The translations under genes and the position numbers were made by a program. Under the pieces are notes generated by a model that was given only the letters and a program-made list of their open reading frames with translations, did not search any database and was not told the origin of the DNA. From Acidimicrobiia bacterium (GTDB lineage: Bacteria; Actinomycetota; Acidimicrobiia; Spongiisociales; ZC4RG35): a DNA stretch of 64,000 nucleotides. Location of the stretch: assembly GCA_965203555.1 (NCBI GenBank), contig CBDBCY010000004.1, positions 320,001 through 384,000 on the forward strand, given 5' to 3'. Positions 1 through 64,000 of this stretch are shown here, piece after piece. Each line of letters starts with the position of its first letter. Positions within the stretch are counted from its first letter, which is position 1.

Positions 1-1082
1 AGGAGGTGCCTGACATCACCTATATGCAGGTGGGAGGACTGAAGGCCCAGATCGAGATGATCCGCGACGCGGTGGAACTGCCGTACGTGCATCGCGAACT
101 GTTCTCCTGCTACCACCTGAAGCCTCCCCAGGGAATCCTGCTGTACGGCCCTCCCGGATGCGGCAAGACACTGATCGCCAAGGCGGTGGCGAACAGCCTT
201 GCCACGGCGGTGGCCGAGCGGACCGGACACCCCGACGCCCACTCCTACTTTCTCAACATCAAGGGCCCCGAGTTGCTGAGCAAGTGGGTGGGAGAGACCG
301 AGCGTCAGATCCGTTTGATCTTCCAGCGGGCCAAGGAGAAGGCATCGGAGGGAGTCCCGGTGATTGTGTTCTTCGACGAGATGGACTCGCTGTTCCGGAC
401 CAGGGGAACCGGTATCTCATCGGATGTCGAGTCGACCATAGTTCCGCAGTTGCTGTCGGAACTGGACGGGGTGGAGTCGCTGCGCAATGTGATAGTGATC
501 GGCGCTTCCAACCGCGAAGATCTGATAGATCCGGCCATCCTTCGCCCCGGACGGTTGGACGTGAAGATCAAGATCTCTCGTCCCGACGAAGTGGCCGCCC
601 GGGAGATCTTCGGGATATACCTGACATCTGATCTCCCCTACAACGCGGCGGAGGTGGCTGCGGCCCAGGGAGACACCGCCCAGATGCTGCAGGACCTGAT
701 CTCCACGGTGGTGGATGACATGTACTCGGAGAAGAAAGAGAACCGTTTCCTGGAGGTCACCTACGCCAACGGCGACCGGGAGGTCCTGTTTTTCAAGGAC
801 TTCTCAAGCGGCGCCATGATCGAGAACATCGTTCGCCGGTCCAAGAAGAGCGCTATCAAACGCTATCTGGGTGGGGGACAGACCGGTATCGGACGAGACG
901 ACCTTCTGGCGGCGGTGCGTCGGGAATTCCGCGAACACGAGGACCTTCCCAACACCACCAACCCCGACGATTGGGCCAAGATCTCCGGGAAGAAGGGGGA
1001 GCGGATCGTATACGTCCGCACCCTGCTGGAAGACGGCGAGGGGCGGATGGTCGAGACGGTGACAACCGGCCAATACCTCTGA
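1..1082 (+). CDS. arc: Proteasome ATPase ARC/Mpa (5'-truncated by window edge)
   Basis: Walker A GPPGCGKT, Walker [16 protein letters not shown]-terminal GQYL proteasome-docking motif; upstream of dop-pup-prcBA. Confidence 0.96.
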
Positions 1083-1104
1083 ACACCGGGGGTCCTAACT
1101 CCTG

Positions 1105-2589
1105 ATGGCCGTTACCAAGGTACTCGGAACAGAGACCGAGTATGGCGTGATCATCCGGAACCGGAGTCACCAGCACCAGGCTCTGGCCGCGGCGGCGGTG
1201 ATCGACGGCTATCCGGGCGGTCAGGTGAGGGTGCAGTGGTCCTACGAGCATGAGTCTCCGGGCAGCGATTCACGGGGATTCGGCCACGAGAACTTCGGGA
1301 TACCGGAGCCGGAGTCGGCCCTGATCAATTCGGTTCTCACCAACGGCGCCCGCCTGTACGTGGACCACTCCCACCCCGAATACTCGGGTCCCGAATGCGT
1401 GGACCCCAAAGAGGCAGCCCTGTATGACAAGGTCGGAGAATTGGTTATGGCTCGGGCCGCCCGAGAGGTGCAGAAGACCCTGCCGCCCAACCAGCACATC
1501 CGCTTGTACAAGAACAACAGCGACGGCAAGAGCAGCAGCTACGGAGCGCATGAGAATTTCCTGCTTTCCCGTCGGACCCCGTTTGCCAAGGTGATCCGGT
1601 ATCTTCCCACATTCCTGGTTTCCCGCCAGATATTCACCGGGTCGGGAAAGGTGGGATCTGAGAATCACCGGCCAGCCTGTGCCTACCAGATAACCCAGCG
1701 GGCCGATTTCTTCGAGGAGGTGGTGGGTCTGGAGACCACCCTGAGGAGACCCATCGTCAACACCCGGGACGAGCCCCATGGTGATCCCACCCGATATCGC
1801 CGCCTGCATGTGATAATTGGCGACGCCAATCTCTCCGAAGTCCAGATTTTTCTGAAGCTGGGTGTCACCGCCCTGTTCCTCCATGCCCTGGAGGACGACT
1901 TCCTTCCGTCTCCGCTGGAGTTGGCCGATCCGGTAAAGGCCTGCTGGCAGATCAGTCACGATCTCGGCCTTTCCGAACCGGTGGAGATGGAGACCGGCGG
2001 CAGCGCCACCGCCCTGGAGTTGCAGTTACGGTACCTGGAGTGGCTCTCCGATTACGCCCGCGACCACCTGGAGGAACAAGTGTGGTCGCAGGTGCTGGAC
2101 GAGTGGGAAAAGGTACTGGTTGATCTGGAAGAAGATCCCGCCCTCACCTCCGACCGGCTGGACTGGACCGCCAAGTTGGGACTGCTGGAGGCGTACCGGG
2201 CCCGGCAGAACCTGAGTTGGTCACATCCCCGCTTGGCGGCCTTGGCCTTGCAATACCACGACGTGGAACCGGACCGCAGTATTTATCACCGGTTGGTGCG
2301 CAGTGGCGCCATCCGACGGCTGTTTACCGACGCCCAGATCGAACAGGCCGAACACCGTCCACCCGACGATACGCGGGCGTGGTTCAGGGGTTCCTGCGTC
2401 TCCAGGTTCGGCGCCTCCCTGGTGGCGGCCAACTGGGACTCTCTGCTGTTTGAAACGAGTCCCGGGGACTTGATAAAAGTGTCTATGATGGAACCTTTGA
2501 AGGGAAGCCGAGTCGGGGCCGGTCCGCTGCTGGATCGTGTCTCCGATCCGGCCGGGTTGATACGCGAACTGGGTAGAAAAAATGGCTGA
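1105..2589 (+). CDS. dop: Pup deamidase/depupylase Dop
   Basis: [24 protein letters not shown] (Dop-type), [18 protein letters not shown]; directly upstream of pup. Confidence 0.93.
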
Positions 2590-2779
2590 CCAAGAACAGG
2601 GCAAGCGCCGCCGCAGATCAAAGGGCGGACCGGCGCCCGCCGACGGTGACTTGGGAGGGTTGGGGATGGCCCAGGTTGATTCGCAGAAGATAGACGATCT
2701 GCTGGATGAGATCGACAGCGTGCTGGAAGAGAACGCCGAGGAGTTCGTGAAGAATTACGTACAGAAGGGCGGGGAGTGA
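2582..2779 (+). CDS. pup: Prokaryotic ubiquitin-like protein Pup (GGE terminus)
   Basis: [28 protein letters not shown]. Confidence 0.97.
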
Positions 2780-3573
2780 CCGAACCGTCCAATTGGGGTC
2801 TGCCGCTTGGAGCCCCCTCCCCCGGCGCCAGTTTCTCCGATCTCCTGGAGTCGCTGGGATTGGCGCCCCGGTGGAACGTGCCCGACTCGCCGACCCGGAA
2901 CCTCCGTGCGCCGGAAGGCACTACCGTGCTGGCGTCCCGTTACCGGGACGGAGTGGTGCTGGGCGGAGACCGGCAGGCTACCGAGGGCCATCTGATCGCT
3001 CACCGCCGGATTCGGAAGGTCTATCCCTCCGACCGGATGTCGGCGATGGCGGTGGCGGGAACCGCCGGATTGGCCCTGGAGATGGTGCGATTGTTCAGCG
3101 TGGAATTGGAGCACTACGAGAAGATTGAAGGAGCGATGCTCAGCCTGGAGGGCAAGTCCAATTTCCTGGCGCGGCTGGTGAGAGCGCAATTGCCGCTGGC
3201 ATTCCAGGGTCTGGCGGTGGTGCCGTTGTTCGCCGGGTACGATCCGACCGCCGATCAGGGCAGGGTGTACACCTTCGACGTGGTGGGAGGGCGCTACGAA
3301 GAGCACGATTACGGCGCGGCCGGTTCGGGCGCCGTGCAGGCCCGTGCCTATCTGCGCACCGCCTGGAAGCCGGACATGATGGAGGACGAGGTGATCGAAA
3401 AGGTGATGGGCGCCCTGGTGGCCGCCGCCGACGTGGATGTCGCCACCGGCGGGCCCGATCTACGCAGGGGCATCCTGCCCAACCTGGTGGTAATCGACCG
3501 GGGCGGGGTCCGGGAAATCTCCGATGACCATCTGGCGGAGGTGGCAAGCGCCTCGATGAGGGAAGGCCAATGA
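2776..3573 (+). CDS. prcB: 20S proteasome beta subunit
   Basis: Propeptide followed by EG|TT cleavage site, GDRQAT, GSG; overlaps pup stop. Confidence 0.96.
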
Positions 3574-4259
3574 ACCCCGGGTTTTATGTCACGCCCGAGC
3601 AACTGGTGCGAGATCGCGCCGAATTCGCTCGCAAGGGAATCGCCCGGGGGCGGTCCATCCTGGCCATGGAGTACGAAAAAGGCGTCTTGATGCTGGCTGA
3701 GAACCCGGGAGGGGCACTCCACAAGATCAGCGAGGTGTATGACCGGATCGCCTTCGCCGGGGTGGGGCGTTACAACGAATTCGAGACCCTTCGCAAAGCG
3801 GGCATCCGCCAGGCCGACGTGATGGGATACCTGTACAGTCGCGACGATGTGACCGCCCTGGGTCTGGCCACTGCTTTTTCCCAGACCCTGGGAGTGATCT
3901 TCTCTCACGAGACGAAGCCGTTCGAAGTGGAGCTTCTCATATGTGAGTTGGGGAAGAACGGACAGCCCAACCAGATGTTGCAGATCAGCTACGACGGGAC
4001 CCTGTTGGAAGGTCGCGGGGTGATGGCTATCGGAGGCAAGGCCGAAACCTTGGGGGCGGGCTTGCGGGAACGCTATCGGGATGGCTTGACGTTGAATGCG
4101 GCCTTGCAACTGGGGATGGAGGTGTTCGCCGAGACTGAACGCCGACCTCTGGACGGATGGGAAGCGGCGGTGCTGGAGCGGGGACCGGCCAGACGTTGTT
4201 TCCGCCGACTGGCCGGTCCCGAGTTGGAGAGGGCAACCGAGCAAGCCCTCTCCTCCTAA
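3570..4259 (+). CDS. prcA: 20S proteasome alpha subunit
   Basis: FYVTPEQLVRDRAEFARKGIARGRS, LHKISEVYDRI. Confidence 0.96.
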   Translation: MNPGFYVTPEQLVRDRAEFARKGIARGRSILAMEYEKGVLMLAENPGGALHKISEVYDRIAFAGVGRYNEFETLRKAGIRQADVMGYLYSRDDVTALGLATAFSQTLGVIFSHETKPFEVELLICELGKNGQPNQMLQISYDGTLLEGRGVMAIGGKAETLGAGLRERYRDGLTLNAALQLGMEVFAETERRPLDGWEAAVLERGPARRCFRRLAGPELERATEQALSS

Positions 4260-4261
4260 GC

Positions 4262-5557
4262 TCAGGGAGTCAATGCTTCGGAGATGAGCCGAGCGTTGGT
4301 CACCAGCCACTTCGGATAAGTATCCGCCTCCGAGCCGGCGGGTCCCAGTGATCCGGTGTACAGTTCCACCACTCGCAGGGGAGGATCGAATTCGGCGGCA
4401 ACCGTTTCGGGAAGCCCGGTGCCGACGATGGTTTCGGTGAATATGGCCGTTACACCCTCCTCTCTGATCCGCTGGACCAGTTCCGCCAGATGGGCGGTGC
4501 CGGGTTGCGCCAGCGTGCTGCCACCCGAGAGAATGGTGTCCAGGATCTCGAAGTCGAAGAAGGCACCGAAGTAGGAGAAGGAGTCATGGTTGGTCACCAG
4601 TTTGCGGTGATCCGCAGGAACCGTTGACAGTAACTCTTCAGCCTCGGCGGTGGCGTCACGAATCCGAGCTATGTAGTCATCGGCTCTTTCGTTCCACTCT
4701 GAAGCTGAGGGACCCTTACCTATTTCGATCAGTTCCGCCGCAATGAGCTGCACTGCCGTTTCGACTCGGGAAGGATCGAACCAGAAGTGGGGATCGAACG
4801 CTCCGGCATGGGCGTGGGCGTGTTCGCCCTCTTCCTCGTGTTCACCTTCCTCGTGGGCGTGTTCGCCCTCTTCTTCGTGTTCACCTTCTTCGTGGGCGTG
4901 TTCGCCCTCTTCTTCGTGTTCACCTTCTTCGTGGGCGTGTTCGCCCTCTTCTTCGTGTTCACCTTCTTCGTGGGCGTGTTCGCCCTCTTCTTCGTGTTCA
5001 CCCTCTTCGTGGGCGTGTTCGCCCTCTTCTTCGTGTTCGCCCTCTTCGTGGGCGTGTTCGCCCTCTTCTTCGTGTTCACCCTCTTCCTCGTGTTCACCCT
5101 CTTCCTCGTGGGCGTGGCCGCCTCCGCCTTCGCCCCATTCCAGAGGATCAACAAAGTCGCCGACTTCCAGAATGCGGGCGCCGTCATCGCGAGCGGCATC
5201 GAACACCGCAATGAAACTCTCCTCCAACCCCAGACCGTTGGCCACCACAAGATCCGCCTCCCGGATCTTCACCCCGTCCTGGGATGACAACTGAAAGTCG
5301 TGAGGGTCGGCGCCGATCGGAAGCAATACCTCTACCGTGCCGTCCTCTCCGACCAGGCTCTTAACCAGATCACCCAGGATGGTGGTGGTAGCCACTACAT
5401 AGAGGGTGTCATCCGGTTCGACTGCGGTCGCCGATGGTTCCGCCGCCTCGGTAGAAGCTGTCTCGGAGGGAGCTTCCTCTCCGTTACCGCATGCGGCCGC
5501 CAACAACAACGTCGCCGCTAAGGCCGCCCACATCCTGACTTTTCCTGATTTTGGCAT
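4262..5557 (-). CDS. ZnuA/TroA-family metal ABC substrate-binding lipoprotein with long His/Glu-rich loop
   Basis: Lipobox LAAAC, VVATTTIL, GADPHDF, DPHFWFDP, TNHDSFSY; start placed at ATG 5557 after an AGGGG RBS. Confidence 0.9.
   Translation of the reverse strand: MPKSGKVRMWAALAATLLLAAACGNGEEAPSETASTEAAEPSATAVEPDDTLYVVATTTILGDLVKSLVGEDGTVEVLLPIGADPHDFQLSSQDGVKIREADLVVANGLGLEESFIAVFDAARDDGARILEVGDFVDPLEWGEGGGGHAHEEEGEHEEEGEHEEEGEHAHEEGEHEEEGEHAHEEGEHEEEGEHAHEEGEHEEEGEHAHEEGEHEEEGEHAHEEGEHEEEGEHAHEEGEHEEEGEHAHAHAGAFDPHFWFDPSRVETAVQLIAAELIEIGKGPSASEWNERADDYIARIRDATAEAEELLSTVPADHRKLVTNHDSFSYFGAFFDFEILDTILSGGSTLAQPGTAHLAELVQRIREEGVTAIFTETIVGTGLPETVAAEFDPPLRVVELYTGSLGPAGSEADTYPKWLVTNARLISEALTP
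4808..5117 (-). repeat. Coding tandem repeat, 39-nt unit (HAHEEGEHEEEGE x6 plus partial units)
   Basis: Unit tcgtgggcgtgttcgccctcttcttcgtgttcaccttct repeated head-to-tail without spacers. Confidence 0.95.
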
Positions 5558-5570
5558 CTTTTTCCCCTGC

Positions 5571-5591
5571 GTAATAGTAATAATCATTATC
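5571..5591 (-). promoter_or_regulatory. Putative Fur/Zur-family operator upstream of the metal-binding protein
   Basis: AT-rich imperfect palindrome GATAATGATTATTACTATTAC (minus strand) resembling the Fur box GATAATGATAATCATTATC, just upstream of the RBS. Confidence 0.6.
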
Positions 5592-5689
5592 GTAGCACCC
5601 TCCAATCACAGCCGTCCACACATTCGAAGGGGCGTTTTGCGGTTGGTCTGTCAGAAAGGGCGGGTGACTTCTCGGCTGGGAAGCGTTTC

Positions 5690-5932
5690 CTATGTTTTCC
5701 GCCGAAGGGGTGGACCGTAGCGAGGAGCCACTTTGCGGGGAGGCAGGGAAGCCAGCAACCGGCCGGTGGATAGCGCTATCTGCGTCACCGCCTCATCGAT
5801 AGCTTCCCGTGTGACAGAAGAGATCTTCTGGACACCGCTCACTTTTCGCACGAATTGGAGGGCGGCCGCCTCGATCTCTTCTGCGCTGGCCGGCGGCTCG
5901 AGCCCGCGCAGGATCGTAATGTTCCGACACAT
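5690..5932 (-). CDS. DUF2277-family small protein
   Basis: MCRNITILRGLEPPASAEEIEAAALQFVRKVSG; TAGAAT 7 nt upstream of ATG. Confidence 0.85.
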   Translation of the reverse strand: MCRNITILRGLEPPASAEEIEAAALQFVRKVSGVQKISSVTREAIDEAVTQIALSTGRLLASLPPRKVAPRYGPPLRRKT

Positions 5933-6393
5933 AGTCGGGATTCTATGGGGTTGGCGCCCAGCACGGGCCCACTGGTGCAGTGCCTGTCAAACAATCGGGG
6001 GGACCGGATCTGCATTTTCGACTGCTTTTCGCTCTCCTTGGTCACCCCACCCTTTGAGTCGACAGCACACTGGGTGGAGGTGAAGGCAAGGGGGATTCCA
6101 CCACCTGAGAACCAGGGCGGTGTCCGGCAGTGGCATGGGCAGCAACCGGGCGGTCGCGGCCATGGGGCCTGCCGCCCGAAATCCGCCTGATTCATTCTGA
6201 GTTTCCCTCCCGACCCGCCGCCGCCGTGCCGGTCGAACACCATGGAATGAACGCAGGGCTCATTCCCCTACCGAGAGGGTGGTCGGCTGAGACTCGTCTC
6301 CGGGGAGTCACCTGGGGCGGGTGGTCCCGGTCAGGTGACGAGACTTTTCCGTTGATCGAGGCGGTCCGGACCGCCTTGATGTTTGTACATACC

Positions 6394-6422
6394 AGTGTGA
6401 GCGGCCGGTGGGACATTGTCAA
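6394..6422 (-). promoter_or_regulatory. Putative housekeeping-sigma promoter facing a hairpin-rich orphan region
   Basis: TTGACA-17 nt-CACACT on the minus strand. Confidence 0.4.
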
Positions 6423-6489
6423 GGTCGTTCCCTGCGGTTTTCGGGAAACTTTGACACCTTGTGACTGCAGACACGGCTGAGGGGTCGTT

Positions 6490-7506
6490 TCAGGTTGGAG
6501 GAAAGGGAAGTTGCAGCCAGGACGGCCTGCTGGAGGTCTCGATCTCCACCACCCATTTCACCCACCAAAAGCCCCGGCGTCCGGGAGCGACCAGACGGAC
6601 CGGAAATCCGTGCCCGGGGCTGAGAGGGTTTCCTCCCAGCCGGTGAGCCAGCCACAGCCGGGAGAGATCGCTGACCGGGAAACGGCGCTGATAGCCGGTG
6701 GCGGACCTGACCACCACACTTCGCGCCTTACCGGGGTCCACCAGCCGATCGAGGCGAACCCCTTCCCATTCCTGCTTGGAATACCAGCCTCCGGTGCAGT
6801 CCAGGATGGCGCTGAACCGATCAGCGGGGAGGTCTTCCAGTTGGGCGAGGTTCATATCCTCTTCATCGACCGCCAGTTCCCAGGAGGCGCCGTCTATGCG
6901 GGGGGTGCGGTCGTCGAACCAGGAGGTGACCGGCATTGCCGCAGGGTTACCAGAGCCGCGCTCGTGAGAACCGGTGAAACGCCGGTCGGCGCCCCTCAAC
7001 CCGGTGGCGCGTACGGTCGATTCCCATCCCGCCCACACCACCGCGGCCATGCCCGCCAACCCCGCGCTGCGAAGAAAGGCCCGCCGGTCAAGATCGAGAC
7101 GCCGTACCCGCACCGGATGGGAACGGTAGTGCAGCCACACCATCACCAGCGCCGTCAACCCGCCCCCCACATGCACCTGCATGACAGTGAGCGGTCCGAT
7201 CCGGTCGGTCAGACCGGTGGCATGAAGCAGGCCGGACCCCAAGGTGATCACCACCAGGCTGCCCAACGCCACCGAAATCCAGCGGCTGGGCCGCCGCCGG
7301 GCCATTCCCCGCCTGACGACCGCCGACTTCCAAGGGGTCAACAAAGCCACCGCCAAGGCCACCACCGCGTGGATGGTGCTGGGGTCCACCAACCAATCGA
7401 CACCGATCGCGAAGGACAGCCCACCGGTCAACGCCGCCAGCGGCAGGAGCGCCGCCAGAGCAAGGTTGGTGCGCCGTCCCGAAGATCTGCGTGGCGACCG
7501 GGTCAT
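6490..7506 (-). CDS. Membrane-anchored molybdopterin-dependent oxidoreductase (sulfite oxidase/MsrP-like)
   Basis: N-terminal TM helices; ILDCTGGWYS (Moco Cys), WEGVRL, GHGFPVRLVAPGRRGFWWVKWV. Confidence 0.85.
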   Translation of the reverse strand: MTRSPRRSSGRRTNLALAALLPLAALTGGLSFAIGVDWLVDPSTIHAVVALAVALLTPWKSAVVRRGMARRRPSRWISVALGSLVVITLGSGLLHATGLTDRIGPLTVMQVHVGGGLTALVMVWLHYRSHPVRVRRLDLDRRAFLRSAGLAGMAAVVWAGWESTVRATGLRGADRRFTGSHERGSGNPAAMPVTSWFDDRTPRIDGASWELAVDEEDMNLAQLEDLPADRFSAILDCTGGWYSKQEWEGVRLDRLVDPGKARSVVVRSATGYQRRFPVSDLSRLWLAHRLGGNPLSPGHGFPVRLVAPGRRGFWWVKWVVEIETSSRPSWLQLPFPPT

Positions 7507-7517
7507 CTTCACGCTTC

Positions 7518-8186
7518 TCAGGTGGGGCAGTCCCAGGTCTGCCAACCCTCTCCCTCGTACACCAGGTAAGCGGCCACTGCCGTGTTGGCGACCGGATCGA
7601 AAGGATCGTAACCGCGGAACCCGGCCAGGTGGGCGTGGTCGGGCCAGAAAGAGGGATCGTGTTGGAAGAGACCCACCTGCCCGGTGAGCGGATCGATGGC
7701 TTGCGGATCGAACCTGGATAGACACCATGCCAGACGCAGCGCGCGAACCACATCATCGCCCAGAAAGTACTTGGATGTGATCTCCATCACGTCGGCGGAG
7801 GTGAGGGTCTTGCGCCTCAGGAAGGGAGCATCCTGCGGACCCGTTTCCACTGCGGTATTTGCGAGTTCTCCCAACCGGGGGTCTTCTTGTAACGGATCGG
7901 CCACCGGGTCGAGGTCGGACGCCAGTGAGTCTTGCTCGGGACTGAGGTCGGAGACCAGCAACTGGGCGGCAGCCTCGCCGGCGCTGCGACCGTGGACAAC
8001 GAAAGTCAGGCTTTCGCTGGGCGCCGCAACCTGAGGCTGGCGCCGGGAGAACAGATTGACCAGTCCCAGCACGGTTACCACCAGCACGAAGAACGAGATA
8101 CTCGACCAGACGGCCCGGCGGCGTCGCAGTTGATGCAGCCAGTCTCTCTCGGGCTGGTCGAAGGCTCGGCCGGAGGAGGAGGTCAT
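7518..8186 (-). CDS. Membrane-anchored SLT/lysozyme-like (lytic transglycosylase fold) protein lacking the usual catalytic Glu
   Basis: TM helix; AWCLSRFDPQA..GQVGLFQH..DPFDPVANTAVAAYL..GWQTWDC. Confidence 0.7.
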   Translation of the reverse strand: MTSSSGRAFDQPERDWLHQLRRRRAVWSSISFFVLVVTVLGLVNLFSRRQPQVAAPSESLTFVVHGRSAGEAAAQLLVSDLSPEQDSLASDLDPVADPLQEDPRLGELANTAVETGPQDAPFLRRKTLTSADVMEITSKYFLGDDVVRALRLAWCLSRFDPQAIDPLTGQVGLFQHDPSFWPDHAHLAGFRGYDPFDPVANTAVAAYLVYEGEGWQTWDCPT

Positions 8187-9313
8187 GGCGGGAAGGCGGA
8201 GATGATCCCTTCCCGGGTCTGTGCCCACGCCCGGTGGTTGAGATCCAAAAAGCCCAGGTGTCCTCCCCGGTCGAGGATCAGGGTCTGGACCCGATCACCA
8301 GCCGCCGAAGCCTCCCTGGCGTAGCCGGTGGAATGCTCGGATGAGACGATGTCGTCGTTGACGGCGTGGATCATGAGCGTCTCGACGCCCAGGGGCAGCA
8401 GACGGCGGGGCGAACCCGCCGCCGGATCCTGGCCCCGCAGGTAGGCGCGATCCAGGTCACTGTCACGGCGCAGGACGGTGATGCCGGCCATCGACACCGC
8501 CAGCCTGGGAGCGTGGCCCCATCTGCGCCACCAAAGCGAGGCCATCAAAGCCAGATTCCCGCCCGCCGAGTGACCGACCAGCGCAACCCGGTCCGCATCC
8601 AATTCCGGACGTGACTCGATCAGGCGGCGAGCCTGTCGGGTCGTTTCGATGGTGACCGGAAACCGCCCGCCACGATGAGGCGGCAGGTACTCGAAGTTGT
8701 AGGTGGCGTATCCCCGAGCGGCCAGGTCCACCGCCATTGCGTCCAGTTGGTCCCGGCGCCACTGGCCCATCCATCCTCCACCGTGGAGCAGCACCACCAC
8801 CGGAAACCGTCCCGGACCCGGAGGCGCCCGCAGGTCGCCCACCGCGCCGGCATCACCCATGATTTGTTCAGGGTTGCCCAGGCGCCGGTAGTGGAGGTGC
8901 CGGATGCCCCACAAATACCCCTCGATTCCTCGCCCGTAGATGGTCCGTACGCATGATGACGACACCACCGAGCGCCGCCGCCAGGGTTCTCTCTCCATAA
9001 TGTTGGAGATGTGGACCTCCACAGTGGGGATCTCCACCGCGGCCACGGCATCGGCCAACGCTCGTGAGTAGTGGGTGAAGGCGCCCGGGTTGATCAGCAC
9101 CCCGTCGGTCTGTCCCCGCAGGCCGTGCAGGTGGTCGATGACGGCCCCTTCGTGGTTGGACTGGAAATGCGACATCTCGGCGCCCACCGCCCGTCCCCAG
9201 GCCGTCAGCAACCGCTCCAACCGCTCCAGGGTCGTATAACCGTAAACCTGTGGTTGACGGCGCCCCAGCAAGTTGAGGTTAGGCCCGTTTATCACCGCGA
9301 TGCGCATACTCAC
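8183..9313 (-). CDS. aroQ: Type II 3-dehydroquinate dehydratase fused to an alpha/beta hydrolase
   Basis: INGPNLNLLGRR, FQSNHEG, INPGAFTHYS, EVHISN; then LHGGGW, GHSAGG, DDIV, GGHLGF in one frame. Confidence 0.88.
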   Translation of the reverse strand: MSMRIAVINGPNLNLLGRRQPQVYGYTTLERLERLLTAWGRAVGAEMSHFQSNHEGAVIDHLHGLRGQTDGVLINPGAFTHYSRALADAVAAVEIPTVEVHISNIMEREPWRRRSVVSSSCVRTIYGRGIEGYLWGIRHLHYRRLGNPEQIMGDAGAVGDLRAPPGPGRFPVVVLLHGGGWMGQWRRDQLDAMAVDLAARGYATYNFEYLPPHRGGRFPVTIETTRQARRLIESRPELDADRVALVGHSAGGNLALMASLWWRRWGHAPRLAVSMAGITVLRRDSDLDRAYLRGQDPAAGSPRRLLPLGVETLMIHAVNDDIVSSEHSTGYAREASAAGDRVQTLILDRGGHLGFLDLNHRAWAQTREGIISAFPP

Positions 9314-9324
9314 AGGTCCCGAGG

Positions 9325-10116
9325 CTACTCCACCGGGGTCGGCCGAGATGCAGGCAAGTGATCGGGCAGGAGACGATTAGCCAACCGTAGAGTCTGCGGG
9401 TCGAGGCTGCGATGGGAGAGGGCGGCGCGAGAGGCCAGTCGGGCCAGCAGCGACCTGCACACCTCAGCGGTAGTTACGTCTGGGCAGACCGAGTTGAGGG
9501 ACCCTGTGGCGGCCGGATCCCAGTCGAAGGAAAGCTCTCGATACACGGAGGAGAGCACCGCATTGATCGGCGCCCGCCCGAACACCACCACCACCCCTCC
9601 TACGTGAGCCACCCCCCGGCGCAGGCGCTGGCCCACTCCCATCACCTTGACGCGACCTCCCAGGTTCACGCTGTACCGTCCCGGGCAATACTCCCCGGGC
9701 ACTTCGCCCACCCGGGCGTCGAATCCCAGGTTGTGCAGGGCCTCGGTCACGATTCTGTCGATCTCGGTAAACCGCAGGGTGATGTCGCGGATGGGATCTG
9801 CGGTGGGGATCGCCCAAGAGAACGCCAGGGTGCCCTCGTGAAATACCGCCGCCCGGCCACCCGCCAATCTCTCCACAGCCTCGAAACCCTCCTTCCGGCA
9901 CGCCGCCACCGCGGCCCGGTAGCCCGGAGCCACCATGTCCTGACGCCCAAACGCTACCACCCTCCCCGGTGTGTAGAGGCGAAAGGTCTCACCCGCCCGC
10001 CCGGTGGACACCTCCTCCAAGATGGCGGCGGACACCGCAGTGTCAAGCGCCGGGTTGTCGGGATGGGAGTCCTCGATCACGGTGATGGAACGCCGGTGTG
10101 AGTTGTCAGCAGTCAT
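9325..10116 (-). CDS. Lipoate-protein ligase/octanoyltransferase family protein (BPL/LplA/LipB fold)
   Basis: VAFGRQD, RLAGGRAAVFH, GEYCPGRYSV, KVMGVGQR. Confidence 0.85.
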   Translation of the reverse strand: MTADNSHRRSITVIEDSHPDNPALDTAVSAAILEEVSTGRAGETFRLYTPGRVVAFGRQDMVAPGYRAAVAACRKEGFEAVERLAGGRAAVFHEGTLAFSWAIPTADPIRDITLRFTEIDRIVTEALHNLGFDARVGEVPGEYCPGRYSVNLGGRVKVMGVGQRLRRGVAHVGGVVVVFGRAPINAVLSSVYRELSFDWDPAATGSLNSVCPDVTTAEVCRSLLARLASRAALSHRSLDPQTLRLANRLLPDHLPASRPTPVE

Positions 10117-10326
10117 TGCCGACAGAAGTTAGAGGCACACATGCGGGAAAGAGGCCGCATTTGCCGGCGCTGCAACAAAGTGGGGGCGTTCAACCCCTTC
10201 CGACGACACGCAAGCTATTCCCCACAGCTTACGGACCTGCCGCCCGCAACCTTGAGATCCGGCACGGGCTCCGCGACGGCCGCGGCCCGGTTCCCATAGC
10301 TGCCAGGCCCCATTAATCTGGCCCTC

Positions 10327-12216
10327 ATGTGGCATGGTTGGTACGGGTACATGCGGAGCCTTGGAGAGTCTCCTCCTGCGGTAGATCGGAAGTTGTTGAG
10401 GAGGGTGGCAGGCTATGGGCGGCCCTACCTGACTCAACTGGTGGGGGTGCTGGTGACGGTAGTGGTCATCTCCGGGCTGTCGGTGGTTCCTCCCATCCTG
10501 ATACGGCTTCTGATCGACGAGGCGATACCGGAAGGAAATCTGGTGGCTCTCACCTGGCTGGGAGCGGGGATGGTGGCGGTCCCGGTGGTGAGCGCCGGGG
10601 TGGGCATCGTGCAGCGCTGGTGGTCCGCCCGGGCCGGAGAGGGCATCATCTTCGACCTGCGCCGGGGGCTCTACGCCCATCTGCAGCGCATGTCGCTGGG
10701 GTTTTTCACCAACACCCGCACCGGTGAACTCATTTCACGCATCCAAAGCGACGTAGTGGGCGCCCAGCACGCCATCACCGGCACCTTCGTCACCATCCTT
10801 TCCAATCTGGTGTCGGTGGCCGCCATCCTGACGGTGCTGATCGGCGCCGATTGGAGATTGACGCTGATGGCGGTGGCGGCGTTGCCGCTGTTCATCGCTC
10901 CCGCTCGACGGGTGGCGCGATCGCTGCGAGCGGTCACGGAACGCCAGATGAAACACAACGCCAACATGTCCTCCATCCTCCAGGAGACCTTCAACGTGTC
11001 GGGCGCCTTGCTGGTGAAGCTTTTCGACCGGGGCAGGCGCGAATTGGGGCGCTTTTCCGAGGAGGCGGCCGGGGTGCGGGACCTGGGCGTGAGAAGCGCT
11101 CTGATCGGTACCGGGTTCCAGGCCGCCATGGGAGCGATCAGCGCCCTGGGAACGGCGGCGGTGTTCTGGGTGGGTGGCTGGATGGTGATCGAAGGCCACA
11201 TCTCGCTGGGCACGGTGGTGATGTTCTCGACGCTTCTGGCCCAGCTCTACGGTCCGCTGACGGCTCTCTCCAACACACGGGTGGAGTTCGCCACCTCGCT
11301 GGTCTCCTTCGAGCGGGTATTCCAGGTTCTCGACATTGAACTGGATCTGCCCGAGGCTGCGGACGCACAGGATTTGAGCGATGTCTCCGGGGAACTCGAA
11401 TTCGACGGGGTGTGGTTCCAGTACCCCTCAGAACGGCTGGAGGGAATCGGCGCCGCCCGGCGCTTCACCCCCTGGGACACCCTGTCCCTGGAAGAGGACC
11501 TCGACGATCAGGGTCTGGTTTCCACACGGGAGTGGGCGCTTCGGGACATATCCTTTCGAGTTCCCCCCGGGGCGTTGGTGGCGGTGGTGGGACCGTCGGG
11601 CGCCGGCAAGACCACCCTGTCCTATCTGGTTCCCAGGCTGTACGAGGTGAACCGGGGAACGGTCAGCATCGACGGCCATGACGTGCGGGGTCTGACCTTC
11701 TCCGCCCTGGCCGCGGCGGTGGGAGAAGTGACACAGGAGACGTATCTGTTGCATGACACGATCGCCGCCAACCTGCGGTACGCGGCGCCCGAGGCCACCG
11801 ATGAGCAGTTGCTGGAGGCTTTGGAGACGGCCAATCTCACCGAACTGATCACCGCGCTGCCCAACGGCCTGGGCACTGTGGTGGGTGAACGGGGCTACCG
11901 GCTGTCGGGCGGCGAGAAACAGCGGGTGGCCATCGCCCGGGTGATCCTGAAGAACCCCGCCATCCTTATTCTCGACGAGGCCACCTCCCATCTCGACACC
12001 CGCTCCGAAGCCTTGATACAGGAGGCATTGGAACGCCTGATGAAGAAAAGAACCTCGCTGGTGATCGCCCATCGCCTCTCCACGGTCAAAGCGGCCGATC
12101 TGATCCTGGTGATCGACCGGGGACAGCTGGTGGAACACGGCACCCACCGCGAACTCCTTGATTTGGGGGGTCTGTACGCCACTCTCTATCAAACCCAGTT
12201 CCAGCCGGTCGGCTAG
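10327..12216 (+). CDS. ABC exporter, fused permease/ATPase
   Basis: TM region, GPSGAGKT, LSGGEKQR, ILDEATS, IAHRLST. Confidence 0.95.
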   Translation: MWHGWYGYMRSLGESPPAVDRKLLRRVAGYGRPYLTQLVGVLVTVVVISGLSVVPPILIRLLIDEAIPEGNLVALTWLGAGMVAVPVVSAGVGIVQRWWSARAGEGIIFDLRRGLYAHLQRMSLGFFTNTRTGELISRIQSDVVGAQHAITGTFVTILSNLVSVAAILTVLIGADWRLTLMAVAALPLFIAPARRVARSLRAVTERQMKHNANMSSILQETFNVSGALLVKLFDRGRRELGRFSEEAAGVRDLGVRSALIGTGFQAAMGAISALGTAAVFWVGGWMVIEGHISLGTVVMFSTLLAQLYGPLTALSNTRVEFATSLVSFERVFQVLDIELDLPEAADAQDLSDVSGELEFDGVWFQYPSERLEGIGAARRFTPWDTLSLEEDLDDQGLVSTREWALRDISFRVPPGALVAVVGPSGAGKTTLSYLVPRLYEVNRGTVSIDGHDVRGLTFSALAAAVGEVTQETYLLHDTIAANLRYAAPEATDEQLLEALETANLTELITALPNGLGTVVGERGYRLSGGEKQRVAIARVILKNPAILILDEATSHLDTRSEALIQEALERLMKKRTSLVIAHRLSTVKAADLILVIDRGQLVEHGTHRELLDLGGLYATLYQTQFQPVG

Positions 12217-12295
12217 GGGATCGAAAAGAGCCTGACAGAAATGGCCCGCAGCCTGCCCGGCAGCCGTTGGGCGGCCAGGACGCCCCCGGGAGAGG

Positions 12296-13342
12296 CTAGT
12301 TGGCGAGTCGGCTCAGCGCGTCCGTGGCCGACCATGCCCGATCGTTCATTCTCCAATGTCGCCAATCGGAAGGGGAAACCGTCAGACCTGCCTCCACCGC
12401 CTGCCCGAGCACCGAGATGAACACCCGCAGTTGGCGGGGGAGCGGGAAGTACTCGTCCTCCTCGGTGATGTGGGCCGGCTCCACGCCGTGCCGGGGCGAC
12501 AGCCTTTCCACCACCTCCTGCACCAGATGTTCGGGCGCCGAAGCGCCGGCGGTGAGACCCACCGTTTCCGCGTCCCGCAACCACTCCTCCAAGATGTCCG
12601 ATGCCCGATCTATGCGGTACGCCACCGTTCCCATTTCGCCGGCCACTCGCACCAGCGCCTGGGTGTTGGAGGAATTCTCCGATCCCACCACCAGGATCAA
12701 GTCACAGTATTCGCTCATTTTCTGCACCACGGATTGGCGGTTGGTGGTGGCGTAGCACAAATCGGAGCGGCGAGCCGTCCACAGCTTGGGAAACCGCCCC
12801 GCTGCCTGGTCGTGCACGGTCCCCCACTCGTGCATCCCCAAGGTGGTCTGTGCCAACAAAGCCACCCGGTCGGGGTCCTTGGCTTGGAATTCCCCCAGTC
12901 CCTCCTCGGGAGTCACCAGGGTGATGGACTGCGGAGATACCGCCATGGTGCCCACCGCCTCATCGTGCTGGCGGTGTCCGATGTAGAGGATGTCGTAACC
13001 GTCCTTGGACATCCGCTTCACCTCGTGGTGGACCTTGGTGACCAGGGGGCAGACCGAGTCGATCACAACGGCAGCCCGGCCGTAGGCGGACTCCACCACC
13101 TGGGGCGCCGAACCGTGAGCCGACAGCATCACCGGCGACCCCGGGGGCACCTCGGAGACGTCGTTGACGAACACCACCCCCGCCATTTCGAACACCCGCA
13201 CCACCCACTCGTTGTGCACGATCTCGTGATAGCAGTAGACGGGTGGCTCGAAAATGCGCACCATCCAGATAAGCGCTTTGATGGCCATCTCGACTCCCGC
13301 GCAAAATCCGCGGGGTTCGGCCAACACCACACGTTCGACCAT
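12296..13342 (-). CDS. ispH: 4-hydroxy-3-methylbut-2-enyl diphosphate reductase
   Basis: PRGFCAGV, HEIVHN, DSVCPLVTKVH, LCYATTNRQ, SSNT, TAGASAP. Confidence 0.95.
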   Translation of the reverse strand: MVERVVLAEPRGFCAGVEMAIKALIWMVRIFEPPVYCYHEIVHNEWVVRVFEMAGVVFVNDVSEVPPGSPVMLSAHGSAPQVVESAYGRAAVVIDSVCPLVTKVHHEVKRMSKDGYDILYIGHRQHDEAVGTMAVSPQSITLVTPEEGLGEFQAKDPDRVALLAQTTLGMHEWGTVHDQAAGRFPKLWTARRSDLCYATTNRQSVVQKMSEYCDLILVVGSENSSNTQALVRVAGEMGTVAYRIDRASDILEEWLRDAETVGLTAGASAPEHLVQEVVERLSPRHGVEPAHITEEDEYFPLPRQLRVFISVLGQAVEAGLTVSPSDWRHWRMNDRAWSATDALSRLAN

Positions 13343-13552
13343 ACGGGTTGATGTTAGACGCGTCCCGCCCGCGCAAGCCCGCACCGCCACGGCCTCGCCC
13401 GGGTGCTTCGTGGTCATTCGCCCCGGGGTGTTACACAGGCTCAAGCGCTCACTTCAGCCCGTTGACGCGAACCGAAGCACCATAGATTCAATGAACCTGG
13501 TCGGTTTTCCTGGCACAATCATTGCAATTCGAAGACCCGTAACCTTACGGTC

Positions 13553-14875
13553 ATGATTACAGAGAGGTCGGCCGTGGTGGCGGTGGTGGGCCGACCCAAC
13601 GTGGGCAAGTCCACCCTCATCAACCGGGTGATCGGTCGGCGAGAGGCTGTGGTCCAGTCCCAACCGGGTGTGACCCGTGATCGGCGGATCTTCCCGGCCA
13701 CCTGGGAGGACCGCCGGTTTCTTCTGGTGGACACCGGCGGCTGGGAGATGGATCCTTCCTCTCCCTTCTCGGGGGAGATACGCTTGCAGGCGGAGGCGGC
13801 GGTCAACGGAGCCGACGCGGTGTTGTTCGTGGTGGACGGCACGGCCGCTCTGGGAGATGATGACGAGGGTATGGCGGCGGTGGTCAAAAGAAGCGGGATC
13901 CCGGTGGTGGTGGCCGCCAACAAAATAGACAACCCCCACCGGGAGATGACCGTCTCCGACTACTGGACACTGGGGTTGGGAGAGCCCCATCCGGTCAGCG
14001 CCATTCACGGCAGAGGAGTGGGGGACCTGCTCGATCGGGTGCTGCAGGTCCTGCCCGACCAGGAGACCGCGCCACGGGACGAGCCTCCCCGGATCGCCAT
14101 CGTGGGACGTCCCAACACCGGCAAATCCACTCTGCTCAACCGTCTGTGCGGATCGCAACGGGTGATCGTCTCCAACGTACCCGGCACCACCCGCGACCCG
14201 GTGGACGTGGACGTGGATTTGGACGGAGTCACCTACCGCCTGGTGGACACCGCCGGAATCCGTCGTCGACCCAAGATAACCGAGGACGCCGACTACTACG
14301 CGGTGCTGAGAGCCCGGGACGCCTTGTCCCGCGCCGACGCGGCTCTGCTGGTGGTGGATTCCCTGGACGGCGCCACCTACCAGGACCAAAAGATCGCCAC
14401 TGCGGCGGTGGAGGCCGGAACCGCGGTGGTAGTGCTGCTCAACAAGTGGGACGCCATCGATCCCGAGCAGCGGGAACTCACCGAGAGATCCGTCCCAGCT
14501 CGCCTCGGATTCATCTCCTGGGCGCCGGTGCTGCGCATGTCCGCTCTGACGGGCGCCCGTGTGGGACGTCTGGGCGCAGCGGTGGAGATGGTGCTGGAGA
14601 ATGCCGAACAACGGGTCTCCACCGGAGAACTGAACCGGCTGGTAGCCGACTGGGTGGCCGCGCAACCACCCCCGCCCCGCAAGGGTCGTCGGTGCAGGAT
14701 CAGGTACGCGGTGCAAGTCGGAACCCGACCTCCCACCATCGTGCTGTTCACCGTGGGCGGGAAGCTGGCGCCCGAGTACATTCGATACTTGGAGAGGAAA
14801 CTTCGGGAACAATACGATCTGGTCGGCACCCCGGTCCGGTTCGTAACCCGCCGCAGAACGAGAGAATCGAAGTGA
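13553..14875 (+). CDS. der: Ribosome biogenesis GTPase Der (EngA)
   Basis: Two G domains: GRPNVGKS/DTGG/NKID and GRPNTGKS/DTAG/NKWD. Confidence 0.96.
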   Translation: MITERSAVVAVVGRPNVGKSTLINRVIGRREAVVQSQPGVTRDRRIFPATWEDRRFLLVDTGGWEMDPSSPFSGEIRLQAEAAVNGADAVLFVVDGTAALGDDDEGMAAVVKRSGIPVVVAANKIDNPHREMTVSDYWTLGLGEPHPVSAIHGRGVGDLLDRVLQVLPDQETAPRDEPPRIAIVGRPNTGKSTLLNRLCGSQRVIVSNVPGTTRDPVDVDVDLDGVTYRLVDTAGIRRRPKITEDADYYAVLRARDALSRADAALLVVDSLDGATYQDQKIATAAVEAGTAVVVLLNKWDAIDPEQRELTERSVPARLGFISWAPVLRMSALTGARVGRLGAAVEMVLENAEQRVSTGELNRLVADWVAAQPPPPRKGRRCRIRYAVQVGTRPPTIVLFTVGGKLAPEYIRYLERKLREQYDLVGTPVRFVTRRRTRESK

Positions 14876-15033
14876 ACAGGAATGACCCTTATCTTCCCGA
14901 GGCGGACGGGCCACCCGAGGAAAAAGAGTCCTATCCGGTCGGATTCAAAATAGCGGTGGGATTGACCGCCATTTATCTTCTCTGGCGCTTGGCGCAGGGC
15001 GTCCTGTGGCTGATCTCCCGCATGTTCGGTTGA
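14872..15033 (+). CDS. Small (53 aa) single-TM membrane protein
   Basis: GTG overlaps der stop; ..YPVGFKIAVGLTAIYLLWRLAQGVLWL.. Confidence 0.65.
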   Translation: MNRNDPYLPEADGPPEEKESYPVGFKIAVGLTAIYLLWRLAQGVLWLISRMFG

Positions 15034-15093
15034 AATCATGCCGATCCGCCCGGTGAGACAGACCTCCTCCTTCACCAACACCGTGCTTTTGCC

Positions 15094-15597
15094 ATGGCTC
15101 TGATAGGTTCCAGGGAGAACCCAAAGCCGCGCCGCGCCGCTCGAATCCTGCTGCTCGACACTTCGGGAAAGCTGTTGCTGTTTCGCGTAGCACCTACCAC
15201 ACAGCCGGACCGCGTCTTCTGGTTAACCCCGGGTGGAGGACTGAAGCCGGGCGAAACATATCAAGAGGCAGCCTTGCGTGAGTTGTGGGAAGAGACCGGA
15301 TTGTCCGGAGTGAAACTGGGCCCCTGCATTTGGAGGAGGCAACACGTCTGGGAATGGGACTATGTCTGGTACGAGAACCGGGAGAGATTCTTCCTCCTCC
15401 AGGTTCCTCGATTTCAAGTCGTCCCGAATGCTCCGGACGAACTCTACGGAGAACCCATCCTGGATCACCGGTGGTGGAGCCTGGCTGAGATCAAGGCGGC
15501 GGTGGGCGTCAAGTTCTCACCCAGGCGTCTGGGCGACCTGGCGGCGCCCATCGTGGCCGGGAATCTTCCGCCCGCGCCGATCGACGTGGGCACTTGA
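15094..15597 (+). CDS. NUDIX hydrolase
   Basis: Nudix box GGGLKPGETYQEAALRELWEETGL. Confidence 0.92.
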   Translation: MALIGSRENPKPRRAARILLLDTSGKLLLFRVAPTTQPDRVFWLTPGGGLKPGETYQEAALRELWEETGLSGVKLGPCIWRRQHVWEWDYVWYENRERFFLLQVPRFQVVPNAPDELYGEPILDHRWWSLAEIKAAVGVKFSPRRLGDLAAPIVAGNLPPAPIDVGT

Positions 15598-15718
15598 CCA
15601 GTGGGTTCTCGCCCGATCCTGCGACAGTTCCAAGGAGGGTCCGACGTGCCCCGATCGCCGAGGTGCCCGTGAGTCGACACCCGGAGGTCGACTCCTACCA
15701 GAGATGAGGGAGCATCAG

Positions 15719-15792
15719 TCGGGCTGGCCGGATTTGAACCGGCGACCTCTTGACCCCCAGTCAAGCGCGCTGCCATGCTGCGCCACAGCCCG
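15719..15792 (-). tRNA. tRNA-Pro (GGG)
   Basis: Minus strand CGGGCTG..CTTGA-CTGGGGG-TCAAG..GGTTCAAATCC..CAGCCCGA cloverleaf. Confidence 0.95.
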
Positions 15793-15853
15793 GACCCGCT
15801 AGATGCTAACAGGAGGGGAGAACCATCTCCTCACAGGTAAAATGAGCAGGCCG

Positions 15854-15927
15854 GGGCCCGTAGCTCAAGAGGTCAGAGCAGCGGACTCATAATCCGTTGG
15901 TTGCAGGTTCGAGTCCTGCCGGGCCCA
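15854..15927 (+). tRNA. tRNA with CAT anticodon, most likely tRNA-Ile2 (lysidine)
   Basis: GGGCCCG acceptor, GCGGA-CTCATAA-TCCGT arm, GGTTCGAGTCC; resembles Ile2 rather than Met bodies; TAAAAT upstream. Confidence 0.88.
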
Positions 15928-15997
15928 CACCGTTTCATCCCGTTTCCTGGGATTACAGGCATTACCAAACACCAGGGTCAGATGCGATATCTCTTGG

Positions 15998-16378
15998 TTG
16001 CGGCACGGGACCCTGGCCGGGCGGGCCGCAACCCAGGCAGAGGTTGCACAGGCCGAGGCGCGGCTGGCCGCGGCATGGACTCTGCTGCTTGACGCGATGG
16101 ATCACACCTTTCAGGACGCGCGGGCGGGACGGTCCTCGACCATGGACCAGAGACGCCGGATCCGGCTGGCGGCGACCCATGCCACCCAGACGGCGGCCGA
16201 TGTGGCGGCGTCGATGTTCAGGACCGCGGGCGGCGCCGCGGTGTATCGCACGAGCCCGATCCAGCGCTGCTTCCGGGACGCCGCGGTGGCGGCCCAGCAC
16301 GCCATGGTGGCACCGAGAACGATGGAGACCCTGGGCCGCATGCGCCTGGGTCTCGACACCGAAACGTCAACTCTGTGA
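15998..16378 (+). pseudogene. C-terminal fragment of an acyl-CoA-dehydrogenase-like flavin monooxygenase
   Basis: RLAATHA..AGGAAVY..SPIQRCFRDAAVAAQH; N-terminal two-thirds absent, begins about 70 nt after the tRNA. Confidence 0.75.
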
Positions 16379-16471
16379 TCGGACAGTTACGCAGTCGCCG
16401 TCGGTGTGAGCGTCCCGTGGAGGCTGTGGGGTCCGGCTGCGAGCCTGGGGATGGTCAACCACCACCCGTGA

Positions 16472-16783
16472 TCAGCTTTCTCCCATGCTTCGTTTCACGG
16501 ATTCGGACGCCAACTCAGTAGCCAGGTCGGTAAGCCAGGTCCGGTAGCCATCCTTTTCCAGCATCATCCGCGCCTTGTTCCGATCGATGGAGTTGCGCTT
16601 GGCCCGAAGGAAGTCGTCCACCTGCAATCCCGGAATCTCCTCCGCCGCTTCGATGAGCCGGCTGGCGCCCTCGATAAGCCGGAACGAACCGTATATCGCC
16701 CTCTCATCGAGGCTGACACGGGCGGAGGTGATCAGATAGAGGACAAAGTCGAATAAAGGATCGTCGCGCTTGGCTTCGCTCAC
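16472..16783 (-). CDS. DUF6092-like small helical protein
   Basis: LFDFVLYLITSAR..ERAIYGSFRLIEGASRL; GTG overlaps the nitroreductase stop. Confidence 0.65.
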   Translation of the reverse strand: MSEAKRDDPLFDFVLYLITSARVSLDERAIYGSFRLIEGASRLIEAAEEIPGLQVDDFLRAKRNSIDRNKARMMLEKDGYRTWLTDLATELASESVKRSMGES

Positions 16784-17352
16784 CGTGCCTCGCTCCAATC
16801 CTGCCCGTAGAGGTTGTGGTGGACAGTGGGGTGGAAACCCTTGACGGGCTTGGGGTGATTTGCTACGGGAATCCCGATCGCCATCAGGACTTCCGGCCTT
16901 ATGTGGTCCGGAAGGCCAAAGATGGCTTGGACCACCTCCTCTGTCCAACTCGTGACCTTGCATACACCGATCCCGAGCGTGGGAGCGGCGATAGTAATGT
17001 AGCCGGCCGCGGCGCCGGAGTCGAGCCGTGTGACGACCTCGACTCCTCGCGGACCCATGACTTCCGCAGCCTTTTCGAGGTCGCTGCAGATAACGATGAC
17101 CGCGGGTGCGTTGTTCACGAAGCCTGGACAGGCATGCCGTACCGTCCGTACCAGCCGCGGGTCGGTGACGACGATAAGATGCCGGATACCCGGGCGGGCT
17201 ACCTGAGCTCGGCCGGCCGCGTAGACAAGTCGATCGAGGACGTCGGTGCTCGGAGGTTCGGAAGTGAAAACGCGGTGCATCCGGCGAAGACGCATGGCCT
17301 CGAACACGGTATCCGCCGGGCTGCCACTCCTATCGGGTACGTTTTCGGTCAC
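16780..17352 (-). CDS. Nitroreductase-family protein
   Basis: VFEAMRLRRMHRVF, NAPAVIVIC, LDSGAAA..LGIGVC, LMAIG. Confidence 0.85.
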   Translation of the reverse strand: MTENVPDRSGSPADTVFEAMRLRRMHRVFTSEPPSTDVLDRLVYAAGRAQVARPGIRHLIVVTDPRLVRTVRHACPGFVNNAPAVIVICSDLEKAAEVMGPRGVEVVTRLDSGAAAGYITIAAPTLGIGVCKVTSWTEEVVQAIFGLPDHIRPEVLMAIGIPVANHPKPVKGFHPTVHHNLYGQDWSEAR

Positions 17353-17633
17353 CGGCACCATGCTACAACCATCCAAACGTCACCCACCTGACCTGACCTG
17401 GCAATGGCCGTTGGCGTTATGGCCGTCGGACAGGGGCGGGCCGCCATTGGATTCCCCACAACACCAAATCGGCCAGGTTCATGTCAATCTGCATGGGCGA
17501 GAATCCGCCCGGAATAGCGCCTGACTCAAGCTGTTTCCGATCACCCATTGGAGCACCTGCGTCACTCCCTGATGCCGGTTCATTCTCTGCTGGCGCCATC
17601 TTCTCAACACCTGTTATTGTGAAACGCTGAGCT

Positions 17634-18182
17634 ATGGCACGCATCAAGGTCATTCCCGATGACGCCTGGGACGGAGCACTCGGCGAACTCCATCCGCGGG
17701 TTGTCGATCCTGCATACGGCCGGGTCGACAACATCCTGGCCGTGCACTCGCTGAACCCCCGCGGCATGGCGGCGCATCAGGGTCTGTACGAATCGGCCAT
17801 GGCCGGCACCGCAACGCTCCGCAAGGTCGAGCGGGAGATCATCGCTCTGGTCGTGAGCCTTGAGAACGACTGCCACTATTGAGTCGTCCACCACCGGCGC
17901 GGTCTGCGTCGGCTGCTCCACGACGACCAACTCGCCGCCGCGATAGAACAGGACTGGACAACCGCAGCGCTGTCGTCAAAGCGGGTGGCGATGCTGAGGT
18001 TCGCGGTCAAACTGACGGTGACACCGAGCGCGATGAATGACGCCGATGTCAAAGCCCTGCGAACCGTCGGCTTCTCTGATCGTGACATACTCGACATAGT
18101 CGAAGTGGTCGGTTACTACGCCTACGCCAATCGGATCGCCGATGGTCTGGGCCTTGAGACCGAAACGTGGATCCCCGACTGA
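17634..18182 (+). CDS. AhpD/carboxymuconolactone-decarboxylase-like peroxidase, probable selenoprotein (CxxU; TGA 17880-17882)
   Basis: EREIIALVVSLENDCHY-TGA-VVHH continues in frame to AMLRFAVKLT..YAYANRIADGLG; SECIS-like hairpin after TGA. Confidence 0.85.
17883..17927 (+). promoter_or_regulatory. Bacterial SECIS-like hairpin
   Basis: 11-nt spacer, CCGGCGC/GCGTCGG stem, GGTCT loop; lower GTCGTC/GACGAC pairing. Confidence 0.7.
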
Positions 18183-18383
18183 ACCACAAGGGTTGGGGGA
18201 GGATCGTTCCAGATGCGGCGCCCAGCGCGTCTGCGGTCAAGCGGGCACGAATAGGAATATCTGCGCCCATGAGGTCCGATTCTTGCGCTGTCTGACGCGT
18301 GGTGGGTGCGATGGCAGGGGCGCCTGAAAGACGATAGGGAAGGGGAGTCCGGGACTTTCCCACTGACGGTAATGTGCTGATCC

Positions 18384-18884
18384 ATGAGTGAGACTTACCG
18401 ACGCATCCTCGGCCTGCGGGCCATCCGCCAATACCAGGACCGCCCCGTCAGAGAGGAAGACCTCGACCGGGTGCTGGAAGCTGCCCGGTGGACGGGCAGT
18501 TCGAAGAACCGTCAGAACTGGTCGGTGGTCGTCATCCGCGACCGGGAGCAGATCGAGCGACTGGCCGGGTGCGGAGACTTCACCAGGCCTCTCGGGGCGG
18601 CGCCGGTGGCGCTGGCGCTCGTCCAGGAACCGCGGACCTATGAATTCGACACTGGACGCATGGCGCAGAATATCATGTTGGCGGCCGATGCTCTGGGCAT
18701 GGCCACCTGCCCCATCACCCTGCACCGGGACCATGACGCCGCCGCGGTCCTCGGGTTGCCGGCAGGTTGGCGCTGCCGTTACGCAATAGCGCTCGGATAC
18801 CCGGCCCCTTCCGCCCGCCCGGCCCGGTTCGGGGGTCGCAAACCGATTGGCGACATCCTCCATCAGGACACGTTCGGCCCATGA
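18384..18884 (+). CDS. Nitroreductase-family protein
   Basis: LRAIRQY, RWTGSSKNRQNW, FDTGRMAQNIMLAA, ALGYP. Confidence 0.9.
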   Translation: MSETYRRILGLRAIRQYQDRPVREEDLDRVLEAARWTGSSKNRQNWSVVVIRDREQIERLAGCGDFTRPLGAAPVALALVQEPRTYEFDTGRMAQNIMLAADALGMATCPITLHRDHDAAAVLGLPAGWRCRYAIALGYPAPSARPARFGGRKPIGDILHQDTFGP

Positions 18885-20560
18885 CTGCAGTCGCCCGCGC
18901 GCTGGCCGACGAGTACTGGCAGTTCCAACTCGAAAACCGCCACTTCGCCAACCTGGCCCGCGGGGAGTTGAGCCGCCTGGAACAGTGGGACGATCTCTCG
19001 GATGAAGGACGGTCGGCCTCCAGGGAAGCTTCACGCCGGTGCTCCCGCGATGCCGCCCGGATAACCGGTGAGGATGCCTCCGAGCGGATACTGGCACAGA
19101 CGGTGGCCGCAATCGCCTTCATGGATGCGACGGTGACAGTCTGGTGGCCGCAACTGCAGGCAGCCAATTCCCAGACCGGGCTGCTGAGCGCGATGCTTCC
19201 GGCGCTCCACTTCCAGCCCCTGGTCACCGCCGACCACGGCCGCCGGTATCTGGAAAAGCTGGGTCGTTTCCCGGCGATGATCGACCAGTTGGTGGACCGG
19301 TTGAAGGAAGGGGCCGCTGCCGGAGTGACACCCCTTACCCGCCACGTGCACCAGACCATGACGAAGCTCGACCAGGTCCTGGGTCGGCCATCGGTGGAAG
19401 ATCCGATCTCCACCCAACCAGCGCCCACCGAATTTTGCACGGTCGAGGCCAACCGGTGGCAGGCCGCGCTGGTGGAGGCGATCGAAAACGGCGTCCGGCC
19501 CGGCCTGGCCCGCTTCGAAGAGACACTTCGCCAGGTGACGCTTCCCGCCGGACGCCCCGACAACCGGGCCGGGCTGTGCCACCTTCCGGGTGGTGACGCG
19601 GTGTACCGCGACATGGTCCGGGGACACACGACCCTGGACTCCGAACCCGAGGCGATCCACCAGTTAGGCATGGAGAGAGTCGAGTTGCTGGAGGATGAAT
19701 ACCGGCGCATCGCCGGACCGCTACTCGACATCACTGATGTCTCTGACATCTACAGTCGCCTGCGTGACGATCCGCAACTGCGGTACGCCAACTCCGAGGA
19801 TCTGGTGAAGGACGCGCTCGGTTGCCTCGACAAAGCCACCGCCGCGATGGGAGAAAGGTTCGACCCGACCCCCAGGGCGCCCTGCCTGGCCGACCCGATC
19901 GATGTTGGCGCCATGGCCTACTACTACCCGCCCACCGCCGACGGAACAAGACCGGGCCGCTTCTTCTTCAACGTTGCCGACCCGACTGCCTGGACCACGT
20001 TTCAAGTTCCCGCCGTGGCCTACCACGAAGGCATACCTGGCCACCACCTCCAGATGGCCCTGGCTATCGAGAACACCGAGATCCACGACATACACCGCAA
20101 CTCCTACCTGCCGGCTTTCGGTGAAGGATGGGGTCTGTACAGCGAACGCCTCTCCGACGAGATGGGCCTGTACGCCGACGATTGGGAGAGGATCGGAATG
20201 CTCACCGCCGATTCGCTGCGCGCCGGGCGGCTGGTGGTGGACACCGGCATCCACGCGCTGGGCTGGTCACGCACCAAGGCAATCGAATTCATGGCCAACC
20301 ATTCGCCCATGTCTCTTCACGAGGTCACCGAGGAGATCGACCGGTACATCGCCTGCCCCGGCCAAGCACTCTCATACATGCTCGGACGCCTAGAGATCGA
20401 GTCCCTGCGCGCCGAGGCTGAATCACTGCTGGGGACGGCGTTCGACATCAAGGGGTTCCACAGAACGGTCCTCGGCAACGGCGCCGTTTCACTGAGCACT
20501 CTCCGTACCGTGGTCCGTGAGTGGGTGGACTCACACCGAGGAGTCCACAGGCGTGTTTAG
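18881..20560 (+). CDS. DUF885-family protein (metallopeptidase-like)
   Basis: YHEGIPGHHLQ, AFGEGWGLYSE, RLVVDTGIH, EIDRYIACPGQALSYMLG. Confidence 0.9.
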   Translation: MTAVARALADEYWQFQLENRHFANLARGELSRLEQWDDLSDEGRSASREASRRCSRDAARITGEDASERILAQTVAAIAFMDATVTVWWPQLQAANSQTGLLSAMLPALHFQPLVTADHGRRYLEKLGRFPAMIDQLVDRLKEGAAAGVTPLTRHVHQTMTKLDQVLGRPSVEDPISTQPAPTEFCTVEANRWQAALVEAIENGVRPGLARFEETLRQVTLPAGRPDNRAGLCHLPGGDAVYRDMVRGHTTLDSEPEAIHQLGMERVELLEDEYRRIAGPLLDITDVSDIYSRLRDDPQLRYANSEDLVKDALGCLDKATAAMGERFDPTPRAPCLADPIDVGAMAYYYPPTADGTRPGRFFFNVADPTAWTTFQVPAVAYHEGIPGHHLQMALAIENTEIHDIHRNSYLPAFGEGWGLYSERLSDEMGLYADDWERIGMLTADSLRAGRLVVDTGIHALGWSRTKAIEFMANHSPMSLHEVTEEIDRYIACPGQALSYMLGRLEIESLRAEAESLLGTAFDIKGFHRTVLGNGAVSLSTLRTVVREWVDSHRGVHRRV

Positions 20561-21543
20561 CTTTGCCTCAGCGCCTCCGGGTTTACTACGTTCTGGGGAC
20601 GGCCCTCCAAGAAAGCGATCACGTTGTCGACGGCGCCCTCATTCAGCAGATCGATCCCTTCCGGTGTTTGGTCGGCCATATGCGGCGTCAGCACCACCTG
20701 CTCGCACGACAGTATGGGATCGTCCGGGGGCAATGGCTCCACGTCGTAGACATCCAAACCCGCTCCCGCCAGATGGCCGGAGCGCAGGGCCCGCACGAGT
20801 GCCTCCTTTTGGACAAGGGATCCCCGGCCTCCGTTCACCAAAAGCGCTCCCGGCTTCATAAGCCCGATCTCGCGCTCGCCTATCATCCCGCGAGTTTCAT
20901 TGCTCAGTGCAACATGAAGGCTTATCACGTCCGCGGTGGTCAGAAGCTCTTCGAGTTCGACATAGCGGACTCCCAGCCGCCGGGCCCGCTCGTCCGACGG
21001 GTGGAATGTCCACGCCACCACCTCCATCCCCAGAGCAGTGGCCAGTCTTGCCATCTCCGAGCCTATGTTGCCGGTCCCGACCACGCCGAGGGTCTTGCCC
21101 TGCAGATAGATGTTTTCCCTGCGGGTCCAACGGCCGGACTTCAGTTCGATCGTCTGATAGGCGGCCCTCTTGGCTACAGCGAACATCAGGCCGAAAACGT
21201 GCTCGGCGACCACCCCGGCGGTCCGTCCCGGCTGGTTGCTCACGGCCACTCCCATATCCGTCGCCGTCGCCAGATCGATGTTGTCGGTCCCGATGGCGCA
21301 CACCGAAATGAGACGTAGTTTCGGCAGCGAGCGCAACGCCTCCGCGGGCCATGTAACCGCTCCGCGGGTGTTGATAATCACCTCGGCGTCCTCGGCGCGC
21401 TCCAGCTTTTGCTCATGGGTGGGGCGGTCAGCGTATACGATTACCTCCCCGAACGGCGTCAGTCGATCAAGGTGGGAAGAGCCTTGGATCTGTACCGGCT
21501 CGTCGCCGGGGACCACTATGGTCAGTCGTTCCTCGAAGGTCAA
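20557..21543 (-). CDS. D-2-hydroxyacid dehydrogenase family protein
   Basis: GTDNID, GVVGTGNIG, LVNGGRG, GLDVYDVEP, LTPHMA. Confidence 0.92.
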   Translation of the reverse strand: MTFEERLTIVVPGDEPVQIQGSSHLDRLTPFGEVIVYADRPTHEQKLERAEDAEVIINTRGAVTWPAEALRSLPKLRLISVCAIGTDNIDLATATDMGVAVSNQPGRTAGVVAEHVFGLMFAVAKRAAYQTIELKSGRWTRRENIYLQGKTLGVVGTGNIGSEMARLATALGMEVVAWTFHPSDERARRLGVRYVELEELLTTADVISLHVALSNETRGMIGEREIGLMKPGALLVNGGRGSLVQKEALVRALRSGHLAGAGLDVYDVEPLPPDDPILSCEQVVLTPHMADQTPEGIDLLNEGAVDNVIAFLEGRPQNVVNPEALRQS

Positions 21544-21722
21544 TTCCGTCCTCCGTTTGTGTTTTCATGTGCGAACACCAGCCGACGGGGTGGACTTGCG
21601 TTCCGACTTCCGATGGCAACATGCTAACGAAGCTTCTTCTCATTGCCCTTGTACATCGTCATTGCAGAAAGGCTGCAAGCAAGATCGATCCTGTAATCTG
21701 ACCGAGAAACTCGAGGAGAGAG

Positions 21723-22397
21723 ATGTCCCCTTCACACGACAGGTTTACCACTGTCAGGCTTGGTGAACTGGGCTTGCGGATAGGCTCATCCCTTGTCTCC
21801 GACGCACTGGATTCGGCCGGGTACCGCCACCAGACCCTGGCTCCGGGTTACACACCCCTGGTAGCCGACCAGGTGGTGGTGGGCTACGCCTTTCCGGTGC
21901 GCGTCGAGGCGACCGACCAGATACCGAACGTGCCCTACGTGGGACTACTGGCGGCCCTCGACGCTATCGGACCGGGGGAAGTTTGGGTGGGCGCATCGGG
22001 CGGATTCCGCAACGCCTCCCTGTGGGGAGAGTTGCTCTCGACGGCCTGCATGGCGACCGGCGCGGTCGGAGCGGTGGTGGAAGGCTGCGCCCGGGATCGC
22101 AACGCCATCCGCAGCCTGGGATTCCCGGTGCTGTGCCGCGGGGCCGATCCTCGCGATATCAACGGCAGGGGAGAGGTGGTGGCGCACCGGGTGACCGTCG
22201 TAGTGGACGGGGCCAGGATCGCTCCCGGAGACCTGGTGGTGGGCGACGACGACGGCGTGGCAATCGTACCCGAACCGCTCATCGACGAAGTGGTAACTGC
22301 TGCGTTGGAGAAGAGCCGCCTGGAAGACCACTTCCGCCAAGCGGTTCGCGACGGTGTGCCGCCCAGCGAGGCGTTCAAGCGCACCGGAGTTCTCTGA
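21723..22397 (+). CDS. RraA/HMG-aldolase family protein
   Basis: VSDALD, LWGELLS, GCARD, PGDLVVGDDDGV. Confidence 0.88.
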   Translation: MSPSHDRFTTVRLGELGLRIGSSLVSDALDSAGYRHQTLAPGYTPLVADQVVVGYAFPVRVEATDQIPNVPYVGLLAALDAIGPGEVWVGASGGFRNASLWGELLSTACMATGAVGAVVEGCARDRNAIRSLGFPVLCRGADPRDINGRGEVVAHRVTVVVDGARIAPGDLVVGDDDGVAIVPEPLIDEVVTAALEKSRLEDHFRQAVRDGVPPSEAFKRTGVL

Positions 22398-22430
22398 GCT
22401 GAGAGGCAACCCGCAATCCTGCCTCGCCGT

Positions 22431-24110
22431 CTACTTTTCCCGCGCCCTCCGACGGATCTCGCTGAGGGTGGTGTGGGGGAGGATGGCTTCGGGGTCGACC
22501 TGCAGTTCCAGCACGGAAGGCACTCCCGCGGCGAGGGCCTGCTCGAATGCGGCGGGAAAGTCCTCGGTGCGCTCGACGGTGGCGCCGAATCCGCCGAATG
22601 CCCGGGCGTAGGCGGCGAAATCGGGGTTGAGGATACCGGTGCCGCTGGGCCGATCGGGATAGGTCTGCTCCTGGTGCATCCGGATCGTTGCAAACATACC
22701 GTTGTTGACCACCACGACGATGATCGCAGCGTCATATTGCACCGCGGTGGCCAGTTCCTGTCCGGTCATGAGAAAGTCCCCATCCCCGGAGAAAGCCACC
22801 ACCGGCGTATCGGGTCCGTGTAGCTTGGCGGCCACCGCAGCCGGAACGGCGTAGCCCATCGCGCCGCTCTGAGATCCCAACTGGGTACCGTATTGCTTGA
22901 AGCGGTAGTACCGCTGGGGCCACAGAGTGAAGTTGCCTGCGCCGTTGGTGAGGATCGACTCGGACGGCAGGCGCCTGTCCAGGTAGGTCATCACTTGTCC
23001 GAAATCCACCGGACCGGGCGCCGGAGGGGGTATCAGAGTGGCTTCGTAGTCAGCCCGGGCCGAAGCTGCCCACTCCCGCCATGGCCCAGCGTCCAAGGGC
23101 GGTTCGACAGAAAGGGCCGCCACGGTCTCCGGGGCGCCGGCGGCAACCCCCAGAGTGGGCCGGTAGACCCGCCCCAACTCTCTGCGGTCAGGATGGATGT
23201 GAACCAGCGTCTGGCGGGGATCGGGTGGTTGAAGCAGCGTATAGCCGCGGGTCGCGGTGTCGCTCAGGCGCGTTCCGATGGCGATGATCAGGTCGGCGTT
23301 GAGGATCCGGTCGGCCAGGCTCGTGGCGAGGCCCACTCCGGCCCAGCCCACGTAGCAGGGCGAGCGGTTGTCAAGATAGTCCTGGCGCCGGAAGGAGACC
23401 GCCACCGGTAGGTTGTTCCGTTCAGCCCACGAACTCAGCGCTCGCCCGGAGTCGGTGTCCCATGTTCCACCTCCGACAATCACCAAGGGTCGGCTGGATC
23501 TCGCCAGCAGGGAGCGCAACCCGGCCAGGTCCTGCGATCCCGGCCGCGGCCGTTCCGGTGATGGCGCCACCGCAGCGTCGGGCGCCGACACCGTTGCGGC
23601 CAGTATGTCCTCGGGTAACGACACGACCACCGGCCCGGCGCGTCCCTGGCGTGCGACGCGGGCGGCTTCGGCGGTTACCTCGCTCAGCAGTTCGGGCCGC
23701 GCCACCTCCACCGACCACTTCGCCAGTGGGGCAAACAGAGCCTCGAAGTCGACCTCCTGGAAAGCCCCCCGGCCGCGGTGCGCGGTGGGGACCTGTCCCA
23801 CGAACAGCAGCAGCGCTGTGCTGCTCTCGGTTGCGTTGTGTACCCCCACCGCGGCGTGCGTCGCTCCCGGGCCGCGGGTCACGAAGGCCACTCCCAGATC
23901 TCCACGCAGACGGGCATGCGCCTCCGCCATGATCGCTGCGCCGGACTCGTGGCGGCACACCACAGTGCGAATACCCTGCTCGTCGTAAAGGGCGTCCAGC
24001 ACGGCCAAGAAACTTTCTCCCGGCACCGTGAAGACAGTGTCCACGCCGTGGCGGCGAAGTTGGTCTACCAGCACCCGCCCACCGTGGCGCGCCGTCTGAT
24101 CCGAACCCAT
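22431..24110 (-). CDS. Thiamine-diphosphate-dependent enzyme (acetolactate-synthase-like)
   Basis: VPGESFL, CRHESGA, TRGPGAT, GDGDFLM..VNNG; ATG coupled to the cupin stop. Confidence 0.92.
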   Translation of the reverse strand: MGSDQTARHGGRVLVDQLRRHGVDTVFTVPGESFLAVLDALYDEQGIRTVVCRHESGAAIMAEAHARLRGDLGVAFVTRGPGATHAAVGVHNATESSTALLLFVGQVPTAHRGRGAFQEVDFEALFAPLAKWSVEVARPELLSEVTAEAARVARQGRAGPVVVSLPEDILAATVSAPDAAVAPSPERPRPGSQDLAGLRSLLARSSRPLVIVGGGTWDTDSGRALSSWAERNNLPVAVSFRRQDYLDNRSPCYVGWAGVGLATSLADRILNADLIIAIGTRLSDTATRGYTLLQPPDPRQTLVHIHPDRRELGRVYRPTLGVAAGAPETVAALSVEPPLDAGPWREWAASARADYEATLIPPPAPGPVDFGQVMTYLDRRLPSESILTNGAGNFTLWPQRYYRFKQYGTQLGSQSGAMGYAVPAAVAAKLHGPDTPVVAFSGDGDFLMTGQELATAVQYDAAIIVVVVNNGMFATIRMHQEQTYPDRPSGTGILNPDFAAYARAFGGFGATVERTEDFPAAFEQALAAGVPSVLELQVDPEAILPHTTLSEIRRRAREK

Positions 24111-24676
24111 CAAAGCAACCGTTCCTCGAGGAGAACGGTTGCCCTCTGGAGGGCGGGCCGCTGCGCGTCGAGCGGGTCGATGTAGCGGATCGTCCGCTTG
24201 CCGGCCCACTCGGCGGGCAGCAGCATCACCCTCACAAAAGCCGACGCTTCCGTCGCCGACGCTTGGGCGTACACCGGTTCGGGACCGCTCTCGAACCACG
24301 GGTCGCCCGGCGAATGGGCGGTCGTAACGCCGCCGGTCGTAACGGTCAACCCGCCGAACAACAGGCGCCGGATCCCAGGGCCGGGATGGACGTGCCGGTA
24401 AGCCACGGCCCCGGGAGGAAAGTCCACCCGGTCGCAGCGCATCAGCCACTGTTGGGACTCGTCCAGCGCTACAACCCTCGACAGAACTGTGTCGAGTTGG
24501 CCAGGACCTTTGCGGCAGTCGGGTCCCATCGGTGTCACCTCCCACCGAAGCGCCGCTCCGGACGCCGAGGCGCCGCCGAAATGGGCCCTGCCGGCTTCGA
24601 GATCGTAAATAACGCGGTTGCCCTGGCCCACCCCCACGCCCGCGGGATGCTCAAAGAGGGAGAGGAGAACTTCCAC
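24110..24676 (-). CDS. Cupin-domain protein
   Basis: RCDRVDFPPGAVAYRHVHPGPGIR..PWFESGPEPV. Confidence 0.75.
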   Translation of the reverse strand: MEVLLSLFEHPAGVGVGQGNRVIYDLEAGRAHFGGASASGAALRWEVTPMGPDCRKGPGQLDTVLSRVVALDESQQWLMRCDRVDFPPGAVAYRHVHPGPGIRRLLFGGLTVTTGGVTTAHSPGDPWFESGPEPVYAQASATEASAFVRVMLLPAEWAGKRTIRYIDPLDAQRPALQRATVLLEERLL

Positions 24677-24697
24677 CGTGCGTTTCCGGCGGGCCGG

Positions 24698-25513
24698 TTA
24701 GTGGAAGTACTGGCCGCCGTCGATCACGATCGTCTGCCCCGTCACGAAAGCCGCGCCGGGACTGCACAAAAAGACCGCCGCGGCCACGATGTCCTCGGGG
24801 ATCTGGTCGCGCTTGATCGTGCGGGCGGCAACCGAGATGCGGCTGAGGAACTCGAAGTCCACTCCGGCAGGGTTCTCTCGCACGCCGTCGGAGATGGTGA
24901 ATCCGGGAGCGATGCAGTTCACCAGGATGCCGTCACCACCCAACTCCTTGGCAAGTGCCCTGGTCATCGCCAGCACGGCGCCCTTGCTGGAAACGTAGTG
25001 AAGAAGGTGCGGCACTCCCCGGAAAACCGTTCCCGAAGAGATGTTGAGGATTCTCCCTCCGCCGTTTGCGCGCATGTGCGGCGTCACAGCCCGGCACGCC
25101 AGCGCCAGGCCGATCACGTTGACTTCCAACACCCGGCGCCATTCATCGACCGGGATGTCCTCGAAAGGTCGCATCGGCAACGACGTGTAGATCCCGGCGT
25201 TGTTGACCAGGACGTCGACGCGTCCGCAAGCCGCAACCGCCGTGTCCACCATGGCAGTCACTTCATCGGGGTCGGACACGTCGACCGTGATCCCCACGCC
25301 GCCTGGATATGTGGCCGCAGCTTCCTGCGCTCCGGAGAGATCGGCGACAACGATCCGCGCCCCCGCCCGGGCGAAGCCGTCTGCGATGGCGCGCCCTATT
25401 CCCTTGGCGCCGCCGGTCACGATGGCGGTCTGACCGGCCAGGGAGAAGGCATCTCTGCCCGGAGCCGCGATCCCGGACTCCGGTCCGCCGATATTTTTCT
25501 GCGAGGCGTTCAT
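24698..25513 (-). CDS. Short-chain dehydrogenase/reductase
   Basis: TGGAKGIG, NNAG, YVSSK, NCIAPG. Confidence 0.93.
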   Translation of the reverse strand: MNASQKNIGGPESGIAAPGRDAFSLAGQTAIVTGGAKGIGRAIADGFARAGARIVVADLSGAQEAAATYPGGVGITVDVSDPDEVTAMVDTAVAACGRVDVLVNNAGIYTSLPMRPFEDIPVDEWRRVLEVNVIGLALACRAVTPHMRANGGGRILNISSGTVFRGVPHLLHYVSSKGAVLAMTRALAKELGGDGILVNCIAPGFTISDGVRENPAGVDFEFLSRISVAARTIKRDQIPEDIVAAAVFLCSPGAAFVTGQTIVIDGGQYFH

Positions 25514-25824
25514 CGGATCGGAGAGAAGGCTGTTGGGACCACGATCCGGTTCTGCTGGGTGTGAATCAGCGGCTGGAGCTTGGGAAGGAAGGCCTGCCAG
25601 CGCTCGTCTGCACTGAGAATCGCCCGGCGTCTCTCCCGCTCGGCATAGTTCTCGTATCCCCATATTGCCGAGATGGACGACAAACCTCCCACGTCCACGG
25701 TGAACCAACCGATCAGGTTGCCAAGGATCTCCTTTTGGATGATGATGCCCTCTGACTGATAGAGCCTCAGCACCTCTTTCATCTTCCCGGTGTAGATGTG
25801 GTAGTCCCGCTGCTCGACAATCAT
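25510..25824 (-). CDS. NIPSNAP-family protein
   Basis: MIVEQRDY..IWGYENYAERERRR..PTAFSP; GGAG RBS. Confidence 0.88.
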   Translation of the reverse strand: MIVEQRDYHIYTGKMKEVLRLYQSEGIIIQKEILGNLIGWFTVDVGGLSSISAIWGYENYAERERRRAILSADERWQAFLPKLQPLIHTQQNRIVVPTAFSPIR

Positions 25825-26005
25825 CGTCTCCTCGCTGGTGTTTCGCCGACCGCCAATCCCGACAGGCCGGTCGCTCCGCAGGGTTGTCGACGGCCGACAA
25901 ATGTCAACGCGTCATGCTCCCACGGTCTGCGATCGATGGTAGCAAATCATCGCCGGCCGTTCAGTCCCTGATCCGGAAAGGTGAGAACAGGGGCTTTCTG
26001 ACGGC

Positions 26006-27205
26006 TTACCTGGAGGACCGTCTCCCACTCCATATCACACGAGGCAAGCGTTTCTGCTTGTCGACAAAGGGCAAAGTGTCAACGGTGGCTTGGTGCGGTG
26101 CGCCGTCGCGGTCAGATAAGAGGACCGTCTTGCCGAGCCAATCGCCAGCAGCCATAGGCCGATCGAAACGCACATAGCCGATTCCCGTGTCCAGGGTGGG
26201 CGACCACGTTCCGATTGTCATGTGCCCGACCGGGCGGTCGTCGAAATAGACCTGCATGCCGGCCTTCGGCGTAGCGGTGGGGCAGACCAGGCCGAACAAC
26301 AGTTGGCTGCGATCGGCTCGTTCCAATGCCGCCCGACCGATGAAGTCTTCTTTGTCGAGTCTGACGAATTGCCCCAGACCGGCGCCGAACGGCGTCAGAT
26401 CCGGCTCGATGTCGCTGCCGTTGTCAAGAATGCCGGACTCGATGCGTCGTATTCCCATCGATGAACCCGAACTGAACTCCATGCCAAAGTCTTCCCCGCA
26501 GGCGAACAGCCCTTCCCAGAGAGCATCATGGTCGGTGGGCTCCGGTCCGCTGTTGCAATAGATCTCGATACCCACTTCCCCCGTCCAACCGGTGCGCGAC
26601 ACCCACAATGTCTGGCCGCATACGTCAAAGAATCCGGCGTGGAAATATTTGAAATCGGCCGATAGGCCTCCGCCCGTCGCCGCGTCCAGCACGTCAAGCG
26701 ACTTGGGTCCCTGTATCTGGAGTACTCGTGAATCGGGATCGAAGACCTGCACATCGAGCCCGATGGCGTTCGCCTGCAGCCAGGTCTGGAACTCACCATT
26801 GGCTTTGACGTACCAGAAGCGATCCTGGGCCAGTCGCATTACCACGCCATCCATCAGAACGGCGCCGTCTTCATCGCAGGCAATGCCGTAGCGAGCCCGG
26901 CCCACCGGGAGTGTCCCGACTCGGCAGGCGAGGACTCTCTCGAGCAGTATGGCGGCATCCGGGCCGATGATTTCCAACGGCTTCTCCGGTACGTCGTACA
27001 ACAGGACGTCACGGCGCAACTTCCAGTACTTGGGAACGGGGTCCTCGTCCCAGGTGGTCTTGAGGGGATAGAGGCGACCGCAGTACAAGCCGAAAACCGT
27101 CTGATCAGTCACGTACCGGTGGGCGAAGGGGGACTGGCCGAGCCGATACGAACTCAAACGGATCGTGTCGAACGACTCGATATAAAAGTGTCTGTCCCCT
27201 GTCAT
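26006..27205 (-). CDS. GcvT-family THF-dependent aminomethyltransferase/demethylase
   Basis: LYDV..GPDA, IQGPKS, SRTGWTGEVGIE, RRIESG, WSPTL. Confidence 0.88.
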   Translation of the reverse strand: MTGDRHFYIESFDTIRLSSYRLGQSPFAHRYVTDQTVFGLYCGRLYPLKTTWDEDPVPKYWKLRRDVLLYDVPEKPLEIIGPDAAILLERVLACRVGTLPVGRARYGIACDEDGAVLMDGVVMRLAQDRFWYVKANGEFQTWLQANAIGLDVQVFDPDSRVLQIQGPKSLDVLDAATGGGLSADFKYFHAGFFDVCGQTLWVSRTGWTGEVGIEIYCNSGPEPTDHDALWEGLFACGEDFGMEFSSGSSMGIRRIESGILDNGSDIEPDLTPFGAGLGQFVRLDKEDFIGRAALERADRSQLLFGLVCPTATPKAGMQVYFDDRPVGHMTIGTWSPTLDTGIGYVRFDRPMAAGDWLGKTVLLSDRDGAPHQATVDTLPFVDKQKRLPRVIWSGRRSSR

Positions 27206-27449
27206 CGGTACCTCAATAATGCCGGATGAGTGGCGGACTTATGGTAGCAGCGCCACCCTTGGAACATCCCGAGAACCCATGGCGCCTTGATCGACACTCC
27301 CGATAAAAAGACCTCGTGTTTCGCGACATCGGCACAGATTGGCGGGCTGTCCGCATCGGGCTTGCGAGGGAACCCGACAGGGTAGTGGCAAACTGCCTTC
27401 GGGGCAACGGTCAGTATCCAAGAATCCGGCTGCGGTACAATGGCTCGCC

Positions 27450-27962
27450 GTGGACCTTGAAAGACATATCCGCGCCGTTCCGGACTTCCCCAAGGATGGG
27501 ATCCTGTTTCGCGACATCACTCCGCTTTTGGGGGATCCGCCGGCGTTCCGGCACAGCATCGCCCAATTGGCGGTCCACGCCGGGGAAGTGAACGCGTCAA
27601 CGATCGTGGGTATCGAGTCGCGGGGGTTCCTGTTCGGGGCGCCGATGGCCGACCGCCTGGGACTGCCGTTCGTGCCGCTGCGCAAGCCCGGCAAGCTGCC
27701 GGCGGCTCGCATCTCGGTCCGGTATTCGCTGGAGTACGGCGACAGCCAACTCGACATTCACAAGGACGCTCTATCGGTGGGAAGGCGGGCATACATAGTG
27801 GATGACCTGCTGGCGACGGGGGGAACGGCGGCCGCCGCCACCAAGCTGGTGGAGTTGGCGGGGGGAGAAGTGGCGGGTTTGGGATTCGTGATCGAATTGG
27901 AGGAGTTGGGCGGCCGGGAGAGGATCGAGGGATACGATGCAATCAGCCTTGTCCGCTACTAG
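27450..27962 (+). CDS. apt: Adenine phosphoribosyltransferase
   Basis: PDFPKDGILFRDI, ESRGF, RKPGKLP, LEYG, VDDLLATGGT; TACAAT 8 nt before GTG. Confidence 0.95.
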   Translation: MDLERHIRAVPDFPKDGILFRDITPLLGDPPAFRHSIAQLAVHAGEVNASTIVGIESRGFLFGAPMADRLGLPFVPLRKPGKLPAARISVRYSLEYGDSQLDIHKDALSVGRRAYIVDDLLATGGTAAAATKLVELAGGEVAGLGFVIELEELGGRERIEGYDAISLVRY

Positions 27963-28055
27963 CAGCGGCGCCGACCGCCGCCGTGGCCGGTCGACCCGCT
28001 GACCGCGGCAGTATTTGACCTCGGTCTCGATCCCCCTGGCGGAGGGCCTCGGTCA

Positions 28056-28667
28056 TCATGTCCGGCGCAGGGCGCGCCATCCGACATACCCGACCACACT
28101 CGCCGCCAACAGCACCAGGGTGACGTTCTGGTAAGGCTCAAGGAACCTACTTATGCGCTCCCAGTTCTCTCCCAGCAGCCGGCCCACGTAAGTCAGAAGC
28201 AGACTCCACACAGCGGTGCCCAGGGTGGTGAAGAAAAGGAAACGACCCGCCGGCATCCGCGTGTAACCCGCCGGAATGGAGATGATGCTGCGAACGATCG
28301 GTATGAGCCTCCCGAAGAAGATGACCGCCTCACCGTAGCGCTCGAACCACGCGGCCCCTCGGTCGAGATCCCGCTCCGAAATAAACAGGTATTTTCCATA
28401 GGCGGCCACCAGTCGCCGCACTCCCGCCTGCCTCGCGCCGTAGCCGACGGCATAAAGCGCCACGGCGCCGATCAACGACCCGGCCACACCGGCCGACACA
28501 ACCCCCCAGAACTCTAAGTCACCCTCGGCAGACAGAGCTCCGGCGAAGGGCAGCACCAGTTCGGAAGGGATTGGTGGAAAGATGTTCTCGACTGCCATGA
28601 CCAGGACGATTCCGGGATAACCAATGGTGACAATCACCTCTTGGATCCAGCCACCAAGCTGTTCCAT
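28056..28667 (-). CDS. DedA-family membrane protein
   Basis: ENIFPPIPSELVLPFAG, FFGRLIPIVRSIISIPAG. Confidence 0.92.
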   Translation of the reverse strand: MEQLGGWIQEVIVTIGYPGIVLVMAVENIFPPIPSELVLPFAGALSAEGDLEFWGVVSAGVAGSLIGAVALYAVGYGARQAGVRRLVAAYGKYLFISERDLDRGAAWFERYGEAVIFFGRLIPIVRSIISIPAGYTRMPAGRFLFFTTLGTAVWSLLLTYVGRLLGENWERISRFLEPYQNVTLVLLAASVVGYVGWRALRRT

Positions 28668-28954
28668 GATGTATGTCACTGCGGGCGCCCCCCAGAATTG
28701 TGGCGGTCGGCGGCTCAGGAGAGTGTACAGCAAGACTTGTCACCGTTAGCGGTTAAGCCTTGGATCCATTCGCTTCCTTCCTAATTTAAAGGGCTTGGCG
28801 AGGTTTTTGTCCGGAGAAGAGACAAGGCACCTGAGGGACAGAATCGAACCGGAACCGGGGAGAGGCTCGGCTGCTTGGGAAAGTAGCTTGTGTTGCAGAA
28901 AGCGGAGAGACGCCATCTGGGGGATGCCATACCGATTATCGGACTCCCAGCGAG

Positions 28955-29150
28955 TGGTGACCATGTGACCCGCATCCGAGAGCAAGGCCAAGCTGCCCGA
29001 GAGTATGCCTCCGATCACTTCAGCCACCACAAGCCTCCGATCAGTACCAGGGCAATGTCAGACTGCGCTTGCCGGCACCCGCCAGTCATGGGAGTGGTCA
29101 TGGCCATCATGCTCGTGCCCGCTGCCGCCACGCAGCGGAAAGCATGTCAC
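28955..29150 (-). pseudogene. N-terminal remnant of a CDF (CzcD/ZitB-like) metal exporter
   Basis: His-rich GHEHDGHDHSHD, then VAEVIGGILSGSLALLSDAGHMVT after stop/frameshift; the rest is missing. Confidence 0.7.
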
Positions 29151-29656
29151 CTTTGTGCAGGGCAAGGTGCTTGAAAGACTCCGCCGCGTAATGCAAGGTC
29201 AAAAACTCCCCCTTCAGTCTCAGGCGTCGGGGCCGAGGCGTCCTTCTGGCAGGTCGTACCGGGTTATTGAATGTTTCTTCGTTCGATCGATGTCACAAGT
29301 GGAATTTGGCCCGGCGCGAGACTTCTTTCGAGTGTGTAGCGCACCTGTCACTCAACAACAGAGGATGACCTTCCACTCAAGGCAAATATCCGCGCCCAGG
29401 TCTTCAATCATTGGCCTCTCTTCAAAAATCGCCTCTTCCGTCCCGCTGTCACCACAAGTGAAGGGGCCGAGACCGGATCGACAACTGCCCCGGGACGGCA
29501 GGGACGGAGGCTGGCTCAATGACAGGCACAGCCAGAAAGAGTGGTATACAATCAAGCAAGCATCGCGTTCCCTGTTGACCGCTCTGTTATCATCAAACTA
29601 GGCGCTCTGCGCGGCAGGGCAGGGATGCCCTTCTAGCTAGAAAGGAAGAAAGATTC

Positions 29657-29995
29657 ATGGACATAACCAGCCAGCGCACAGATGGAGCGTTGATTGTTTC
29701 GGCTGAGGGTCGGGTCGACGGCGCCAATGCTCGCAAATTCCAAAAGGCAGTGGAGAATGTGATCAGCGACGGAGACAGCGCTGTGGTCCTGGACATGGAA
29801 AGCTTGAGCTATATAAGCAGTGCAGGACTGCGATCCATCCTTCTGATCGCCAAGGGACTTCAAAAGCGCAATTCCAAATTTGCCGTATGCTCCCTGCAGG
29901 ATCCCATCCGCGAAGTGTTCAGGATCGTCGGGTTCGACAAAATCGTGTCGATTTACGACTCGAAAGGGGATGCAGTAGCAGCGCTCGGCGGTTAA
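29657..29995 (+). CDS. STAS-domain anti-sigma-factor antagonist (RsbV-like)
   Basis: GRVDG, VVLDMESLSYISSAGLR (phosphoacceptor Ser), EVFRIVGF. Confidence 0.93.
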   Translation: MDITSQRTDGALIVSAEGRVDGANARKFQKAVENVISDGDSAVVLDMESLSYISSAGLRSILLIAKGLQKRNSKFAVCSLQDPIREVFRIVGFDKIVSIYDSKGDAVAALGG

Positions 29996-30007
29996 CCAAC
30001 CCGCGGC

Positions 30008-31177
30008 GTGAAAGCCATGGTGCGCCCATACAAAATCCTGGTGGTGGACGATGAACCGGATCTTGAGCCGCTCATGCTCCAGCGTATGCGCCGCCACATT
30101 CGCAAAGGTCGCTACACCTTTGTTTTCGCTCGCAATGGCGTGGAAGCACTGGAGCGACTGAATCAAGACGGAGACATCGACATGGTGCTCTCCGATATCA
30201 ATATGCCCCGGATGGACGGGCTCACCCTGCTGGAACAGATCCCGAAAGTGGACCCCAACATCCGGTCGGTGATCATCTCCGCCTACGGTGACATGAAGAA
30301 CATCCGCACCGCCATGAACCGGGGTGCCTTCGACTTCGTCACCAAGCCGGTGGATTTCAAGGACTTGCAGATCACTATCGAACGCACCTTGGCTCACATG
30401 CAAGAGTGGCGTGAAGCCCTTTCCTACCGCGACAAGCTGGTCTCTATCCAGAACGAACTGGAAGTGGCCAGCCGGATCCAACAATCCATCCTCCCGTCGG
30501 AATTCCCCGAGGACATGCGTTTTCAGGTGTACGGCAATATGGAGCCGGCACGGGACGTTGGAGGCGACTTCTTCGACATCCTGGACCTGGACAGGGAGCG
30601 CATGGGCCTGGCCATCGCGGACGTATCCGACAAGGGAGTACCGGCCGCACTCTTCATGATGTCATGCCGGACACTATTGAAAGGGGTGGCGATCGGCCTC
30701 TCCGAGCCCGGGCTGGTGCTGGGAGAAGTCAATCAACTGTTGCACGATGACAACGAGTCGTTCCTGTTCGTGACGGTGCTGTACGCAGTGTACGACCCCG
30801 GGAGCGGCGAGTTCACCTACGCCAGCGGCGGACACGACGCTCCCCTTCTGGTGCGCGCCGACGGAACCGCAGAACTGTTACCACTCACCGGCGGCATAGC
30901 TCTGGGGGTAGTCCCGGACTTGGAATACCGGCAGAACTCCATTGTATTGGAACCCGGAGACACCGTAGTCCTTTACACCGACGGAGTGACCGAAGCACAA
31001 AACACCATGGGAGAGGCATTCGAAGTGGAGGGGCTGCACAGGATTTTCGCCGGCTCCCTCGCATCCATAAACGCCCGAGAGGGTACCGACTCGGTCTTCC
31101 AGACCGTAAGGGACTTCATGGGGGAGGCTGCGCAGTTTGACGACATCACGTGTCTAACCCTTCACCGAGACGTATAA
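30008..31177 (+). CDS. Receiver domain + SpoIIE/PP2C phosphatase (RsbU/RsbY-like)
   Basis: ILVVDDE, LSDINMPRMDG, FVTKP; VGGDFFD, ADVSDKG, LYTDGVTE, DDIT. Confidence 0.93.
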   Translation: MKAMVRPYKILVVDDEPDLEPLMLQRMRRHIRKGRYTFVFARNGVEALERLNQDGDIDMVLSDINMPRMDGLTLLEQIPKVDPNIRSVIISAYGDMKNIRTAMNRGAFDFVTKPVDFKDLQITIERTLAHMQEWREALSYRDKLVSIQNELEVASRIQQSILPSEFPEDMRFQVYGNMEPARDVGGDFFDILDLDRERMGLAIADVSDKGVPAALFMMSCRTLLKGVAIGLSEPGLVLGEVNQLLHDDNESFLFVTVLYAVYDPGSGEFTYASGGHDAPLLVRADGTAELLPLTGGIALGVVPDLEYRQNSIVLEPGDTVVLYTDGVTEAQNTMGEAFEVEGLHRIFAGSLASINAREGTDSVFQTVRDFMGEAAQFDDITCLTLHRDV

Positions 31178-31185
31178 GGAAAGTC

Positions 31186-31608
31186 ATGCTGGACATCTCG
31201 ACCTCCATTCGAATGGAACCGCAGGCGGACGAGTTGGACGCGGTCTTCGACGAGGTCCAGGACTTCGCCAACCAGGCCAACCTGCCCGAAGGCTTGGTCT
31301 TTCAGATCAAGTTGATTCTGGAGGAGTTGGCGCTCAACGTGATCAACTACGGAAACAAGGGAGGCACAGAACCCATCGAGATAGGGCTGTCGGCTAAAGG
31401 GGAGACCATAGTCCTTCAAATATCCGATGTGGGGCAGCCCTTCGATCCCATGAAGGACGCCCCGGCGCCTGACCTCACCTTGTCGCTTGAAGAGCGGCCG
31501 ATCGGAGGCTTGGGCCTCTACCTGGTGAAGACCATGGTGGACGAGATGCATTACCGGTGGGAAGACGGCCGCAATCACCTGACGCTAATAACCCGCGTTC
31601 TTGCATGA
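31186..31608 (+). CDS. RsbW/SpoIIAB-type anti-sigma Ser kinase
   Basis: LILEELALNVINYG, ISDVGQPFDP, IGGLGLYLV; AAGGA RBS. Confidence 0.92.
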   Translation: MLDISTSIRMEPQADELDAVFDEVQDFANQANLPEGLVFQIKLILEELALNVINYGNKGGTEPIEIGLSAKGETIVLQISDVGQPFDPMKDAPAPDLTLSLEERPIGGLGLYLVKTMVDEMHYRWEDGRNHLTLITRVLA

Positions 31609-32963
31609 GGCACAGGCTTTGCCTGCCCACAACACGACATCCGGCTTGGAGGCTTGTTTGCTCAGCGGTTCTTATAACCGTTTTGGGAAGCGCCTGTTCT
31701 TTGAGATCGGATCTAGATAGCACCCTCGCGCCTGCACCAGAATCTGAGTCTCTACTACCTGCGGACCTTGCTGAACAGATCGACGTGCTGTTCGGCACGG
31801 ACACCACATCCACCACCCTGGCGGAGACCGAAGAAGTCGTAGCGAGGGATGGTCCCGACGAGGGCGCAGTCCCCGGTGTCACTGATGAATACATCCTCTT
31901 CGGTCAGTCCGCCGCCTTCACCGGTCCTGCCGAGGAACTGGGCATCAACGTGCGTTATGGAATTCAGGCCGCTTTTGCCGAAGCCAATGAGGCGGGCGGG
32001 GTGTTCGGCCGACAATTGCGGCTGGTCTCCCTGGATGATTCCTATGAACCCGAAGCCGCCATCACCAACTCCCAGCAACTGATCAACGAGGAACGGGTAT
32101 TCGCACTGATAGGGGCGGTCGGTACCCCAACCTCCCGATCCGCCACCCCGGTGGCCAAAGAGGCGGGAGTGCCGTACATAGCTCCCTTCACCGGCGCCGG
32201 TTTCCTTCGCGATGCCCAGGAACTGGACAATGTGGTAAACCTGCGCGCCTCCTATAACCAGGAGACAGAAGAAATGGTGAACCGCCTGACAGAGGATCTG
32301 GGCATCACCGACATAGCCGTGCTGTTCCAGGACGACTCGTTCGGCAGGGCCGGGTACAGCGGGGTGCTGGCCGCTCTGGAGCGCCGGGGCATGGAACCGG
32401 CCGCAGTGGGTTCCTACACCCGCAACACAACCGCCGTCAAGACCGCCATGCTCGACATCCAGATGAACGAACCGGAGGCGGTAATCATCATAGGCGCATA
32501 CAAGCCGGCAGCCGCCATGATCGCCTGGTCGCGGTTTACCAACTTCAATCCCATATTCATCAATATCTCCTTTGTAGGCAGCAACGCTCTCAAGGAGGAG
32601 TTGAGAGCCTATGGGATAGGGGTTTACGTGACGCAGGTGGTTCCCTTCCCAACCGACGACAGTATCCCCGTTGTTGCCGATTACATGGCCGCACTGGAGA
32701 CCTACGTTCCCGTGGCGACGCCCGGGTTCGTCTCTCTGGAGGGATACCTGGCCGGACGTCTGGCAGCGGCCGTCCTGGAACAGTGCGGTCCGGAAGTCAG
32801 GCGTGAGTGCTTCACAGAGGGCCTTCGCCAACAGGGTGACTTCGACTTCGGGGGATTCGAATTGAGTTACGGGGAGAACGACAACCAGGGCTCTGACAGG
32901 GTCTACTGGACGGTTCTACGGGCCGATGGCCGATATCACCCGATAGAGAGGCTGGGCCAGTAG
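31605..32963 (+). CDS. LivJ-like (type I) extracytoplasmic ligand-binding lipoprotein
   Basis: Lipobox LGSAC, GQSAAFTGPA, LDDSYEP, GAVGTPT, NLRASY; no permease adjacent. Confidence 0.85.
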   Translation: MRHRLCLPTTRHPAWRLVCSAVLITVLGSACSLRSDLDSTLAPAPESESLLPADLAEQIDVLFGTDTTSTTLAETEEVVARDGPDEGAVPGVTDEYILFGQSAAFTGPAEELGINVRYGIQAAFAEANEAGGVFGRQLRLVSLDDSYEPEAAITNSQQLINEERVFALIGAVGTPTSRSATPVAKEAGVPYIAPFTGAGFLRDAQELDNVVNLRASYNQETEEMVNRLTEDLGITDIAVLFQDDSFGRAGYSGVLAALERRGMEPAAVGSYTRNTTAVKTAMLDIQMNEPEAVIIIGAYKPAAAMIAWSRFTNFNPIFINISFVGSNALKEELRAYGIGVYVTQVVPFPTDDSIPVVADYMAALETYVPVATPGFVSLEGYLAGRLAAAVLEQCGPEVRRECFTEGLRQQGDFDFGGFELSYGENDNQGSDRVYWTVLRADGRYHPIERLGQ

Positions 32964-32967
32964 CGGT

Positions 32968-35160
32968 ATGACAGCTTTCCCGGGCACCGTGAAATCACTC
33001 CTCAGACGCCTGTTGGAGAGCCGTTTTCGGATCTCCACCCAGCTTTATTCCGGGATCTGGGGCGCAGTGGCCCTAACCGTGGCGGCCGGCCTGGTCGGAT
33101 GGTTCTCCTTCAACCGGGTGGGGGAGGCGCAGAGTGTGGTCAACGAGGACACCGTGCCGGAGCTGGTGACAGCTTTCGAGATCGCCCAATACAGCAGCAC
33201 CCTGGTAAACGCCGCTCCTTCCCTGACAACCGCAGCCACTGCGCAGGAACTGGAGGAGATCGCCGGCGGCATCGATGAAACAACCTCCGCCTTCCTGCAG
33301 CAACTGACCCTTATGCAGGCAAACCAGTCGGAGGCCGACCTACGGCAGTTCGCGGAACTGCGATTCTACGTGAACTCGCTTGTCGCCAACATCGACGCTA
33401 TCTATCGTTCGGAGGAGGAACTGCTGAGTCTGGCCGTGGTCAGCGGGGACCTCAGGGAGGAGTTGGACGTTCTGGTCAACCAGCTTGACATGATCGTGAT
33501 CCCGGCGCTCGACGATCAATTCTTCTTCGGTATGACCGGCTACCGCAGACTCTGGCAGCTGCCCATTCCCAGGGACCAGTACTTGACTGAACAACAGCTG
33601 GTCATCTACCGCCACATAAGCGAGATCAAAGCCAATACCAACATCGCCACCCAACTTCTCGCCACCGCCTTCAGCGTCTCCGATGACTCACAGATAGAAC
33701 CCCTGCGGGAGAGTTTCGAAGCCGCCCAGGGACAGATAGCGACCAGCCTGACCGTGCTGGAAGGAGCCGACTTTCATGGAGAACTGTCCGGGCTCTTTTC
33801 CCAACTCTTCGACAAAGGGCTGGGGAGGGAAGGCGCCTTCAATCTGGCCACCCAACAGTTAAGACTGCTCGACACCCAGAACGCCCTGCTGACGGACAAC
33901 CGTCTGATCGCAGTGGGGGTCCTGGGCGAGGTCAACGATCTGGTCGCCGCCGCCCGGAGCAGAGCAGACGAGGCCACCCACGCTTCGGCCCAGGCGATTC
34001 TCACCGGTCGGACGCTCCTTCTGGCCATCAGTATCTTGAGCGTCACGGGGGCCATACTCATGGCTTGGCTGTTTGTGGGTCGGGTATTGTTGCGCCGCCT
34101 CAATCAGTTGTCCGATTGGATGCTGGGAATGGCTGACGGAGACTTGGAGACCCGCATCCAGATAAGGGGCCGGGACGAGGTGGCCGATATGGCGGCAGCC
34201 CTGGAGGTGTTCCGTATCAACGCATTGGAGGTGCAACGGCTCAACCTGGTGGAGAAGCTCGCCAACGAACTGGAAGAGAAGAACGCCGACTTGGAGAGAG
34301 TGCTCGATGACCTGCAAAAAGCCCAGGAGCAGATCGTCATCCAGGAAAAGCTGGCCGCCCTCGGTGAGTTGACCGCCGGGGTGGCCCACGAGATACGCAA
34401 TCCCCTCAATTTCGTGAAGAACTTCGCCGAGGCGTCGGAGGAGTTGTTGGAGGAGATGCAGGAGATTTTCGATGACATCGGGGAGGATGTCGAGGAAGAT
34501 GACATGGACTACATCCAAGAGATCAAAGGTGACCTGACCGCCAACCTGGAACGCATCCGTTCACACGGCAACCGCGCCAACAGCATCGTGGAGGACATGC
34601 TGATGATGGGCCGGGACTCGGGAGAGAAGCGAGTGGCGAACCTGAACAACATCGTGCACGAGCATATGAAGCTGGCTTATCACAGCGCCCGCGCCCTTGA
34701 TCCGAACTTCAACCTCACCATCAACGAGGAGTATGACCACAACGTGGGCGAATTGGAAGTCGTGCCCCAGGACCTGGGCCGGGTGTTCCTCAACCTGGTG
34801 AGCAACGCCTGCTACGCCACCGACGAGCGCCGCAAGAAGATCGAAGCCGCAGGCCAAAGCGGATTCATGCCGGAACTGCGAGTCACCACCCATCGGGAAG
34901 AAGACCGGGTGGTGGTCAAGGTCTGGGACAACGGCGGAGGCATCCCCGACGATGTGGTGGAAAAGATATTCAACCCGTTCTTCACCACCAAGCCCACTGA
35001 CAAGGGCACCGGACTGGGACTGGCCCTGTCAAGCGATATCGCCCGCCAGCACGGCGGCTTCATCCGGGTGGAGACCGACCCGGGGGATTCCACCACGATG
35101 GTCGTCGAGATACCACTCGACGACACCACCATCATCGAAGTGGCGGGTATCGATCACTGA
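32968..35160 (+). CDS. Membrane sensor histidine kinase (TorS-like helical sensor, HAMP, HisKA, HATPase)
   Basis: Two TMs flanking a ~300-aa helical domain; GRDEVADMA; AGVAHEIRNPLN; NLVSNA, DNGGG, FFTTK, GTGLGL. Confidence 0.9.
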   Translation: MTAFPGTVKSLLRRLLESRFRISTQLYSGIWGAVALTVAAGLVGWFSFNRVGEAQSVVNEDTVPELVTAFEIAQYSSTLVNAAPSLTTAATAQELEEIAGGIDETTSAFLQQLTLMQANQSEADLRQFAELRFYVNSLVANIDAIYRSEEELLSLAVVSGDLREELDVLVNQLDMIVIPALDDQFFFGMTGYRRLWQLPIPRDQYLTEQQLVIYRHISEIKANTNIATQLLATAFSVSDDSQIEPLRESFEAAQGQIATSLTVLEGADFHGELSGLFSQLFDKGLGREGAFNLATQQLRLLDTQNALLTDNRLIAVGVLGEVNDLVAAARSRADEATHASAQAILTGRTLLLAISILSVTGAILMAWLFVGRVLLRRLNQLSDWMLGMADGDLETRIQIRGRDEVADMAAALEVFRINALEVQRLNLVEKLANELEEKNADLERVLDDLQKAQEQIVIQEKLAALGELTAGVAHEIRNPLNFVKNFAEASEELLEEMQEIFDDIGEDVEEDDMDYIQEIKGDLTANLERIRSHGNRANSIVEDMLMMGRDSGEKRVANLNNIVHEHMKLAYHSARALDPNFNLTINEEYDHNVGELEVVPQDLGRVFLNLVSNACYATDERRKKIEAAGQSGFMPELRVTTHREEDRVVVKVWDNGGGIPDDVVEKIFNPFFTTKPTDKGTGLGLALSSDIARQHGGFIRVETDPGDSTTMVVEIPLDDTTIIEVAGIDH

Positions 35161-35397
35161 CGGCGGTCCTGAGGTGACGCGGGAATCCAAAGAGTGGCAA
35201 GGTTTGCCACGACTCCGGCCCACTTTTGTCATCGCCCGAGTATTAAGGTTCCTTGCGTGGGACCGTTTCCATAGCGGTGGTTGTCGCTATGGAGTACGCA
35301 CCTGACATCATGGTTCGGGATCAAGCAGGACAGACGACACGGCCGACACAACCTCAGGCTCAAAGGATGGTACGGACCATATGACCGCGGGAGAAAG

Positions 35398-36714
35398 ATG
35401 AGTGAGAGACGCACTCCGATGACGGGGCAGGGCTTGACCAGGGTTGAGGCTTTGCGCTATAAGTCCCTAAGGTACGTCTCCCAACCGTTGGGGCCTTTCC
35501 AGGTTCTGGTGGGTCCCAACGCCAGCGGGAAGTCGAACCTCCTGGACGTACCGGCGTTTCTCGGTGATGTGCTCCGCTCCGACCTGGCCACCGCCGTTCT
35601 GGGTGATGAACGTCTCGGGGTTCCTTTCCGGACCACCGACGCCCGAAAGCTCACATGGATGGGTGAGGGAGACTCCTTCGAATTGGCCGTGGAAATGGCA
35701 ATCCCACCGGACCGACAGCAGCCCCTGCCCAGGCTGTCCGGATCTCATAACGGCTACTCGCATTGTCGTTATGAGGTGGCGGTGGAGGTTGCTGGAACTC
35801 CCCGGTTTCTGGCGGAAACACTGTGGCTCATTCCTGCCAGGCCGATCCCTTCCGTTCAGCGATCTCTGTTTCCCATGCCTCTTGAGCCAATGCCGAACAT
35901 AGTCAGAACGCCAGGTAAGAAGGCTCCGCCGGGTTGGAAAAAAGTCGTTTCCCGCAGTGACTATCCCGAACGGGTCATGTTCAGCGACGAGAAGACCAAG
36001 TGGCGAAACCACTTCCGCATCTCGGCCCGAGAGTCTGCGCTGGCAAGCCTCCCCGCTGATGAAGACCGCTTCCCGGTTGCCCTCTGGATGAGAAGGACGC
36101 TGGGTAGCGTCCAGAGGATCGTTTTGTCGAGCGAAGCCATGCGGAGACCATCGTCACCGGTGCGACGGCAGGGTTACCTTCCTGACGGCTCCAATCTTCC
36201 CCACGTTGTCGTCGGCATCGAACGCGGACATCCGGAACAGTTTCGACGTTGGATCGAGCATGTCAAAGAGGCACTGCCGGACATCGTCGCACTAACAACC
36301 AGCGAGCGTCAGGACGATCGGCACCGCTATCTGGTGGTCAAATACAAAAACGGCCTGGCGGCGCCCTCCTGGCTGGTTTCAGACGGAACACTTCGATTGC
36401 TGGCCCTGACCTTGCTGGCCTACCTGCCTAAAGTCACCGGCACCTATCTCATAGAGGAGCCAGAGAATGGTGTCCATCCCCATGCCCTCCAGAACATATT
36501 CCAGTCGCTGGCGTCCGTCTACGGCGCCCAAGTCCTGCTTACCACCCATTCGCCGTTGCTGACGCGTTTGACCAGGCTGGATCAACTTCTCTGCTTAGCT
36601 CGCTCCGAAGAGGCGGGCACTGACATCGTTTTGGGACATGAGCATCCTGTCCTGCGGGAGTTGGGAGGGGAGATAGATCTGGGCACTCTGCTGGCCAGCG
36701 GCCTGCTCGGATGA
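35398..36714 (+). CDS. ABC/AAA_21-type ATPase, MAD3-like (defence-associated)
   Basis: GPNASGKS, SDGTLRLL, LIEEPENGVHP, TTHSP. Confidence 0.8.
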   Translation: MSERRTPMTGQGLTRVEALRYKSLRYVSQPLGPFQVLVGPNASGKSNLLDVPAFLGDVLRSDLATAVLGDERLGVPFRTTDARKLTWMGEGDSFELAVEMAIPPDRQQPLPRLSGSHNGYSHCRYEVAVEVAGTPRFLAETLWLIPARPIPSVQRSLFPMPLEPMPNIVRTPGKKAPPGWKKVVSRSDYPERVMFSDEKTKWRNHFRISARESALASLPADEDRFPVALWMRRTLGSVQRIVLSSEAMRRPSSPVRRQGYLPDGSNLPHVVVGIERGHPEQFRRWIEHVKEALPDIVALTTSERQDDRHRYLVVKYKNGLAAPSWLVSDGTLRLLALTLLAYLPKVTGTYLIEEPENGVHPHALQNIFQSLASVYGAQVLLTTHSPLLTRLTRLDQLLCLARSEEAGTDIVLGHEHPVLRELGGEIDLGTLLASGLLG

Positions 36715-37307
36715 GTGGCGTCGATCTCTTCTGTCTGGTTGCCGACAGGAACATGGAAGCGGCTATTTCCGGGCTATTGGAGCGGCATCCAAGCCTCGGC
36801 ATTCGACAGATCAGGTACCGGGTTGCGATCCATCCACGGCAAGAACGCAGATCACGCCCTAGTGATACTCGACCATGCCTGGGATGGAGTACCAGCCGAG
36901 TTGGCAGAGGTACTGGAGTGGCTTTGGAAGAACGGCTGCACTCGTCAGGTATGCGGGATTGGGCAAGGGCCGTGGTGATAGAGCCGGAACTCGAAGCATG
37001 GGTTTTCAGCCGGTCTCCTCACGTTGCGAGGATCCTGGGATGGGAGGGATCTGCCTCAGACCTGCGCGAGGCTCTTCAAAGCAACGGATTCTGGGCGGCG
37101 GGTCACAACAAACCGAGCGATCCCAAGTCCGCTACGGAGTGGGCTCTTCATCGGGCCCGAATTCCACGGCCTTCGTCCATCTATCGCAACCTGGCGAAGA
37201 GCGTCAGCACCACCTCTTGCACCGACCGGTCCTTTGTTCGATTTCGCAGCCTTCTCAGAGGCTGGTTCCCCTCCGCAGAATCAGGGCTGGGCGACCCGGG
37301 ACTCTGA
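36711..37307 (+). pseudogene. MAD4/DUF4276-like partner of the ATPase with an internally frameshifted segment
   Basis: DLFCLVADRNME..SLGIR..HP and VVIEPELEAWV..KPSDPK in the main frame; expected HALVILD..G motif lies in another frame. Confidence 0.65.
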
Positions 37308-37313
37308 CATGAC

Positions 37314-37490
37314 TTAGGCCTGCTGAAAGACGGCGCGGGTGGCTCTCTCCTGTTTGTCAGGGGGTGGCAGTGTCTGCGCAAAGCTCGCCTCACCAGGCGG
37401 CGCAGATTGGCCCGGACATCTTCTCCCAGCGTCCATCCGATGCGAGGTTGTCGCGGACCGGTCTCGACCAATTCCCGGGTCCAGCCTTGG
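37314..37490 (-). pseudogene. hsdR: C-terminal (DUF3387-like) remnant of type I restriction subunit HsdR
   Basis: ELVET..IGWTLGEDVRANLRRLVRRALRRH..|PPDKQERATRAVFQQA across frameshifts. Confidence 0.7.
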
Positions 37491-37554
37491 TTCATGCCAT
37501 CCGTGCCGGTAGGTATTCTCCTGTAAACCCCAAGGAAAGGGATGCGACAAATAC

Positions 37555-38535
37555 ATGTCAGAAAGCACGGACGAGCCGGTAACAGACATCGCTTCGGTGG
37601 TGGTGGACGGGTGCGCACCGCTTCTGTCCAAACCGGGTGCCTGGGAAGGGTGGCTGGCGGGTGGGGTGGACCTGGCCATTCCCACGGTGGCCACCCATGA
37701 ACGCCCCGAGGAAGCCATACCGCGGGTGAGGAAATGGAGACGTTGGACAGAGGGCAACAACCGACTCTTCCATGCCGCCCTTCCCGAAGACCTGGACCGC
37801 CTGGGAGACGGGCGGCTCGGGATCGCCTTTCACTTCCAGAACACCACACCCCTGGGGGAGGATCCGGGCCTGTTGGAGGTCTACAGGGACCTCGGACTGC
37901 GGATGGTCCAACTCACCTACAACCATCGCAACGCGGTGGGATACGGGTGCATGGATCCCCACGACCGGGGTCTCACCGCCTTCGGGCGGGATCTGGTGGC
38001 AGAGATGAACCGTCTGGGAATGGTGGTCGATCTTTCTCACACGGGACGCCGAACCACCCTGGGGGCCATCGAGGCGTCGGCGCATCCCACGGTGTTTTCC
38101 CACTCCAATGCCCGCCGGCTGTTCGATCATCCCCGCAACATCACCGATACCCAGATCCGGGCGGTGGCCGAACGGGGAGGACTGGTGGGGGTGAACGCGG
38201 TCTCTTCGTTCCTTCGCACCGACGGGGTGGGCGCCAACCTTTCGGACCTGTTGGCCCACATCGACTATCTGGTGGAGATGATCGGCCCCGGACAGGTCTG
38301 CCTGGGGTTGGACTTCTGGAGCGACGGCGACATCGATTACGGGGAGTGGACCAGAACCGGCCTCTGGACCGCTGACGACCTCTCCGCCCACGTCACCTGG
38401 CCGGAAGGCATCTGCGGACCTGGGCACTTTCCCCGACTGGTCGAGGGGTTGGCTGCCCGCGGATACTCATCAGACGACATCGCGGCGATCATGGGGGACA
38501 ACTGGATACGGCTGTTCCGACAGGTGTGGAACTGA
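37555..38535 (+). CDS. Membrane dipeptidase (M19) family protein
   Basis: QLTYNHRN, MVVDLSH, FSHSN, HPRNITD, LGLDF, GDNWIRL. Confidence 0.9.
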   Translation: MSESTDEPVTDIASVVVDGCAPLLSKPGAWEGWLAGGVDLAIPTVATHERPEEAIPRVRKWRRWTEGNNRLFHAALPEDLDRLGDGRLGIAFHFQNTTPLGEDPGLLEVYRDLGLRMVQLTYNHRNAVGYGCMDPHDRGLTAFGRDLVAEMNRLGMVVDLSHTGRRTTLGAIEASAHPTVFSHSNARRLFDHPRNITDTQIRAVAERGGLVGVNAVSSFLRTDGVGANLSDLLAHIDYLVEMIGPGQVCLGLDFWSDGDIDYGEWTRTGLWTADDLSAHVTWPEGICGPGHFPRLVEGLAARGYSSDDIAAIMGDNWIRLFRQVWN

Positions 38536-38554
38536 GTACCGCCACTGGTGCTCC

Positions 38555-39550
38555 CTACAACGACCGGCGGGCGGTCTCCACTCTTTCGATGAGAAACCCG
38601 CCCAGGGTCTCCAACACGGCGGTGGTTTCCGTGCCCGGCAGTTCCGCCAGCGCCCGGGAGGCCACCTCTGCGTGTTCCAGGGCTATGTCCAGCGCCTGAT
38701 CGACATAGTCTCCCTCCACCACGGTGGAGATCACCTCCTCCACCGCCTTCTCATCGTACGGGGGAGGATGGGCCAGCAATTCCACCACGCGGCCGCCGTT
38801 GCTCCCCCGGGCAGCCAGCAGCACCGGCAGGGTAAAGGTGCCCTCCCGGATGTCAGCGCCGGCCGGTTTCCCCAACAGATCGGTGGTGGCCACCAGATCC
38901 AAGGCGTCGTCGGCGATCTGGAAGACTCTCCCCAGCTGGAAAGCCCAAACAGTGAGAATGTCAACCACGGCGGACGGTGTGTCGCCCGCCCGGGCGCCCA
39001 CGTGGACAGAGGTGCGGATCAAGCTGGCGGTCTTCAGGTCGATCACCCGCTGGTAGGTGGAGATTTTGTGGTCAAGCCTGCCTATCAATCGGAACTCGAG
39101 TGTCTGACCCTGGGTGAGTTCGGTGTAGGTCTTGGCCAGCATCCGCACCGACTCCATGTCCAGATAGGTGGAGGCCAGTTCCGAAGCACGGGAAATCAGA
39201 AAATCCCCGGCCAATACCGCCAAGGTGTTGTTCCAGTTTGCGTTCACCGACGGACCGCCCCGGCGGGTGTCCGACTCGTCGATCACGTCGTCGTGATACA
39301 GGCTCCCCACGTGGATCAACTCCACCGCCGCCGCCGCCTCCACCGCCCGCCGGTCGCGGGCGGATCCCAGCCGGGCCGAGAGCAGAGCCAAGAGCGGACG
39401 CAGACGCTTTCCACCCGCCTTGAGAAGATGCTGAGAGATCTCCGTCATAAAGGAATCCTGGGAGGTGCTGACCTCCATCAGCCGGGATTCCACCTCTTCC
39501 AGGCGGCGCCAGACCCCTGGGATGTCGATGAGATGCCGGAAATCGTCCAT
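38555..39550 (-). CDS. Polyprenyl diphosphate synthase
   Basis: GGKRLRP, LYHDDVID..RRG, KTASL, FQIADD, GKP. Confidence 0.93.
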   Translation of the reverse strand: MDDFRHLIDIPGVWRRLEEVESRLMEVSTSQDSFMTEISQHLLKAGGKRLRPLLALLSARLGSARDRRAVEAAAAVELIHVGSLYHDDVIDESDTRRGGPSVNANWNNTLAVLAGDFLISRASELASTYLDMESVRMLAKTYTELTQGQTLEFRLIGRLDHKISTYQRVIDLKTASLIRTSVHVGARAGDTPSAVVDILTVWAFQLGRVFQIADDALDLVATTDLLGKPAGADIREGTFTLPVLLAARGSNGGRVVELLAHPPPYDEKAVEEVISTVVEGDYVDQALDIALEHAEVASRALAELPGTETTAVLETLGGFLIERVETARRSL

Positions 39551-39681
39551 GAGTAAAGGAAAACGTGGTATAGGAAACGGATTGGCTTATACTTCGCTCA
39601 GGAACACAGGAGCGGTTCCCGTGGTTGTTATAGACTAGGAACCCCGGAGGCACCGGGACGTAACGCAGTTAGGAGATCCCT

Positions 39682-42180
<2,499 letters not shown>

Positions 42181-42195
42181 TCCCTGCCGGTTCGC

Positions 42196-43146
42196 CTAGT
42201 AATCCAGGGTGAGCGTTCGGTGATGCTCTCCCATCCGGCCTGCATCGGGCCCCAGCACCGACTCGAACCACAGGAAGTAGTCAAGGCGCGGCCCGGTGAC
42301 CCGGGCGCCTGCCCGGTTGAGTTCTTCCACCAGCACATGTCCGGCATGGATCGTCGCCCAGCGGATGGCGACTTCCTGATCGGAATGGCGAGAAATCTCA
42401 ACACGGTTGTCAACCATCCGGGACAGTGGCGGCGAGTAGCGTAGCACCCCCAGATGACGCAGGATCCTGGGAAGCATGTAATCGGGATACACCGGGAAGG
42501 AACCCAACCCCGACCAGCGACGCCGGGAACGGGAAGCCATCATGGCCGCCGCCAAGTGGGCGAGCTTGCGGAAGCGAAGGCGGTAGTCGCCCAACACCGC
42601 CTCATCTTCATAACCGGGGATGGTGGAGGCCAGCAATCCGACCACCCGGGGTCCGTCCCACCCCGCCTCTTCCACAAGATTCAGCGCGGCGCCGTCCCAC
42701 CGGTCCGACAGGGAGGAGGCCACCGACGCCAGACGAGCGCCCCGTTGCGGGATCATCTGCAATACGCCTTCCCCGGCAAACAGGTGACGAGCCTCGGCGT
42801 GGGTCAGGTCCGCAAAGCGGCCGAGATCGGGCGTTTGGGAGGGTCCCATCCAAGCAGTGACCGCCCCCAACAGCGCCGGAGCGTCGGTCAGAGTCCTCCC
42901 TCGGTGGACTATGGACCACATGCCGGCGCCGGGGGGAGGCCACAGACAGGCCAGGACCGACACCGCCAGCGCGCAATAATCGAACCAGTGCCCGTCCTGC
43001 AGGTGGGTGGGCGGTCCGGGATAATCGAAGTGGGGAGGTGGGAACGGCCGGTCCCGCCACCGCGCAGCCATCGACGAGATGGCGTCATTCGCCACTTCCA
43101 CCCCCCATTCGACCGGCGGCGGATGCAGACGAAAATCGGTGGACAT
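42196..43146 (-). CDS. Queuosine salvage hydrolase family (DUF2419/Qng1-like)
   Basis: FRKLAHL, PDYMLPRILRHLGVLRYS, EVAIRWATI, LDYFLW, HHRT. Confidence 0.8.
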   Translation of the reverse strand: MSTDFRLHPPPVEWGVEVANDAISSMAARWRDRPFPPPHFDYPGPPTHLQDGHWFDYCALAVSVLACLWPPPGAGMWSIVHRGRTLTDAPALLGAVTAWMGPSQTPDLGRFADLTHAEARHLFAGEGVLQMIPQRGARLASVASSLSDRWDGAALNLVEEAGWDGPRVVGLLASTIPGYEDEAVLGDYRLRFRKLAHLAAAMMASRSRRRWSGLGSFPVYPDYMLPRILRHLGVLRYSPPLSRMVDNRVEISRHSDQEVAIRWATIHAGHVLVEELNRAGARVTGPRLDYFLWFESVLGPDAGRMGEHHRTLTLDY

Positions 43147-43229
43147 GCTCAGAACCGGTACACTATCAGGTTCGGTAAGCTGAATAGCGCAGGGGAGGGC
43201 GAAATCGCAACGCTAACAAGGAGACCTTT

Positions 43230-44252
43230 ATGAAGAAGAGATTAATCGGTCTGTCCGTTTTTGCGGCGCTGTCGCTTCTGGTGGCCGGCTGCGGAGGCGG
43301 AGACGACACTTCCGTGTACCTGGTGTTCGACATAGGAGGGCGGGGCGACCAGTCCTTCAATGACGCCGCCGCCCAGGGCTTGGAGAGGGCAACCGAAGAG
43401 TTGGGGATCACCGCCAATGAACTCGAACCCACCGCCGGGGGAGAGAACCGGGACGAATTGCTCAACCTGTCCGCCGATGACGGCGCACAGTTGGTGTTCG
43501 GAGTAGGTTTTTTGTTTGCCGAGGCCATCGCCGCGGCGGCCGACGCCTATCCCGACACCAATTTCGGTTTGATCGACGGTTTCGTGCCTGATCTGACTGC
43601 CGACAGCAACCTGGTTGCGCTCGGGTTCGCGGAGCACGAGGGATCCTTCCTGGTGGGGGCCGCTGCTGCTCTGAAGACCCAGACCGGAAAGGTGGGCTTC
43701 ATCGGTGGCGTGGAGATCGACCTGATCAAGAAGTTCGAAGCCGGATTCGTCACCGGCGCCCGCCACATCAACCCCGGTATCGAGATCGACATCAAGTACA
43801 TAAGCCAGCCGCCTGACTTCAGCGGGTTCACCGATCCCGCCAAGGGCAAGGAGATCGGCGCCGCTATGTACCAGGCCGGCGCCGATGTCGTTTACCACGC
43901 GGCGGGCGGTTCCGGAGGCGGCCTGTTTCAGGCGGCCAAGGAACACAGTGTCAGCAGCGGCGCTCATATGTGGGCGATCGGCGTGGATTCCGATCAGTAC
44001 CTGACCGCCGGGGCCGAATTCCAGCCACACATCCTCACCTCGATGCTCAAGAGAGTGGATGTGGCGGTCTACGAAACCATCGCAACGCTGGTCGACGACA
44101 GCTTCACAGGCGGTTACCGGACTTTCAACCTTGCCATCGACGGGGTTGGATATGCAACCAGCGGGGGCCATGTGGACGATATCGCCGATCAACTCGAGGA
44201 TCTGAAGGCCCAGATCGTCTCGGGCGCCATCACCGTTCCCGAGTCGCCGTAA
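43230..44252 (+). CDS. BMP-family (nucleoside) ABC substrate-binding lipoprotein
   Basis: Lipobox VAGC, GGRGDQSFN, FAEHEGSFLVG, IGVDSDQ, SMLKRVD. Confidence 0.93.
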   Translation: MKKRLIGLSVFAALSLLVAGCGGGDDTSVYLVFDIGGRGDQSFNDAAAQGLERATEELGITANELEPTAGGENRDELLNLSADDGAQLVFGVGFLFAEAIAAAADAYPDTNFGLIDGFVPDLTADSNLVALGFAEHEGSFLVGAAAALKTQTGKVGFIGGVEIDLIKKFEAGFVTGARHINPGIEIDIKYISQPPDFSGFTDPAKGKEIGAAMYQAGADVVYHAAGGSGGGLFQAAKEHSVSSGAHMWAIGVDSDQYLTAGAEFQPHILTSMLKRVDVAVYETIATLVDDSFTGGYRTFNLAIDGVGYATSGGHVDDIADQLEDLKAQIVSGAITVPESP

Positions 44253-44280
44253 CCCCGACCAGCGACTACAGATAACCTGG

Positions 44281-44322
44281 ACAGGTGGGATGCCTTTCGG
44301 GCGTCCCACCTGTTTTCTTTCT
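44281..44322 (+). terminator. Intrinsic terminator-like hairpin between the binding-protein and ATPase genes
   Basis: ACAGGTGGGATGCC-TTTCG-GGCGTCCCACCTGT followed by a T-rich tract. Confidence 0.8.
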
Positions 44323-44421
44323 CCCATCCGGCCTGAAGAGCATTGACCGGCCGGGCAAAACGTCTTCATGAATCGCCTGTTAAGGGCGTCTTTCGAGAGA
44401 TCGGGTGGTAATGTCCCTCTG

Positions 44422-45930
44422 ATGACTGCGCCCGCCATAGAACTGATTCAGATCACCAAGCGGTATCCGGGAGTGATAGCCAACGACCGGATAAACCTGG
44501 CCGTGCGGGAGGGGGAGATCCATGCGGTGGTGGGAGAGAACGGGGCCGGCAAGTCGACCATGATGAAAATCCTGTACGGGATGGTGATTCCCGACGAGGG
44601 TGAGATTCGCATCGGAGGACGGCAAATCGCCATGTCCTCGGCCCGTGATGCGATCGCAGCGGGGGTCGGGATGGTCCATCAGCACTTCATGCTCGCCGAG
44701 CAGATGACCGTTCTGGAGAACATCATCCTGGGTGCCGAGCCTCGAAACGGTCTCAGAGTCGACTTCGAGGAGGCCAAGCGGCGCATCGCGGAGATAGCCA
44801 GAGAGGGTGCCCTTGAACCCGACAGCTTGGTAGAGGAACTCTCGGTGGGGGAGAAGCAACGGGTGGAAATCACCAAGGTGCTCTTCCGGGGCGCCAAGAT
44901 ACTCATTCTCGACGAGCCCACCGCGGTACTGGTGCCCCAAGAAGTGGAAGAGTTGTTCCAATCGCTGAGGGAACTCCGGGAGAGGGGAGTGACCATCATA
45001 TTCATCTCCCACAAACTCGACGAAGTGCTGGACATCGCCGACCGGATCACCGTCATCCGGGCGGGGCGCACCGTGGCCAGCGTTGACCCCCGTCAGACTT
45101 CCACGCGGATGCTGGCCGAACTGATGGTAGGCGCCGAACTTCCCACCCCCGATATCCGGGAGTCGACGGTGATGTCCGAAGTGCTCCTGGAGGCCGAGGG
45201 TCTTGGTTCGCTGTCAGAGGAAGGGGACCGATGGGTGATCGAAGATGTCAGTTTCAAGATACGACGCGGTGAGGTGCTGGGGATCGCGGGAGTGGAGGGG
45301 AACGGCCAGGGGGAATTAGTGGAAGTGCTGGTAGGTACCCGGCCCGCCGACGCCGGACGGGTGTCGCTAAACGGCGAGGAAATCACCGCCCTGTCCACTC
45401 TGCGACGCAGAGCGTCCGGCATCGGTCTGATCCCCGCCGACCGACACGGGCAGGGCCTGTTGCTGGAGGCGCCCCTGTGGGAAAACACCATGCTGGGACA
45501 CCAGGGTCGTCCGCCATTCTCGCGAGGATTCCTGGTGGACCGGAACGGCGCCCGGGGAAGAACCGGGGAAGTGGTGGAAGCCTTCGACGTGCGCACTCCG
45601 GGTGTGGATGTCAAGATCCATGCCCTCTCCGGGGGCAACCAGCAAAAGCTCTTGGTGGGAAAGGAGATGCTCGCCACGCCCCAGGTCCTGTTGGCGTCCC
45701 ATCTCACCCGAGGGATCGACGTGGGCGCCCAGGCGCAGGTCTGGGAGAGCATCCGGACCGCTCGCTCCGAGGGCTTGGGGGTGCTCCTGATCTCCGCCGA
45801 CCTCGATGAATTGATCGGCCTGTCCGACACTCTGATGGTGATCCTGCGGGGACGACTGGTCGCCACCCTGGATCCCCGTTCCATCACCCCCGCCCAATTG
45901 GGTTCCTACATGACGGGCGCCGCGCAGTGA
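44422..45930 (+). CDS. CUT2-type ABC ATPase (two ABC domains)
   Basis: GENGAGKS, LSVGEKQR, LSGGNQQK, TRGIDVGA. Confidence 0.94.
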   Translation: MTAPAIELIQITKRYPGVIANDRINLAVREGEIHAVVGENGAGKSTMMKILYGMVIPDEGEIRIGGRQIAMSSARDAIAAGVGMVHQHFMLAEQMTVLENIILGAEPRNGLRVDFEEAKRRIAEIAREGALEPDSLVEELSVGEKQRVEITKVLFRGAKILILDEPTAVLVPQEVEELFQSLRELRERGVTIIFISHKLDEVLDIADRITVIRAGRTVASVDPRQTSTRMLAELMVGAELPTPDIRESTVMSEVLLEAEGLGSLSEEGDRWVIEDVSFKIRRGEVLGIAGVEGNGQGELVEVLVGTRPADAGRVSLNGEEITALSTLRRRASGIGLIPADRHGQGLLLEAPLWENTMLGHQGRPPFSRGFLVDRNGARGRTGEVVEAFDVRTPGVDVKIHALSGGNQQKLLVGKEMLATPQVLLASHLTRGIDVGAQAQVWESIRTARSEGLGVLLISADLDELIGLSDTLMVILRGRLVATLDPRSITPAQLGSYMTGAAQ

Positions 45931-47033
45931 AAGCCAACCGCCGACTGGTTTACGCCGTGGTCTCTCCGATTCTGGCGATTCTGTTCGCCTTGGCGGTCTC
46001 GGGAGTGATCCTGGCGGCTTCCGGCAACAACCCTTTCGAAGCCTACGGCCAGATGTTCGAATACGGCATCCGGATCGACTCGCTCGCTTCGGCGGTGAAC
46101 CGGGCGGTCCCCCTGTATTTCTCGGCGATGGCAGTGGCGTTGGGCTTCAAGATGGGTCTGTTCAACATCGGCGTGGAAGGCCAGTACCGGATCGCGGTGC
46201 TGATCGCGGCGGCGGTGGGAGGGGCGATTGTCCTCCCCGCTCCGCTTCATGTCCTGGTGATCATGGCTACGGCCATGGCAGTGGGAGCTATCTGGTCGGG
46301 ATTCGCCGGCTACCTGAAAGTGAAGAGGGGGGTGCATGAGGTGATCTCCACCATCATGTTGAATTACATCGCTACCGGACTGGGGGCGTTCCTGCTGGCC
46401 AACTGGCTCCGGCAGGAGAACCCTCCCGGCGACCTGGTCATCAAGACCCCCGAGATCCCCCCCTCGGGTCGCCTTCCGTCGCTGAATCCCCTGCTTGAGT
46501 TGGTGGGTCTCGACCCCGGACGGGTAAGTCTGTATGGAATGACGGTGCTGGCGGTGGTAGCCGGGGTGGGATTCCATCTGCTGGTGAATCACACCCGCTT
46601 CGGGTTCGAATTGCGGGCCTCGGGAGAGAGCCCTGGAGCGGCCAAGATGGCCGGAATCCATCCCAGGAAGATGGTGGTGCTCACCATGGTGATCAGCGGC
46701 GGCATCGCCGGTCTGGTGGGAATGGCCCATCTGCTGGGGTTCTTTCACCGTTACAGTATCGACTTCCCGACCATGCTGGGATTCACAGGAATAGCAGTGG
46801 CGCTGTTGGGCCGCAATCATCCGGTGGGGATGGCTGGCGGGGCTCTTCTGTTCGGATGGTTCGACCGGGCCACACAGATCCTTGATCTTCGCGGCATCCC
46901 CAAAGAAATAGTTTTCATCCTGCAGGGCGTGATCCTCCTATCGGTGGTGGTTGCCTATGCGGTGGTGGAAGTGCGGACCCGGGCCGCCGAGAGTCGGGCG
47001 GTCACCGGGGCCTTGGAAGGAGAGGAATCGTGA
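45927..47033 (+). CDS. Nucleoside-type ABC permease
   Basis: GLFNIGVEGQ, EVISTIMLNY, GFTGIAVALLGRNHP. Confidence 0.92.
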   Translation: MKANRRLVYAVVSPILAILFALAVSGVILAASGNNPFEAYGQMFEYGIRIDSLASAVNRAVPLYFSAMAVALGFKMGLFNIGVEGQYRIAVLIAAAVGGAIVLPAPLHVLVIMATAMAVGAIWSGFAGYLKVKRGVHEVISTIMLNYIATGLGAFLLANWLRQENPPGDLVIKTPEIPPSGRLPSLNPLLELVGLDPGRVSLYGMTVLAVVAGVGFHLLVNHTRFGFELRASGESPGAAKMAGIHPRKMVVLTMVISGGIAGLVGMAHLLGFFHRYSIDFPTMLGFTGIAVALLGRNHPVGMAGGALLFGWFDRATQILDLRGIPKEIVFILQGVILLSVVVAYAVVEVRTRAAESRAVTGALEGEES

Positions 47034-48295
47034 CCTCTCTCCTGTCTCCCCGGGAACGGATGTTGCAGTCCAACCGCTGGCTGTGGCTCGGCCTGGCCGT
47101 GGTAATCGCCCTCTCCCTCACCCGGATCCTGGCCGGTACGCCCGATCTCACATCCAGCGGCACCTTCGGAGCGGCGCTTCGGCTAGGAACCCCGATCTTC
47201 CTGGCAGGCTTGGGTGGGGTATACGCCGAACGGGTGGGAATAGTCAACATCGGACTGGAGGGCATGCTGATCCTCGGCACCTGGTTCGGGGCGTGGGCCG
47301 GATGGCATTGGGGGCCCTGGACCGGTTTGGCGGTGGGAGTGCTGGCCGGGATGTTGGGTGGGTTGCTTCATGCGCTGGCGACGGTCACTTTCAATGTGGA
47401 TCACATCGTTTCGGGAGTGGCTATCAACATCCTTGCCTTTGGGGGGATGAGGTTCCTGTCGGTCGTGACCTATGGACCCGATACGGGGGGTGGAGCCACC
47501 CAGTCACCTCCCATCTCCGATGTGATCGGGAAGGCCTCCCTGCCGGTTCTCTCCGGCGGAGAGATCCTGGGTTGGGAGAGTCCCGACTGGCTGGGAACCC
47601 TGGAATCCCAACATTGGTTCTTCCTATCGGACCTGGCCGGACTGCTGCGCGGTCTGAGCATAGACGTCTCCTGGGCCGTTATCCTGGCGATGGCCCTGGT
47701 GCCGACATCCTGGTGGTTCCTGTGGAAGACTCCGCTGGGGCTGAGGATGCGATCGGTGGGAGAGCATCCGGTCGCAGCCGAGTCGCTGGGCGTGGACGTT
47801 TACCGGATGAAGTATCTGGGTGTGATCCTCTCCGGCGGCATGGCCGGACTGGGCGGGGCGATGCTGGTCACCGAATTCGCCCGTATCTACCGGGAGGGTC
47901 AGACCGGCGGGAGAGGGTTCATCGGCCTGGCTTCGATGATCATGGGCAACTGGCGTCCCGGAGGCGCCGCCGCCGCCGGCGGGTTGTTCGGGTTCACCTT
48001 CGCCTTGGAACTGCGTGACGAACCGGCGGTCCACGCTCTCCTGCTGCTGATTGCCCTGACCGGATTCGGCCTGGGGATCTGGCTGGGCTACCGCCGGAGT
48101 TGGATTCCGGCCGTGTGGCTGGTGGGGACCGCGGTGACGGCGCTGGTCGTCTTCCTATCCACCGACTCCATCCCCCGCGAATTCGTGTTCATCACCCCCT
48201 ATCTCACCACCCTGGTGGTCATGGCGCTGGCGTCCCAGCATCTGCGGATGCCGGCCGCCGACGGACGACCGTACCGCCGGGGACAGCAGTTGTGA
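47030..48295 (+). CDS. Nucleoside-type ABC permease
   Basis: ERVGIVNIGLEG, SVGEHPVAAESLG, GRGFIGLA. Confidence 0.92.
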   Translation: MTSLLSPRERMLQSNRWLWLGLAVVIALSLTRILAGTPDLTSSGTFGAALRLGTPIFLAGLGGVYAERVGIVNIGLEGMLILGTWFGAWAGWHWGPWTGLAVGVLAGMLGGLLHALATVTFNVDHIVSGVAINILAFGGMRFLSVVTYGPDTGGGATQSPPISDVIGKASLPVLSGGEILGWESPDWLGTLESQHWFFLSDLAGLLRGLSIDVSWAVILAMALVPTSWWFLWKTPLGLRMRSVGEHPVAAESLGVDVYRMKYLGVILSGGMAGLGGAMLVTEFARIYREGQTGGRGFIGLASMIMGNWRPGGAAAAGGLFGFTFALELRDEPAVHALLLLIALTGFGLGIWLGYRRSWIPAVWLVGTAVTALVVFLSTDSIPREFVFITPYLTTLVVMALASQHLRMPAADGRPYRRGQQL

Positions 48296-49524
48296 GCGTT
48301 CGTTTCGATCCGTACAGTCCCGAATTCATCTCCAATCCCTATCCCGTCTACGCCGCCCTACGCCGGGAGCAACCTATTTTCCACGATCAGCGGTGGAATC
48401 TCACCTTCTTCGCCCGGCACGCCGACGTGGCGCCGATGCTCAGGGATCGGCGCTTCGGGAGGGACATCCGCCATGTCCCTGAAGCAGCCGCTCAGGTGGA
48501 TCCACTGGTGTACGAGCGGATTTACCCGCCCCAGTACCCTATGTGGACCCGGCTGATCCGAGACTCCTTCATCGACCTGGAACCTCCCCGCCACACCCGG
48601 ATCCGCCGCCTGGTGCAGTGGGCCTTCACCCGCCGCGCTTCGCGAAGCTACCGGCGGAGGATGGAAGCCGAAGCGCACCGACGGCTGGATATGGCGCAAC
48701 AGACCGGGCAGATGGATGCCATCGCCGAATACGCCACGCCCATTCCGCTGGTGATGATCGCCGAACTCATGGGGGTACCGTCGGCCGATCAGCCCCGGTT
48801 GGTGGAATGGTCACATCGCATAGTGCGGATGTTCGACGAGGGTTGTACGTCGGAGGAGGGGCAGTCGGCCGAACAGGCCGTCCTCGCCTTCAGTGACTAT
48901 ATGGGGGAGTTGATCGCCTTCCACCGCAGCCGCCCCGCGGACAACCTCCTTTCGCATCTGATCCGGGCCACCCACGAAGGAGATGTTCTCACCGAGGAGG
49001 AACTGATCTCCACCGCCATCCTGGTGCTCAACGCCGGGCACGAGGCCACCGTGCAGGCGATCGGCAACGGCCTGATGGCGCTGTCCGTCCATCCCGACCA
49101 GTGGCGACGCTGGCAGACTGATCGCAGTATCACCCCGACCGCCGTGGAAGAGTTGCTCCGCTGGGACACGCCGCTGCAGATGTTCGAGAGGTGGGTAACC
49201 GAGGATCTGGACTGGAAGGGAGTCAAGCTTGGGGCCGGATCCAAGGTGGGATTGCTGTTCGGGTCAGCCAACCGTGATCCGGAGTCGTTCCACCGACCCG
49301 ACCGTCTCGATCTGGGACGGATGCCCAACCCCCATGTGTCATTCGGGGGAGGGGTGCACTTTTGCGTGGGAGCGTCATTGGCGCGGGAGGAGCTGAAGGT
49401 GGCGTTCGAAGTCCTGCTGGACCGGCTTCGAAGCTTCAGACTTCACGACACGCCTCGAAAACGCATTCCCAGCCTGGTTTTTCGGGGCGTGCAGCAACTG
49501 CCCATGGACCTGGAGTTCGTCTAG
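48292..49524 (+). CDS. Cytochrome P450
   Basis: EPPRHTRIR, NAGHEAT, EELLR, HVSFGGGVHFCVG; GTG overlaps the permease stop. Confidence 0.95.
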   Translation: MSVRFDPYSPEFISNPYPVYAALRREQPIFHDQRWNLTFFARHADVAPMLRDRRFGRDIRHVPEAAAQVDPLVYERIYPPQYPMWTRLIRDSFIDLEPPRHTRIRRLVQWAFTRRASRSYRRRMEAEAHRRLDMAQQTGQMDAIAEYATPIPLVMIAELMGVPSADQPRLVEWSHRIVRMFDEGCTSEEGQSAEQAVLAFSDYMGELIAFHRSRPADNLLSHLIRATHEGDVLTEEELISTAILVLNAGHEATVQAIGNGLMALSVHPDQWRRWQTDRSITPTAVEELLRWDTPLQMFERWVTEDLDWKGVKLGAGSKVGLLFGSANRDPESFHRPDRLDLGRMPNPHVSFGGGVHFCVGASLAREELKVAFEVLLDRLRSFRLHDTPRKRIPSLVFRGVQQLPMDLEFV

Positions 49525-50447
49525 GAAGCGGCCGCGGTGGTGGTTGTCTCCACGCTGATTGGAGCGGCCGGGTAGCCGATCACATTGACACCCTGCACCG
49601 CCAACTCCTTGTAGACGGTGCCGTTTCGGACCTCGGCGTCATACACGGTGGTGATGGTCAGGGTCAACTGGTTTGTCCTCAGGATGGCCAGGTCCACGAT
49701 CTGGGAACCGGGACGATCCACCAGGTTGAGGGGGACCGCCACGCCGCTGTCGCTTCCCGCTTCCATGGTCCGCACTCGGAAGTTCTGGTAGAAGCGGGTG
49801 TCATCGGCGAGGTTCACCCATTCCAATCTTCTCACCGTGATGGGCTGCTCAAAGACCAGTTTGATGGTGACTTGAGTGCCGGGGGTGATATCCGTCCAGC
49901 GGATCTGCCACTCCCCGCTCTTGCCGTTGATCAGATTGTCGCAGGAGTAGTTGGCGCCCAGACCCTCGGGGGAACACTGCACACTCAGCACACCCTGGGT
50001 GGTGGGAATCGGAGGGGGAGTAGTGGTGGTGGTGCTGGACGCGGTGGTCTCGGTAGCCTCGGCATCTGCTGGTTCTCCTTCCGAACCTCCCGTGAAGAGA
50101 TTGAAGAGCAGCGCGAAAACTGCCACGGCCAGAATGGTGGTTCCGGTGGCGATCACCGCGCGGACCCGGGCATTGGTCCGGATAGCCGGCCGGGGCGCGA
50201 GGGGCATGTCCGAATGGCTCAGCCTGATGTGGCATTGCTCGCAGCTTTGCCGGTTGGGAGGATTGAGGTGGCCGCACAGCGAGCAGGCCACCAGATTGTG
50301 GGTGGGTGGATAGTCGGTCGGGGAATCGGCAGGAGAGAGTTCCTCCCCGGACACCGACGGAGCAACCCTCTCCAATAGAGCACCACACGAGGAGCAAAAA
50401 TCAGCGTCGCCTACGTCGGCGCCGCATCGACCGCAAATCTGTCGCAT
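49521..50447 (-). CDS. Zinc-ribbon membrane protein with Thr-rich linker and discoidin-like C-terminal domain
   Basis: Four CxxC pairs, one TM helix, poly-Thr, NLINGK..W..IKLVF beta-sandwich-like tail. Confidence 0.7.
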   Translation of the reverse strand: MRQICGRCGADVGDADFCSSCGALLERVAPSVSGEELSPADSPTDYPPTHNLVACSLCGHLNPPNRQSCEQCHIRLSHSDMPLAPRPAIRTNARVRAVIATGTTILAVAVFALLFNLFTGGSEGEPADAEATETTASSTTTTTPPPIPTTQGVLSVQCSPEGLGANYSCDNLINGKSGEWQIRWTDITPGTQVTIKLVFEQPITVRRLEWVNLADDTRFYQNFRVRTMEAGSDSGVAVPLNLVDRPGSQIVDLAILRTNQLTLTITTVYDAEVRNGTVYKELAVQGVNVIGYPAAPISVETTTTAAAS

Positions 50448-50596
50448 ATCTGGTTTATTCTGGCAGAACCCGTGGGTGAGTCGGTTTATTTCCCAGCCTG
50501 TGGAAATAGTAGTGCGCTGCGGCCCCAACCTGGCGGAACCCGTTGCACAAGCGATACTTTTATCCACGCCGACGCCGTTTTGCTAGCCTGAAAACC

Positions 50597-51661
50597 GTGT
50601 TGGAAGACCATTCTTCCCAAGAGGTAGTGGAAAGATTGTTTTCGCATCGTCCCATCCGGGACGGGCTGGAGAGAATCCTGCAGGCGAGGGAGGGCGCCCT
50701 GATCGTTCTGGGAACCAACCTGGCCTTGGGAGACATCAGCGTGGACGGTTTGGACCTGACCGCCGCCGGCCTGGACGCGGCCCGCTTGGCGGAGGTGGCG
50801 AAAATGGACGGGGCGATCATCCTGGACAACGAATGGCGGATGATCCTCACCGCCAACGCCCACCTGGCCCCTCCTCCCAACATTCCAACCACCGAATCGG
50901 GCGCCCGCCACCGCACCGCCCAGCGGGTGGCTCAGATCACCGGCCTTCCGGTCGTCACGGTGAGCAAGGACCGGGCGGTGGTCACCCTTTATATCAACGC
51001 CGAACAGGTCGATCTCACCCCGCGCTGGACAATCCGCAAGAGAATCCTGAGGCAACTGCAGATACTGGTGGAGTTGCGCAAACGCTTCGACGAAGCGGAC
51101 GAGCGTCTGCTGCGAATGGAGTTGTTGGGCCTGGTCACCGCCCGGGAGGTGGCCCATGTGGTCCGGATGGGGGAGATGGTGGCCAGAGCCGCCTCCGCTA
51201 TCGAGACCATGCTGGCCGACTCCGTCCAGGATCCTTCCGCCACGGAGGCGTTACTGGCCGACCGGGTATTCGAGGTGGAGCGGTTGGTCCGGATAACGCT
51301 GAGCGACTATCTCGCCGATGATGCGGAAGCCGCTCGGGCAAAGCTGGCCGGGTTGCCCAACCATCAACTGGCTCACACCTGGCTGGTCGTCGCTGAACTG
51401 GGGTTGGACAAGTCGGAGGATGGTTTGATCCCCCGGGGGAACCGCTTGCTTTACCAGTCCGGATTCAATTCCGAGTATCTGAGGACCCTTCTGTTCGGCG
51501 CCTATCCCGACGCTCAGAAGATGCTGCACAGTTCCGTGGAAGGATTTATGGAAGTCAAGGGAATTGGCATCAAGAACGCCACCCGGCTGAGATTCGGCTT
51601 TGACCGCTTACTGGCCTCGGTGCACCCCATCGGACAGCGTGCGATAACCGATCACAACTGA
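50597..51661 (+). CDS. disA: DisA-like diadenylate cyclase / DNA integrity scanning protein
   Basis: AKMDGAIIL, TESGARHRTA, C-terminal HhH VKGIG; start chosen from TAGCCT 7 nt upstream. Confidence 0.82.
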   Translation: MLEDHSSQEVVERLFSHRPIRDGLERILQAREGALIVLGTNLALGDISVDGLDLTAAGLDAARLAEVAKMDGAIILDNEWRMILTANAHLAPPPNIPTTESGARHRTAQRVAQITGLPVVTVSKDRAVVTLYINAEQVDLTPRWTIRKRILRQLQILVELRKRFDEADERLLRMELLGLVTAREVAHVVRMGEMVARAASAIETMLADSVQDPSATEALLADRVFEVERLVRITLSDYLADDAEAARAKLAGLPNHQLAHTWLVVAELGLDKSEDGLIPRGNRLLYQSGFNSEYLRTLLFGAYPDAQKMLHSSVEGFMEVKGIGIKNATRLRFGFDRLLASVHPIGQRAITDHN

Positions 51662-51687
51662 CTGTGCCAACCGTATACTCGGCCGCT

Positions 51688-52338
51688 ATGGCGCAGAGGA
51701 AACCCAGAAGGAGACAACCGGCCAGAGGCAGAGTGCCGCCCGGCAAGCCTTCCGGTCGCAAACGCAAACCCAAGTCGCCTCCGCGCCACGCCCGGGGCGC
51801 GGCCGGTTCGGCGGCGGTTTCCCCCAGTCGGGCGCCCAAATACAAGAAAGGCGACTACGTGGTCCACATCCAGCATGGGGTGGCCCACATCTCCGACATC
51901 CAGACCAAGACCGACTTCGGCGAAGAACAGGAATACTTCGTTTTGAACTTTCCTACCGAAGAGATGGTGATCAGCGTCCCGACCAACAAGACTCTTTTCA
52001 CCATTCGCCCCCTGATCAACAAGACCGAGGCGGCCCGGGTTGTCCGAAAACTCAAAGAAGAACCCCAGGAGTCGGGCGCTAACTGGAGTCGCTGGTACAA
52101 AGTGCTACAGGAAAAGATGTACTCGGGAGACATCTTCCAAGTGGCGGAAGTCGTGAGAGACCTCAACTATTCGAACCAGACCAAAGGTATCTCGCCGGCG
52201 CTGAAAAAGATGCTCAACCGGGCCCGGAGCGCTTTGATAACCGAAGTCCGTTTTTCGCTGGGTCTGGACGCCGAAGCTGCTGAAACGAAGATCAACCGGG
52301 CACTGCCCACTTTTGAGCCTATATCCCGCAAGAAATGA
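51688..52338 (+). CDS. carD: CarD-family RNA polymerase-binding factor with basic N-terminal extension
   Basis: YKKGDYVVHIQHGVAHI, NWSRWYK, AEVVRDL; TATACT 8 nt before ATG. Confidence 0.88.
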   Translation: MAQRKPRRRQPARGRVPPGKPSGRKRKPKSPPRHARGAAGSAAVSPSRAPKYKKGDYVVHIQHGVAHISDIQTKTDFGEEQEYFVLNFPTEEMVISVPTNKTLFTIRPLINKTEAARVVRKLKEEPQESGANWSRWYKVLQEKMYSGDIFQVAEVVRDLNYSNQTKGISPALKKMLNRARSALITEVRFSLGLDAEAAETKINRALPTFEPISRKK

Positions 52339-52826
52339 CCGTCGCTCACCCGGAGTGGCGGGTGGGATGGGGAATAGATGCCCATCGGTTTGGGGCGGAT
52401 CCCCCGGTGCTGCTGGCCGGGGTTGAGGTTGATCTACACCGGGGGGTGGTGGCCACCTCCGACGGAGACGTCGTGGCACATGCTGTAACCGACGCGGTGC
52501 TGGGCGCCGCCGCGCTGGGAGATATCGGGACCCACTTTCCGTCGTCGGATCCCCGGTGGGAGAATGCTGACAGCATGCAGATGCTGGCTCGGGTGAAGCA
52601 GATGGCGGAGGCGGCCGGGTGGAAGCCTTCTTTCTGCGACATCACGGTGATCGCCCAATCCGTTAGGGTCGCGCCCCATCGCGGGGCGGTCCGGGAGGCC
52701 CTGGCCAGTGTGCTGGATATACGCTTGGATCAGGTATCGGTCAAGGCCACCACCACCGACAGCCTGGGTTGGCTGGGCCGCGATGAAGGTATCGCGGCGA
52801 CTGCTTCGGTCAGCTTGATCAGATGA
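52335..52826 (+). CDS. ispF: 2-C-methyl-D-erythritol 2,4-cyclodiphosphate synthase
   Basis: GIDAHRF, SDGDVVAHA, GDIGTHF, VSVKATT. Confidence 0.94.
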   Translation: MTVAHPEWRVGWGIDAHRFGADPPVLLAGVEVDLHRGVVATSDGDVVAHAVTDAVLGAAALGDIGTHFPSSDPRWENADSMQMLARVKQMAEAAGWKPSFCDITVIAQSVRVAPHRGAVREALASVLDIRLDQVSVKATTTDSLGWLGRDEGIAATASVSLIR

Positions 52827-52956
52827 ACGCCGTCTCCGCGGTCATCCCCACTACCCGTGACGATACGCCACTTCAGTCTGGCCTCCACGCAAAACCAGAC
52901 GTCGCCGGGGCCAGCGGTTCCCGACCATCCCTCCGTGACCTAACATCGACGGTGCC

Positions 52957-54381
52957 TTGAGGATTTTCGACACTCTGAAACGGGCGCCTGTCGCACTTGA
53001 ACCGGTCGCCCCACCCCGGATCGGGATGTACGTCTGCGGGCCTACCGTTCAATCGGCCCCGCATGTCGGCCATGGCCGCTCGGCGGTGGTCTTCGATCTG
53101 GTCCGGCGTTACCTGGTCTGGAAGGGGTTTTCGGTCCGTTTCGTACGCAACATAACCGATGTGGACGACAAGATCATTGCCATCGCCAACCGGGAGGGGG
53201 TCCCTCCCGAGAAGCACGCCGTGCGGATCACCGGGGAGTTCACCCGCGGCTACCGGGATCTGGGAGTGGCGGATCCCGACGTGGAGCCGAAGGCAACCGA
53301 GCACATCGCAGACATGATCGACCTCATAGAACGGCTGATAGAAAAAGGTTTGGCCTACCCACGGGACGGGGATGTGTATTTCGTGGTGCGGTCCATGCCC
53401 GGTTACGGGAAACTGTCGGGTCACAATCTCGACGATCTCGTGGCCGGCGCCCGGGTGGAGGTGTCGGAAAGCAAAGACGACCCCTTGGACTTTGCCCTGT
53501 GGAAGCAGGCCAAGCCCGGAGAACCACACTGGACTTCACCGTGGGGCGAGGGCCGACCAGGTTGGCATATCGAATGCTCAGCCATGGCGGCCCGGTATCT
53601 GGGTGAGACCTTCGATATCCACGGGGGAGGCAGCGACCTGATCTTTCCCCACCACGAGAACGAGATTGCCCAGTCGGAGAGCGCCAACGGCCGGCCGTTC
53701 GCCCGGATTTGGATGCACAACGGGATGCTCAACCTGGGCGGGGAGAAAATGTCCAAGTCGACCGGTCACCTGGTGGATCTCAACGAAGCCAACCGGAGGT
53801 TCGGAGGCCTGGCGGTCCGACTTTTCTATCTTCAGGCCCATTACCGGTCTCCCCAGGAGTTCTCTTCAGAACTGCTGGAGGACGCCCGGGCGGCGCTGGA
53901 GCGCCTGCACCGGCTCCTTCAGAAGACCTCCGACGGGCATGCGTCGTCCGATCCGGGGACAATAGCGGCCTTCAAGGAGGCCATGGATGACGACTTCGCC
54001 ACCCCCCGCGCCCTGGGGGTGCTATTCACCGCCGTGCGGCAGGCGAACCGGGAGTTGGAGCTTTCGGGGACCGGTGGCTCGAAGGCGGCGGCGGTGTGGG
54101 AGATGGCGCGGGTGTTGGGCCTGGACGACATCTCCTCCACAGGATCCGACCCGGTCGAGACAGGTAACCAACTGCGGGCCTCGGTCGCCGTCCTCGCCGC
54201 CAAAGAGGAAACCGACCGCTCTCCACACCTGGCGGTCATGATGGAGTCGCTTCTGACAAAACGTACCAACGCCCGTTCGACAGGTGATTACGCAACGGCC
54301 GATCGGATCCGGGACAGTCTCGCCGGCCTGGGGATCGTGCTGGAGGACTCCCGGGATGGCACCAGCTGGATACGGCCGTAG
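52957..54381 (+). CDS. cysS: Cysteine-tRNA ligase
   Basis: YVCGPTV, HVGH, PGWHIECSAM, FPHHENE, KMSKS. Confidence 0.96.
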   Translation: MRIFDTLKRAPVALEPVAPPRIGMYVCGPTVQSAPHVGHGRSAVVFDLVRRYLVWKGFSVRFVRNITDVDDKIIAIANREGVPPEKHAVRITGEFTRGYRDLGVADPDVEPKATEHIADMIDLIERLIEKGLAYPRDGDVYFVVRSMPGYGKLSGHNLDDLVAGARVEVSESKDDPLDFALWKQAKPGEPHWTSPWGEGRPGWHIECSAMAARYLGETFDIHGGGSDLIFPHHENEIAQSESANGRPFARIWMHNGMLNLGGEKMSKSTGHLVDLNEANRRFGGLAVRLFYLQAHYRSPQEFSSELLEDARAALERLHRLLQKTSDGHASSDPGTIAAFKEAMDDDFATPRALGVLFTAVRQANRELELSGTGGSKAAAVWEMARVLGLDDISSTGSDPVETGNQLRASVAVLAAKEETDRSPHLAVMMESLLTKRTNARSTGDYATADRIRDSLAGLGIVLEDSRDGTSWIRP

Positions 54382-55108
54382 AGTCGAAGGTATCGCGGCC
54401 GTAAAGGCGGCGCTGGCCGCCGGCCGGGTAGAGCGGCTGCAGGTGTCCCGCGGCCATTCCAATCCCCGGCTGGCCGTCCTGATCGACTTCGCCCGGGACC
54501 GGGGAGTGAATGTCAAGCAGGTGGAAAACCTTGAAGGCGTGGCCGTCACCTCCACCCCCCAGGGGGTGGTCGCCGATTGCCGACTCATCCGGCCGGTGAC
54601 CCTCTCGCAATTGGTCCTGGAGTCAGAACCGGCGTCGCTGATGGTGGTCGATCACGTAACCGATCCTCGCAACCTGGGAGCTATCGCCCGAAACGCGGTT
54701 GCCGCCGGGACGCCTCGCCTAGTCATTCCCCGTCGGAGGGGATCTCCCCTGACCCCCACAGCGTTCAAGGCGGCGGCCGGGGGCTTGGAGAGTACCCGCG
54801 TGTGCCTGGTCTCGTCGATCCCCGAAACGCTGCGCCGTCTCTCCCAGATGGGTGTCTGGACGGTAGGGCTGGCTGCTCAGGCGTCCCAGTCATTATTCGG
54901 ACTGCAGTTGTTGACCGACCCGGTCGCCATGGTGGTCGGCGCTGAGCACCGAGGACTCTCCCGGCTGGTCATCGACCGCGTCGATCAACTGGCGTCAATC
55001 CCCATGGTCCCCGGATCCGAAAGCCTCAACGCCTCGGTGGCGGCCGGGTTGGCGCTGTTCGAGTTGGCTCGGATGCGCAGGTACTTCGACAAACCTCCGC
55101 CGGATTGA
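54356..55108 (+). CDS. rlmB: 23S rRNA Gm2251 methyltransferase (TrmH/SPOUT)
   Basis: VTDPRNLGAIAR, VGAEHRGL, SLNASVA; follows cysS. Confidence 0.88.
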   Translation: MAPAGYGRRVEGIAAVKAALAAGRVERLQVSRGHSNPRLAVLIDFARDRGVNVKQVENLEGVAVTSTPQGVVADCRLIRPVTLSQLVLESEPASLMVVDHVTDPRNLGAIARNAVAAGTPRLVIPRRRGSPLTPTAFKAAAGGLESTRVCLVSSIPETLRRLSQMGVWTVGLAAQASQSLFGLQLLTDPVAMVVGAEHRGLSRLVIDRVDQLASIPMVPGSESLNASVAAGLALFELARMRRYFDKPPPD

Positions 55109-55141
55109 TCTGTGAAGTGCTACGATTCCGGTCGCAAACCC

Positions 55142-55215
55142 GCTGGCGTAGCTCAGACGGCCAGAGCAGCTGATTTGTAATCAGCAGGTCGTGGGTTCGA
55201 GTCCCACCGCCAGCT
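55142..55215 (+). tRNA. tRNA-Thr (TGT)
   Basis: GCTGGCG acceptor, GCTGA-TTTGTAA-TCAGC arm, GGTTCGAGTCC; TACGAT upstream. Confidence 0.95.
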
Positions 55216-55236
55216 CCGACGACAAGAGTAAAGAGT

Positions 55237-55602
55237 GGACATATTTACTTGGGTTGACGGTTGGGTCGCAAAGCCTGGCAAGCCGGTGTCCCGTATGTGA
55301 GGGTGGGCACCAGGCACATATCCACCGACTGCTCCGTCTGCGGGCACCGACAGCCCATGCCCCTGCGCCAGCGGGGTATTCCAGTACGGACGCTGCGGGC
55401 TGGAACTGGACAGGGATGTGAACGCCGCAAGAAAACATAGGCGCTCGAGCCTTCGGCACGGGGTCGGGAGGGACTTTCCCGACGCGCCCAGCAAACCTCC
55501 GACGCAAGACGACCACCACCCTCGGACGGTATATCGCCAACGGACATCGCAGAACAGCATCACCCGGGTAGACAACCCCCGTCAATCCAGGCATATATGT
55601 CC
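55237..55602. mobile_element. MITE-like element with 24-bp imperfect terminal inverted repeats carrying a tnpB fragment
   Basis: GGACATATTTACTTGGGTTGACGG (55237-55260) vs reverse complement of 55579-55602 GGACATATATGCCTGGATTGACGG (20/24); TAAAGA on both flanks. Confidence 0.65.
55261..55570 (+). pseudogene. tnpB: 3' fragment of TnpB (zinc ribbon + RuvC-III) with two +1 frameshifts
   Basis: KAWQAGVPYVRV..ISTDCSVCGHRQPMPLRQR|VFQYGRCGLELDRDVNAAR|NI. Confidence 0.8.
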
Positions 55603-55728
55603 CTAAAGAAAACAAAAAAGCTTCGGGTGGCGATATCCTACCGAGAGGATGCCCAAACGACTGCTACACATTATTCTTCCCGGACCACAGCACTCTGCCG
55701 CAGATGGGTTCCCACCTGAGGGCCTTGC

Positions 55729-56328
55729 ATGAGGGGTCGCCACGCCGCCCCGGGATGGTCTCCCTTCTGGCGTGACATACTGTTGCGATCCATCCTGGCT
55801 CTGCTGCTCGTCGCCATGGCAGTGTTCATCTGGTGGCTCTTCTCCGAGGATGATCTGTTCACCAACACGGTCGCCACCACTTCCGAGACGGCGCCCACCA
55901 CTTCCGAGACGGCGCCCACCACTTCCGAGGCAGCGCCCACCACCACCGCGGCGCCCACCACCACCGCCACCGACGCTGCTGCCGAAACCACCACGTCCAC
56001 CACTGCCCCGCCAACTACCACCACCAGCACCGCTCCGCCACTACTGGAACCAGCCGATCTGGTGGTCAAGGTCTACAACGCCAACGGAGTAGCCGGGATT
56101 GCGGGTAGAACCACCGCCCGTTTGGAGGAGGCGGGGTACGGAGTGGGAAGTCCGGACAATCATCCCCAGTTCCTCGATATCTCCCGGGTGTGGTACCGGG
56201 AGGGCCTCCAGCGGGAGGCCCAGCAACTCCAGGAAACACTGGTTTCCGACGCCTTGGTGGAGCCTATTCCACAGGAGCAGGAGGGGATTGACATCATGGT
56301 GATTCTGGGCCGCTCGTTCGAGGAGTGA
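55729..56328 (+). CDS. LytR C-terminal domain membrane protein with Thr-rich stalk
   Basis: TM helix, TTSETAP repeats, VKVYNANGVAGIAG..L..GY, IMVILG. Confidence 0.85.
   Translation: MRGRHAAPGWSPFWRDILLRSILALLLVAMAVFIWWLFSEDDLFTNTVATTSETAPTTSETAPTTSEAAPTTTAAPTTTATDAAAETTTSTTAPPTTTTSTAPPLLEPADLVVKVYNANGVAGIAGRTTARLEEAGYGVGSPDNHPQFLDISRVWYREGLQREAQQLQETLVSDALVEPIPQEQEGIDIMVILGRSFEE
55876..55938 (+). repeat. Coding 21-nt tandem repeat x3 (TTSETAP)
   Basis: ACCACTTCCGAGACGGCGCCC twice plus one variant copy. Confidence 0.9.
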
Positions 56329-57233
56329 TACCCACCGATCAACCCCCCGAGCAAAGAACAGGCGCCTGGCGGTTGATCGGCGCCTCTTTTGCCCTCCTGC
56401 TGCTGGGAACGGGGGTTCGGCTCGTATCTCCGGCCATCTTCTTGGACATCGCATCACTGTGGCCGGTCGTAGCGGGACTTTTGGCGGCGGGATGGGTGGT
56501 GAAGAGAATATGGTCGGACCGGCCGATCGCAGGCGCTCCTCTCATTCCCCTCTTGATCTTCTCATGGTTGGTGATCTCGGCTTCGTTCTATTTTGCAGAC
56601 CTGCCGGGCCTCCCCTCCAGCAGCCCCGACCTGCGGGGCCCACCGCCCGGTCCGAGTGACCTCAACACTTTCACGTTGGAAATGGATGAGGGACGCTTGG
56701 TCGTCGGCGAGGGAACAGGTCCGTCGGCCTACCAGGTGGCAGTTACCCGAGACGGAGGCAGGGCGGGGACCCCTGTGGCATTGGAAACTCTCAGGGAAGG
56801 CGGGGGCGCGATAAGGATTATCGATGCCAGGGCGCCACTGCCCCCCGATCTTGATCTCACCGTGACGGACAACGGTTGGCTGCGCTTCGGCGGCTGGGAA
56901 GTCGGACTGCATCCCCAAGCCACGTGGGAACTTACCTTGTCCGCCCCTGAAATCTCAGCAGAGCTGGAGACTCTCCAGATCTCGGCTCTGCAGGTGACCG
57001 GCGATGGCACGCTCAGGGTGGGGGAGGTAGCCGGCCCCGTGGAGATAGCGGTAAACGGCTCGTTCACCGTGGAAGTTCCCGAACAAACTCCGGTGGAAGT
57101 GGTGGGAGCGGCGATCGTTCCGGAGGACTGGACGGTAGAACAGGACATGGCCTGGTCGGGTGAGCGTGGGGCCGGCTGGCACATCGTGGTTGCTGAAGAA
57201 GGATCGGTCCAGATTCTCATTTTCAACGAATAA
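56325..57233 (+). CDS. Hypothetical membrane protein (three N-terminal TMs, beta-rich C-terminal domain)
   Basis: Overlaps the upstream stop; hydrophobic N-terminus with LWPVV; plausible protein composition. Confidence 0.7.
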   Translation: MIPTDQPPEQRTGAWRLIGASFALLLLGTGVRLVSPAIFLDIASLWPVVAGLLAAGWVVKRIWSDRPIAGAPLIPLLIFSWLVISASFYFADLPGLPSSSPDLRGPPPGPSDLNTFTLEMDEGRLVVGEGTGPSAYQVAVTRDGGRAGTPVALETLREGGGAIRIIDARAPLPPDLDLTVTDNGWLRFGGWEVGLHPQATWELTLSAPEISAELETLQISALQVTGDGTLRVGEVAGPVEIAVNGSFTVEVPEQTPVEVVGAAIVPEDWTVEQDMAWSGERGAGWHIVVAEEGSVQILIFNE

Positions 57234-57514
57234 CGACCTCAGCCACACACCGGAACCCCTTCTTTCTCGCGAGGACCGAAGGACTTACTGCACCAAGCCA
57301 TTGCCCGCGGTCCACCCCCACAATGCCGTCCATCGGATGCCCCGTGCGCCTTGACGATTTCTGACCTCCGAGCCGGTCGGTCGAGCCTTGGCCGGGACCG
57401 TAACTGTATCGGGCAGCATGATCAGTAAGCGGCGCCGGGAAGACGGTCGACCCGCAAGCCAGTCTTCTTTACCACCGTTACTTGGTGTCGGACCTTACCT
57501 TCGGGGACGGTTGT

Positions 57515-58297
57515 CTACTCACTGGGCAGGGGGGTTACGTAAGCGGCGGTGATACCCCCGTCCACCATGAATTCGGCACCTGTGACGAACGAGGACTCGT
57601 CCGACGCCAGCCACAACGCGGCGCGGGCCACTTCCATTGTCTCCCCGAATCTGCCCATGGGGATGTGGATCAACCGGCGTTGCCTCTTCTCCTCTGTGTC
57701 CAGGTACTGCATGAGCAATTCGGTACGCAGCGGCCCCGGGCACAGGGCGTTGACCCGGATGTTCTCCCGGGCGTGTACCACCGCCAGTTCCCTGGTCAGC
57801 GAGAGGACCGCCCCCTTGGAAGCGGTATAGGCCAACTGGGGAGTAGCCGCACCCACCTTGGCCACGAACGAGGCGGTGTTGATCACCGACCCGCCACCGG
57901 ACCGGCGAATGGCCGGAATGCCATGCTTGCATCCCAGGAACACCCCCTTGACGTTCACCGCGAAGGTGAAATCCCAGATCTCCTCGGCGGTTTCCACCGC
58001 GTCGGAGTCGTCCGGATGGCTGACGCCGGCGTTGTTGAACAGGATATGGAGTCCCCCGAATTCCGCCTCGGCGGCTTCGACCATGGCCCGGCAGTCAGTG
58101 TCGCGGGACACATCGGCCTCGACCTCCACCGCACGGCCTCCCCGTTCCTCGACGGCGGTCAGCGTCTCCGCCAAGGCCCGTGGATTGACGTCGACCCCCA
58201 CCACGGCCGCTCCCTCCGCAGCAAACAACCGGGCGGTGCGGCGGCCGATGCCTGACCCCGCCCCGGTGATGAGCGCCACTTTGCCCGCCAGTCGCAT
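57515..58297 (-). CDS. Short-chain dehydrogenase/reductase
   Basis: TGAGSGIG, NNAG, YTASK, NALCPGP. Confidence 0.94.
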   Translation of the reverse strand: MRLAGKVALITGAGSGIGRRTARLFAAEGAAVVGVDVNPRALAETLTAVEERGGRAVEVEADVSRDTDCRAMVEAAEAEFGGLHILFNNAGVSHPDDSDAVETAEEIWDFTFAVNVKGVFLGCKHGIPAIRRSGGGSVINTASFVAKVGAATPQLAYTASKGAVLSLTRELAVVHARENIRVNALCPGPLRTELLMQYLDTEEKRQRRLIHIPMGRFGETMEVARAALWLASDESSFVTGAEFMVDGGITAAYVTPLPSE

Positions 58298-58330
58298 GAG
58301 CCCGAGGTTATCCGGCTATAGTCCCAGACG

Positions 58331-59005
58331 ATGGCTATCCCCGACTTCACTCTCGACGACCAGGCCCGGCAGCCATGGCGACTTCGGGATCATCTGGATG
58401 CCGGAATCCTGTTGGTGTTCCTTCGCGGCGATTGGTGACCCTACTGCAACGGCCAGTTGGCCTGCCTGGCGCAACGCCACCAGGAGATCCTGTCCACCGG
58501 TTTCCGGGTGGCGGCGATCGACGTCGACTCGGCGGACCAGCACGCCGCCATGGTCGAAAAACTGCAACTTCCCTTCCCGATGCTGTCAGATCCCGACCGC
58601 TCGCAGGCGATAGCCCCCTACGGCTTGATCGACCACCACGATCCTCGGAGTGTGGCCCTCCCGGCCGTGGTAGCCGCGGATCCAGGGGGCGTCGAGGTCT
58701 ATCGATTCGTGGCGAGGGACTATGCCGACCGACTGCCCGAGGATGAGCTGTTGGAGATTCTCCGAGGCCGCCGACTTGGACGAACCACCCAACCGCCTCC
58801 CACGCCGGGTCAACCCCGACCTGGTCCCCGAGCGATGCCGCTTCGGGCGATGATCCCGTATTTTCGGGGAGGACGTTTCGCGGCCTTGGCCCTGGGTTTG
58901 AGACATCGTCATCTCGGTGAGGATTTCAAAGACGACTCCAAGGCGTTCGTAGCCGAAATGGACCGCTTCGTCGAAGCCGTCAAGAGCCTAAAGTCCCGCC
59001 GATAA
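58331..59005 (+). CDS. Peroxiredoxin-like (AhpC/TSA, redoxin) probable selenoprotein (UxxC; TGA 58436-58438)
   Basis: MAIPDFTLDDQ..LLVFLRGDW-TGA-PYCNGQL..IDVDS..FPMLSDP; TATAGT 8 nt before ATG; hairpin after TGA. Confidence 0.85.
58446..58465 (+). promoter_or_regulatory. Bacterial SECIS-like hairpin
   Basis: GCA-(AC bulge)-GGCC-AGTT-GGCC-TGC; G-containing loop 16 nt after TGA. Confidence 0.55.
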
Positions 59006-59036
59006 GAGACCGGCTCCTGTACTCTCAAGGGTGCTG

Positions 59037-60266
59037 ATGCCAACCATTGCCGACCGGACCAGTCTTAGTCGGATAGTGGTCACGATCTGGGGAATCATCG
59101 GTGCTCTGCTGCTGGTGGGCATCATGATATGGATGGGCCGGGAGGTGCGAATCATATGGTTGCCCCTGGTGTTTGCCACCGGGATAGTGGTGATCCTGAA
59201 TCCGTTGGTGAGCCGTTTCCACCGATGGGGGATACCACGGGTGATCGGCGCCACGATCGCCTACGTGCTGTCGCTGGCTGCTCTGGCAGGGCTTGGTGCG
59301 GCGCTCAGTGTTCCCGTGATCCAACAGATCGGAGAATTGTCCGATCGGCTCCCTGACATCTACCAGGCGCTCTATGTTCAAATCGGGGGGGTGGTCGATC
59401 GTCTGGGCCTGCCGATCAGCCTGCCGGAGGACACTGCGCAGATAGCGGAGTGGCTGCGTGACAACCTGGGCGGGCTGGCCAGCCTCTTCGGAGGGGAGGG
59501 GACCAACGGCATCGGCGGGTTCTTTCGCAGTCTCTTGGGTCTGATGGCAGAGATATTGGTGGACATTTTGCTTGCGCCGGTGCTGGCATTCTATCTACTT
59601 GTCGATCTCCCCCGACTGCGCACCCTTCTGCTGAGCCTCACACCCCCCCGACACCGGGAGGAAGTGGTTCATCTGATCGGCGCAATCACTTCCACGGTCA
59701 GCCGATTCGCTCGGGGCCAACTGCTGGTGGCCTCGATCGTGGCGGTGCTGGGAAGCCTGGTCATGTGGTCTCTGAGTCTCCCCTTCTGGCTGATCGTGGG
59801 AGTTCTCTCCGGCGTGTTGAACCTCATACCGTTCGCCGGCCCGGTAGCCGGCGCCACCTTGGCCTTTCTGACTTCCTTGCTGGTGAGCAAACCTCTTACC
59901 GGTTTGATAGCCGTCCTGCTGTTCGCCGCCATCCAGCAGTTCGACAATCATGTGGTGACTCCCATAGTGCAGAAAAGCCGGGTGAAGCTGTCGGCTTTCA
60001 CCATCGTGCTGTCCCTGGTGGTGGGCGGCTCCGTGGCGGGCTTTCTGGGAGTGCTGACCGCGGTTCCGGTGGTCGGCCTGCTCCGGTTGCTGGGCGGGCA
60101 CTTCTGGCGCACCCGGGTGCTGGACGAGGACTGGCATCAGGCCCGAGAGTCGATCATAACGCGGATCGGGCCTCCATCCCTGTGGCGTTCGGACCTGTGG
60201 CGTTCCCGCAGGTCGAAACAGCCGACCGCCGACCCTCCCACAGAAGAGGAGGATCAGGAAGAATAG
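59037..60266 (+). CDS. AI-2E (PerM) family transporter
   Basis: ILNPLV, FYLLVD, FARGQL, NLIPFAGP, QQFDNHVVTP, AVPV. Confidence 0.9.
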   Translation: MPTIADRTSLSRIVVTIWGIIGALLLVGIMIWMGREVRIIWLPLVFATGIVVILNPLVSRFHRWGIPRVIGATIAYVLSLAALAGLGAALSVPVIQQIGELSDRLPDIYQALYVQIGGVVDRLGLPISLPEDTAQIAEWLRDNLGGLASLFGGEGTNGIGGFFRSLLGLMAEILVDILLAPVLAFYLLVDLPRLRTLLLSLTPPRHREEVVHLIGAITSTVSRFARGQLLVASIVAVLGSLVMWSLSLPFWLIVGVLSGVLNLIPFAGPVAGATLAFLTSLLVSKPLTGLIAVLLFAAIQQFDNHVVTPIVQKSRVKLSAFTIVLSLVVGGSVAGFLGVLTAVPVVGLLRLLGGHFWRTRVLDEDWHQARESIITRIGPPSLWRSDLWRSRRSKQPTADPPTEEEDQEE

Positions 60267-60274
60267 GACCCGAA

Positions 60275-61462
60275 TTAGATCTGGTCGAAGCTCCGTTTCA
60301 CGAAGGTCCGGTCGAGAGAGAAGGGCGAGTCCCTCAGCCGCGAGGTGATCAGGTCGGCCAGGATGCGCCCTGCGGCAGGGGAACACATGATCCCGTGCCC
60401 CGAATAGCCGCTGTTGACCCACAGGCCCGCGACGGGCGACTGCCCGATCAGAGGACGGTGGTCGGGGGTCATCATGTACTGCCCCGAATGGACCATCCAC
60501 CAAAGTTCTCCCTGCCTCCACGCCTCACCCCAGAAGGGAGTGATCCGGGCGGCGGCCTCCGGCCGGGAGGGATCCAGCACCCCGAACACCATGTCGGAGT
60601 CGGGACGGACATCCTCTGCGGGTTCGGTTCCCGGTCCCCGGGGCGCGGCGTCCAGCACAAAGGCGCCCGACAGGGCAGGACGCCAATGGACCCCGGTGTC
60701 GTCGTCGATGGTCATCGGCGCGTCGGGCGGCACCCGCCACAGATCGGGAACCACCACTTTGTGGCGACTCATCACCTCTATCGGCAGTTCCACGCCCACC
60801 GAGGCCGCCAGTTTGCCGGTGAAAGGCCCTGCGGCTATCACCACCTGATCCGCCCGGATGGAACCCCGATTGGTTTCCAGTTCAAAGCCCCCTGAGGAGA
60901 GCTCTCGCATCGACCCCACCCGGCATGAAGTGTGCAGAGGCGCCCCGGACGCCCGCAACAAGCCCAGCGTCAGCGCCCGGGGATCGATGAAACCGTCACC
61001 CGCCCGGTAGCGGGCATGGACCACTCGCGAACTCAGAAACGGGAAGCGGCGTCGAGCCTCGTCGCCGGTGAGAGTCTCGATGTCGGTCTGCCCCCAGGAG
61101 TGTTGCAGAGCCACCAGCCGACGTTGTTCCACGGCTCGCCGCGGGGAGGTGGTGGCCCACAGGTACCCGGGTTGGCTGACCTTCAAAGGCGCTGACTCCT
61201 GGCCGGTGATCTCGGAAAAATTGAGGATCAGATTCACCGACTCTCGCACCAGTTCAGTCTCTTCCAAGTTATCGAATTGCAGGCGAAAGGCACCGGTGGA
61301 TGCGGGAGTGGTCAACGAGGCAGGGGCTGGACGAGCCTCCAGCACCACCGGGGACAATCCGGCGCGGGCAGTCCAGAAGGCGGTCGAGGCCCCCACCACC
61401 CCGGCGCCGATGATCACCAACTCCGCTCCGGCGGGAAGACCGTCGTGGACTTTGAACGCCAT
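60275..61462 (-). CDS. FAD-dependent oxidoreductase (DAO/sarcosine oxidase beta-like)
   Basis: IIGAGVVG, DGFIDP, TPDHRPLIG, GYSGHGIM. Confidence 0.92.
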   Translation of the reverse strand: MAFKVHDGLPAGAELVIIGAGVVGASTAFWTARAGLSPVVLEARPAPASLTTPASTGAFRLQFDNLEETELVRESVNLILNFSEITGQESAPLKVSQPGYLWATTSPRRAVEQRRLVALQHSWGQTDIETLTGDEARRRFPFLSSRVVHARYRAGDGFIDPRALTLGLLRASGAPLHTSCRVGSMRELSSGGFELETNRGSIRADQVVIAAGPFTGKLAASVGVELPIEVMSRHKVVVPDLWRVPPDAPMTIDDDTGVHWRPALSGAFVLDAAPRGPGTEPAEDVRPDSDMVFGVLDPSRPEAAARITPFWGEAWRQGELWWMVHSGQYMMTPDHRPLIGQSPVAGLWVNSGYSGHGIMCSPAAGRILADLITSRLRDSPFSLDRTFVKRSFDQI

Positions 61463-61529
61463 TGCCACAAAACTACTTGGGCGTTCAGCAAAGACACAAA
61501 GAGAACCTCCCTCAAGTAGCCTTGAAGCC

Positions 61530-62261
61530 ATGAGTCCGCAACGAACCGCGCCCACCGACGAACTGTCGGCGCGGGACTCCTATCTGGCGACCGCCGAGGG
61601 TACTGTTCGGGAGATCGTGGCGGGCGGGGTGGTGCTTGACCGGACTCCCTTCTATGTCCGAGGCGGGGGCCAACCCGGCGACACCGGAGTCATCCGCTGG
61701 CACGACGGCGAGGTTCGGGTCGCCGACACCAAACGCCGAGGAGGAAAGGTGATTCACGTAGTGTCCGAACCCGGACTGCTCGAGCCCGGCACGCCGGTGG
61801 AATCCACCATCGACTGGGACCGGCGCTATGTGATCATGCGCACCCACACCGCTCTCCATGCGCTGTCGGGAGTGGTCTGGCGAGATTACCGCGCCAAGGT
61901 GACCGGAGGGGACATGAAGGCGGGAACCGCCCGGATGGACTTCGAACTGGAAGGCATCTCCCGGGAATTCGGGCGGGAGGTGGAGAGACGTCTCAACCTG
62001 GAACTGGTCAAGGGGTATCCCGCCGAAGTCCTGTGGATGGCCCGCGCCGAGGCGCTGGCGGACCCCGACCTGATTAGAACCAAAGTCAATCTGATTCCCG
62101 AGTGGGTGCAGGATATCCGGGTAATCGACATTGTGGGACTGGACCGACAGGCCGATGGTGGGACCCATGTCCGATCCACTCTGGAAGTGGGGGAGGTGAG
62201 GGTGGTAAAAACCGAGAGCAAGGGTCGGGCCAACAAACGAATGCGCATCGCTCTTGTTTAG
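61530..62261 (+). CDS. AlaX-type alanyl-tRNA editing protein
   Basis: LDRTPFYVRGGGQPGDTG, MRTHTALH, QADGGTHV. Confidence 0.9.
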   Translation: MSPQRTAPTDELSARDSYLATAEGTVREIVAGGVVLDRTPFYVRGGGQPGDTGVIRWHDGEVRVADTKRRGGKVIHVVSEPGLLEPGTPVESTIDWDRRYVIMRTHTALHALSGVVWRDYRAKVTGGDMKAGTARMDFELEGISREFGREVERRLNLELVKGYPAEVLWMARAEALADPDLIRTKVNLIPEWVQDIRVIDIVGLDRQADGGTHVRSTLEVGEVRVVKTESKGRANKRMRIALV

Positions 62262-62280
62262 AACGCGAGGCCCCTAGCCG

Positions 62281-62871
62281 GTGTTCGATCTGATCGTTTT
62301 GGTGCTCGGGGCTCTCCTGGCGATTCGAGGTTGGAGAAAAGGCCTGCTCCGCCAGTTGGCCACCCTGGCGCCGTTCGCGCTCGGACTGCTGATCGTGGTG
62401 CGACTGACGCCGGGTTGGGCGTCCGTGGTCGAAGACTGGCTGGGGATCCCCTACGGCGCGGCGCTGCTGCTGGTGGGATTGGCGCTGTACGCGGCGGTGG
62501 GTATCGGAGGTTGGGCGGCCCTCCACGCCCTGGCCAGGGCGGCCAGGTTCCCCGGCCTCAATACCGCCGACCGCGTGGCGGGGGCCGTTTTCGGGGTGGT
62601 CTGGCTAGTTCTGGCCATCATGGCTTTGACCTGGTTTGCCTCATTTCTGCCCTTGCCCGAAAACGTAACCACCATGCTGGCCGAATCGAACGCCGTAGCC
62701 CGGATCGCCGAACCCGAGAGCCTCCCGCGCCGGGTTCTGGACGCTCTCACCAGCAACAGTTGGGACGAGATGCTGATCAAAGTGGAGGAACTCTCCGGAT
62801 CGGTCGACGATCTTCTGAGGGACCTGCTGGGAGAGCAGGCGCTGCCCGGCCAATCCCCATCTTCTCCGTGA
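62281..62871 (+). CDS. CvpA-family membrane protein
   Basis: DLIVL..RGWRKGL, DRVAGAVFG. Confidence 0.82.
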   Translation: MFDLIVLVLGALLAIRGWRKGLLRQLATLAPFALGLLIVVRLTPGWASVVEDWLGIPYGAALLLVGLALYAAVGIGGWAALHALARAARFPGLNTADRVAGAVFGVVWLVLAIMALTWFASFLPLPENVTTMLAESNAVARIAEPESLPRRVLDALTSNSWDEMLIKVEELSGSVDDLLRDLLGEQALPGQSPSSP

Positions 62872-63557
62872 CCGGGCTCGCCGAGACCATGGAGAGAGCA
62901 ATCGCGGATGTGTTCTCATCTCACCGGGACCCTGCCAGGGCGGAGGGAATGAGCGCCTACATGAAGAACCACTTCCCCTTCCTGGGGATTTCATCTCCAC
63001 AGCGCCGTCGCCTGGCGCAGACCGCCCTTTCCGGCCTGCCCCGGCCGGGCGACGGCGACCTGGCGAGATTCGCCAGGCTGTGCTGGGAGCGCCCGGAGCG
63101 GGAATACCAGTATGCAGCCATCGACCAGTTGCGCAAGGCGACCAGACGCCTCCCCTCTTGGCTCCTGGCCGAATTGAGATGGATGATCGTCACCAAGCCC
63201 TGGTGGGACTCCTGCGATCCGCTGGCGGGTACCGTGGTCGGAGGAATCGTCAAGCGCCACCCCGGATCCGAAGCGCTGATGGAGCAATGGATCCGCGATG
63301 AAAACCTTTGGTTGCGCCGAGCCGCCCTCCTCCACCAACTGAAATGGAAGGACGCCTGCGACCAGGACCGACTGTTCGGATTCTGCGAACTCACCATGGG
63401 AGAAAAGGACTTTTTCATTCGCAAGGCGATCGGATGGGCGCTGCGCCAGCATGCGCGGGTGGCGCCCCAGGAAGTGTCGCGGTTTCTGATCGAGCACCGT
63501 CCCCGATTGTCGGGGCTGTCCTTTCGCGAAGCGGCCAAGCACCTCGATCTGAGGTGA
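62868..63557 (+). CDS. DNA alkylation repair protein (AlkD-like)
   Basis: MSAYMKNHFPFLG, EREYQY, WWDSCD, FFIRKAIGWALR, REAAKHL. Confidence 0.92.
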   Translation: MTGLAETMERAIADVFSSHRDPARAEGMSAYMKNHFPFLGISSPQRRRLAQTALSGLPRPGDGDLARFARLCWERPEREYQYAAIDQLRKATRRLPSWLLAELRWMIVTKPWWDSCDPLAGTVVGGIVKRHPGSEALMEQWIRDENLWLRRAALLHQLKWKDACDQDRLFGFCELTMGEKDFFIRKAIGWALRQHARVAPQEVSRFLIEHRPRLSGLSFREAAKHLDLR

Positions 63558-63561
63558 CGGA

Positions 63562-64000
63562 ATGTCCACCGTGGGACCCGGCGGGGCCGACTGGGACGAA
63601 ATCTACGCGGGCGACGGGAGCGACACCGAATCCTTCGACCATCAGATGCTTTCCAACGCGCTGGACCTGCCGCCCGGCAAAGCACTGGATCTCGGCTGCG
63701 GCGCCGGAGGAAACGCCATAGGGCTTGCCCAGCGCGGCTGGATCACAACCGGAGTGGACTCTTCGCACAGGGCCGTCCGATCGGCCCGGATCAGCGCAGC
63801 CGAGGCCCGGGTCGAAGCCACATTCCTTCAGACGGACATGATCACCTGGAAGCCCGACGGTCTCTACGACTTGGTGGTGAGCTTGTTTGCGCTTCCTCCT
63901 CGGGGCCCTGATCGGGATGCCCTGATGTCCCTGGCCAAGCAAGCCTTGGCGCCCGGTGGGCTGATTGTTGTGGGGGAGTGGGAGACAATCGACAGCTACG
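63562..64000 (+). CDS. Class I SAM-dependent methyltransferase (3'-truncated by window edge)
   Basis: WDEIY, ALDLGCGAGGNAIGLAQRGW..GVDSS; open to the end of the window. Confidence 0.88.
   Translation, partial: MSTVGPGGADWDEIYAGDGSDTESFDHQMLSNALDLPPGKALDLGCGAGGNAIGLAQRGWITTGVDSSHRAVRSARISAAEARVEATFLQTDMITWKPDGLYDLVVSLFALPPRGPDRDALMSLAKQALAPGGLIVVGEWETIDSY

Follow-up and report, generated by a model that had tools for sequence, protein, structure and literature searches.

Just downstream of a tRNA-Thr gene in the 64-kb stretch of DNA analysed here (the window), a 367-bp element bounded by inverted repeats is best explained as a derivative of a tnpB-only insertion sequence: one old, non-autonomous copy with an internal deletion (probability about 0.85). 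The copy is most likely without present-day activity. Its features are as follows:

55142-55217, plus strand: tRNA-Thr (anticodon UGU), from ARAGORN and Rfam (tRNA, 72.3 bits); context only
55228, plus strand: G directly 5' of the left duplication, read from the sequence
55229-55236, strand not applicable: left 8-bp target-site duplication, TAAAGAGT
55237-55260, plus strand: left terminal inverted repeat, GGACATATTTACTTGGGTTGACGG, matching the right arm at 20/24 positions and belonging to one repeat family with the left ends of full-length tnpB copies
55261-55269, plus strand: short left subterminal remnant, TTGGGTCGC, followed by the internal deletion junction at about 55269/55270
55270-55571, plus strand: remnant of the tnpB 3' end (roughly the final 100 codons), from translations, tblastn with the TnpB of loci L005, L009 and L001, an alignment with 36 relatives, and phmmer
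55425-55603, plus strand: omegaRNA-like structured region (covariance model R1), overlapping the tnpB 3' end and ending at the last base of the element
55483/55484, plus strand: 5-nt deletion (GCGAU in relatives) in the model-based alignment, by which the 5' strand of a covarying pseudoknot helix is gone
55579-55603, minus strand: right terminal inverted repeat, GGGACATATATGCCTGGATTGACGG read inward, terminal C at 55603 included
55604-55611, strand not applicable: right 8-bp target-site duplication, TAAAGAAA, 6/8 against the left copy

The original prediction described 24-nt inverted repeats with 20 of 24 positions matching, and a repeat search bore this out, as the arms at 55237-55260 and 55579-55602 are 83% complementary and enclose a 318-nt spacer. 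A degenerate pattern built from both arms matched twice in the window, at the arms themselves, and none of 100 dinucleotide shuffles gave two matches. Both arms share the derived start GGACATAT and therefore come from one subfamily. The direct repeat TAAAGA is present at 55229-55234 and 55604-55609 as reported, but its proposed length of 6 bp has to be revised: the real duplication is 8 bp long (TAAAGAGT/TAAAGAAA). The register of the duplication follows the rule of the family, in which the duplicated 8 nt adjoin the outer side of the terminal G of GGGRC, and on the left side presupposes the loss of one G from the terminal GGG run. Short, non-coding (no ORF is intact), framed by inverted repeats at its ends and flanked by a target duplication, the copy is MITE-like as had been proposed; within the 64-kb window the short form occurs once, and there is no sign of MITE-like amplification. 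A 10-mer, GGACTTATAG, at 35457-35466 (minus strand) was dismissed as a chance match; it lies inside an ORF and has no covariance-model match.

Of tnpB, nothing but the 3' end lies between the repeats, and two single-base expansions interrupt it, a description that both the translations and the alignment with 36 relatives confirm. The remnant runs through three frames (LGRKAWQAGVPYVRVGTRHISTDCSVCGHRQPMPLRQR, then VFQYGRCGLELDRDVNAAR, then NIGARAFGTGSGG...) to the original stop codon at 55569-55571, with +1 frameshifts in a GGGG run (55373-55376) and an AAAA run (55432-55435). The extra base in each run is found in the window alone when compared with the 36 aligned relatives. Zinc-ribbon CSVCG and the RuvC-III motif DRDVNAA are kept. 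The zinc knuckle noted earlier is real as far as CSVCG is concerned, but in the second CxxC pair the first Cys has become Tyr (TAC at 55385-55387; TGC or TGT in relatives). RuvC-I and RuvC-II are deleted, and no intact tnpB ORF is left. The expected similarity to TnpB in the zinc ribbon and RuvC-III was recovered by phmmer (17 matches at E<=1e-3, best 3e-14) and by tblastn with the L005 TnpB as query (E=1.8e-22), whereas Pfam on the fragment alone matched PF07282 in one of three pieces with E=6.7e-4 and 20.2 bits, below the cut-off of 26.3. By sequence comparison the remnant is thus TnpB, an assignment that rests on phmmer and tblastn with full-length relatives rather than on Pfam. A homologue search with a 60-aa frame piece at longer lengths returned 15 candidates, none significant. 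Against plasmids, blastn ('distant') with the window element found no match and tblastn with the fragment gave only matches at E of at least 0.4, some of them under TnpB annotations. The 64-kb window holds no intact tnpB.

Full-length relatives are found in related Acidimicrobiia genomes, with repeats like those of the window copy at either end and with 8-bp duplications; L009 9921-11296 is one such full copy. These relatives measure 1.35-1.47 kb, have tnpB as their sole gene (about 400-446 aa in intact members) and occur in multiple copies per genome. Their terminal inverted repeats of ~24 nt start with GGGRCTTATA and belong to the same repeat family as the window arms; a 22-nt repeat core has 81 sites in the loci and the window, placed 55-80 nt upstream of tnpB starts and just past the stops. 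AT-rich 8-bp target duplications flank the copies, with 32 independent repeat pairs agreeing at 7/8 positions or better (28 at 8/8 and 4 at 7/8). The nuclease is a typical TnpB (NCBIfam guided_TnpB, 198 bits; ISDra2 TnpB, E=7e-19), and the full-length match P0015 hits PF07282 (1.2e-24) and PF01385 (2.1e-13). Marine and sponge-associated Acidimicrobiia harbour the family, which has relatives in Paracoccaceae, and the host of the window is related to family-carrying MAGs (window positions 3-5398 align to L039 over 5436 nt at 77.8% identity). Family members are carried by the MAG chromosomes OZ242000.1, OY760694.1, OZ244034.1, OZ253443.1, OZ219922.1/OZ219923.1 and CBDCBK010000010.1. In blastn searches against plasmids, the Paracoccaceae element L048 gave only ~80-nt matches internal to tnpB, and the left end of the L009 element (45 nt) only chance-level matches.

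TnpB is classically borne by IS605 and IS607, and the window copy could alternatively be an ordinary tnpB remnant of that type with a PATE-like core deletion. The inverted repeat would then be chance or a subterminal hairpin, and TAAAGA a target/TAM and element-end motif. Core deletions leading from a tnpB transposon to a PATE are documented (PMC3119063), and the more distant relatives L055-L078 (30-38% identity) lack such repeats when searched with an 11-mer seed, except L067. This explanation is nevertheless very improbable. Full-length relatives bear the same repeats, with variable 8-bp duplications at 32 independent sites, while IS605 and IS607 make neither inverted repeats nor duplications according to a 2026 review (PMC13565253). 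The relatives do not show the combination typical of IS200/IS605 (no inverted repeats, no duplication, subterminal hairpins, Y1 TnpA) or of IS607 (serine recombinase TnpA, no inverted repeats, no duplication). Only 55-80 nt separate the left repeat from tnpB, no Y1 or serine recombinase gene lies inside the elements, and P0015 scores below the NCBIfam cut-offs for both IS200_TnpB (129.8 bits, cut-off 425) and IS607_TnpB (99.8 bits, cut-off 350). A check for parents residing in ordinary IS605/IS607 elements without repeats came out in favour of the original prediction: as the full-length relatives are framed by inverted repeats and 8-bp duplications, tnpB here belongs to a TIR/TSD-type transposon, not to IS605/IS607.

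From such a parent, the window copy would have arisen by loss of about 1 kb reaching from the left subterminal part (~55269) to about tnpB codon 335, which would bring ~33 nt of the left end next to the final ~335 nt. Homology of the window to full-length copies extends from 55261/55269 to ~55606, and the left arm lies outside it and corresponds to the left ends of those copies. Alignment rows with their start at the left boundary of the remnant (n=43) begin at 55269 (21), 55261-55262 (12) or 55291 (10), and the 7-mer GGGTCGC after the left repeat is also present in L035, L036 and L044. A GTYGAC microhomology was considered as cause of the deletion and dropped after the junction had been placed at ~55269/55270. 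A second deletion derivative, L005 2279-2798, is 520 bp long and identical to a full copy at 96% over element positions 1020-1408 and 94% over 10-148; a third, L028 9942-10668, has 727 bp and an 8/8 duplication. In the window copy, subsequent decay would explain the 20/24 repeats, the 6/8 duplication, the two frameshifts, the zinc-finger Cys-to-Tyr change and the 5-nt deletion in the RNA pseudoknot. The arms could also be read as the two strands of a long-range omegaRNA stem, with the 5' arm located within tnpB and the 3' arm adjacent to the guide, rather than as transposon ends. Long-range and pseudoknot pairings are described for TnpB guide RNAs (PMC10711439), and the right arm does belong to the conserved RNA. 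Such a stem is, however, scarcely credible here, as the left-arm match in full-length relatives sits 1.3 kb away, before the start codon and at the extreme left end of the element, where it is inverted and adjoins the duplication instead of lying inside tnpB.

The retained part of tnpB had been singled out as the place of the omegaRNA, and a conserved, covarying structured RNA was found there. At the level of the family it overlaps the tnpB 3' end and the last ~180 nt of the element and terminates in the right repeat at the transposon boundary, as is characteristic of omegaRNAs. RNAalifold on the MAFFT alignment recovered just 13 pairs, because helix registers differ between subfamilies; helices were then set by hand and the sequences realigned with a covariance model. 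In the family helices, 90.9% of cells are paired (31-45% with slid partners), and the 138 double-change cells compare with 3-19 for slid partners, a number that 0 of 500 shuffles reached. Covariation is also supported in the MAFFT-only version of the alignment. A second pseudoknot between the P3 loop GGGAC and the terminal GUCCC is weakly supported (87% paired, 7 double-change cells, 4/500 shuffles). A crude column-pair covariation scan gave mostly G-U-pair noise, and Rfam over 54500-56500 returned the tRNA, a spurious antisense match and no family for the omegaRNA-like region.

The window copy had further been proposed as a possible guide-RNA cassette expressed by tRNA read-through. If it worked, the flank TAAAGAAAACAAAAAAGC... 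would serve as its guide. The modelled RNA is retained in full (55425-55603) and scores 133.2 bits with a model whose seed alignment includes the window; full copies range from 85.6 to 186.6 bits, and most of the window RNA is therefore still there. The 3' RNA end is kept in all three short TIR-bounded derivatives (the window, L005 2279-2798 and L028), no terminator-like site lies between tRNA and element in a promoter and terminator scan that was negative throughout, and PATEs encoding omegaRNAs used in trans are known for IS605 (PMC10055086). Set against this, the window alone among 40 distinct rows shows a gap in helix 5 and lacks the 5' strand of the best-covarying helix, whose pseudoknot 3' partner AUCGC is retained at 55546-55550. 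Not all helices are intact otherwise, with one A.A mismatch in hairpin P2, and the right repeat has diverged. The frameshifts, the imperfect duplication and the 75% identity to the nearest copy point to neutral decay, and the energy of a single-sequence fold over 55400-55640 is not unusual (z = -0.78). Three of three derivatives are too few to show selection, and some relics have instead lost parts of the RNA (about 190 nt are missing in L026). With the pseudoknot strand lost and no tnpB in the surrounding 64 kb, a working guide-RNA cassette is therefore unlikely. Judging from the model-based alignment, the window RNA has probably lost its function.

The location directly after tRNA-Thr, as initially noted, is correct (tRNA 55142-55217, left repeat from 55237), with 11 nt between the tRNA end and the left duplication and with tRNA and remnant in the same orientation. 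This adjacency is incidental and no trait of the family, of which 2 of 47 related loci have tRNA-adjacent insertions. No empty tRNA-Thr allele was seen. The site would rather reflect a family preference for AT-rich intergenic 8-mers preceded by G: the base just 5' of the duplication is G at 29/32 sites, while the mirror position is C in only 7/32.

The element had been pictured as derived from a DDE transposon carrying tnpB as cargo. A tnpB parent with inverted repeats and duplications does exist, but the DDE gene does not appear in it, as the parents seen are tnpB-only units and none of the 32 TIR/TSD-bounded units encodes a DDE transposase. ORF clustering, Pfam and searches for TIR and TSD pairs up to 12 kb yielded no autonomous partner in the window or in about 0.95 Mb of sequence from 47 Acidimicrobiia loci; the 1298 ORFs contained, as recombinases or transposases, only ISL3, one IS110 and tyrosine recombinases. 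Large TIR/TSD-bounded units in L037 (8.7 kb), L042 (10.1 kb) and L053 (4.9 kb) were rejected as autonomous elements, as they contain cargo or nested elements and no DDE transposase. A pair of sites in L027 (13435/19131) was likewise rejected as one unit and represents two separate relics around housekeeping genes, and an ISL3-like gene in L019 was rejected as partner, having no clear repeats. A TSD-generating (DDE-type) transposase encoded at another locus would mobilise the family in trans; the term DDE-type derives from the repeats and the duplication only.

For the IS1595 link that the original prediction suggested from the ends, the duplication length would fit, since that family, with its DDNK/DDEK transposase, makes 8-bp duplications; no transposase was found in the window or the 47 loci. 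Duplications of ISL2/IS1031 (IS5 family) and IS630 are 2-3 bp. A weak lead may point to an ISL3-like partner. ISL3 transposases are co-resident in three genomes holding tnpB elements (none is present in the window), and the ISL3 member ISAeme19 has 8-bp direct repeats (PMC12554700), as does the tnpB family. ISL3 ends, GGCTTCGCGATATGTTGGGATT, have GGCTT...ATAT...TGGG(A/T)T in common with GGGGCTTATATACCTGGGTTGAC. The co-resident ISL3 ends nevertheless differ from those of the tnpB elements in spacing and sequence, showing loose similarity only, and no ISL3 gene lies between GGGRCTTATA ends.

The view that ties TnpB to IS200/IS605 and IS607, given as known in the original prediction, has been superseded. 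TnpBs that are linked to DDE transposases and have inverted terminal repeats (branches DDE-1 to DDE-6) appeared in print in 2023, as did solo tnpB with those ends (Altae-Tran et al., PNAS, PMC10691335), and the 2026 review names ISL2, IS630 and IS1031 as the DDE partners (PMC13565253). As described there, these systems resemble the tnpB family in placing tnpB between symmetrical inverted ends, in having the tnpB 3' end within 250 bp of the transposon end, and in forming tnpB-only units that are presumably moved in trans. In contrast to them, the tnpB family has an 8-bp duplication, and no DDE transposase between or sharing the same ends was found for it; its asymmetric G ahead of the duplication finds no mention in the text consulted from these sources (PMC10691335, PMC13565253). 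Also similar are the non-autonomous TIR/TSD transposons that encode only Fanzor and occur in eukaryotes and in viruses of eukaryotes, for example an element of Spodoptera frugiperda ascovirus (PMC10711439). There, too, a TnpB-like nuclease lies alone between inverted repeats with target duplications in a non-autonomous element, and the right repeat is described as part of the guide-RNA scaffold. The tnpB family differs in being bacterial, in encoding a typical TnpB and in its RNA with a covarying pseudoknot. Its 8-bp duplication varies in sequence and is therefore not a fixed part of the scaffold.

PATEs, which are core-deleted IS200/IS605 derivatives of which some contain omegaRNAs (PMC3119063, PMC10055086), share with the window copy the state of a protein-less internal-deletion remnant of a tnpB element that has retained its ends, and here also the guide-RNA region. 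PATEs are described as having subterminal palindromes and neither inverted terminal repeats nor duplications, whereas the window copy has both of the latter. With MITEs of DDE insertion sequences, the window copy has in common its small size (367 bp), inverted repeats, target duplication and lack of an intact gene. In contrast to MITEs, only one, decayed copy was seen, its interior clearly stems from the cargo gene of the parent and no known transposase matches it.

In itself the window element is a defunct relic of no consequence for its host, and its value is that of a pointer to a multi-copy tnpB family. That TnpB occurs in inverted-repeat transposons is already known since 2023, and the 8-bp duplication and the orientation-specific G before the target (29/32) are possibly new points. 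Pairing of DDE-type transposons with TnpB is called rare in prokaryotes in the 2026 review, which asks what TnpB gains there (PMC13565253). The tnpB family offers clean material for this question, with dozens of copies bearing exact duplications and a pseudoknotted, covarying RNA whose sequence takes in the right repeat. Its asymmetric target signature would not be expected from a symmetrical transposase. Perhaps, in a joint reading that is tentative and rather doubtful, TnpB/omegaRNA homing has been fitted onto a cut-and-paste-type inverted-repeat transposon with variable 8-bp duplications, with G as a one-base TAM and a partner transposase family not yet linked to TnpB, possibly ISL3-like. 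As the guide-RNA scaffold ends in the right repeat, the guide would then start with the duplicated 8-mer, and, since every copy of the element ends in C, G as TAM would allow empty sites (G) to be distinguished from occupied ones. If this were true, the family would be a prokaryotic counterpart of the Fanzor-only TIR elements, and if G is the TAM, TnpB homing would become testable in a TSD-making transposon.

Nineteen nucleotides 3' of tRNA-Thr(UGU), the window (G+C 62.6%) carries the first arm of a 24-nt inverted repeat. As the original prediction described, the arms match at 20/24 positions and have TAAAGA outside both of them; they are separated by 318 nt. A degenerate pattern for both arms had no further match in the 64 kb, and two matches occurred in 0/100 shuffles. 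The 8-bp duplications were placed by the rule that holds in relatives, directly outside the terminal G/C.

Features of the window copy
55142-55217, + strand: tRNA-Thr(UGU)
55229-55236: left duplication, TAAAGAGT, by the family rule and assuming loss of one G from the terminal GGG run
55237-55260: left arm of the inverted repeat, GGACATATTTACTTGGGTTGACGG
55261-55269: left subterminal remnant, TTGGGTCGC, resembling the GGGTCGC after the left repeat in three related loci (L035, L036 and L044)
55579-55602: right arm of the inverted repeat, CCGTCAATCCAGGCATATATGTCC
55604-55611: right duplication, TAAAGAAA, by the family rule

With the left register that assumes one lost terminal G, the duplications are identical at 6/8 positions, with G at 55228. 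Each arm begins GGACATAT where relatives have GGACTTAT, and this shared derived start assigns both arms to one subfamily. The interior translates as the last ~100 TnpB codons, split among three frames. Pfam alone is marginal here (PF07282 at E=6.7e-4, under the gathering score and in 1/3 pieces only), while phmmer with the fragment against 1.84 billion representatives gave 17 matches at E<=1e-3, the top one at 3e-14. The earlier description of a tnpB 3' end broken by GGGG and AAAA expansions is thus upheld, since the window, aligned with 36 relatives, is the only sequence to carry an additional G in 55373-55376 and an additional A in 55432-55435. It also has TAC at 55385-55387, where the relatives' conserved codon is TGC/TGT.

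The only full-length phmmer match, the 446-aa protein P0015, is a genuine TnpB, matching PF07282 at 1.2e-24, PF01385 at 2.1e-13, NCBIfam guided_TnpB at 198 bits (cut-off 100) and the ISDra2 TnpB structures at E=7e-19. Fifteen of the 17 matching database proteins are shorter than 300 aa, and several share the C-terminal motifs TDATEQY, NSIEQQAA, GHRRTV and SQNSIT in differing reading frames. Many public 'proteins' of the family are therefore pseudogene pieces or out-of-frame readings of a conserved RNA region.

Species-representative genomes, scanned once with an alignment of 12 proteins, yielded 78 loci. Of these, L001-L047 have 44-65% identity to P0015 and come from Acidimicrobiia, 'Candidatus Spongiisociaceae' and 'OM1' MAGs, with several copies per genome; L048-L078 (30-42%) come from Paracoccaceae, Ktedonobacteria and others. 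By nucleotide identity the window's host is related to the first, Acidimicrobiia-type group: window 3-5398 matches L039 with 77.8% identity across 5436 nt, and L040 with 80.4% across 3180 nt. Comparison of window 55100-55750 with the loci by blastn gave 62 alignments (top L005, 75.1% over 345 nt). Alignments covering the remnant begin at 55261, 55269 or 55291, which puts the left arm outside the tnpB-internal homology; those reaching its right end finish at 55597-55613, and others end sooner, many at 55561.

An arm search of the loci showed repeats of this family, G-GGRCTTATATACCTGGGTTGAC, at both ends of the full-length tnpB copies: the left one precedes the tnpB start by 55-80 nt, and the right one follows directly on the stop. 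When ends were paired and the 8 nt outside each compared, 33 pairs had at least 7/8 identical flanks, representing 32 independent sites (8/8 in 28, 7/8 in 4). Full units measure 1352-1468 bp with tnpB as the sole gene. Related ends (in L048, GGGAATTACATAC...) and 8/8 duplications also occur at three Paracoccaceae loci with 34-37% protein identity (L048, L053 and L054), indicating that the arrangement is old. Around the other distant relatives an 11-mer seed found no comparable repeats, except a 45-nt repeat in L067. The window feature is a real relic, shortened by internal deletion, of a transposon that has tnpB as its only gene, inverted repeats at its ends and 8-bp duplications beside them. 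As 55261-55269 resembles left subterminal DNA and tnpB-derived DNA begins at AAAGCCTGG, ~1 kb was deleted, from the left subterminal region to codon ~335.

Shortened copies occur in relatives as well. A 520-bp derivative (L005 2279-2798) matches a full copy at 96.4% for element positions 1020-1408 and at 94.2% for 10-148, a 727-bp derivative (L028 9942-10668) has an 8/8 duplication, and 5'-truncated fragments lie in L014 (532 bp) and L009 (953 bp). Family fragments litter the related genomes. Solitary right-end relics in L027 (13434-13589, minus strand, and 18998-19132; RNA model 26.6 and 37.3 bits) flank a 5.5-kb stretch of housekeeping genes (GreA-like, MgtE-like and NAD synthetase-like by sequence) and face away from it. 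In L012 (~11100-11190, alignment columns 344-394) a ~50-nt tandem duplication repeats the DRDVNAA codons and first hairpin of the RNA-coding region. In L013 (9866-11964) one tnpB element (10588-11964, duplication AAAGAAAA, 8/8) lies inside a second with its left repeat at 9866. An 8.7-10.1-kb unit occupies the same site in two related genomes (L037 1962-10640 and L042 521-10628; duplication TATTCTAT, 8/8), with a left repeat on one side and, on the other, a tnpB lacking its 5' part (residues ~236-410) and the right repeat. The genes in between look ordinary: they encode a luciferase-like monooxygenase, parts of an ABC transporter, an M20 peptidase and an alcohol dehydrogenase, in L042 also an IS110 transposase. 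The unit is a derivative that carries cargo, or else an insertion that was rearranged.

The repeats plus the duplication are the basis for presuming DDE-type mobilisation. The origin first proposed is right in outline, as full-length tnpB copies carry the same repeats and 8-bp duplications. The units are tnpB-only, with no space for a second gene. When 1298 ORFs with 220 codons or more (47 loci and window) were clustered and 26 of them compared with Pfam, the only transposase or recombinase candidates were ISL3-family members, one IS110 and three tandem tyrosine recombinases. The last (Phage_integrase x3) lie between the left repeat and tnpB at L053 6275-11194 (Paracoccaceae; duplication AAATGATG, 8/8), which looks like a recombinase-trio element nested in a tnpB element. 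The ISL3-family transposase (PF01610 at 3.8e-61; NCBIfam transpos_ISL3, 296.5 bits) was found in L046 (18650-19999, 13626-14325, 16181-16509), L047 (20427-21222), and L010 and L019 (~1450-3170), so that these insertion sequences share at least three MAGs with tnpB elements; the window has no ISL3 gene. ISL3 ends (GGCTTCGCGATATGTTGGGATT and variants) are only loosely similar to those of the tnpB elements. One ISL3 member is documented with 8-bp direct repeats (PMC12554700). An ISL3-like partner is a weak lead.

The motifs common to homologues' C-terminal tails in differing frames suggest conservation at the DNA level. When the final 180-330 nt were aligned, an invariant CAGAACAG emerged together with hairpins whose sequence changes while pairing is kept, and six helices were placed by hand.

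Helices of the 3' RNA
P1: encloses hairpins P2 and P3 (P3 counted as two helices)
P4: encloses a variable hairpin
Pseudoknot helix: GCGAU with AUCGC, a pseudoknot because it crosses P1

In a MAFFT alignment of 27 distinct rows, 88.0% of cells were paired against 32-46% with slid partners, with 86 double-change cells against 6-20 (reached by 0/500 shuffles). A model-based alignment of 40 distinct rows, which leans towards the model, gave 90.9% against 31-45%, and 138 against 3-19 (equalled by 0/500). The pseudoknot helix, absent from the covariance model, is paired in 97.4% of cells with 4/5 pairs covarying; an additional pairing of the P3 loop GGGAC with terminal GUCCC is weakly supported. The model (182 positions) strongly matches the 3' end of tnpB copies (85.6-186.6 bits; 46 matches at E<=1e-18 in window and 47 loci), and the right repeat makes up the 3' end of the modelled RNA. 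No Rfam family matched. The same architecture is described for TnpB/Fanzor guide RNAs in PMC10711439: overlap with the gene's 3' end, a pseudoknot and a terminus at or in the transposon end. The family RNA is thus predicted to be omegaRNA-like.

The window has a single model match (55425-55603, 133.2 bits), the window itself being in the seed alignment. The suggested retention of the omegaRNA region is thereby borne out, but a functional guide-RNA cassette is unlikely: a 5-nt deletion between 55483 and 55484 removes the 5' pseudoknot strand, a gap seen in this row only of the model-based alignment, and the 64 kb contain no intact tnpB. P2 has one A.A mismatch. Only 2/47 loci have a tRNA at most 40 nt from an element end (L026 tRNA-Asn, L028 tRNA-SeC), making the tRNA-Thr location incidental. 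As a scan found no promoter-like or terminator-like site around the element, it may be transcribed by tRNA-Thr read-through. Judged on sequence, the relic is most likely dead.

Upstream genes at 51664-55108, judged from translations, encode a CarD-like regulator, IspF, cysteinyl-tRNA synthetase and a TrmH/SpoU-type RNA methyltransferase, an order typical of actinobacteria. Farther away, a 477-aa ORF (35281-36714) resembling an AAA-type ATPase by sequence is followed by a 198-aa ORF; a 10-nt match to the repeat start within the 477-aa ORF, GGACTTATAG at 35457-35466 (minus strand), was dismissed as chance.

The premise that TnpB sits only in IS605/IS607 elements is outdated, as Altae-Tran et al. 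2023 (PMC10691335) describe six DDE-linked TnpB branches that have inverted terminal repeats, along with tnpB standing alone between nearly identical ends. According to a 2026 review (PMC13565253), this pairing is rare and the partners are ISL2, IS630 and IS1031. Eukaryotic Fanzor-only TIR/TSD elements have the repeat within the guide-RNA scaffold (PMC10711439); PATEs are core-deleted tnpB elements (PMC3119063), and their guide RNAs are used in trans (PMC10055086). Among the papers listed by full-text searches, none was seen to combine TnpB with ISL3 or an 8-bp duplication, and the 2023 supplements may list the family. The parent family is a variant of an already described kind of transposon.

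The duplications are 78% A+T (199/256 positions) in surroundings of ~37%, with A or T in 31/32 sites at each of positions 1 and 2, and are richer in A than T on the tnpB strand. At 29/32 sites (L002-L054; binomial p = 4.8e-12 against 31.5% G) a G stands directly before the left duplication on its 5' side, and the mirror base after the right duplication is C in 7/32 (p = 0.91). The window is in line with this, having G at 55228 followed by TA. Transposases in symmetrical complexes usually have palindromic target preferences. Since every locus was oriented by tnpB, the G goes with the direction in which tnpB and its RNA run; nothing else in these elements has an orientation. If the sequence 3' of the right repeat (duplication plus flank) were the guide, a matching empty site would be preceded by G and the same sequence at an occupied site by the element's invariant terminal C, so that a one-base discriminator would be coherent. 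We infer that the G could be such a TAM-like discriminator. This asymmetric target signature is the most interesting point raised by the parent family.
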